NCBI GenBank assembly: GCA_004431415.1
Contig: QPMI01000339.1
Location: forward strand, 1-40,259
Reading direction: 5' to 3'
DNA length: 40,259 nucleotides
Origin: Cyanophora paradoxa CCMP329
Lineage: Eukaryota > Plantae > Glaucophyta
Part shown: one piece after another, positions 1 to 40,259 of the stretch
Numbering within the stretch: the first letter of the stretch is position 1
Layout of the letters: every line of letters begins with the position of its first letter
Translations under genes and position numbers: made by a program
The notes under the pieces: generated by a model
Told to the model about the DNA's origin: nothing
Databases searched by the model: none
The model's input: the letters and a program-made list of their open reading frames with translations, nothing else

Positions 1-2185
1 GCAGGGTCATCGTGGGGCGCCTGGACCTCGCCCGCTGCCTCGCGACGGCCGCCCTCGAGTGCCTCGGCGAGCGCCCGCCCCGCCCCGCCGCCCTCCCCTT
101 CCCCGAGCTCGGTCCGCCCCGGCCCCGTGCTGCCTCGCCCTGGCCCCGCCCTCGCCGGGGGCCGACGGGCTGGCGGGCCGGCAGCGCTGCTGTGGCGGGT
201 GAAGCGGATCGTGGACGCCGAGGCGCGTCGGACCCGGGCCGAGCGCCGCCCGCAGACGGCCCCGCCGCCGCTGCTGGCCCGGCGGCCGCGCGGGCGGCGG
301 AGGAGCGGGAGATCGCGGCGGACTGCATCCACGTGCTCTTCGTGTGCGACATGAAGGAGGGCACGGGCACCTCCCGCCTCGAGCGCAACGTCAAGATCGT
401 GCGCGCCGCCGAGCTCGTCCACGACCTCCCCTGGCCGGCCCGCCCCGCCCCGCCCGCGCCCCGGCCTCGCAGCGGGGCCGACGCGCGGGGCGGGGCGCGC
501 AGACGACGACGCGGGTGCGGCTGCTGGGGCACCTGGGGGTGCTGCTGCAGGCGACCTCGCGCCGCCTGCGCTGGCGCTGGCTCCCCGCCGGCGCCGCCCT
601 CCTCTTCGAGCGCGCCCACCGCATCGCCGAGGGCCTGGGCGACGAGGCTCGCACCCCCGCCCCGCCCCGCCGCCGCTGCTCGCCCCGACGCTGCGCAGGC
701 GCGCGCCGCGGTGGCCAACGCCGAGGGCCTCCGCTCCTGCTTCGCCGTCAGGCGCGCCCCGCGCCCCGCGCACCGGCCTGCGCCGGCCTTCGGGCGTGCG
801 GGCGAGCGGGGCGCGGCGCGGCGCAGCTTCGCGGAGGCGGCGGGGTGGATGGAGGAGTCGCTGCGGCTCGCGGGTACGGCGGCTGGAACTGGGACACCGC
901 CCCCGCCCTCATGCACGCCTTCCTCCTCCTCTCCACCGCACGCCCCGCCCCGCCCGCACGCCCGGCCCGGCCCGGGCCGCGCTGAGGCGGGGCAGGGGCG
1001 GCTGGCGGAGGCGGAGGCGCTCGCGGAGGAGCTCGTCCGCTTCTTCCGCCGCACCGCCCTCGACTCGTACGGTCCGCTTCCCGCCCCCGCCCCCTCCCGC
1101 CGGCCGGCCGGGGCCGACGTGGCGCGGGGGCAGAGGGGATGGCGGCGGCACTCGGGGGCATGGCGGCGCTGCTGCGCGGCCGCCTCGACGCCCTCGCCGC
1201 CTTCCTCCGCACCTTCGACCGCGTACGCCCGCCCCGCCCCGCGCCCAGCCCCGGCCCCGCGCCCCGTTCCCGCCGCCTCACGGGCCGCCCCGCAGCACAT
1301 TGAGGCGCGGGGCTTCCTCTTCATGGGACAGGCCCGCTCCCTGCTCGCCGCCGCCGTCGCCTGGCGCGGGGGGGACCCCGCCCCCATGGCCGCGGCATGT
1401 CGCGAGAACATTGCCGCCTGGTGGCTCGAGATCGACAACATGGCATTCTACTCCCTCCGTCCGCCACGCCCCGCCCCGTCGCCGCCGCTGCCGCCGCCCG
1501 CTGAACCGGCCCGCAGACGTCATCGTCCTCGCCCTCGAGTTCGCCCTCTGGAGCGCCGCCCAGGGGCCCATGGCCACCTCCGCCCCCGCCCCCGCCGCCC
1601 CCGCCGCGCCGGCGCCCCTCCGGCCGCGGCGGCGCGCGCGGGGTTGCCTGTGGCCGTGGGGCGGGGGCCGCGGGGCGCACGTGGCGCCGGAGGCGGGGCG
1701 GGAGGGGCCGGGGCGCTGCTGGGGAGATGCGGCGGCTGATGGGCGCCCTCATGCGGCGCCCCGGGGGCATGCCCGTGCTCACGCCCTTCGACGAGATGGC
1801 CGAGGCCGGCGAGCCCGGCACGCCGCCGGCCCGCCGCGCGGCGCTCCTCCGCTCGGCCGGGGAGCGCCTCGCGGCGGCCGGGCTCCGCTCCTTCGCGCCC
1901 CTCGCCCTCCTCCGCCTCGCCCTCGCCGAGCCCGAGCCGGCCGCCGCCGCCGCCGCCCTCGAGGCCGCCCGCCGCGCCGCCCGCGAGGCCGGCCTCCACC
2001 TCCCCGCCCTCCACCGCCCCGACCCCTCGCCCTCGGCCCCGGGCCCGGGCCCGCCCCGCCCCGCCCCGCCTTCGCCTCTCTCGTCGTCTAGCCGTCCCCT
2101 GCGAGCACAGTGGCACGCCCCGCGCCGCTTGCGATCGCACCCCGCGCGCGCATTTCCCTGCTTCCGTTCGCTAATCGAGCTCTAG
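1..2185 (+). CDS. 3' part of a multi-exon gene encoding an alpha-helical/TPR-like protein (5' end outside window; exact stop uncertain, 2091 or 2185)
   Basis: Splicing at G(T/C)NCGC...CAG introns (e.g. 112-184, 438-502, 647-698, 752-826, 938-995) joins amphipathic helical peptides such as EEREIAADCIHVLFVCDMKEG, RVRLLGHLGVLLQATSRRLRW, SFAEAAGWMEESLRLA, GRLAEAEALAEELVRFF and HIEARGFLFMGQARSLLAAAVAW. The pattern resembles TPR-like C-terminal regions of STAND/ATPase-type proteins (inference). A few 1-nt frame slips occur in G/C runs. Confidence 0.6.
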
Positions 2186-3119
2186 GCCCGGAGGAGGCAG
2201 TACAGCAACTAGTTTAATTTCCAGTTTTGTCATCTCCTTGACCGTGAGCAGCACAGTGTCAGCTGCAACGCATTTCTTCTTTCATGTGAACACCCTTCTT
2301 TCATGGCGGATGATGGCGGATGACAGTTCATGTAATTATCTAACCGTGTAACATCGATATCGAGCGTTTTTCTTTTTATTTTTTAGGCCCTCACGATCAA
2401 GATCACCGATATCAGGGCTCCCCGAGTCGGAGGTCCAAAGCCCTCGCACCCTTTTCGAGACGTAAACTCTCTTCTGCAGCTGTAGCCTGCCTGGCAGTAG
2501 CGACGTCTGTGGCCAGCCTACATTTAGTTTGCGTCTGCTCGCGCTTCAATTCGTAAGCTTTTGCTCTAAATTAGATAACACACAGCTTAGTTCGGCGCTC
2601 AATCTTACAAACTTATAAATTAGTCCGGCGCTCAATTACGTATACATACGCTTAGAGAAATTTAAACATGTACATGCAGATCTAGATCTAGAGCAGATCG
2701 ATATCCGGCGCAGCTGCAGCCTGCAGCTGCAGCTCGCATGCATAATATTAATGCCATATCCGGGGGTATGAAGGCGCCCTGCACAGCCCCGGACCCCTGG
2801 CTGCACAGCATCATGCATATGACCCGATCATATGCATGATGCAGCTCGCATTGAAATTGCTTTGCAGCCAATCTAGATCTAAGGCCACTAATTATACAAG
2901 TCAACGTTGAGCCTCGGAGGTCGCATGCATGCGCATGGCTCGCTGGCGGAGGAGCCTCGGCCGCGGATCGGGAACCCGTCGTGTGCCGCGCCCCGGCCCT
3001 CTAGATCTGTTCGCGTGCCGCGCCTCGGCCCATCTAGATCTGTTCCCCCCGCGGTGACGCGGGAGGCGGTGGCGGTGATCAAGATCTAGATCTTGAAAGT
3101 TCATATGAAACCAATGACC

Positions 3120-3708
3120 ACTAAACGAACTCGTGAACTCCGCCGGGCTGTTTTACATCGACGTCGACTTTTGTAAACGATAATTAATCCCATTGATATT
3201 ACACTCGTTACTAGTTGCCAAGTTGATCATGAATTAATCCCATTGATATTACACTCGTTACTAGGATCGGAGCTGCAGCAGACGGCACGCGTTTGCCTTT
3301 GCGTCTGACTTGCGTTCACGAAGGCGTTTGCGATTGCCGCATTGCGCAGCAAGGAAAAACAGCAAGAGCGGTGTGAGGTGTCGCACGCCCCAGTTGCACG
3401 TGTCAGCACGTTGCACGTAATCATAATGACCACAAACACATATATAACTACTAAACTACTTACAAATCAGACCCGTGAACTCTACCAGGCTGTTTTAAAT
3501 CGACTTCTGAAAACGATATTTAATTTCATTGATGTACTATTTACTTGAAAATGCTGCTGTAGCTGCAGCTGACGGCACGCATTTGCAATGGCGTCAAATT
3601 TACGTTTATGACGGCGTTCGCGATTGCGGCGGCTAAACAAAATCCAGAAAGGGCGATATGAAGTGTCACGTGCGCCAGTCGCACGTAACGCCCGCCAGCT
3701 GCACGTTG
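3120..3708. repeat. Degenerate ~340-bp tandem duplication downstream of receptor copy 1, with an internal exact 33-bp duplication
   Basis: 3120-3420 and ~3461-3708 share colinear blocks (cgtgaactc..gctgtttta.atcgac; agctgcagc.gacggcacgc.tttgc; gcgattgc; gtgtc.c..gc.ccagt.gcacgt). AATTAATCCCATTGATATTACACTCGTTACTAG is exact at 3182-3214 and 3232-3264. Confidence 0.75.
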
Positions 3709-3754
3709 CCAGGAGCGCCGGGGCGCGCCCCCCGGCGGCGATAGCGGCTCATGA

Positions 3755-5058
3755 TCAGCGGCGCGGGGAGGCCGGGGGGAGCCAGGGGTCCGGGGCGAGG
3801 ACGCTGACGGTCACCGCCTCGTGGTCCACGTGCGCCCCCTCGCCCGCCCCGCCGCCCGCCCCCGCCGTGAGCGCCGGCGCCCCGGGGGCCGGCGAGAAGG
3901 CCGGCCCCTCCACATCGAGCTCGATGGTGACAGCCGCGGGCGGCTGCGGCAGCATCTCCGCCAGCGTCTGCCGGATCGCCCTGCGCGGCGGCGGCGGCCG
4001 GCGTTAGCGGCGGAGCAGCTCGGTGCGAGCGCGTGAGGCAAGCGCACAGGAAGGTGGGGCGCTGGGAGGAGTTCTTGGAGAGGCAGGCGCGGGCGAGGGG
4101 CCGGAGGGGCTCGGGGACGGCAGCGAAGGAGGAGCGGGGGAAGGGCTGCCCCCGGATGAGGTGCTCGGGGCCGATGGCCGCCCCGCCGTACGGCCGCCGC
4201 CCCGTCGCCATCTCCATCAGGATGATCCCGAACGCCCACACCTGCCCGCCCCCGCCCCCGCGCTCGAGCCCCGCGGCGCGGCGCGGCGCGGCGCGGCGGG
4301 GCGGGGCGGGGGGCGGGGCCGGCGGGGGCGCACGTCGGCCTTGACGGGGTCGTTCTTCGAGTACGTCTCGGGCGGCAGGTAGACCCTGCGCGACGGCGCG
4401 GGCTTAGCGGGGCGGCGCGGGCCGGCGGGGCGGCGCGCGAGAGGGGAGGCGCACAGCGTGCCCCGCAGCGACTTGGCCGTCTCGACGTGCCTCGAGATGC
4501 CTGCGCGGCCCCTCTCAGCCGGCGCCGGAGCCGGTCACGGCGGAGGCGGCGGCCGCGCACCGAAGTCGCCCACGCGCAGCGTCGGGCCCTTGCCGTCGTC
4601 CTGCGGAGCGGTGAGGGGGGGGCGGGCGCTGGCGCGGGCGGGGCGGGCCTTGCGGAAGACGAGGATGTTCTGGGGCTTGAGGTCGCGGTGGGCGACGGGC
4701 CGCGGCAGCTCGTGGTGCAGGTACGCCATCCCTGCGCCCCGGGGCGCCCCCGCTCCAGCCGCCGGCCGCGGGGCGCGCTTTGGGGCGGGGCGGGGGGCAC
4801 CGGCGGCGATCTGGAGGGCGAAGGAGGCGAGGAGGTCGGCGGGGAGGAGGCCGCGGCTCGCGAGCAGCGCCGAGAGCGACATCTCCGCCAGCGGCATCAC
4901 TGCGCCCCGCCCCTCAGCGCGAGCGCGAGCCGGCGGGCGGCGGGCGGCGGGGCGCGCCGATGTAGATCTTGAAGCGGTCCGTGAAGAGCGCCTCGCACCG
5001 CAGCACGTTCGGGTGGTCGCACACCTGCCCCCCCGCCCCCTCGGCCCGCGGCCCGCGG

Positions 5059-5093
<35 letters not shown>

Positions 5094-8000
5094 CTTCTGG
5101 AGGCGGGCGCCGTGGATCTCGCGGGCGGCGACCTGCGGGTCGCTGAGGGAGACCTCCTTCACCGCCCGCTTGATCTCCCCGCCCCCGTCCGCCCCCTCCG
5201 CCCCCCCCGCCCCCTCCGCCGCGTCGCCGTCGCGGAGCCAGGTGGCGGCCCACTCCGGCAGCGCGATCGCGTACACTGCCGCCGGCCCGTCAGCGGGGGC
5301 GGGGCGGGGCGGGGCGGGGGGGGGGAGGACCGCGGCCGAAGGCGCCCTCGCCGAGCATGGCGAGGGGCTCGCGGACGCTCCGGAGGAGGGGCTCGGGGAC
5401 GGGGCGCGGGGGGGCGAGCGTGGCGCGCTGGGCGAGGGTGAGGTCGTTCGCCTCCTCGCCGAGCACGGCGCTCGAGCCGCCGGCCGCCTCCGCGGGGCGC
5501 GCCGCCCCCAGCAGGTCCAGCTCGTCCCCCGTCAGCGCCGGCAGGTCCAGCTGCCCCCGCCCCCTCGTCAGCCCCGCCACGCGGCCGCCAGCGGGCGGGC
5601 CGGCGCACCCAGACGCTGGGGAGGGAGCCGTCGGTGTGCGGGGTGAGCCCCGTGATCGCCTGCAGCAGCGACGCCGACGAGTGGAGCGAGATGAACGGCA
5701 TCTCCGCCGTGTCCGTCGGCGAGCCGGCCCCGAACGCCCGCGCCCGCTGCCGCCGCTTCCAGTACACCCCGAAGCCCACCCCGATCGCGACCACGAGAGC
5801 ACCCGCCGCCGCCGCCGCGCCTATCGCCGCGCCCATCGGCGAGCCGCCACCGCCGCCGCCCGGCGCGCTGGGGGCGGCGGCGGGGGCGGTGGCGGGGAAG
5901 GTTGGCGTGGGGGGCGGCTGGTCGACGAGCGCGACGGGCTGCTCGGGGGCGAGGATGGTCTCGCCGCGGGCGAGGGCCTCGGCGGCGGGGCCCTCGGGCT
6001 GGAGGCCGGGGGCGAAGGTGGCGTTGCCCATGGCGGCGACGGGCCGGTCGTCGAGGCCCGGCATGAGCAGCTCGCCGGCCCGCGTCAGGTTCGCCATCGC
6101 CTCGAGGATGAACGCCGCCGGCAGCTCCACCGCCACCGACTTCGACGCCAGCACCGCCTTCAGCACCTGCCGCGGCCCGTCGGCGGCCCCCGACGGAACC
6201 TTGGCGGGTGAGACGGCCGGCTCGTTTCGCGCACCTGAACGTGAAACAGGATGGAGCCGCATCGGACGCCGGCGATTTGCACGCGCCCCTGCGCCCAGGG
6301 CGGCCGAGGGTCGGGGGCGGGGAGCGGGGGGCGGGGCGGGCGGGGGGACCTCGTCGAGCTCGACGCGGAGCGCTGTGGCGAGGAAGCGGGAGAAGCCCTG
6401 GGAGACGGAGGCGAGGCTCCGCCCCTGCACGTACGCCTCGCACTCCCCCCGCGTCGCCGGCACCGTCAGCCAGAACTCCACCTCCACCGACCCCGCCCCC
6501 GCCGCCGGCGTCGCGCTCGGCGCGGGCGGCGTCGGCGCGGCGGCCGCCGGGGCGGCGCCGAGGGCGTCGGCGTGGGCGCGGGGGAGGCGGCCGGGGGTGC
6601 AATGGGCGGCGAGGGCGAGGGGGTCGGGGCGGCGGCGGGGCGGCGGGGTGGGCAGCGGGGTCGGCTGCTGCGGGGGCGGGAGGAGCTGGAAGGGGACCGC
6701 CGGGAGCTCGCCGTCCGACGGGTAGCCGCAGGCGGCCGCCGCGAGGGGCACCGTGCCTGCGCGATCGCGACCCGACCGTCAGCGGCGCGAGCCGCGCCGC
6801 AGCGCGCGCGGCGACGGGGCGGGAGCGCACCGGCGAGGGAGAGCAGGCGCGACTGCTGCGCTGGCCCCGTCTCGTTCGCCACGCCGAAGAGCATCCTGGC
6901 GCCTCGCGGGGCCCCGTCAGGCGGAGCGGCGCGATCGGCGGGCGGGGCCGGCGCGGGGCGCACGCGGTGCACGAGGAGCAGTCGGCGACGAGGGCGGGCG
7001 AGGCGAGGGCGACGCCGAGGCCGGCGACGTGCTCCGCGGAGGCGTCTGCGCGCCGGCCGCTCAGCCGCGCGGGGCGGGGGCCGGAGCAGGGCCGGGACGG
7101 CGGGGCGGGCCCTTGGGGTCGAGGAAGAGGAGCGTCGCGTTCGCGTCGGCGAGCACCGCGAAGAGGTACCCCTGGCACGCACCCAGGCGGAAGGCCGACG
7201 GCGACGAGCGCGCCACCGCCCCCGCGAGGCGGGCCGCGCGGCCCCCCGCCGCGCTCCAGCCCAGCTCGATCGCGCTGCCCGCGCAGAACGCGTCAGCGCG
7301 GGTCCCCGCTCCGTCTGAGGGCGTCGCGGGGCGGCGGAATGGACGGACTGTATCTCAATCGTGGCGTCCCCATCTTCCGACACGACCGCCACATACCAGG
7401 TCCCGTCTGCCCGGGCGGGGCGTTGGACAAAAAAACTGAAAGCAAGAAGGAAGTGATCGAGCACCGATGCGCGCGCAAGACGGGTTAGGCCGCCGCGGCA
7501 GGTCCACGTTGCCTTGTCGGATGTTGGCGTCAGTGGCCCACACCCGGCCTGACACGTCGTAGCTGGCGGGCGCAGGATGAGTCAGATATGGTGCCTAGAT
7601 CTAGAAACGAGCAAGGTCGACGCGCGCTCATTGTGCAGACCTGATCAGGTCGTTGCGCGCCGCGCCGTTCGACCCCTCGCCGCCGAAGACCTGAGGCGGC
7701 CCGTTCAACCGCAGCTACTTCGAATGAAACGAGCTCGGAGCACCCAGAGTGTGCGATTGAAAACCGTCATGCCTGCGGGTTGAAGAGCAGGTGAGAGTTC
7801 GAGGCGCGCGAGCGGCGGGCTCGGGATGGCGCGCACAGTGGTTCGCGCGGGGGGCGGGCATGGCGGGGAGGTCGACGCGCTCGTCCAGCGAGCTCGAGAG
7901 CGCCCACGCCGCAGCGCTCGCCTCGTCCGTCGTCCCGACGTACCCGCCTGCGCCCCCCCCCCCCCCCCACCCGCTCACGCCCGGCTGGCTGCGGGGCCCC

Positions 8001-8164
8001 GGCAGGCGCTCACCGGTGCAGAAGACGGCCGCCGCGTTGTCCCACGCGCACTGCACCCCGTAGCCTTCGAAGGGGGCCCGTGCCGTGGCCTCCGCCCACG
8101 TTCCTCTCTCTGCGTGCGCGGCGACGCGGTTGGGCGCGGGCAGCGCGGGGGGGAAGGGGGGGAA

Positions 8165-8196
<32 letters not shown>

Positions 8197-11100
8197 ACTG
8201 GGGAGAGGGGCGGGGCGGACCGACGTCGTGAACGAGGATTGCCCCGCCGGCGGCGGCTGCCGCCGAGGCCGGCCGGCGCCCGAGCAGGGCGACCTTGGCG
8301 AACCCGAGCGAGCTGCGGAAGGCGACGACGGCCGAGAAGGCGGCGCCCGGCGCGACGAGAGCGCTCGATAGCGACACGTCGCCGCGCTTCATGAGGAAGA
8401 CGCCTGCCGGCCGCTCGCGATCGGACGGGGCCGGCGCGCGCCCGGAAGGAAGGCACGCCCCAGCAGCGCTCACCGGGGACAGTGGCGGGGGCGGGCGGGG
8501 ACCAGGCCGAGGCCACTCCAGCCGAGGAGAGCAGCCGCGCCGTGCACGAGGCGGGCCAGCTGCCGGCCTCCGACACGGAGACGGGCAGGAGCGCACGGAG
8601 CGGAGGGGAGGCGGCGGTGAAGTTGGCGGCGTACGGGCCGCCGGCCCCCGTGCAGCGCACGTCGGCGAGCTCGACGCTCTGGCCGGCCGCGAAACCAACC
8701 TCCAGCGCCAGCGCCGAGGCGTTCGCTGCAGCGAGCGACGCGATCGCCGGCGCCCCCGGCGCAGCTACCGCGACGGGCGGCGAAAGGTGGAGCCGGTCAG
8801 CCCACGCCAAAAGCTGCTGCATCTAGGAAATACCTGCAGGGATCGATGTCGCCGCGCGGGCTGGAGGCGAGAGCAAGCCCGTCGTGGCTCGCACGGAGAA
8901 CGCGCAGTCGACAGAGTAGCTTCCGCTGTATTGAGGACGCGTCGCAACCAAGAAGCTGAGGCGGCCAGCTGCTCGCTGCAGCGCGCCAACGGGGACGCTC
9001 CCAACATACGTAAATGCTCTGCCGGATTCGTTGCAGCTGTGCTCGAGATAAGCGACGCCCTGCTCCGAGGAGAATGCAGCGTCCGCCTGGAAGCACGTCG
9101 CGTTGATCGCTGTCAGAACGATGTCCGACGGAGTCCACGGATTGGCTGCTCGGGACAACGATAGTCAGAAATCGCGAGATCAAGCGTGGAAAACCCATGG
9201 CAATCGGAAGGGGCAGACCGGCCAAGACGGGGAGCGATGCGCGTACGCCGGGCGTGCTGGGAAGCCCGGTCACTCCCACGGCAGATAACGCGCAGTCGAG
9301 GGTGTAGTTGCCGAGGTACGATGGAGACACAGGCATCAGCACGACGGCGCCGCTCGAATCTGTGTCGGCGACCGCCGGGAGAGCGCGGTAGGGCCCGCCG
9401 ACACCTGAACAACTGACATTGAGCGAAGTCACGTTCTGGCCAGCTCGGAAACTCAAGCGGAACTCAGCGAGCGAAGAATTCAATGCCACGGCCGAGAGAA
9501 GCGCCGGCATATCCGGAGCCGCTGCGAGATAGATTCAAACAAACACTTGAACTAATCGCAATGGGTTTCACGGAGCGCACCTGCTGGCACCGTCACCACG
9601 GCGGCCGCAGTCCACGGCGACGACAGACCCGTCGACGCCCGCACGAGCGCCCTGCAGCTCAGCTCGAAGCTGCCGCTGTACGACGGCATGAGACCGACGC
9701 TGATGTTCAAACCCGACGCCGCAGCGCCCGTCACCGTCGCATTGACCGCGTACGGGCCGCCAGCGCCCAGGCACTGCATTTCGACCGCCGACACGCTTTG
9801 ACCGGGCGTGAACGATACGCGCACCACTGCTTGCGTGGCATTCCAAAACACGACGGCCGTCTCAAGCGGCGCCCATGGCACGGCTGCAGGATGGCATGAG
9901 ATCGCAAGACGCAACCAAGATCAGAGCCTTATTATCAGCCAGAAGGGGTAGCCGCCAGGTGCGCACCAGCTGGAACCGTCACCATGGCGGCCGACGTCCA
10001 CGACGACGGCAGTCCTGACAACGCGTGAACGCGTGTTGCGCAGCTCAGTTCGAAGCTGCCGCTGTACGACGGCACAAGACCGACGGTGATGTTGATGCCC
10101 GATGCTGCAGCATCTGTCGTGGACGCGTTGACAGCATACGGATCCCCGACGCCCGAGCAATAGACTTCCACTGCCGTCACGTTCTGGTCGGGCACGTATG
10201 GCACTCGAATGACGGCCTGTGTCGCGTTTGTTGCGCTGCCAAGGTTGGACAGCGGCGCCCAGGGCACGGCTGCGCAGCCGAGCAAGACGTGCAGCAAGGC
10301 GAATGTGAGCGGTGCAACTGGGAGGAACGCACGCCGCCTCGACAACGCGGAAACCAGCTGAGCGCACCTGCTGGCACCGTCACCACGGCAGCCGACGTCC
10401 ACGGCGATGGCAAACCCGTCGACGCCCGCACGAGCGCTCTGCAGCTCAGCTCGAAGCTGCCGATGTAAGACGGCACCAACCCGATGCTGACGTTCACGCC
10501 CGATGCAGCAGCATCGGTCGTGGACGCGTTGACTGCATACGGCCCGCCGATGACCGAGCTCGAGCAAAAGACTTCCACAGACGTCACGTTCTGGTCGGGC
10601 ATGTATGCCACTCGAATGACGGCCTGTGTAGCGTTTGTTGCGCTGGCGAAATTCGACAGCGGCGCCCAGGGCGCGGCTGCGCAGTCAGGCAGAACGGGCG
10701 ACCAGGCGGATGTGAGCGGAGCAACTGGGGAGGAGGCCTTGAAAACTCGAGCTCAGAATACAGCCGAGCGCACCTGCTGGCACCGTCACCATGGCGGCCG
10801 ACGTCAACGTCGACGACAGACCTGTCGACGCCCGCACGAGCGCCTTGCAGCTCAGCGCAAAGCTGCCGCTGTACGACGGCACGAGACCAACGCTGATGTT
10901 CACGCCCGACGCCGCAGCGTCCGTCACCGTCGCATTGACCGCGTACGGGCCGCCAGCGCCCAGGCACTGCATTTCGACCGCCGACACGCTTTGACCGGGC
11001 GTGAACGACACGCGCACCACTGCTTGCGTGGCATTCCAAAACACGACGGCCGTCTCAAGCGGCGCCCATGGCACGGCTGCAAAAGAGCATGAGATCGCAA

Positions 11101-14100
11101 GACGCAACCAAGATCAGAGCCTTATTATCAGCCAGAAGGGGTAGCCGCCAGGTGCGCACCAGCTGGAACCGTCGCCACGGTGGCCGACGTCCACGACGAC
11201 GGCAGTCCCGACAATGCGTGAACGCGTGTCGCGCAGCTCATCTCGACGTTGCCACTGTACGACGGCACAAGACCGACGGTGATGTTCACGCCCGAAGCCG
11301 CAGCATCTGTCGTGGACGCGTTGACTGCATACGGCCCGCCGCTGCCCGAGCTCGAGCAATAGACTTCCACTGTCGTCACGTTCTGGTCGGGCATGTATGA
11401 CACTCGAATGACGGCCTGTGTCGCGTTTGGTGCGCTGACAGAAGTCGACAGCGGCGCCCAGGGCACGGCTGCGCAGCCGAGCACAACGTGCAGCAAGGCC
11501 AATGTGAGCGGTGCAACTGGGAGGAACGCACGCCGCCTCGACAACGCCGAAACCAGCTGAGCGCACCTGCTGGCACCGTCACCACGGCAGCCGACGTCCA
11601 CGGCGACGGCAAGCCCGTCGACGCCCGCACAAGCGCCCTGCAGCTCAGCGCAAAGCTGCTGCTGTACGACGGCACGAGACCGACGCTGATGTTCATGATC
11701 ACGCCCGACGCCGCAGCGCCCGCCGCCGTCGCATTGACCGCGTACGGGCCGCCAGCGCCCAGGCACTGCATTTCGACCGCCGACACGCTTTGACCGGGCG
11801 TGAACGACACGCGCATCGCAGCTTGCGTGGCGTTCCAAAACACGACGGCCGTCTCAAGCGGTGCCCATGGCGCGGCTGCAATAGAGCATGAGATCGCAAG
11901 ACGCAACCAAGATCAGAGCCTTATTATAATTATCAGCCAGAAGGGGGAGCCGCCAGGTGCGCACCAGCTGGAACCGTCACCATGGCGGCCGAGGTCCACG
12001 ACGACGGCAGACCCGACAACGCGTGAACGCGTGTTGCGCAGCTCAGTTCGAAGCTGCCGCTGTACGACGGTACGAGGCCGACGGTGATGTTGATGCCCAA
12101 TGCTGCAGCATCTGTCGTGGACGCGTTGACAGCATACGGCCCGCCGCTGCCCGAGCTCGAGCAATAGACTTCCACTGCCGACACGTTCTGGCCGGGCACG
12201 TATGACACGCAAATGACGGCCTGTGTCGCGTTTGTTGCGCTGCCAAGGTTGGACAGCGGCGCCCAGGGCACGGCTGCGCAGCCGAGCAAGACGTGCAGCA
12301 AGGCGAATGTGAGCGGTGCAACTGGGAGGAACGCATGCCGCCTCGACAACGCGGAAACCAGCTGAGCGCACCTGCTGGCACCGTCACCACGGCAGCCGAC
12401 GTCCACGGCGATGGCAAACCCGTCGACGCCCGCACGAGCGCTCTGCAGCTCAGCTCGAAGCTGCCGATGTAAGACGGCACCAACCCGATGCTGACGTTCA
12501 CGCCCAATGCAGCAGCATCGGTCGTGGACGCGTTGACTGCATACGGCCCGCCGATGACCGAGCTCGAGCAAAAGACTTCCACAGACGTCACGTTCTGGTC
12601 GGGCATGTATGCCACTCGAATGTCTGCCTGTGTAGCGTTTGTTGCGCTGGCGAAATTCGACAGCGGCGCCCAGGGCGCGGCTGCGCAGTCAGGCAGAACG
12701 GGCGACCAGGCGGATGTGAGCGGAGCAACTGGGGAGGAGGCCTTGAAAACTCGAGCTCAGAATACAGCCGAGCGCACCTGCTGGCACCGTCACCATGGCG
12801 GCCGACGTCAACGTCGACGACAGACCTGTCGACGCCCGCACGAGCGCCTTGCAGCTCAGCGCAAAGCTGCCGCTGTACGACGGCACGAGACCAACGCTGA
12901 TGTTCACGCCCGACGCCGCAGCGTCCGTCACCGTCGCATTGACCGCGTACGGGCCGCCAGCGCCCAGGCACTGCATTTCGACCGCCGACGCGCTTTGACC
13001 GGGCGTGAACGACACGCGCACCACTGCTTGCGTGGCATTCCAAAACACGACGGCCGTCTCAAGCGGCGCCCATGGCACGGCTGCAGGATGGCATGAGATC
13101 GCAAGACGCAACCAAGATCAGAGCCTTATTATCAGCCAGAAGGGGTAGCCGCCAGGTGCGCACCAGCTGGAACCGTCGCCACGGTGGCCGACGTCCACGA
13201 CGACGGCAGTCCCGACAATGCGTGAACGCGTGTCGCGCAGCTCATCTCGACGTTGCCACTGTACGACGGCACAAGACCGACGGTGATGTTCACGCCCGAA
13301 GCCGCAGCATCTGTCGTGGACGCGTTGACTGCATACGGCCCGCCGCTGCCCGAGCTCGAGCAATAGACTTCCACTGTCGTCACGTTCTGGTCGGGCATGT
13401 ATGACACTCGAATGACGGCCTGTGTCGCGTTTGGTGCGCTGACAGAAGTCGACAGCGGCGCCCAGGGCACGGCTGCGCAGCCGAGCACAACGTGCAGCAA
13501 GGCCAATGTGAGCGGTGCAACTGGGAGGAACGCACGCCGCCTCGACAACGCGGAAACCAGCTGAGCGCACCTGCTGGCACCGTCACCACGGCGGCCGACG
13601 TCCACGGCGACGGCAAGCCCGTCGACGCCCGCACAAGCGCCCTGCAGCTCAGCGCAAAGCTGCCGCTGTACGACGGCACCAGCCCGACGCTGATGTTCAC
13701 GCCCGACGCCGCAGCGCCCGTCACCGTCGCATTGACCGCGTACGGGCCGCCAGCGCCCAGGCACTGCATTTCGACCGCCGACGCGCTTTGACCGGGCGTG
13801 AACGTCACGCGCGCCACCCCAAGCGTCGCGTTCCAGAACACCACGGCCGTCTCAAGTGGCGCCGATGGTGTGGCTGGCAGACAGTATGAGAACGCAATAC
13901 TAAAGTAAAAGTCTGTTCAGCTGCCGGCGGCGGCCAGGAGCGCACCAGCTGGAACCGTCACCACGGCGGCCGAGGTCCACAACGACGGCAAACCCGTCGA
14001 CGCCCGCACGAGCGCCCTGCAGCTCAGCTCGAAGCTGCCGCTGTAGAGAGGAGGCAGCGCGAAGCTGAAATCGATGCCCGCGGCCGCTGCGTCCGTTACC

Positions 14101-17100
14101 GTTGCGTCTTTCTTGTATGTTACACCGTCGCTCGAGCTCAAGCACTCTGCTGTCACTGACGTCACGCTCTGTTTGGACGTGTACGACACGCGAACGACGG
14201 CTTGCGTTGCGTTCGTGACGGAGGCCGCAACTTCGAGTGGCGCCCAGGGCGCGGCTGCGCAGCCGGGCGGGGACAAAGCGCAAACCGCGTGCGTCAGCAG
14301 CAAGCAGGCATACGCGGCCTTTTCTTAAAGCTTCCGACGAAGGAATCGGACTCACCCGCTGGCACCTTCACCACGGTCCCCGAGGTCCACGCTGACTCGA
14401 CGCCTGTAGACGCGCGCACGAGCGCCCTGCAGCTCAAATCGAAGCTGCCGCTGAACGATGGCGCCAGGTCGATTCCGACTTCGAGGCCCTTTGCATCGTC
14501 GTCCGTCGCTGTCGCGTTGACCGCGAATAGGCCCGTGGCGCCCGAACATTCCACTTGTGCCGATGTGACGTTCTCTCCCGGCGTGAACGAGACGAGCACC
14601 ACGACTCGCGTGGCATTCACGGAAACGACGCCCGCCTCCAGCGGCCCGGCTGCGACAAGGCAGAACAAGGCGCTGTTCAGGCTATGGCTGAGAGGGCTCT
14701 GGCCGATTCCGAGGCCAAGTCCGCGCGAGTGCACCTGGTTCGTACTCGAAGGGGCCGGCGCAGCGGGTGTCCGACACAGAGAGCGTGAAGCTGCCGCTGG
14801 TGGGAGAGGTCCCCAACGCGGCTGCGCATCCGTTAGCAGGCCGCCGCATGGCACACGAACATCCCCTTCCAAGCATATAGCGATCACACCGGAAGCGATC
14901 ACAAACCAGCCGCCCCAATACCACTCGTCATTCGCAAAGAACAATCGACTCGCACCTTCCACAATGACGTAGTACGGGTGGTTTGGCATCAGCGTGTAAT
15001 ACTTCTTGTCTGTCACGAGCAGCGAGCAGCTCCCTGACACTAAACGATGCCTCAGCACACGGCGTTGGCCAGACGCGGCGACGAAACGCACCGCTCGCGA
15101 TGAAGAGGCTGCCCGCGGCTCCGGGACAGCCGATGTAGAAGTAGAGGTTAATGTTGTCTAGGGGAACATCCGGCTGGGGCGTGCAAACGGAGATGTTTGC
15201 TTGTTTTCTGAGCACAGCGGGCCGTGTCAGATCATCCTGCGCATGCTCACCAAGAGTTCAACTGAGAGACACACGTCGCTCTCGCGAGATTGCGGAGGAG
15301 GAAAAGGGCGCCCGGCTTTCCGGATCCGCCCGCGACGGGCGTGCGCCCCAGCAGCGTCGAGCTCCGCATCCGGCAGAATGAGAGCGGGGAGGCGCTCGTG
15401 TTTGCCGAGCAGTGCGAATCTGTTTGAGATGCGAAAGGCAAGTCAGGGGTGGCGTCGAGAATCGCGGCACGCGGGATGATCGCACATAGTGGCGGAGGTT
15501 GCGAGCCGTCCGATTTGCAAGACTCCGATTTGCTGCACCATTAAAGACCCAGCATATGATTATGCAGATTAAGGAATGAAAAAGCAAAGGATCATGCAGA
15601 CCGCGGAAAATCAACATAAGTGAGGCCGTATTCATTGATCCAGGTAGCTATAGCCCACGTGTTCGTGTTCGACCATGTTCTCTCTCTGAAGTAAGCTATG
15701 TAGTACGTGCCTGCAAGCGTGCACTGTGAGCGTGATTGATTTCAACCGCTGCGCACGTGATTACAATCTTATGCACCAGACAAGAGAACTCTGGTATCAG
15801 TTGAAATGCGGAAACCCAAACCAATACCCTCACTATTTGGCCAGAAGGAGTCGTACATCCACATCTTGCGCTGCAAAGGCGTCTACAATTAGCATTTCTT
15901 GGGCAGACAGCTTCGAATTCCGAGCGGCGCAGCGGGCACACAGCAAGAATGTTGGATGCTGGGTCCGTGGGGCAGCCCTGGGGAGCGCGCTCGCGAAGGT
16001 AAAGACCAAAAGAGCTCGAGCCGAAGGAGGAAGGGGGCCCGCACATCCGTAACGATCATGAACTCGTACGACCAAACACACCAGTGGCCTGCCTCGCGCT
16101 CGACTCGTTATGATCCTCGAAGCTCAAAGAGACTTCAGCAACTGGTCCGCACCTCTGTGAACGCTTCCGCCGTACAGGTCGCCGCTGAAATCGGCGAAAG
16201 GACCGTAACAATCGGACCGGCGGGGTAAGAAGCGATTTCCGTTGTTGTCCAAACGAACTTCTCCGCTGTTCAACGAAAAAGGCAGCTCAAAGCGTTGAAC
16301 GTGATCAGTGAATGCCGGAACGTATGCGTAGTATCCAACTGCAGCCTTTTCGGCCAGCCATTGCAGATTCTGCGCGCCGTGGTGACGGTCATTGCGATTA
16401 CCGCAAGTGGAGGGCCCGCCGCGGCACCTGAACGCTGCGGGCTCGAGCGACGACGAGGTCCTGCGAGCACGTTCCCAGCGGGGTGAACTTGCAGGTGCCG
16501 TCGTCGGTCCAGTGGTCGGGCGCATAATCGTGGTACGGGCACGCGACGGTGTCGAAGACGTCGAGGCGGAAGGCGCCGGACGCGTTGCCGAAGCCGCCCC
16601 ACCGGTACGACGTGAGGCCGGGCCCCGCGACGTTTCCGTACACACTGTTGCCCTGGACGAGGACGTAGTACGTGCCGGGCCGGATCGACGCCCCTGCAGA
16701 CCGGATCCCATTGGAGGGAGGGAAAGACCGAGAACAAGAACGTAGAAAGAATTACCGTATCGCTCTACAATGGGATTGCCATAGACATTCTCTGTCCAGA
16801 ACCACCCGTACAGGCGCCGCTCGTACGACGGCATTGTCGGGTTCCCGATGTAGACCGCGAGCGACGGGTACGTCAATTCGAAGTTGCGCAGCGTGATCTC
16901 GAGCCCGTTGCTGCGCGCCCTCGTCAGACGCCGCGCCGGCATCGAAGGCGGACCGCGCGCACTAGTCCTGCTCGATGCGGAGGCGGGCGAGGAAGACGCC
17001 GGAGGCCTTTGCCGGCTCGGAGGCGGCGTCGAAGTACGCGTCGCCCCACTGCAGCAGCTGCCGGTGCAGCGTGCTCGGCCGCCCGGCGGTCGTGTTTGGT

Positions 17101-20100
17101 GTGAACGAGCACATCCCGATTTCGACCCCCGAGAAGAGAGAGGCGTCGTACGCCGCGGGCCCTACCGCCCCTGTCGCACCTGCATGCGTGTTAAGAGGCG
17201 TTTCGCGGTCTAGCAAAGATAGAAGAACGAGCAGGCTGTAGTTCACCGGGCAGAAGCACTTTGGAGACGCTAAGAAGTCGCTTCGGGCTGCCTTGTCCCA
17301 AGATCGAGGCCCGCATCGCGGCGATCGAGCCGCCCACCATCGCGTCCTCGATGGCCTGCCGGCCTCGAATCATCAGGCGGGCCGCGTCGACCAGCTCGGC
17401 TCGCGGGCGCATGCGCACGGAGAGCGGCGAGCCCAGAAGGGCCTGGAGGTAGAGGGCAGCGACGCCGGCGGCGATGCCGGCGGCGTAGGAGGTGCCGTGG
17501 AAGATGCCGGTGGTGGCGTTGAAGCCGGGCAGGCCGTTCGCGCCCGCCACCGCCGCCGGCCGCAGCGCCGACCGCACGTTCTGCCCGGGCGCGAACAGCG
17601 TGACGCAGCTGCGCAAGCGCAAAGTGAGACTGGCGCGCGAGCTTTTGGCGGGGCCCTGGGATCGACCCGGACCTGCCATAGTTCGAGAAGCCGGCGCGGT
17701 AGTCGTCCTGGTCGCTGGCGCCGACGTTGATCGCCCCCGGCGTGTTGCCTGCGGGCGCGAAATGAGACTCCCGCTGGCTCGGCCCGCGCCACGGGGCAGC
17801 TTGCTGGCGCGCCTGGCATGCTGTTGCACGCGTCGGCGTAGTCGTTGCCCGCCGCCTGCGCAGCGCCGTCGGCTTCGGCGGCGGCGTGAAGCAGTGCGCA
17901 GGGCCCGCACCGTTATTACGACAGAGCGGGCCTCGCGCAGGCGCGCGACGGCGGTTGTATACAGCGCAACGACCTCCGCTTTCGGCAGAGAGGAGTCTGC
18001 ATTGCTCCAGGTCAACGAAACGGCGAGAAGGGTCACGGACGGGCGGCCGCGATTCTGGACGGAGGCGAGGACGTCCTCCAGCCCTGGGCACGAGCGGGCG
18101 GGGCGGTCAGAGCGTTACAGGAGCACTGGAACCAAGGCGCTAGAGGGGAAGGGGCAGGTGAGCTCACCAGCCAGCACATCCTCGTGTCTGGCTCTTGCGG
18201 AGCAGTTGCCGGCGGCCCCGCCCGAGCGCGCGAAGACCTTGACGGAGAGAACGGTGGACCCCGGGGCGGCGCCGAGCGTGCGGCCGGCGGCGGCGGCGGC
18301 GACGGCCGTCCCGTGCGACTCGGGCGAGCAGTCGCTCCCCAGGAGCTCGCTGCCCGGCGCGTACAGCGCCGAGTCGACGTCGTAGAGGGGGACCTGCGCC
18401 GCCGCCGTGTCCAGGCCGCGGTCCCAGGCGGGAGGGGGCGGGGCGCACGACGCGGCCCTCGAGCTCGGGGTGCGTGGCGAGCACGCCCGTGTCGACGACG
18501 TAGATGTCCACGCCGGCCCCGTCCACCGTCCCCCGGTCGAAGCGGCCGTCGAGCGGGCCCGAAGCCTGGTCGAGCCTGCACGCGCCGCCGGGGCTCGGGG
18601 GCAGCCGCGGTCCGGGGGCCGCGCGGGGGCGGGGGCGGGGCACCGGTCGAGGTGCCAGGGGGCGACGTCGCCCCAGGGCTGCGGGCCGTAGCCCAGCGCG
18701 GTGAAGTCCACCGCCTGCGCCGGCGACACCGCCTGCGCCGCGTCGGGCCGGCCCGTGGCGCCGGGGGGCGTGCGGACCGCGTCAGGCGCGACGAGTCTGA
18801 CGAGCGCGTGCGAGCGGAGCGACGCCGCATCCTCGGGCGCCATCCTGCCGCGGCGAGCGAGTTACAGGTAGACGTGGAGGGGGGGAGACGGAAGGGCGGA
18901 GCGATTGGAGGGGGGGGGGGGGAGGGGGGGGAGGGGGGGCGGAGGGTTAGAGAGAGGAAGTGGGGAGGAAATGGAAAGGAGGAGGGAGAGAGGGGGGGGG
19001 GGGGGAGGGAGGGAGGAGGGACTTCGGAAGCGCGGAATAGAAAAGATAGAGCGAATGGGTGAGGGAGGAGAGATGGACTTCATGTTGTGCGGAGAAGGGG
19101 GCGGGAAGAGGGGGTGGGAAGAGGGGGTGGTGGGGGAGAAGTGCATTGCGGCCTCCCGAGAAGAGAAATGCATCCCGAGAGGAGAAGGAGGGGTTGAGGG
19201 GGGACGGATGGGGAGAGGAGAGGGGTTACCGCCCGCGGGGTAGAAGGGGAGCAAAGCGAACCCGAAAGGAGGAGGTGGGGGAAGGGGGAGGGAGGCGGAA
19301 CGAGAATCAGGTAGTGAGGCCGAAGCGCATATGGGGGCCGGGGGAATCGAAAAAAAGATTTTAAAAGGAGCATGATCGGGGGAGGAGCATGCGGGCCAGG
19401 AGGATCCAAAAAGAGGGGCCCCGGGAGGGAGGGGCTGTGGGGCCCGGAGAGAGGGGGAGGGGAGGGGCGGAGGAAGCGAAGGGCCTTGGGGTGGGGTGAG
19501 GGAAGGGGGGGGGGGGGGGTAGGTGAAGGGAAGCAAAAAAGGGGGGGTAGGTGAAGGGGTAAGCCGGAAAGGAGGAAGTGGGGAAAGGGGGTAGGGGGGC
19601 GGAAGGTCAGGTAGGGGGGTCGTGGAGCATATGGGGGCCAGGGAGGATCCAAAAGGGGGGGGGCGGGGAGGGAAGGGCATGGAACAGGGATTGAAGAAGC
19701 ATGCCGGGGGAAGGGGGAGGGGGCAAGGCGGAGAGCGGAGAAAGCGGGAATAACAGGAGGAGGACAGAGGGTACGGTGGGGGGAGGGAGGGGGGGGGTAG
19801 ACTGAGGGGCGGAGCCGGAGAGGAGGGGGCTGGGCGGGGGCACCTGGCGCTGAAGCCGAGGAAGGCGCGGCGGTAGGTGTGCCGGATGGCCGCGCCCCCG
19901 TCCACGCCGCGCCGGTCCGCCGCCGCCCGCACGAGCGCCGCGACCGCCGCGAGGCCCCGCGCCCCCGCCCGCCGGTGCAGCGCCTGCGCAGCCGTCGCCG
20001 CTGCTCCTCCGCGGGGGCGGCGGCGCAGCGCGCACCACGATGTACGGAGCAGGCCCCTCCCGATCCTGGATCGCACTCTGCTCGCCGCTATGAGTTTGCG

Positions 20101-20383
20101 GCTCTGAGCTTGCAGTGGCGACAGGTGGATCGCCGACCGCCAGCGCGGCCGAGGCGTGCGCTGTGACACCGTCGACGTCGACGTCTAGCCGCAGCCGCAG
20201 CCGCAGCCGCGAGGAGCCGAAGGTCAACGCGACGAGCACCAGACCAAGAACAGCGAGCGCGCCGAACACTGGCCGTCCCCGTTGTACATGCCTTGCGATT
20301 ACCGGCGCCGCCGCTCTGCTGGAGGCGGTGCCCCGCGCCCGGCTCACTACGCATGCGCCAGTTTGCAGCACGCGCCAGAACAT
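3755..20383 (-). CDS. Giant multi-exon receptor, copy 1: signal anchor + I9 prodomain + S8 subtilase + PPC-like modules + FN3-like repeats + Kelch-like + SEA-like + TM + protein kinase
   Basis: ATG at 20383, TGA at 3755-3757. Exon phases could be followed through GY..AG introns across the domain junctions examined, e.g. ...IEQD-TA|C-NGLEITL (intron 16911-16962), ...ATVPG|GVFLMKRG, ...LLSLA|GTVPLAAA and ...RPTFL|AIRQTLAEM. No separate start/stop is needed between protease, repeats and kinase. A few junctions in 14.6-15.3 kb are less certain. Confidence 0.8.
3980..5365 (-). CDS. Protein kinase domain (TKL/receptor-kinase-like) of copy 1
   Basis: Spliced motifs LGEGAFGRVY, RAVKEV, REI, HPNVL, GMAYLHHELPRPVAHRDLKPQNILV, VGDFGISR, GTLVYLPPE, KADVWAFGIILMEMATGRRPY and QRPTF. 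All catalytic residues are present. Confidence 0.95.
5759..5830 (-). other. Single-pass transmembrane helix of copy 1
   Basis: AAIGAAAAAGALVVAIGVGFGVYW followed by the basic stop-transfer KRRQRAR, placing the kinase inside (positive-inside rule). Confidence 0.85.
6040..6490 (-). other. SEA-like juxtamembrane domain between Pro/Thr/Ser-rich linkers
   Basis: VEVEFWLTV...FSRFLATALRVELDE|GRVQIAGVRCGSILFHVQ|VLKAVL resembles the SEA strand-helix-'GS-hydrophobic' arrangement (inference from motif only). Confidence 0.5.
6830..8410 (-). other. Kelch-like beta-propeller region of copy 1
   Basis: Spliced peptides AVFCTG|GYVGTTDEAS...LPAMPAPRANH|CMTVFNRTLW|VFGGEGSNGAARNDLI|SYDVSGRVW match the Kelch consensus (hydrophobic-GG, ND..Y, W, P.PR..H). 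Confidence 0.75.
8470..14655 (-). repeat. Array of 16 one-exon ~100-aa FN3-like domains (13 similar + 3 divergent), with a 2004-bp higher-order repeat
   Basis: Unit of ~390-400 bp = exon (PWAP...NATQAV.RVS...C.G.GGPYAVNA...GLVPSYSGSF.LSC...GLPS.WTSAA.VTVPA) plus a short phase-1 intron. Near-identical ORFs recur 2004 bp apart (10312/12316, 10484/12488, 11068/13072). Confidence 0.9.
14660..17175 (-). other. Post-protease region with 2-3 PPC (pre-peptidase C-terminal)-like beta modules, Cys/Trp/Tyr-rich
   Basis: Recurrent motif IRPGTYYVLVQG, LLSGTYYIAYF, LMPNHPYYVIVEG, which resembles the 'GTYY.hV.G' strand of PPC domains that follow secreted peptidases. Confidence 0.5.
17250..18700 (-). CDS. 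Peptidase S8 (proteinase K-like subtilase) domain of copy 1
   Basis: PWHLDR|LDQ, GAGVDIYVVDTGV (Asp 18491-18493), SHGTAVAAAAAG (His 18313-18315), AAGND (oxyanion Asn 17844-17846), AINVGASD..D.RAGFSNYG, VTLFAPG..V.SA, GTSYAAGIAAGVAALYL (Ser 17488-17490). Confidence 0.93.
18780..20060 (-). other. Inhibitor I9-like subtilase prodomain (interrupted by a 999-nt intron)
   Basis: PYIVV...IRHTYRRAFLGFSAR|MAPEDAASLRSHALVRLVAPD matches the I9 consensus (YIV; Y...F.GFSA.L; L...P.V..VE.D). Confidence 0.8.
18845..19843 (-). other. Unusually long polypurine/polypyrimidine-skewed intron
   Basis: Donor GTGCCC at 19843, acceptor CAG ending 18845, phase 2, restoring FSAR-MAPED. The + strand is almost entirely G/A. 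Confidence 0.8.
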
Positions 20384-20604
20384 CGATATCAGCGTGCGCT
20401 CTCTACCGCAGCATCTCTACAGCCAGCGGGTTTCATCTGCTGGCGAAGCTGAACAGGTTGCAGCTCGCCGCGCATGCATATGCGGACCGCGTCAATGCGG
20501 TAATCGGGGCGCGCTGGGATGCCGCAAAGATGCCGCTGGATCATGATTGCCCGTTTACATGTCCGCTTTATCGAAGACGCAAGTGTTCGGCGTCGGATCG
20601 CACG

Positions 20605-20773
20605 CGTTCGGCGAAGTAGGTCGTTCGGCGAAGTAGGGCCCGGGGCGAGTCTCGACAGTGGAGAGCGTTCGCAAGCTGCAAGCTGGAAGCCTGGGTGCCG
20701 CGATGCGCGGTGAAAGCTGGAAGCGTGCCACGGTGCAGCTGGAAGCCCGCAGCTGGAAGACCGCAGCTGGAAG
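20605..20773. promoter_or_regulatory. Clustered short repeats 220-390 bp upstream of the receptor start codon
   Basis: CGTTCGGCGAAGTAGG x2 (20605-20620, 20622-20637); AGCTGGAAG x5 (20681, 20715, 20737, 20751, 20765). A regulatory role is inferred from position only. Confidence 0.3.
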
Positions 20774-21541
20774 CCTGCGGATGTGGACGACACGCCGTCG
20801 TGAGGAGTCAGCTGCAGCTGCCGCTAAAGGCGAGGTCGCGATGCTTCCGGATTCTGCGGGGGAAGCTTCGAGAGCCTGTACCCGCGGCTAGCGCCTGTTG
20901 AGTACCCGGGGCTGAGATTTGCTACATTCATTGCAACTCTGTTGTTTGAAAAAACTTGAAAGGACTGTCTGAGGCTGAATCGACATGAAAACTTGAAGTT
21001 GCGCGTGCCAACTTGCAAGTTGGCACTGCGGCCACTGCCGCCACTGCGGCAAGAAGTTTTCAGATTCTTCTCGTGCTCGTTCTCCTTATCTCTCGCGTTC
21101 TCGCGATCGTGTCCCCTGTCGTGATCCCTGTAGCTAGCTCCTATGCATATATATGTCTTGCAATCTCGATTGCCTACGGCTTCGAATTCTTTGATTTGTG
21201 ATTGCTTTGTCTCTGCAGCTGTTCTGAAGCCTTGAAGCATCAGTCTCGAAAAGCAACTTTATGTCACAGTGTATCATATACGTAGTTTCTAGATCTAGAA
21301 TACTGCTTTCTTTCTGATCATGAACGTTAATATCATACAAGAAATTTGCCGAATTACGTATACTAAGTTACTAAGTTAAATCATGTGATTTCTTTGCATT
21401 GTTAATTATCAGAATCGCCGAGTCGGCATAAAAAAATTTAACGCCTCATCACAGTTTCCGATGACGACTCACATGGTTAGACTACCAACACGCAAATAGA
21501 AGACCACAAACAAGAAATTACAGCACTAATACTGTACGACT

Positions 21542-23528
21542 GGGCCCATTCCTATTCCTGCTCTCGCTGCCCCTCTCGACGCTCCTTTCCCCCCATTCCC
21601 TGCGGTCCCGATCCCTGTGCTCCTTGGCCCTCTGGCCCCGCCTCTGCCTCCTCCCTCCTTACAACTTGCTGTCACGGGGCCTCTTCACTTGCCTGTTCCC
21701 CGGCAGGTCCCTGGTCATCTTGCAGCTCCATACCCCTTCTTACCTCTTCCCCTTGCTCCTCCACTTCCGCCCCTGCGAGGCCCTCTTTCTGACGTCCTCC
21801 TGGTTCAGCCCCCTCTTCAGCCCATCCTTCTTGCCCCCGCTTCTGCAACTGTGACGCTGGGCGGCACTATCTTTTTGCATGCCCCTCCCGCCTCTACGTC
21901 CCCGGTCTCTTTGCGTCTGCATCCACTTTCCCGGATCCGCTTGCAGGCCCCCTCGCCTCCAGAGCTCGCCATCACTTCGGCCTCCCTCGCCTCCGCTCTC
22001 GATTCTCCATACCCTTCGAATAGCCGCCTCCTCTCTCCTCCTCCGCCCTCCCTCCCCCCTCGAGCTCCGGGTCCTCGGCCTCTGCCCGCTTCCGAGTGTT
22101 GGCGAGACTGTCCTCTTTTCGATCTCCCCGTCATTCCGGCTCCCTGCTCCCCTTCGGCGCCTCGGGTCCATCTGCGGGTCCTATCCCGCTTCCTGGCGCT
22201 CGTGAGATTCGCCGCCGGCGCCCTCGTCGGGCCCTTGCGCCCTCGAGCTCGTCTCTCTCTGCACCGCCCATGGCCATGACCTCCGTGTCATCTGCTCCGG
22301 CGCCACCCGACCTTTCTCCTGCTTTGCTGCCCTCTCTTCGGCGCCGGCAGCGATCCCCGTCACCTGCTCGTGGCCCTTCCCCTGCCTCCGACCCTTCCTC
22401 GGCCCCTCCTCGCCTCTTCCGTCTCGTCGGCCCCCGCCGCATTCCCGTCGGCGGATCTCTCGATCGACCCTGGACTCTCCGCCTGCCACTGTCTGCGGGG
22501 TACCTCCGCCGCCGTGTTCGGCGCCGGCTGTCAGTACTTTGCTCGGTAGCTCCCCCGTCGTGGCTCCTCGGGGCCTCTTCGTCGTCGTCGTTCGCTGGGT
22601 TCCGGCTCCGGGTCAGATTTCTCGCCGGGCTTACCTTCTCCTGGCTCTGCTCCTGGGCCCTCAGCTCCGGGACCGGCTTCCCCGATCTCCTTCCGGACTC
22701 GTGGTCGTACCCGTCGCCGGCTTGCCGAGCCTGCGGCTCCTTCTACTTCCCCCCGGCGGTTTGCCGGGCCGGACCCTCCGGCCTTTGTTCTTGATACCGG
22801 ACTACCGCCTTTGTCCTTGTCTTCTGCTTCGCTGGTCGCGATCGTATCCCGCCGGCGCCGGCGTACTTCTTCGTCTTCTAGTTTAGTTCGGTCTGGTTCG
22901 GATTCTGATCGTAGTGTTGATGCTAGAGTTAGTTTCAATACTAGCTATAGTCCTCGTGCTCGACCTGTTGTTCGCCGTCGTTTGCAGTTCGATTGCCCGC
23001 CTCGACCCCGGCCGGCTTTAGTGATTCCTTTGACTGTTCTTTTGCCTGCTCTTGATCCGCCTGCTCCGCCTCCTGTGTCCTCCTCGACCTCGTGCCGTAG
23101 CTCTGCCCTTTCGCATCGTCCTGCTTCGCCTCCGCCTCCATGTCGTCTTGTTGTTCCTCTTACTTGTCTTCTTCCTGTTATTTATCTTTCTCAATTTTGT
23201 CCCCCGCTTCTTAGTGATGTAATTCCTTCTGATATTGATGGTATCTCTAGCTCTGGCTCTTCTTCGTGTCAGTTATCCTCTAGCTCTGGCTCTTCTTCGT
23301 GTCAGTTATCCTCTGTCCCTAGATCTGCTCGATTTATCGTCTCTTCTCGCAATCGATCTGTCTCGAGCTCTGTGTCTTTCCTTTTTTATTGTCGATTTTG
23401 GCTCTTTGTCTTATCTTTCTTCGTGCTCTTGTCTTAGTTCTTTTGCTATTTTGTCTCTATGCCCCCTGGGCAGCCCCCGCAGTGCTGGTGTCTAGAGACT
23501 GTGGCCGGTAATTCACCAAAAAAAAAAA
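21542..23528 (+). mobile_element. Non-LTR-type retroposon insertion (probably 5'-truncated or non-autonomous), poly(A)-tailed, 15-bp TSD
   Basis: TAATACTGTACGACT at 21527-21541 and 23529-23543 flanks a C/T-rich ~2 kb segment ending in A11 (23518-23528). Composition switches abruptly at both edges. No RT motif recognised. Confidence 0.8.
23245..23314 (+). repeat. 33-bp tandem duplication inside the retroposon
   Basis: CTCTAGCTCTGGCTCTTCTTCGTGTCAGTTATC at 23245-23277 and 23278-23310. Confidence 0.9.
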
Positions 23529-23548
23529 TAATACTGTACGACTAATTG

Positions 23549-23583
23549 TTTTTTTTTTGGTGAATTACCGGCCACAGTCTCTA
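23549..23583 (-). mobile_element. Ultra-short inverted copy of the same element's 3' end plus poly(A), with its own ~20-bp TSD
   Basis: 23549-23583 is the exact reverse complement of 23493-23527. It is flanked by TAATACTGTACGACTAATTG at 23529-23548 and 23582-23601. Confidence 0.8.
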
Positions 23584-23766
23584 ATACTGTACGACTAATT
23601 GTTTGAAAATTGAAAATCATTTCAACGTGAACATACTACGTACTACACTTATTCAAGTGAAAGCCGAATTCTGCAAACGCAGCAAGCTCAAGGCCTGGGG
23701 TAACAAATTTCAACCGCTGTGAAGCCCGCTAGTTGCGCGTGCCCCCGCGTGCCCCTCGACGTCGGC

Positions 23767-26700
23767 TCAGCGGCGGGCGGGGGCCGGGGCCCGGGGGAGC
23801 CAGGGGTCCGGGGCGAGGACGCTGACGGTCACGGCGACCGCCTCGTGGTCCACGTGCGCCCCCTCGCCCGCCCCGCCGCCCGCCCCCGCCGAGAGCGCCG
23901 GCGCCCCGGGGGCCGGCGAGAAGGCCGGCCCCTCCACATCGAGGTCGATGGTGACAGCCACAGGCGGCTGCGGCAGCATCTCCGCCAGCGTCTGCCGGAT
24001 CGCCCTGCGCGGCGGCGGCGGCCGGCGTCAGGCGCCGAGCAGCTCGGTGCGAGCGGGTGAAACGGGCGCACAGGAAGGTGGGGCGCTGGGAGGAGTTCTT
24101 GGAGAGGCAGGCACGGGCGAGGGGCCGGAGGGGCTCGGGGACGGCGCCGAAGGATGAGCGGGGGAAGGGCTGCCCCCGGATGAGGTGCTCGGGGCCGATG
24201 GCCGCCCCCCCGTACGGCCGCCGCCCCGTCGCCATCTCCATCAGGATGATCCCGAACGCCCACACCTGCCCGCCCCCACCCCCGCGCTCGAGCCCCGCGG
24301 CAGGGCGGGGCGGGGCGGGGGGCGGGGGCGCACGTCGGCCTTGACGGGGTCGTTCTTCGAGTACGTCTCGGGCGGCAGGTAGACCCTGCGCGCGGGCGCG
24401 CGTCGGCGGGGCGGCGCGGGCCGGCGGGGCGGCGCGCGAGAGGGGAGGCGCACAGCGTGCCCCGCAGCGACTTGGCCGTCTCGACGTGCCTCGAGATGCC
24501 TGCGCGGCCCCTCTCAGCCGGCGACGCTGCCGGTCGCGGCGGAGGCGGCGGGCGCGCACCGAAGTCGCCCACGCGCAGCGTCGGGCCCTTGCCGTCGTCC
24601 TGCGGAGCGTTGAGGAAGGGCGGGCGCGGGGCGGGGCGGGGCGGGCCTTGCGGAAGACAAGGATGTTCTGGGGCTTGAGGTCGCGGTGGGCGACCGGCCG
24701 CGGCAGCTCGTGGTGCAGGTACGCCATCCCTGCGCCCCGGGGGCCCCCGCTCCAGCCGCCCGCCGCGGGGCGCGGGCTCGGGGCGGGGCGGGGGGCACCG
24801 GCGGCGATCTGGAGGGCGAAGGAGGCGAGGAGGTCGGCGGGGAGGAGGCCGCGGCTCGCCAGCAGCGCCGAGAGCGACATCTCCGCCAGCGGCATCACTG
24901 CGCCCCGCCCCTCAGCGCGAGCGCGAGCCGGCGGGCGGCGGGCGGCGGGGCGCGCCGATGTAGATCTTGAAGCGGTCCGTGAAGAGCGCCTCGCAGCGCA
25001 GCACGTTCGGGTGGTCGCACACCTGCCCCCCCGCCCCGTCGGCCCGCGGCCCGCGCCGGGGCGGGCGGGGCGGGGGGGGCACCTTCTGGAGGCGGGCGCC
25101 GTGGATCTCGCGAGCGGCGACCTGCGGGTCGCTGAGCGAGACCTCCTTCACCGCCCGCTTGATCTCCCGGCCCCCGTCCGCCCCCTCCGCCCCCTCCGCC
25201 CCCTCCGCCCCGTCGCCGTCGCGGAGCCAGGTGGCGGCCCACTCCGGCAGCGAGATCGCGTACACTGCCGCCGGCCCGTCAGCGCGGGCGGGCGGGCGGG
25301 GCGGGCGGGCGGGGCGGGGCGGGGCGGGGGGGGGGGGGGGAGGGGGGGCGGGCGGGGCGGGCGGGGGCGGGGCGGAGCGGGCGGGGGGCGGACCGCGGCC
25401 GAAGGCGCCCTCGCCGAGCATGGCGAGGGGCTCGCGGACGCTCCGGAGGAGGGGCTCGGGGACGGGGCGCGGGGGGGCGAGCGTGGCGCGCTGGGCGAGG
25501 GTCAGGTCGTTCGCCTCCTCGCCGAGGACGGCGCTGGAGCCGCCGGCCGCCTCCGCGGGGCGCGCCGCGCCCAGCAGGTCCAGCTCGTCCCCCGTCAGCG
25601 CCGGCAGGTCCAGCTGCCCCCGCCCCCCCGTCAGCCCCGCCCCGCGGCAGGCGGCGGGCAGCGCACCCAGACGCTGGGGAGGGAGCCGTCGGTGTGCGGA
25701 GTGAGCCCCGTGATCGCCTGCAGCAGCGACGCCGACGAGTGGAGCGAGATGAACGGCATCTCCGCCGTCTCCGTCGCCGAGCCGGCCCCGAACGCCCGCG
25801 CCCGCTGCCGCCGCTTCCAGTACACCCCGAAACCCACCCCGATCGCGACCAGGAGAACACCCGCCGCCGCCGCCGCGCCTATCGCCGCGCCCATCGGCGA
25901 GCCGCTGCCGCCGCCGCCCGTCGCGCTGGGGACGGCGGCGGGGGCGATGGCGGGGAGGGTGGGCGTGGGGGGCGGCTGGTCGACGAGGGCGACGGGCTGC
26001 TCGGGGGCGAGGATGGTCTCGCCGCGGGCGAGGGCCTCGGCGGCGGCCCCTTCGGGCTGGACGCCGGCGGCGAAGGTGGCGTTGCCCATGGCGGCGACGG
26101 GCCGGTCGTCGAGGCCCGGCATGAGCAGCTCGCCGGCGCGCGTCAGGTTCGCCATCGCCTCCACGAGGAACGCCGCCGGCAGCTCCACCGCCACCGACTT
26201 CGACGCCAGCACCGCTTTCAGCACCTGCCGCGCCCCGTCGGCGCCCCCCGACGGGAACTGGGCGGGGTGAGACGGCCCGCTCGGTTTGCGCACCTGAACG
26301 TGAAACAGGATGGAGCCGCATCGGACGCCGGCGATTTGCACGCGCCCCTGCGTCCCGGGCGGCCGAGGGTCGGGGGCGGGGAGCGGATCGCGGGGCGGGC
26401 GGGGGGGGACCTCGTCGAGCTCGACGCGGAGCGCTGCGGCGAGGAAGCGGGAGAAGCCCTGCGACACGGAGGCGAGGCTCCGCCCCTGCACGTACGCCTC
26501 GCACTCCCCCCGCGTCGCCGGCACCGACAGCCAGAACTCCACCTCCACCGCCCCCGCCCCCGCCGGCGTCGCGCTCGGCGCCGGTGGCGTCGGCGCGACG
26601 GTCGCCGGTGGCGGCGCCGATGGCGTCGGCGTGGGCGTGGGGGAGGCGGCCGGGGGCGCGTCGGGCGGCGAGGGCGAGGGGGTCGGGGCGGCGGCGGGGG

Positions 26701-29700
26701 CGGCGGGGGTGGCAGCGGCGTCGGCTGCTGCGGGGGCGGGAGGAGCTGGAAGGGGACCGCCGGGAGCTCGCCGTCCGACGGGTAGCCGCAGGCGGCCGCC
26801 GCGAGGGGCACCGTGCCTGCACCGACGTCGGCGGTCGGCGGCGCGAGCCGCGCCACAGCGCGCGCGGCGGCGAGGCGGGGGCGCACCGGCGAGGAGAGCA
26901 GGCGCGACTGCTGCGCGGGCGCGGTCTCGTTCGCCACGCCGAAGAGCATCCTGGCGCGCCGCGGCGCCCCGTCAGGCGGAGCGGGGCGATCGGCGAGCGG
27001 GGCCGGCGCGGGGCGCACGCGGTGCACGAGGAGCAGTCGGCGACGAGGGCGGGCGAGGCGAGGTCGACGCCGAGGCCGCCGACGTGCTCCGCGGAGGCGT
27101 CTGCGCGCCTGCCGCTCAGCCGCGCGGGGCGGGGCCGGGGCGGGGCGGGGGCGGGGCGGGCCGTTGGGGTCGAGGTAGAGGAGCGTCGCGTTCGCGTCGG
27201 CGAGCACGGCGTAGAGGTACCCCTGGCACGCCCCCAGGCGGAAGGCCGCCCCCGACGAGCGCCCCACCGCCCCCGCGAGGCGCGCCGCGCGGCCCCCCGC
27301 CGCCCTCCAGCCCAGCTCGATCGCGCTGGCCGTGCAGAACGCGTCAGCGCGGGTCCTCGTCGCGGGACGGCGGAATGGACGGACTGTATCTCAATCGTGG
27401 CGTCCCCATCTTCCGACACGACCGCCACATACCAGACCCCGTCTGCCCGGGCGGGGCGTTGGACAAGCACACTGGAGGCACGCAGGAAGTGATCGAGCAC
27501 CGATGCGTGCGCATGACGGGTTAGGCCGCCGCGGCAGGTCCACGTTGCCTTGTCGGATGTTGGCGTCAGTGGCCCACAGCCGGCTTGACACGTCGTAGCT
27601 GGCGGGCGCAGGGTGAGTCAGATATGGCGCTAAAAGCCGAGCGGGATCGACGAGCGCTCATGATGCAGACCTGATCAAGTCGTTGCGCGCCGCGCCGCTC
27701 GACCCCTCACCGCCAAACACCTGAAGCGGCATGTTCAACCGCAGCTATTTCGAACGAAACGAGCTCAGAGCACCCAGAGTGTCCGATTGAAAACCGTCAT
27801 GCCTGCGGGTCACACGCAGGTGAGACTTCGATTCCTTATCGCGTCGCGGCGCACGAGCGGCGGGCTTGGGATGGCGCGCACAATGGTTCGCGCGGGCGGC
27901 GGGCATTGCGGGGAGGTCGACGCGCTCGTCCAGCGAGCTCGAGAGCACCCACGCCGCAGCGCTCGCCTCGTCCGTCGTCCCGACGTACCCGCCTGCGCCC
28001 CCCGCTCACGCCCGGCTGGCTGCGGGGCCCCGGCAGGTGCTCACCGGTGCAGAAGACGGCCGCCGCGTTGTCCCACGCGCACTGCACCCCGTAGCCTTCG
28101 AAGGGGCCCCGCGCGGTGGCCTCGGCCCACGTTCCTCTCTCTGCGTGCGCGGCGACGCGGTTGGGCGTGCGCAGCGCCGGGGGGGAGGGGGGGGAAGGGG
28201 GAGGTTGGGGGGGGGGGGGGGGAACTGGGGAGAGGGGCGGGGCGGACCGACGTCGTGAACGAGGATCGCCCCGTCGGCTGCCGCGGCCGCCGAGGCCGGC
28301 CGGCGCCCGAGCAGGGCGACCTTGGCGAAGCCGAGGGAGCTGCGGAAGGCGACGACGGCGGAGAAGGCGGCGCCCGGCGCGACGAGGGCGCTCGACAGCG
28401 ACACCTCGCCGCGCTTCATGAGGAAGACGCCTGCCGGCCGCTCGCGCTCGGACGGGGCCGGCGCGCGCCCGGAAGCAAGGCACGCCCCAGCGCTCACCGG
28501 GGACAGTGGCGGCGGCGGCCGGGGACCAGGGCGAGGCCACTCCAGCCGAGGAGAGCAGCCGCGCCGTGCACGAGGCGGGCCAGCTGCCGGCCTCCGACAC
28601 GGCGACGGGCAGGAGCGCGCGGAGCGGAGGGGAGGCGGCGGTGAAGTTGGCGGCGTACGGGCCGCCGGCCCCCGTGCAGCGCACGTCGGCGAGCTCGACG
28701 CTCTGGCCGGCCGCGAAGCCGACCTCCAGCGCCAGCGCCGAGGCGTTCGCTGCAGCGAGCGACGCGATCGCCGGCGCCCCCGGCGCAGCTGCCGCGACGG
28801 GCGGCGAAAGGTGGAGCCGGTCAGCCCACGCCAAAAGCTGCTGCATCTAGAAAATACCTGGAGGGATCGATGTCGCCGCGCGGGCTGGAGGCGAGAGCAA
28901 ACCCGTCGTCGCTCGCACGGAGAACGCGCAGTCGACAGAGTAGCTTCCACTGTATTGAGGACGCGTCGCAACCAAGAAGCTGAGGCGTCCAGCTGCTCGC
29001 TGCGGCGCGCCAACGGGCACGCTACCAACGTACGTAAACGCTCTGCTGGATTCGCTGCAGCTGTGCTCGAGATAAGAGACGCCCTGCTCCGAGGAGAATG
29101 CAGCGTCCGCCTGGAAGCACGTCGCGTTGATCGCTGTCAGAACGATGTCCCAGGGAGCCCACGGATTTGCTGCTTGCGACAACGGTAGTCAGAGATCGCG
29201 AGATCAAGCGTAAACAGTCCATTCTCAGGAGCAAACCGGCCAAGACGAGGAGCGATGCGCGTGCGCTGGGCGCGCTGGGAAGCCCGGTCACCCCCACGGC
29301 AGCTAGCGCGCAGTCGAGGGTGTAGTTGCCGAGGTACGACGGCGATACAGGCATCAGCACGACGGCGCCGCTCGACACTGTGTCGGAAACCGCCGGGAGG
29401 GCGCGGTACGGCCCGCCGACACCAGAACAACTGACATCGAGCGAAGTCACGTTCTGGCCAGCTCGGAAACTCAACCGAAACTCGGCGAGAGACACATTCA
29501 GAGCCTCGGCCGAGAGAAGTGCCGGCGTATCCGGAGCCGCTGCGAGATACATTCAAACACACAATTCAACTGATCGCAATGGGCTGCACGGAGCGCACCT
29601 GCTGGCACCGTCACCAAGGCGGCCGACGTCCACGGCGACGGCAGACCCGTCGACGCCCGCACAAGCGCCCTGCAGCTCAGCGCAAAGCTGCCGCTGTAAG

Positions 29701-32700
29701 ATGGCACCAGCCCGACGCTGATGTTCACGCCCGACGCCGCAGCGCCCGTCACCGTCGCATTGACCGCGTACGGGCCGCCAGCGCCCGAACACTGCATTTC
29801 GACCGCCGACACGCTTTGACCGGGCGTGAACGATACGCGCACCACTGCTTGCGTGGCGTTCCAAAACACGACGGCCGTCTCAAGCGGCGCCCATGGCGCG
29901 GCTGCAAGATGGAATGAGATCGCAAGACGCAACCAAGTTTAGAGCCTTATTATCAGCCAGAAGGGTGAGCCGCCAGGTGCGCACCAGCTGGAACCGTCAC
30001 CACGGCGGCCGACGTCCACGACGACGGCAGACCCGACAACGCGTGAACGCGTGTTGCGCAGCTCAGTTCGAAGCTGCCGGCGTACGACGGCACGAGACCG
30101 ACGGTGATGTTGATGCCCGATGCCGCAGCATCTGTCGTGGACGCGGTGACTGCATACGGCTCCCCGACACCCGAGCAATAGACTTCCACAGACGTCACGT
30201 TCTGGTCGGGGATGTATGACAGGCGAATGACGGCCTGTGTCGCGTTTGTTGCGCTGACGGAACTCGACAGCGGCGCCCAGGGCACGGCTGCGCAGCCGAG
30301 CACAACGTGCAACAAGGCGAATGTGAGCGGTGCAACTGGGAGGAAGGCACGCCCTCTCGGCAACGCAAAAAGCAGCCGAGCGCACCTGCTGGCACCGTCA
30401 CCAAGGCGGCCGACGTCCACGGCGACGGCAGACCCGTCGACGCCCGCACAAGCGCCCTGCAGCTCAGCGCAAAGCTGCCGCTGTAAGATGGCACCAGCCC
30501 GACGCTGATATTCACGCCCGACGCCGCAGCGCCCGTCACCGTCGCATTGACCGCGTACGGGCCGCCAGCACCCAAGCACTGCATTTCGACCGCCGACACG
30601 CTTTGACCGGGCGTGAACGATACGCGCACCACTGCTTGCGTGGCGTTCCAAAACACGACGGCCGTCTCAAGCGGCGCCCATGGCGCGGCTGCAAGATGGA
30701 ATGAGATCGCAAGACGCAACCAAGATCAGAGCCTTATTATCAGCCAGAAGGGGAAGCAAGGTGCGCACCAGCTGGAACCGTCACCACGGCGGCCGACGTC
30801 CACGACGACGGCAGACCCGACAACGCGTGAACGCGTGTTGCGCAGCTCAGTTCGAAGCTGCCGGCGTACGACGGCACGAGACCGACGGTGATGTTGATGC
30901 CCGATGCTGCAGCATCTGTCGTGGACGCGTTGACTGCATACGGCCCGCCGCTGCCTGAGCTCGAGCAAGTGACTTCCACAGACGTCACGTTCTGGTCGGT
31001 GATGTATGACAGGCGAATGACGGCCTGTGTCGCGTTTGTTGCGCTGACGGAACTCGACAGCGGCGCCCAGGGCACGGCTGCGCAGCCGGGCAGAACGTGC
31101 AACAAGGCAAATGTGAGCGCAGCAACTGGGAGGAAGGCACGCCCTCTCGGCAACGCGGAAACCAGCCGAGCGCACCTGCTGGCACTTTCACTACAGCAGC
31201 CGACGTCCATGCGGATGTCAAGCTTGTCGACGCCCGCACAAGCGCCTTGCAGCTCAGCTCAAAGCTGCCGATGTAAGACGGCACCAACCCGATGCTGACG
31301 TTCACGCTCGATGCAGAAGCATCTGTCGTGGACGCGTTGACTGCATACGGCCCGCCGCTGCCCGAGCAAAAGACTTCCACAGACGTCACGTTCTGGTCGG
31401 TGATGTATGACACGCGAATGACGGCCTGTGTCGCGTTCGTCGCGCTGACGGAACTCGACAGCGGCGCCCAGGGCACGGCTGCGCAGCCGAGCACAACGTG
31501 CAACAAGGCAAATGTGAGAGGTGCAACTGGGAGGAAGGCACGCCGCCTCGACGACGCAAAAAGCAGCTGAGCGCACCTGCTGGCACCGTCACCACGGCGG
31601 CCGACGTCCACGCCGATGGCAGACCCGTCGACGCCCGCACGAGCGCCCTGCAGCTCAGCGCAAAGCTGCCGCTGTAAGATGGCACCAGCCCGACGCTGAT
31701 GTTCACGCCCGACGCCGCAGCGCCCGTCACCGTCGCATTGACCGCGTACGGGCCGCCAGCACCCAAGCACTGCATTTCGACCGCCGACACGCTTTGACCG
31801 GGCGTGAACGATACGCGCACCACTGCTTGCGTGGCGTTCCAAAACACGACGGCCGTCTCAAGCGGCGCCCATGGCGCGGCTGCAAGATGGAATGAGATCG
31901 CAAGACGCAACCAAGTTTAGAGCCTTATTATCAGCCAGAAGGGTGAGCCGCCAGGTGCGCACCAGCTGGAACCGTCACCACGGCGGCCGACGTCCACGAC
32001 GACGGCAGACCCGACAACGCGTGAACGCGTGTTGCGCAGCTCAGTTCGAAGCTACCGGCGTACGACGGCACGAGACCGACGGTGATGTTGATGCCCGATG
32101 CCGCAGCATCTGTCGTGGACGCGGTGACTGCATACGGCTCCCCGACACCCGAGCAATAGACTTCCACAGACGTCACGTTCTGGTCGGGGATGTATGACAG
32201 GCGAATGACGGCCTGTGTCGCGTTTGTTGCGCTGACGGAACTCGACAGCGGCGCCCAGGGCACGGCTGCGAAGCCGGGCAGAACGCGCACCAAGGCGAAT
32301 GTGAGCGAAGCAACTGGGAGGAAGGCACGCCCTCTCGGCAACGCAAAAAGCAGCCGAGCGCACCTGCTGGTACCGTCACCAAGGCGGCCAACGTCAACGG
32401 CGACGGTAAACCCGTCGACGCCCGCACGAGCGCCCTGCAGCTCAGCGCAAAGCTGCTGCTGTACGACGGCACGAGACCGACGCTGATGTTGGCGCCCGAC
32501 GCCGCAGCGCCCGTCACCGTCGCATTGACCGCGTACGGGCCGCCAGCACCCAAGCACTGCATTTCGACCGCCGACACGCTTTGACCGGGCGTGAACGATA
32601 CGCGCACCACTGCTTGCGTGGCGTTCCAAAACACGACGGCCGTCTCAAGCGGCGCCCATGGCGCGGCTGCAAGATGGAATGAGATCGCAAGACGCAACCA

Positions 32701-35700
32701 AGATCAGAGCCTTATTATCAGCCAGAAGGGGAAGCAAGGTGCGCACCAGCTGGAACCGTCACCACGGCGGCCGACGTCCACGACGACGGCAGACCCGACA
32801 ACGCGTGAACGCGTGTTGCGCAGCGCAGTTCGAAGCTGCCGGCGTACGACGGCACGAGACCGACGGTGATGTTGATGCCCGATGCTGCAGCATCTGTCGT
32901 GGACGCGTTGACTGCATACGGCCCGCCGCTGCCTGAGCTCGAGCAATAGACTTCCACAGACGTCACGTTCTGGTCGGTGATGTATGACAGGCGAATGACG
33001 GCCTGTGTCGCGTTTGTTGCGCTGACGGAACTCGACAGCGGCGCCCAGGGCACGGCTGCGCAGCCGGGCAGAACGTGCAACAAGGCAAATGTGAGAGGTG
33101 CAACTGGGAGGAAGGCACGCCGCCTCGACGACGCGGAAACCAGCTGAGCGCACCTGCTGGCACCGTCACCACGGCAGCCGACGTCCACGGCGACGGCAAG
33201 CCCGTCGACGCCCGCACAAGCGCCTTGCAGCTCAGCTCAAAGCTGCCGATGTAAGACGGCACCAACCCGATGCTGACGTTCACGCTCGATGCAGAAGCAT
33301 CTGTCGTGGACGCGTTGACTGCATACGGCCCGCCGCTGCCCGAGCAAAAGACTTCCACAGACGTCACGTTCTGGTCGGTGATGTATGACACGCGAATGAC
33401 GGCCTGTGTCGCGTTCGTCGCGCTGACGGAACTCGACAGCGGCGCCCAGGGCACGGCTGCGCAGCCGAGCACAACGTGCAACAAGGCAAATGTGAGCGGT
33501 GCAACTGGGAGGAAGGCACGCCGCCTCGACGACGCAAAAAGCAGCTGAGCGCACCTGCTGGCACCGTCACCACGGCGGCCGACGTCCACGCCGACGGCAG
33601 ACCCGTCGACGCCCGCACGAGCGCCCTGCAGCTCAGCGCAAAGCTGCCGCTGTAAGATGGCACCAGCCCGACGCTGATGTTCACGCCCGACGCCGCAGCG
33701 CCCGTCACCGTCGCATTGACCGCGTACGGGCCGCCAGCACCCAAGCACTGCATTTCGACCGCCGACACGCTTTGACCGGGCGTGAACGATACGCGCACCA
33801 CTGCTTGCGTGGCGTTCCAAAACACGACGGCCGTCTCAAGCGGCGCCCATGGCGCGGCTGCAAGATGGAATGAGATCGCAAGACGCAACCAAGTTTAGAG
33901 CCTTATTATCAGCCAGAAGGGTGAGCCGCCAGGTGCGCACCAGCTGGAACCGTCACCACGGCGGCCGACGTCCACGACGACGGCAGACCCGACAACGCGT
34001 GAACGCGTGTTGCGCAGCTCAGTTCGAAGCTGCCGGCGTACGACGGCACGAGACCGACGGTGATGTTGATGCCCGATGCCGCAGCATCTGTCGTGGACGC
34101 GGTGACTGCATACGGCTCCCCGACACCCGAGCAATAGACTTCCACAGACGTCACGTTCTGGTCGGGGATGTATGACAGGCGAATGACGGCCTGTGTCGCG
34201 TTTGTTGCGCTGACGGAACTCGACAGCGGCGCCCAGGGCACGGCTGCGAAGCCGGGCAGAACGCGCAACAAGGCGAATGTGAGCGAAGCAACTGGGAGGA
34301 AGGCACGCCCTCTCGGCAACGCAAAAAGCAGCCGAGCGCACCTGCTGGTACCGTCACCAAGGCGGCCAACGTCAACGGCGACGGTAAACCCGTCGACGCC
34401 CGCACGAGCGCCCTGCAGCTCAGCGCAAAGCTGCCGCTGTACGACGGCACGAGACCGACGCTGATGTTCACGCCCGACGCCGCAGCGCCCGTCACCGTCG
34501 CATTGACCGCGTACGGGCCGCCAGCACCCAAGCACTGCATTTCGACCGCCGACACGCTTTGACCGGGCGTGAACGATACGCGCACCACTGCTTGCGTGGC
34601 GTTCCAAAACACGACGGCCGTCTCAAGCGGCGCCCATGGCGCGGCTGTCAGATCATATGAGAAGCCGAGACTAGGACACGGTCAGAGATGCAGCATGTCA
34701 TACGCACCTGCTGGCACTGTCACCAAAGCAGCCGACGTTGACGCGGATTTTAAACCCGACGACGACCCCACGAGCGCATTACAGTCTAGGTCGAAGCTAC
34801 CGCTGTATCGCGGGGGCAGTTCAAAACTGATGTTTACGACAGCCGTCATAGTATCCGCCGCCGGTGCTATTTTCAAGTCTGGCCAAAAGTCTACCCCGAC
34901 ACGCGAGCAAGATGCCTCCACTTCGTTTACGCTCTGGCCGGAGGTGAACGACACGTGGACGACTGCCTGTGTTGCGTTTGTAACTGAGACGGAAACCTGT
35001 GGTGCCCACGGCGCGGCTGCGCAGCCGAGCAGAAAGCGTGAACACACGTTTGTCAGAGTGGCCTCTGCCCAAAGCTATCAGCTAAAGAATCAGGCACCTG
35101 CTGGAACTGTCATCGTAACGGCCGATGTCCATGCGGATGCCACGCCCGTTGACGCGCGCACGAGCGCCTTGCAGCTCAAGTCGAAGCTGCCGCTGAACGA
35201 TGGCGCCAGGTCGATTCCGACTTCGAGGCCCCGCGCGTCATCGTCCGTCGCCGTCGCATTGACCGCGAACAGGCCCGTGGCGCCCGAACATACCACCTGT
35301 GCCGATGTGACGTTCTCTCCCGGCGTGAACGAGACGAGCATCACGACTCGTCTGGCGTTCACGGAAACGACGCCCGCCTCCAGCGCTGCAAAGAAGCGAA
35401 AGAAACAGGCAATCCGATCAGGCTTCTCAGCCGCTGAAAGCCGAGGCCGAGAGCGCTGCTACTGGTGCACCGGGTTCGTATTGGAGTGGCTCAGTGCAGC
35501 GCGTGTCCGACACGGATAGAGTGAATCTGCCGCTGGGAGAGGTATCTATCGAACCTGCGCGCACATAAGGCCGGCAGGCGCATGGCAAACGCGTATCTAC
35601 ACGCCCATCCCATACGCAGTGGTGCGCGTCCTAACAACCAGCGCTCCGACGGGATCGAGGGCTCCCTCGGTGCATGTACTAAAGGCTCGCACCTTCCACG

Positions 35701-38700
35701 AGGAGGTAGTACGGGTGGCCCGGCATCAGCGTGTAATACTTCTCGTTCGTCACGAGCAGCGAGCACCCCGACACTAAAAGAGCCTCAGAACATTGCGATT
35801 ACCAAAGAAGGCGATGCTTGTATAGACCGCACCCTTCGCGACGAGGAGGCTGCCTGCGGTTCCGGGGCAGCCGAAGTAGAAGGAGAGAGTTGGAAGGAAG
35901 AAGTCCGGTTTGGGCGTGCAGATGGAAATGTTTACCCTCGTCCTGGGAAGAAAAGCGCGTCAGTCTCTTTCACCCAGCGAAGAGGTCATCGAAAAACGTA
36001 CGTCGCCCTCGCGAGGCTGTGGAGGGAGAAGAGGGCCCCGGGATAGGTCCCGCCCGCGACGGGCGCGCGCCCGAGCAGCGTCGAGCTCCGCGTCCGGCAG
36101 AACGAGAGCGGCGAGGCGCTCGTGTTCGCCGAGCAGTGCGAGTCTGTTTGAGATGCGAAAGGCAAGTCAGGGGTGGCGTCGAGAATCGCGGCACGCGGGA
36201 TGAACGCACATAGTGGCGGAGGTTGCAAGCCGTCCGATTTGCAAGACTCCGATTTGCTGCACCATTAAAGACCCAGCATATGATTATGCAGATTAAGGAA
36301 TGAAAAAGCAAAGGATCATGCAGACCGCGGAAAATCAACATACGTGAGGCCGTTTTCATTGATCCACGTAGCCCACGTTCGCGACCCTTTGTTCTGCGGG
36401 AAGTACGCTATGTAGTACGTGCCTGCGCGTGTGCGCCATGACCAGGACTGGATAAAAATAATCATAGAGCACGTGGACGCGTACGTACCAGACAAGAGAA
36501 CTTTGGCATCAGTGAGAAAGCGGAGACCATTATCGACCGAATTCGCCGAATTACCCCAAGGGTAGCTGTACATCCAATCTTTTTTCTGCGAAGACATCTA
36601 CAATGAGCATTACCAAAATGCACTGGCTTAGCGCTATTGTCCGATCTGCACTGCGGGCGCACAGCAACGATGTTGGATGCCGGGTCCGCGGGGCATCCCT
36701 GGGGAGCGCGCTCGCGAGAGTGAAACTCAAAGGAGCCAAAGGAGGAAGGGGCCCGCACGTCCGTTAAGACCATTGCCTCCGACATCCAGACACACCAGTG
36801 GCCTGCCTCGCACGATCGATTCGTTATTATCCTCGAAGAGGTTTGGGCAACTGGTCCGCACCAGCGTTAGCGCTGCCGCCGTACAGGTCGCCGCTGCTGC
36901 CCTGGTTGAAGGGATGGACACACTCGGACCGGCGGGGTAAAAAGCGATTTCCGTTGTTGTCAAAACGAACTTCTCCGCTATTCAGAGAGAAGGGCAGCTC
37001 AAAGCGCATGACGTGATCAGAGATTTGGGGCAATTGAATTTCCAGGTAGTCGGTCCAGATGCCAGCCTTCTGGACCAGCCATTGCAGATTCTGCGCGCCG
37101 TGGTTGCGGTCATTGCCGCAGGTCGCGGGCCCGCCACGGCACCTGAACGCTGCGATTCCGAGCGACGACGAGGTCCTGCGAGCACGTTCCCAGGGGGACG
37201 AACTTGCAGGTGCCGTCGTCGGTCCAGTGGTCGGGCGCGTAATCGTGGTACGGGCACGCGACGGTGTCGAAGACGTCGAGGCGGAAGGCGCCGGACGCGT
37301 TGCCGAAGCCGCCCCACCGGTACGACGTGAGGCCGGGCCCCGCGACGTTCCCATACACACTGTTGCCCTGGACGAGGACGTAGTACGTGCCGGGCCGGAT
37401 CGACGCCCCTGTTGCGATCGGAACGCGTTGGGGGGCGGGAGAGACCGCAGAATATGTACGTATACGGTGTTACCATGTCGCTCTACAATTGGATCGGGCA
37501 ATGGCCACACTTCCTCTGTGCGGAACCACCCGTACAGGCGCCGCTCGTAAGACGGCATCGTCGGGTTCCCTATGTAGACCGCGAGCGATGGGTAGGTCAA
37601 TTCGAAGTTGCGCAGCGTGATCTCGAGCCCGTTGCTGCGCGCGCTCGTCAGACGATGCGCCGGCATCGAAGGCGGACCGCGCGCACTAGTCCTGCTCGAT
37701 GCGGAGGCGGGCGAGGAAGACGCCGGAGGCCTTTGCCGGCTCTGAGGCGGCGTCAAAGTACGCGCCGTCCCACTGCAGCAGCTGCCGGTGCAGCGCGCTC
37801 GGCAGCCCGGCGGTCGTATTTGGGGTGAACGAGCACATGCCGATCTCGATCCCCGAGAAGAGAGAGGCGTTGTACGCCGGGGGCCCCACCGCCCCTGTCG
37901 CACCTGCATGCGTGTTAAGAGGCGTTTCGCGGTTCTAGTAAAGATAAAAGAACGAGCAGGCTGTAGTTCACCGGGCAGAAGCACTTTGGAGACGCTGAGA
38001 AGTCGATTCAGGCTGCCTTGTCCCAAGATCGAGGCCCGCATCGCGGCGACCGAGCCGTTCACAATCGCGTCTTCGATAGCCTGCCGGCCTCGGATCATCA
38101 AACGGACGCGTCCAGCTTCTCCGCTCGGGGGCGCATGCGCACGGAGAGCGGCGAGCCCGGAAGGGCCTGAAGGTAGAGGGCAGCGACGCCGGCGGCGACG
38201 CCGGCGGCGTAGGACGTGCCGTGGAAGATGCCGGTGGTGGCGTTGAAGCCGGGCCGGCCGTTCGCGCCCGCCACCGGCGTCGGCCGCAGCGCCGACCGCA
38301 CGTTCTGCCCGGGCGCAAAGATCGTGACGCAGCTGCGCGAGCTCAAGGTGAGACTGGCGCACGAGCTTGTGGCGGGGTCCTGGGATTGCCCGGACCTGCC
38401 ATAGTTCGAGAAGCCGGCGCGGTAGTCGTCCTGGTCGCTGGCGCCGACGTTGATCGCCCCCGGCGTGTTGCCTGCGGGCGCGAAATGAGACTCCCGCTGG
38501 CTCGGCCCGCGCAGCGCGCTGGCGCGCCTGGCACGATGCTGCACGCGTCGGCGTAGTCGTTGCCCGCGGCCTGCGCAGCGCCGTCGGCTTCCGCAGCAGC
38601 CGGGCGGCGAAGTCAGGCGGTGCGCAGGGCCCTCACCGTGATCACAACAGAGCTGAACTTGCGCAGATTCGCGACGGCGGCCGTGTAGAGCGACGCGTCG

Positions 38701-39657
38701 CGGTCGACCAAGGTCGACGTCATGGCGAGCAGCGTCACGGCCCGCCGCTTGCGACTCTGAATGGCGAGGCGGACCTGTTCCAGCCCTGGACACGGGCGGG
38801 CGACCATGATCAGATGGAACAAGCGGCGGACGATGATCAGGGCCTGGCGGCGGCACGGGAAACAAGGCGCTAGAGGGAGGGAGCAGGAGAGCGAACCAGC
38901 CAGCACGGCGCTGTCCAGTGCCGGGCCAGTGCAGTCACTGGCGGCCCCGCTGGAGCGCGCGAAGACCTTGACGGAGAGGACGGTGGCCCCCGGGGCGACG
39001 CCGAGCGTGCGGCCGGCGGCAGCGGCGGCGACGGCCGTCCCGTGCGACTCGGGCGAGCAGTCGCTCCCCAGGAGCTCGCTGCCCGGCGCGTACAGCGCCG
39101 AGTCGACGTCGTAGAGGGGGACCTGCGCCGCCGCCGTGTCCAGGCCGCGGTCGCACGCGGGAGGGGGCGGGGCGCACGACGCGGCCCTCGAGCTCGGGGT
39201 GCGTGGCGAGCACGCCCGTGTCGACGACGTAGATGTCCACGCCGGCCCCGTCCACCGTCCCCCGGTCGAAGCGGCCGTCGAGCGGGCCCGACGCCTGGTC
39301 GAGCCTGCACGCGCCGCCGGGGCTCAGGGACAGCCGCGCGGCCGCGCGCGCGCGCCGCGGGGCGGGGCACCGGTCGAGGTGCCAGGGGACGACGTCGCCC
39401 CAGGGCTGCGGGCCGTAGCCCAGCGCGGTGAAGTCCACCGCCTGCGCCGCCGACACCGCCTGCGCCGCGTCGGGCCGGCGCGTGGCGCGCGGGGCGCGGG
39501 GGGCGCGGACGGCGTCGGGGCGACGAGCGCGACGAGCGCGTGGGAGCGGAGCGACGCCGCATCCTCGGCGCCATCCTGCCGCGGCGAGCGAGTCACCGAA
39601 GACATGGGAGAGGGGAGACGGAAGGGGGGGCTTCTCGGGGAAAGAGGGGGATGGGGG

Positions 39658-39690
<33 letters not shown>

Positions 39691-40259
39691 CGGTGGGCGG
39701 GGAAGACCGGAAGGCATCGCGGGAGGCAGGGAAAGAGCGAGGGGCAAGGGAAGCGTTGGAGAGGCGGGGGCGGGGGGAGGGGAGGGAGGGGGGGAAGGGG
39801 GAACTACGGGAGGGGAAGAGGCGGAAGCGGGAAGAGAGGAGAGGGGAGACGGAAGGGGGGATAAAGGGGGGCGGAGGGGAGAAGAGGAAGCGGGAGGAAA
39901 CGGGAAGGAGGAGAGAGGAGGAGGGGGGGGGGAGTTCTGAAGGGCTGACTAGGAAAGATAGAGCAAATGGGTTGGGAGGAGGGATGGACTTCATGTTGTG
40001 CGGAGAGGGAGGGGGGGGGAGGAAGAGAAGAGGGGGGAGGGGGAAGAGAGGAGTGAGGAGGTAGGGAAAGGCAGACAAGGAGGGGGAGGGGGAGGGCGAA
40101 AGGGAGGAAAGGGGTTACTACGGTAAAGGGAAGCATGGGGAAGGGAAGCGTGGGAAGTTTTCCCGAGGGAAAATGGGAGAGAAGTGCACTGCGGCATCCC
40201 GAGAGGAGAAATGCAGCCCAAGAGGAGAAGGAGGGGTTGAGGGGGACGGATGGGGAGGG
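23767..40259 (-). CDS. Giant multi-exon subtilase-FN3-Kelch-TM-kinase receptor, copy 2 (5' end beyond window)
   Basis: Colinear with copy 1 at ~20.0 kb (kinase end) to ~20.7 kb (protease end) offset. Same intron positions; kinase motifs and the S8 DTG/HGT/AAGN/GTS motifs are retained; stop at 23767. Single-base slips in G/C runs (e.g. ~26893, ~39567). Confidence 0.8.
28495..35390 (-). repeat. Array of 18 one-exon FN3-like domains (15 similar + 3 divergent), with a 1978-bp higher-order repeat
   Basis: Same unit as in copy 1; near-identical ORFs recur 1978 bp apart (29893/31871/33849; 30613/32591; 31292/33270). Confidence 0.9.
37970..39420 (-). CDS. Peptidase S8 domain of copy 2
   Basis: VDIYVVDTGV, SHGTAVA, AAGNDY, FSNYG and GTSYAAGVAAGVAALYL are all present. 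Confidence 0.9.
39576..40259 (-). other. Long purine-skewed prodomain intron of copy 2 (partial)
   Basis: Same acceptor context (GGCAG|GATGGCG) and shared blocks with the copy 1 intron, e.g. GATGGACTTCATGTTGTGCGGAGA. Confidence 0.75.

Follow-up and report, generated by a model that had tools for sequence, protein, structure and literature searches.

At least two giant surface receptors of the glaucophyte Cyanophora paradoxa, as predicted from their genes, hold a catalytically intact-looking protease on a long stalk that connects it to an intracellular kinase. Both genes lie in the stretch of DNA analyzed here (the window, 40,259 nt; strain CCMP329, contig QPMI01000339.1, assembly GCA_004431415.1). 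The first gene runs on the minus strand from 20354 to 3755 and corresponds to tig00001413_g8635.t1; the second, its tandem paralogue (23767-40259, minus strand; tig00001413_g8636.t1, P0002), carries 18 stalk repeats and has its 5' end outside the window. The first protein is predicted to be a single-pass receptor kinase, with signal peptide, ectodomain, one transmembrane (TM) helix and cytoplasmic kinase on one chain.

The model of the first gene was built by hand and then amended using RNA splice joints and the public model. The initial version had 60 exons and 3814 aa and was free of stops, with short GC-rich introns breaking one long frame; the corrected version has 64 exons, 63 introns and 3712 aa with zero internal stops, and is the same at every residue as public protein P0116 (tig00001413_g8635.t1, EukProt EP00741), an uncharacterized record holding an identifier only. 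P0116 is a gene-finder model, so this agreement is not independent proof. Splice donors were 59 GT and 4 GC, acceptors were AG throughout, and the median intron length was 68 nt. An earlier sequence-only reading of the locus had claimed that a single spliced frame links prodomain, protease, PPC-like modules, FN3-like repeats, Kelch-like blades, SEA-like domain, TM helix and kinase in that order, and the stop-free 64-exon model, equal to P0116, agrees with this. The start that it placed at 20383 was replaced by the public model start at 20354, from which a short first intron leads to a classical signal peptide. The only long intron, of 999 nt (18845-19843), consists of purine/pyrimidine-skewed low-complexity DNA; a related stretch of the paralogue (39590-40259) lies at the same place and matches it at 74–92% in patches, and the long low-complexity intron therefore predates the duplication.

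RNA contigs from three RNA-type runs were compared with the gene over 14150-20149, from the prodomain into the stalk, where part of the contigs carry paralogue letters. This interval contains 25 introns, of which at least 17, the 999-nt intron among them, are matched by joints or loose ends of the contigs. The splice joints were present in RNA contigs and absent from DNA contigs; run X9, whose contigs were unspliced, contained none of the RNA splice joints in 14150-20149. Contigs with zero mismatch to this copy included 15092-15207 joined to 15275-15419, 17910-18082 and 19846-19972. At the head-to-stalk intron (14734-14650), the loose end of an RNA contig at 14735 agrees in 27 of 30 letters with the first repeat exon, and the contig thus comes from a close paralogue. 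None of the RNA contigs over 14150-20149 covers the whole gene, and contigs this short are unable to prove a full transcript.

Elsewhere in the window, an unrelated gene with many introns has its 3' part at positions 1-2100 (plus strand); it is convergent with the receptor gene and has a helical, TPR-like reading. Downstream of the receptor gene, 3120-3630 contains a tandem duplication of about 300 nt (78–80%) and an exact 33-nt repeat. The intergenic segment 21527-23604 is flanked by a short direct repeat (at 21527, 23529 and 23582), has a perfect 35-nt inverted repeat (23493-23583) and a strong strand skew, and is possibly a mobile-element remnant.

The protein (all features below on the minus strand) begins with a signal peptide recognized by hydropathy (aa 1-22, 20210-20354, where the public model places intron 20347-20269), followed by an I9 inhibitor prodomain that contains the 999-nt intron (aa 78-152, 18724-20044; Pfam Inhibitor_I9, E 1.8e-7) and an S8A protease of the aqualysin/proteinase K type (17247-18687; Pfam Peptidase_S8, E 1.9e-22). 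Pfam E-values for the S8, I9, Kelch and Pkinase families were taken from scans of parts of P0116, not of the whole protein. For neither giant protein did a whole-protein scan detect S8; fragments gave it at E ≤ 2e-22, and scanning exon by exon returned weak matches only; architecture surveys may therefore undercount such receptors. The full catalytic set reported by the sequence-only reading was recovered in order: Asp207 (18493), His248 (18315), the oxyanion Asn358 (17846) and Ser434 (17490) are all intact. The same four residues are retained in three receptor-type heads and in three secreted relatives. With the paralogue as query, the closest PDB matches to the S8 region were aqualysin (E 3.7e-36) and other Thermus/proteinase K-type enzymes, with PCSK9 next (E 4e-25). 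The substrate-binding strand and the motif around the catalytic Ser are non-canonical, reading VSLTW and GTSYAAG in place of SLGG and GTSMATP, so activity in trans may be restricted or lacking. Among the Cyanophora S8 relatives, SLT, TST and SST replace the canonical SLGG, and the post-Ser motif departs as well. The protease is followed by three PPC-like modules (aa 494-1032, 14735-17179), the second of which is variable. These modules are assigned at motif level, from three GTYY/PYYV-type motifs, with an Atlas PPC cluster (0.86) as a lead; the region gave no Pfam PPC match and a blank PDB profile search.

The stalk consists of 16 repeats with a predicted FN3 fold (8474-14649), each encoded by one phase-1 exon and bearing two invariant Cys. 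The structural model of a repeat (pLDDT 87) aligned with an FN3 domain of PTPRD at Z 11.9 and an rmsd of 2.2 Å over 98 residues; Pfam fn3 was not matched by the repeats, although the predicted fold is a seven-strand FN3 sandwich. The earlier estimate of about 16 FN3-like repeats thus became a count of exactly 16, with the fold given by structure prediction and comparison. In the first hand-built model, 51 of the 63 N-glycosylation sequons fell within these repeats. Repeats 4-8 and 9-13 are 89–100% identical and reflect a recent five-exon duplication. The stalks of both tandem copies (9581-13472 and about 29600-34650) contain a higher-order duplication of five exons and about 2 kb, in which exon identity reaches 100%; unequal crossover probably alters the length of the stalk, and the assembly determines the exact number of repeats counted. 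In several repeat exons (29843-34645), public model P0002 has in-frame introns of 51 nt where the model of the first copy reads through, and these introns are likely prediction artefacts.

Between stalk and membrane lie a Kelch-containing region (aa 2659-2970, 6831-8403; Pfam Kelch, E 7.7e-11), a Pro/Ala/Thr-rich linker identified from its sequence (6497-6700) and a SEA-like domain (5984-6496). The linker aligned at 44% to the paralogue model, partly resembling a shifted frame; compensating indels, a fault in the assembly or introns called differently could account for this. The SEA-like assignment comes from fold comparison and has moderate support: the best VIA matches were TROP-2 (Z 8.0), SorCS2 (7.0), a MUC16-like SEA (6.8) and PCDH15 (6.4), with unrelated ferredoxin folds intermixed, whereas the region had no Pfam SEA match and a blank PDB profile search. 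The SEA-like domain of the earlier reading is accordingly kept at the level of fold (Z 6-8) and not of family. Its invariant CGS-hydrophobic motif (Ser3118, at 6255), in the forms CGSILF, CGSVLF and CGSIMF, was retained in all seven sequences compared, and its GS-hydrophobic part resembles the site at which mucin SEA domains cleave themselves. Hydropathy showed only two hydrophobic segments in the protein, the N-terminus and a TM helix at aa 3238-3256 (5759-5830), the latter followed by a KRR stop-transfer sequence. The cytoplasmic part is an RD protein kinase (3957-5367; Pfam Pkinase, E 2.1e-37), TKL-like with a Ser/Thr-type HRDLKPQN loop, and its G-loop, Lys3423, HRD and DFG motifs are intact, as the sequence-only reading had held for helix and kinase alike. 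The best PDB matches were MLK4 and MLK1 (TKL); neither IRAK nor any plant RLK appeared among the PDB matches at E ≤ 1e-20.

The two tandem copies share about 85% nucleotide identity, and a third protease head was found on another contig (P0016, tig00000269_g23717.t1). In the public model of P0016, some 1100 aa of other sequence precede the head and the protein breaks off within the PPC region; the model is probably mis-joined and truncated. The tandem copies have kinases that are 98% identical (dN/dS 0.17) and S8 flanks that are 89–97% identical (dS 0.03-0.05); the cleft segment that includes both substrate-binding strands (about aa 267-354, 17911-18258) is 53–60% identical, with a dS of 0.70. 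In a three-way comparison, the cleft of the first copy grouped with that of the third (88–95%), the second standing apart (53–62%), and in the second PPC-like module the second copy grouped with the third (86–98%), the first standing apart (56–77%). Positive selection was sought in the variable segments by dN/dS, which was below 1 (0.53 and 0.55) and gave no classical sign of it; the pattern is therefore one of old variants exchanged in mosaic fashion and not of demonstrated positive selection. Patchy gene conversion could produce such mosaic combinations.

A profile of the FN3 repeat was searched against 1.84 billion representative sequences and returned 24 matches; all 17 of those looked up were from C. 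paradoxa. Several of them are receptor kinases on a common FN3-Kelch-SEA-TM-kinase chassis with 6-28 repeats, and three (P0001, P0003 and P0008) have the same chassis with a Kelch region as N-terminal head in place of the protease. Over the span of S8 to the third PPC-like module inclusive, the protease head has homologues in C. paradoxa subtilases P0025, P0026, P0027 and P0062, which are secreted and have neither kinase nor TM helix. The join of head and stalk is a phase-1 intron, like the introns between repeats. The simplest reading is that a secreted subtilase (I9-S8-PPC ×3) was shuffled onto a pre-existing receptor chassis, replacing a Kelch head. The kinase tree is compatible with this: the two protease-headed copies were grouped (99/99) among other chassis members. 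Because this tree was rooted at its midpoint and its inner branches had weak support, the direction of the head swap is an inference. Glaucophytes would thereby be seen to build receptor-kinase families of their own by exon shuffling.

The reading that we favor, while tentative, is a distinct possibility: a modular, lineage-specific receptor kinase whose protease head recognizes a specific extracellular protein, engagement of which switches the kinase on. The protein would be secreted and its I9 prodomain cut in cis. An FN3 domain is about 3.5-4 nm long, and an extended stalk would display the protease some 55-60 nm from the membrane. Recognition would fall to the cleft and PPC-like modules, which would engage and probably cleave, or become trapped by, a specific extracellular protein; candidates may include a surface protein of a microbe, an inhibitor of proteases, or a conspecific or mucilage glycoprotein. 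Engagement might then cluster receptors or pull on the SEA-like domain and so turn the kinase on, and exchange of cleft and PPC segments among paralogues may give different specificities on a near-constant kinase. That the head senses, as had been suggested, is favored indirectly by its position in the Kelch slot of the sister receptors and by variation centered on the cleft. Cyanophora is a wall-less phototrophic flagellate, and two of the targets once proposed, prey and wall proteins, are therefore unlikely. The favored reading is weakened by the flexible 16-domain stalk, a poor allosteric link. In the stronger form of the idea, the receptor would sense with its own, active protease: the kinase would be activated when a foreign protein is cleaved or trapped at the tip, and segment recombination would yield a repertoire of specificities; we regard this as rather doubtful. 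If true, a protease sensor with recombining segments would resemble a system of diversifying non-self recognition, here in the plastid-bearing lineage that branched earliest.

The head may instead behave like PCSK9, which cleaves only its own prodomain, remains blocked by it and acts as a non-catalytic binding domain; the triad would then be kept for folding and export, and the head would be a ligand binder. PCSK9 belongs to the same subfamily and was among the top PDB matches (E 4e-25), the cleft residues are non-canonical, and the enzyme-derived ectodomains of plant receptor kinases, CHRK1 for example, are often binding modules. Binding is also raised for algal protease receptors in PMC12757656. 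The nearer PDB matches, however, are active enzymes (aqualysin), and the secreted relatives carry the same non-canonical residues, which are therefore family traits and not decay after the fusion; we consider this explanation somewhat unlikely. It is likewise unlikely, in our view, that the protease is an effector, tethered or shed at the SEA-like domain (for mucilage remodeling, anti-adhesion or defense), with Kelch and SEA-like regions doing the sensing, or that a peptide which it frees binds the proximal Kelch region. Kelch and SEA-like regions are present in every kinase-bearing chassis member checked, whatever its head; the GS-hydrophobic motif resembles a self-cleavage site, and the head is a complete secreted-enzyme module. 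A tether alone would not require a kinase, yet no other part is as conserved, and the head sits where sister receptors have a Kelch binding domain. It is very improbable that gene prediction has joined two neighboring genes, one for a secreted subtilase and one for a receptor kinase lacking a head, or that the main transcript stops before the kinase: the gene is not covered from end to end by any single read or contig, P0016 terminates within the PPC region and near-identical repeats may be mis-assembled, but there are 16.6 kb without a stop, a second signal peptide or a gap of intergenic size, the introns past the prodomain are all 45-134 nt against local intergenic gaps of 1.6-3.4 kb, the tandem paralogue has the same layout, and the head-to-stalk splice occurs in the RNA contig from a close paralogue.

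Searches for homologues of the S8 region were restricted to proteins of 1011-3216 aa and 1990-6331 aa in limited candidate sets, and within these no protein combining S8 and kinase was found outside Cyanophora; shorter or distant cases fall beyond the reach of length-limited searches. A query with a single S8 exon was empty and, being length-limited, uninformative. No study of Cyanophora receptor kinases was found in the literature search, and the searches found no receptor experimentally shown to signal through its own extracellular protease. This locus offers an expressed case with intact catalytic residues in a culturable freshwater alga, with natural controls on hand in cleft-differing paralogues, kinase-less secreted relatives and Kelch-headed sister receptors.

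Several known systems share parts of the architecture. The aqualysin I/proteinase K S8A subfamily, including PCSK9, has the I9 prodomain, triad, oxyanion Asn and conserved motifs, but its members are secreted or soluble, have no stalk, TM helix or kinase, and differ from the Cyanophora proteins in the cleft strand and post-Ser motif. Actinobacterial I9-S8-FN3 surface proteases, the nearest non-Cyanophora matches in the 1011-3216 aa range (32–38% identity), combine protease and FN3 but contain no kinase Pfam family, and their FN3 domains are not matched by the Cyanophora repeat profile. Among animal receptors with FN3 stalks and SEA domains, LAR/PTPRD, Sevenless/ROS1, mucins, TROP-2, PCDH15 and TMPRSS6 present FN3 arrays or membrane-proximal SEA-like folds; this likeness is at fold level only (6–19% identity), and none has a subtilase head and an intracellular kinase. 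In plants, the chitinase-RLK CHRK1, the GDPD-RLK SNC4 and the thaumatin-type PR5K have enzyme-derived or defense-protein folds as ectodomains of single-pass kinases, but these ectodomains are short, often catalytically dead and not proteases, and the kinases are of the RLK/Pelle type.

A comparable design is reported from chlorophytes, in whose RLKs 11.3% of annotated ectodomain regions are protease-related, with Aqualysin I and Proteinase K domains named (PMC12757656, Physiol Plant 2026). The evidence there consists of computational fold and pLM matches, and the main text is silent on catalytic residues; binding, ligand processing and autolytic activation are the mechanisms proposed. Since that paper reports and proposes protease-RLKs computationally, the idea is in print as a prediction. 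The earlier statement that no characterized receptor kinase with an intact S8 ectodomain is known holds within the searches made here, but the class itself has been reported. A survey of protist TMKs (PMC10463195) mentions neither proteases nor glaucophytes, and the giant stalked glaucophyte form with all catalytic residues appears to be undescribed. Like the Cyanophora receptors, the chlorophyte proteins are algal and join an external S8A-type protease, a TM helix and an internal kinase, and FN3 and Kelch domains also occur in that survey; by its main-text description, they differ from the glaucophyte receptors, which have an intact prodomain and triad, a stalk of 16-18 FN3 repeats, a SEA-like domain and a species-specific chassis.

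Follow-up and report, generated by a model that had tools for sequence, protein, structure and literature searches.

Two tandem genes for a protease-tipped receptor kinase

The window, by which we mean the whole 40,259-nt stretch analysed (Cyanophora paradoxa CCMP329, contig QPMI01000339.1), carries two neighbouring tandem copies of a gene for a protease-tipped receptor kinase of ~3,700 residues, listed in EukProt as tig00001413_g8635 and g8636. Copy 1 occupies positions 3770..19105 of the minus strand and encodes a signal peptide, an I9 propeptide, an S8 protease, three modules, a repeat array, Kelch repeats, a transmembrane helix and a protein kinase; the copy-2 unit lies at ~23788-40017. 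The three modules, which are cysteine-framed, beta-rich and ~140-200 aa each, sit between the proteinase-K-type subtilase domain and a repeat stalk that in copy 1 covers 9570-14650 (minus strand) in units of ~134 aa. The spliced translation of the copy-1 module region matches EukProt model P0004:495-1032 residue for residue, and copy 2 corresponds to P0001.

Peptidase S8 was recognized on P0004:330-560 (PF00082, E = 3e-14), the best solved relatives being aqualysin-1 (E = 2.6e-18) and Vibrio and keratinase proteases. The motifs SHGT and GTSYAAG are common to all three paralogues considered here, and VVDTGV can be read in the genomic translation. P0004 also has a hydrophobic N-terminus (residues 1-24), a helix at 3234-3260 and a kinase domain at 3422-3642 (PF00069, E = 1.5e-34), and the kinase motif HRDLKPQN is found at window positions 4690 and 24688. 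As judged from these features, the gene encodes a type I receptor kinase with a subtilase-led ectodomain, and a one-piece transcript from subtilase to kinase is predicted. Both tandem copies are spliced and transcribed with an open frame, as seen in RNA contigs and their translation. Further paralogues are expressed: one RNA contig piece fits neither window copy. The third paralogue, P0002, belongs to another contig and was seen as protein only. The genome holds two tandem expressed paralogues and at least one more elsewhere.

Exon structure of the module region

RNA contigs reading the minus strand contain GT-AG joints that are absent from the DNA run, and these define the exon-intron structure. 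In copy 1 (all exons on the minus strand), module 1 starts with the first framing cysteine in exon Z (16963..17179; RNA splice joints, GT-AG sites and frame agree), continues in exon A (16756..16910; RNA joints and frame) and ends with the strand motif GTYYVLVQG in exon B (16428..16693), where module 2 also starts. Module 2 then runs through exon C (16153..16369), exon D (16045..16088; RNA joints and frame), the 36-nt micro-exon D2 (15942..15977, GCPTDPASNILA; RNA joints 15870>15942 and 15976>16044, and frame) and exon E (15777..15870) to its end in exon F (15602..15710). After exon G (15486-15532), module 3 starts in exon H (15275..15419; RNA joints and frame), continues through exon I (15092..15207) and exon J (14956..15039; strand motif PYYVIVE, RNA joints and frame) and ends with the last framing cysteine in exon K (14735..14821). 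Copy 2 has the same 13 exons on the minus strand (35471..37903), with all GT-AG sites kept: Z 37687-37903, A 37474-37634, B 37143-37408, C 36862-37090, D 36759-36802, D2 36663-36698, E 36489-36585, F 36326-36422, G 36210-36256, H 36002-36143, I 35833-35942, J 35693-35773 and K 35471-35554.

Variable patches between the two copies

A preliminary description of this DNA had picked out five pairs of short peptides that differ heavily between the copies. All ten translate from the minus strand where they had been placed, and a global DNA alignment does show heavily differing patches with in-frame indels beside near-identical tracts. Patch 1 is the last 48 nt of exon A (copy 1 16757-16804, copy 2 37475-37528; 6-nt in-frame indel), and its copy-2 form is joined to exon B in RNA contig X5. 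Patch 2 lies in exon C (16298-16348 and 37010-37069; 9-nt indel), patch 3 in exon D (16045-16077 and 36759-36791), patch 4 in exon E (15799-15870 and 36511-36585; 3-nt indel) and patch 5 in exon F (15640-15693 and 36364-36405; 12-nt indel), all on the minus strand. The patches exceed these five, as others occur in exon C (~16184-16210), in exon I (~15129-15170, with a 6-nt indel) and at the exon J/K junction.

The patches make up 14% of the alignment columns yet hold half of the indel columns. The framework residues are kept, as had been noted, and so are 14 of 14 cysteines. All eight exon length differences between the copies are multiples of three, while intron length differences are not. 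Taken together, the in-frame exon indels and the kept framework and cysteines indicate that both copies are under selection for function. An origin of the patches by compensated frameshifts is ruled out, as the underlying DNA is itself dissimilar. The patches had also been called aromatic-rich, and this did not hold up: F, W and Y account for 16-18% of their residues versus 12-13% in the rest (p = 0.28 and 0.35), so that the richness belongs to the whole region and not to the patches in particular. Judging from their indels, composition and conserved flanking strand-like motifs, the features that suggest the label "loop", the diverged patches most probably form loops at the surface whose constraint is weak or specific to a type. 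They may bind something, and thereby may set ligand or substrate preference.

A mosaic of freshly copied and old sequence

In the two-copy tandem unit, near-identical stretches of recent copying form a mosaic with others whose divergence is old and deep. The copies are ~94% identical in the kinase half, the protease domain holds a second island of divergence, and identity over exons and introns ranges overall from 47% to 100%. Three islands in the module region are 94-99% identical with their introns included (exon Z is 94% identical between the copies, and exon B, itself an identity island, 96%), and intron identity in the blocks between them is 47-73% (A/B 73%, D2/E 65%, E/F 47%, H/I 47%, J/K 55%), the introns on either side of patch-bearing exon E being among these. 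From exon C onward downstream, the picture is one of old diverged blocks with identity islands, not of small patches in an identical background. Within exon C, conserved residues between the patches have near-saturated synonymous sites (windows 240-252: pS 0.6-0.8, pN 0.04-0.08).

The island at 15337..15645 (minus strand) differs from copy 2, at an offset of 20724, in 12 of 309 nt. It covers the 3' part of exon F, intron F/G, the whole of exon G, intron G/H and part of exon H. Near-identity had been reported for 15412-15645, and this stands at 6 differences in 234 nt, with the copy-2 positions shifted by 4 nt (36136-36369, not 36132-36365). RNA contigs confirm the two introns predicted inside it, 15420-15485 and 15533-15601. 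Intron F/G is identical at 69 of 69 positions and intron G/H at 65 of 66; together, 134 of 135 columns are identical, whereas introns E/F and H/I agree in 59 of 125 (Fisher p = 2e-25). We read the island as a recent conversion tract. No Rfam match (E <= 1) pointed to a conserved RNA element behind the identical introns. The juxtaposition of near-identical introns and variable patches is real for three of 12 introns (Z/A, F/G and G/H), but most patch-flanking introns are as diverged as the patches.

Silent divergence follows the same blocks, at 0.01-0.13 in the islands versus 0.30-0.45 in the old blocks. Intron columns diverge by 0.01 in 15420-15714 versus 0.33-0.45 in the blocks on either side, a more than 10-fold silent jump between neighbours, and the breakpoints cross exon-intron borders. 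Furthermore, the three paralogues group incongruently along the sequence (max-chi2 permutation p = 0.007; protein level only). Concerted evolution is thus seen both in a tract heterogeneity that ignores exon borders and in incongruence among three copies, and the intron heterogeneity and the three-paralogue breakpoint lend good support to the proposal that parts of the two copies are kept alike by gene conversion or recombination.

The modules and known protein families

No Pfam family matched the modules on long ORFs, single exons or P0004 sub-ranges (E <= 10). Using exon B as query, a word-index protein search gave no match, and an exhaustive one returned two Cyanophora clusters only, plus one insignificant mollusc match. 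No module relatives appeared in the prokaryote genomes and JGI metagenomes scanned, and the literature searched held no description of the gene family. Comparison of modules 1, 2 and 3 by hhalign turned up short collinear motifs but no significant homology among the modules. AlphaFold2 reached a mean pLDDT of 28.1 on the three modules (3 sequences) and 36.6 on module 3 (2 sequences).

Three known domains offer the nearest comparisons for the modules. First, like the PPC extensions of proteinase-K/aqualysin-type bacterial subtilases, the modules come directly behind S8, are beta-rich and carry GTYY-type strand motifs; unlike PPC domains, they are larger (~140-200 aa), cysteine-framed and without Pfam match or prokaryote relatives. 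The PPC profile (PF04151) was not matched at E <= 10 by any single exon or by sub-ranges of P0004, and the ESM Atlas returned weak PPC leads for exon B (scores 0.82-0.85, rated as leads) and nothing for module 2. Second, in PCSK9 a catalytic domain of proteinase-K-like type is followed by the C-terminal Cys/His-rich domain with its three beta-sandwich modules. The Cyanophora protein likewise has three cysteine-containing modules after the same catalytic subfamily, and PCSK9 matches its S8 part (E ~1e-9); however, there is no sequence similarity between the modules, and PCSK9 is not a receptor kinase. Third, a PDB profile search with module 2 aligned profile positions 300-357, which include patches 3-4, to residues 36-92 of the CBM40-type lectin domain of Vibrio cholerae sialidase (2w68), a match that at E = 0.064 is insignificant, spans 58 residues only and is without Pfam or Atlas support. 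Carbohydrate-binding beta-sandwiches use aromatic loop residues.

Explanations for the patches

As an overall explanation we lean, by a little, towards concerted evolution with old diverged blocks in which the patches are weakly constrained loops. The tandem copies would evolve in concert, conversion having recently overwritten most of the gene and the three islands, introns included, and the blocks between islands would retain old divergence. Within these old blocks, purifying selection would hold the strand-forming framework residues and all cysteines, while introns and loop-like coding patches would have drifted to near-saturation, with in-frame indels. Heteroduplex rejection or selection would presumably have kept conversion out of the patches. 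A counterpoint to drift is that patches of 30-60 nt ought frequently to be lost to conversion tracts hundreds of bases long; that they survive beside a homogenised framework may need selection.

The preliminary description had taken the patches to be specificity-determining recognition loops under diversifying selection, on the pattern of receptors for immunity, allorecognition or self-incompatibility; in this model, conversions that erase them would be selected out. This would fit the location of the patches in the head of the receptor's ectodomain, their persistence within tens of bases of homogenised sequence, and the second divergence island in the protease domain. It would also fit the codons: variable ones differ at ~1.95 of 3 positions, while the conserved codons interleaved with them have a third-position pS of 0.29, below that of the patches (~0.5 per site) and of nearby introns, and the DNA alignment shows an unchanged third base in 10 of the 12 conserved codons of exon E. 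With these interleaved codons taken as the yardstick, the patches look ~1.7-2x faster than neutral, as positive selection predicts; the nonsynonymous ratio is ~1.7 against the interleaved codons and ~1.1-1.6 against neighbouring introns, and conversion confounds every such yardstick. However, pN/pS in the patches is 0.92 (bootstrap 0.69-1.30) versus 0.35 elsewhere, with pS = 0.52 and both classes near saturation; it does not exceed 1 despite the upward bias in pN that comes from picking patches for being different. Nor does it fall well below 1, the outcome that had been named as speaking against diversifying selection, and conversion and saturation make a two-sequence dN/dS uninformative here. 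The introns of the same blocks are diverged to an equal degree; amino-acid selection does not explain this, and old neutral divergence suffices. The lack of a significant aromatic enrichment also counts against recognition loops under diversifying selection, which we consider unlikely.

The third paralogue bears on the same question. Patch distances among the three paralogue pairs (0.67, 0.62 and 0.17) are not proportional to framework distances (0.11, 0.14 and 0.10; p = 0.009, protein level), a disproportion that supports conversion or recombination between copies and also favours recognition loops. On the other hand, P0002 carries the copy-2 patch versions (17% patch differences vs 10% in the framework, p = 0.11), so that copy 1 represents one patch type and copy 2 and P0002 the other: what is seen is two types and not open-ended variability, in a small sample of three paralogues, one as protein only.

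A different history would begin with a recent tandem duplication (~6% divergence), after which one head was overwritten piecewise from a distant paralogue, the donor being either P0002-like, with copy 2 as recipient, or unseen, with copy 1 as recipient; in that case deep divergence would have arrived by import instead of evolving in place. Since the units are 94% identical outside the head and further expressed paralogues exist, such cassette replacement has some appeal. Copy 2 groups with P0002 in the patches and most of the region (57 informative sites vs 8), and the first 45 residues instead group copy 1 with P0002. Against this, a transfer between copy 2 and P0002 could not be recent, with ~10% of their residues still different, and neither the window nor the retrieved proteins contained a donor cassette for the copy-1 patches. 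We regard replacement, too, as having a rather low probability.

That the mosaic is an artefact of chimeric or collapsed assembly is very improbable: the family is multi-copy, summed contig depth of the DNA run is 2-6x higher over conserved segments and assemblers tend to switch copies there, but independent DNA-run contigs match copy 1 with zero differences across patch/framework borders (e.g. 15589-16241 and 14569-15037), RNA contigs match it exactly across exons F to C, other RNA contigs carry copy-2-specific letters that continue into shared sequence, and neither copy has lost its open frame or any splice site.

Biological meaning

The locus shows an ordinary mechanism in an unusual gene: tandem paralogues evolve in concert, in textbook fashion, and some islands stay outside the process. 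This receptor kinase diverges in part of its protease and in the three modules that lack a family assignment, and for the region we supply an RNA-verified exon model. Its local value is to mark where the copies differ, and hence where ligand or substrate specificity probably lies. The Xa21 family, Cf-4/Cf-9 and the S-locus receptor kinase are reportedly plant tandem receptor clusters with mosaic paralogues, with hypervariable regions in the S-locus kinase. Like these, the C. paradoxa genes are tandem paralogues that combine a conserved ectodomain framework with short variable patches, and sequence exchange homogenises some segments while others stay diverged. Unlike them, the C. paradoxa gene is without a detected LRR, lectin or PAN domain, its head carries a subtilase, its host is a glaucophyte and pN/pS in its patches (0.92) is not clearly above 1.

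We know of no described immune or self-recognition receptors in glaucophytes. Should diversifying selection or many patch types prove true, these genes would be a candidate glaucophyte recognition receptor family. In a bolder version, to which we give only a slim chance, a glaucophyte surface-recognition system uses the patches as its specificity loops, selection maintains a small number of discrete types of them, and protease cleft and modules are co-adapted. Because the loss of a type to conversion would be harmful, the loops alone would escape homogenisation, and the paired divergence of cleft and modules would mean that recognition and cleavage have adapted together to different extracellular ligands, possibly microbial or cell-wall glycans or peptides. 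If this were true, the earliest-branching algal lineage would possess a receptor family of innate-immune-like or mating-type-like character.

Two transcribed tandem copies of a receptor-kinase gene

The window contains a tandem duplication of ~20.7 kb, whose units (copy 1, about 3770-19105; copy 2, about 23788-40017) match each other in BLAST segments of 84-93% identity and each enclose an array of repeats roughly 400 bp long. Base composition reaches 82% G+C, with lower-GC stretches in between: G+C is 72-82% at 1-2000, 4000-9000 and 24000-29000, which cover the Kelch/kinase half of the genes, so that spurious long ORFs open in each of the six frames, and only 56-63% in the head region under study, where many A/T-ending codons are used. 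This composition, together with the spliced transcripts, marks the DNA as eukaryotic. The spacer between the units (19000-23800) has lower G+C (52-65%) and extreme strand skews: GC skew is +0.51 at 19-20 kb and -0.3 at 21-23 kb, AT skew +0.47 and -0.58 in the same two intervals. The summed depth of DNA contigs is raised 3-6 times at 16441-17068 and at 17697-17853.

To define the exons, we mapped contigs of three RNA-like runs to 14400-19100, with a DNA run for contrast. Joints in the RNA contigs were bounded by CT..AC on the plus strand, which corresponds to GT..AG introns on the minus strand, and were absent from the DNA run. With the joint register corrected to GT-AG, these give 13 short exons, Z to K, over 17179-14735, separated by introns of 52-134 nt; 24 of 24 splice sites are kept in copy 2. 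Exons were searched singly rather than as a joined model. When a single exon was searched exhaustively against proteins, two Cyanophora paradoxa EukProt proteins were found, and a word search added the model of the other copy. Copy 1 corresponds to P0004 (tig00001413_g8635, 3712 aa) and copy 2 to P0001 (g8636, 3618 aa); the remaining protein, P0002 (tig00000269_g23717, 1838 aa), represents a third paralogue, located on a different contig. The 538 residues translated from the joined copy-1 exons are identical to P0004:495-1032, and after this check P0004 stood in for the joined protein. Missing from P0001 are 23 residues of exon C (36862-37090) that copy 1, P0002 and the splice-conserved model all have, and its start falls ~150 residues after that of P0004, leaving out the signal peptide; these gaps are probably mis-annotation.

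Both copies are transcribed. RNA contigs ran without any difference to copy 1 across exons F, E, D2, D and C, while others carried copy-2-specific letters, including copy-2 patch 1 (the first of the short, strongly differing coding stretches) spliced onto exon B. Two joint forms were seen at 15417-15486: 15419>15486, and 15417>15486 with 'GT' between, the latter being the copy-2 transcript since copy 2 differs at 15418. The copy-2 form had ~2x the contig depth of the copy-1 form in runs X1 and X2, contig depth being a poor measure of expression. An RNA contig of run X5 links 17142-17244 through a 36-letter stretch that is absent from the window and reads on the minus strand as a variant start of exon Z, which implies at least one further expressed paralogue besides copy 1, copy 2 and P0002. 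The copies differ in the length of eight exons, each by a multiple of three, and all 14 of 14 cysteines are conserved, so that both copies are functional genes under purifying selection; intron lengths differ by -3, 6, 5, 7, -6, 8, -7 and -4.

Three modules between a protease and a stalk

P0004 begins with a signal-like hydrophobic N-terminus (residues 1-24), an I9 propeptide (78-152) and an S8 domain of proteinase-K/aqualysin type (to about 485). The 538 residues under study (495-1032) are followed by a long array of ~134-residue repeats, Kelch repeats (2715-2855), a single transmembrane helix (3234-3260) and a protein kinase (3375-3644). The array, or stalk (9570-14650; 29590-35385), has a unit of ~400 bp in 9.4 copies by TRF, and strong matches at ~2 kb offsets as well (e.g. 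30378, 32356, 34334) indicate a higher-order repeat comprising about five units; against Pfam the array matched neither FN3 nor Ig, and the one lead, to Pur_ac_phosph_N, was weak (E = 0.05).

The 538 residues form three cysteine-framed modules. Strand-like motifs lie near the module ends (GTYYVLVQG, GTYYIAYF, PYYVIVE), followed in each by a G-x-F-x-L-x-V motif. The modules had no Pfam match even at E <= 10, no significant similarity to one another, relatives in the exhaustive protein search only among Cyanophora proteins, and none in the prokaryote genomes or metagenomes scanned. Two weak leads emerged: language-model features of exon B pointed to PPC clusters (scores 0.82-0.85), and module 2 to the lectin domain of V. 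cholerae sialidase (E = 0.064). AlphaFold2 models, built on alignments of only three and two sequences, reached pLDDT 28 and 37.

A mosaic of identity, probably shaped by gene conversion

The preliminary description compared 14660-16830 with 35400-37550. Its ten quoted peptides all translate from the minus strand where it had placed them, and our global alignment likewise shows barely alignable patches with in-frame indels beside nearly identical tracts. One such tract, 15412-15645, differs from copy 2 at 6 of 234 positions, its counterpart being 36136-36369, 4 nt from the first reading. Outside the head the units are ~94% identical (median of 100-nt windows, 3770-9570), whereas in 14600-16400 the majority of 100-nt windows are just 50-70% identical, with islands of 94-99% at 15400-15600, 16500-16700 and 16800-17300. 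The protease (subtilase) domain holds another diverged island, at 17800-18200 (copy 2 about 38520-38930), with 51-80% identity per 100-nt window between flanks of 92-100%.

Identity varies widely from feature to feature: intron F/G is 100% identical, exon G and intron G/H 98% each and exon B 96%, against 63% for exon E and 47% for introns E/F and H/I. Silent divergence, at third positions of conserved codons and in intron columns respectively, is 0.12 and 0.06 from Z to A, 0.20 and 0.30 in patch 1 plus intron A/B, 0.06 and 0.13 in exon B plus intron B/C, 0.21 and 0.33 from C to F, 0.08 and 0.01 over 15420-15714, and 0.25 and 0.45 from H to K. Identical and diverged introns differ significantly (Fisher p = 2e-25), tract borders ignore exon-intron borders, and no Rfam family accounts for the identical introns. 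The proposal that gene conversion homogenises parts of the copies is thus well supported, and the plainest reading is that the tandem copies have recently undergone conversion with each other.

Divergence of the patches

Compensated frameshifts were rejected as the origin of the patches, the copies being dissimilar already at DNA level. A search of the window for donor cassettes of the patches found none. The patches had also been called aromatic-rich; this holds for the region as a whole and not for the patches specifically (F+W+Y 16-18% versus 12-13% elsewhere, p about 0.3).

The suggestion of diversifying selection was weighed on a codon alignment of the concatenated exons of both copies, with patches defined as 9-column windows in which at least half of the residues differ (70 aligned codons in all). 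The patches gave pS = 0.52, pN = 0.48 and pN/pS = 0.92 (bootstrap 0.69-1.30), neither well below 1, which would speak against such selection, nor above 1, in its favour; both rates are near saturation and the criterion used to pick the patches inflates pN. The other 459 codons gave pS = 0.22, pN = 0.077 and pN/pS = 0.35. Conserved peptides in the old blocks, such as that after patch 2, have pS 0.6-0.8 and pN 0.04-0.08, which is how old divergence looks when purifying selection acts. In the conserved codons interleaved with the patches pS is only 0.29, whereas the variable codons have 1.95 of their 3 positions changed; by this yardstick the patches look 1.7-2 times faster than neutral, which points against old divergence. 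With the introns of the same blocks (0.30-0.45) as yardstick they are about neutral. Since the framework demonstrably loses silent divergence to conversion, neither yardstick dates the patches, and a two-sequence dN/dS cannot decide on selection in them.

Across the 382 residues covered by the third paralogue, P0002, copy 1 stands apart from the other two at 59 sites, which cluster in patches, and copy 2 at 13 scattered sites. The fractions of differing columns in patches and framework are 0.67 and 0.11 for copy 1 and copy 2, 0.62 and 0.14 for copy 1 and P0002, and 0.17 and 0.10 for copy 2 and P0002, so that the framework is star-like and the patches have one deep branch; the two sets of distances are not proportional (p = 0.009). 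In a breakpoint test (p = 0.007), P0002 groups with copy 1 up to residue 45 and with copy 2 thereafter. Differences between copy 2 and P0002 were not significantly concentrated in patches (p = 0.11 to 0.5 by mask), a comparison of low power in which a threefold enrichment is possible. Among the three paralogues, then, we see two patch types and not open-ended hypervariability.

These data neither demonstrate nor refute the proposal that the patches belong to a recognition receptor under diversifying selection. The most economical account is old divergence in unconverted blocks: it would have been preserved wherever conversion did not overwrite it, and in those blocks loop-like segments and introns would drift freely while the framework is held. 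This process is of a known kind; the gene that carries it is unusual, with its three modules of no assignable family.
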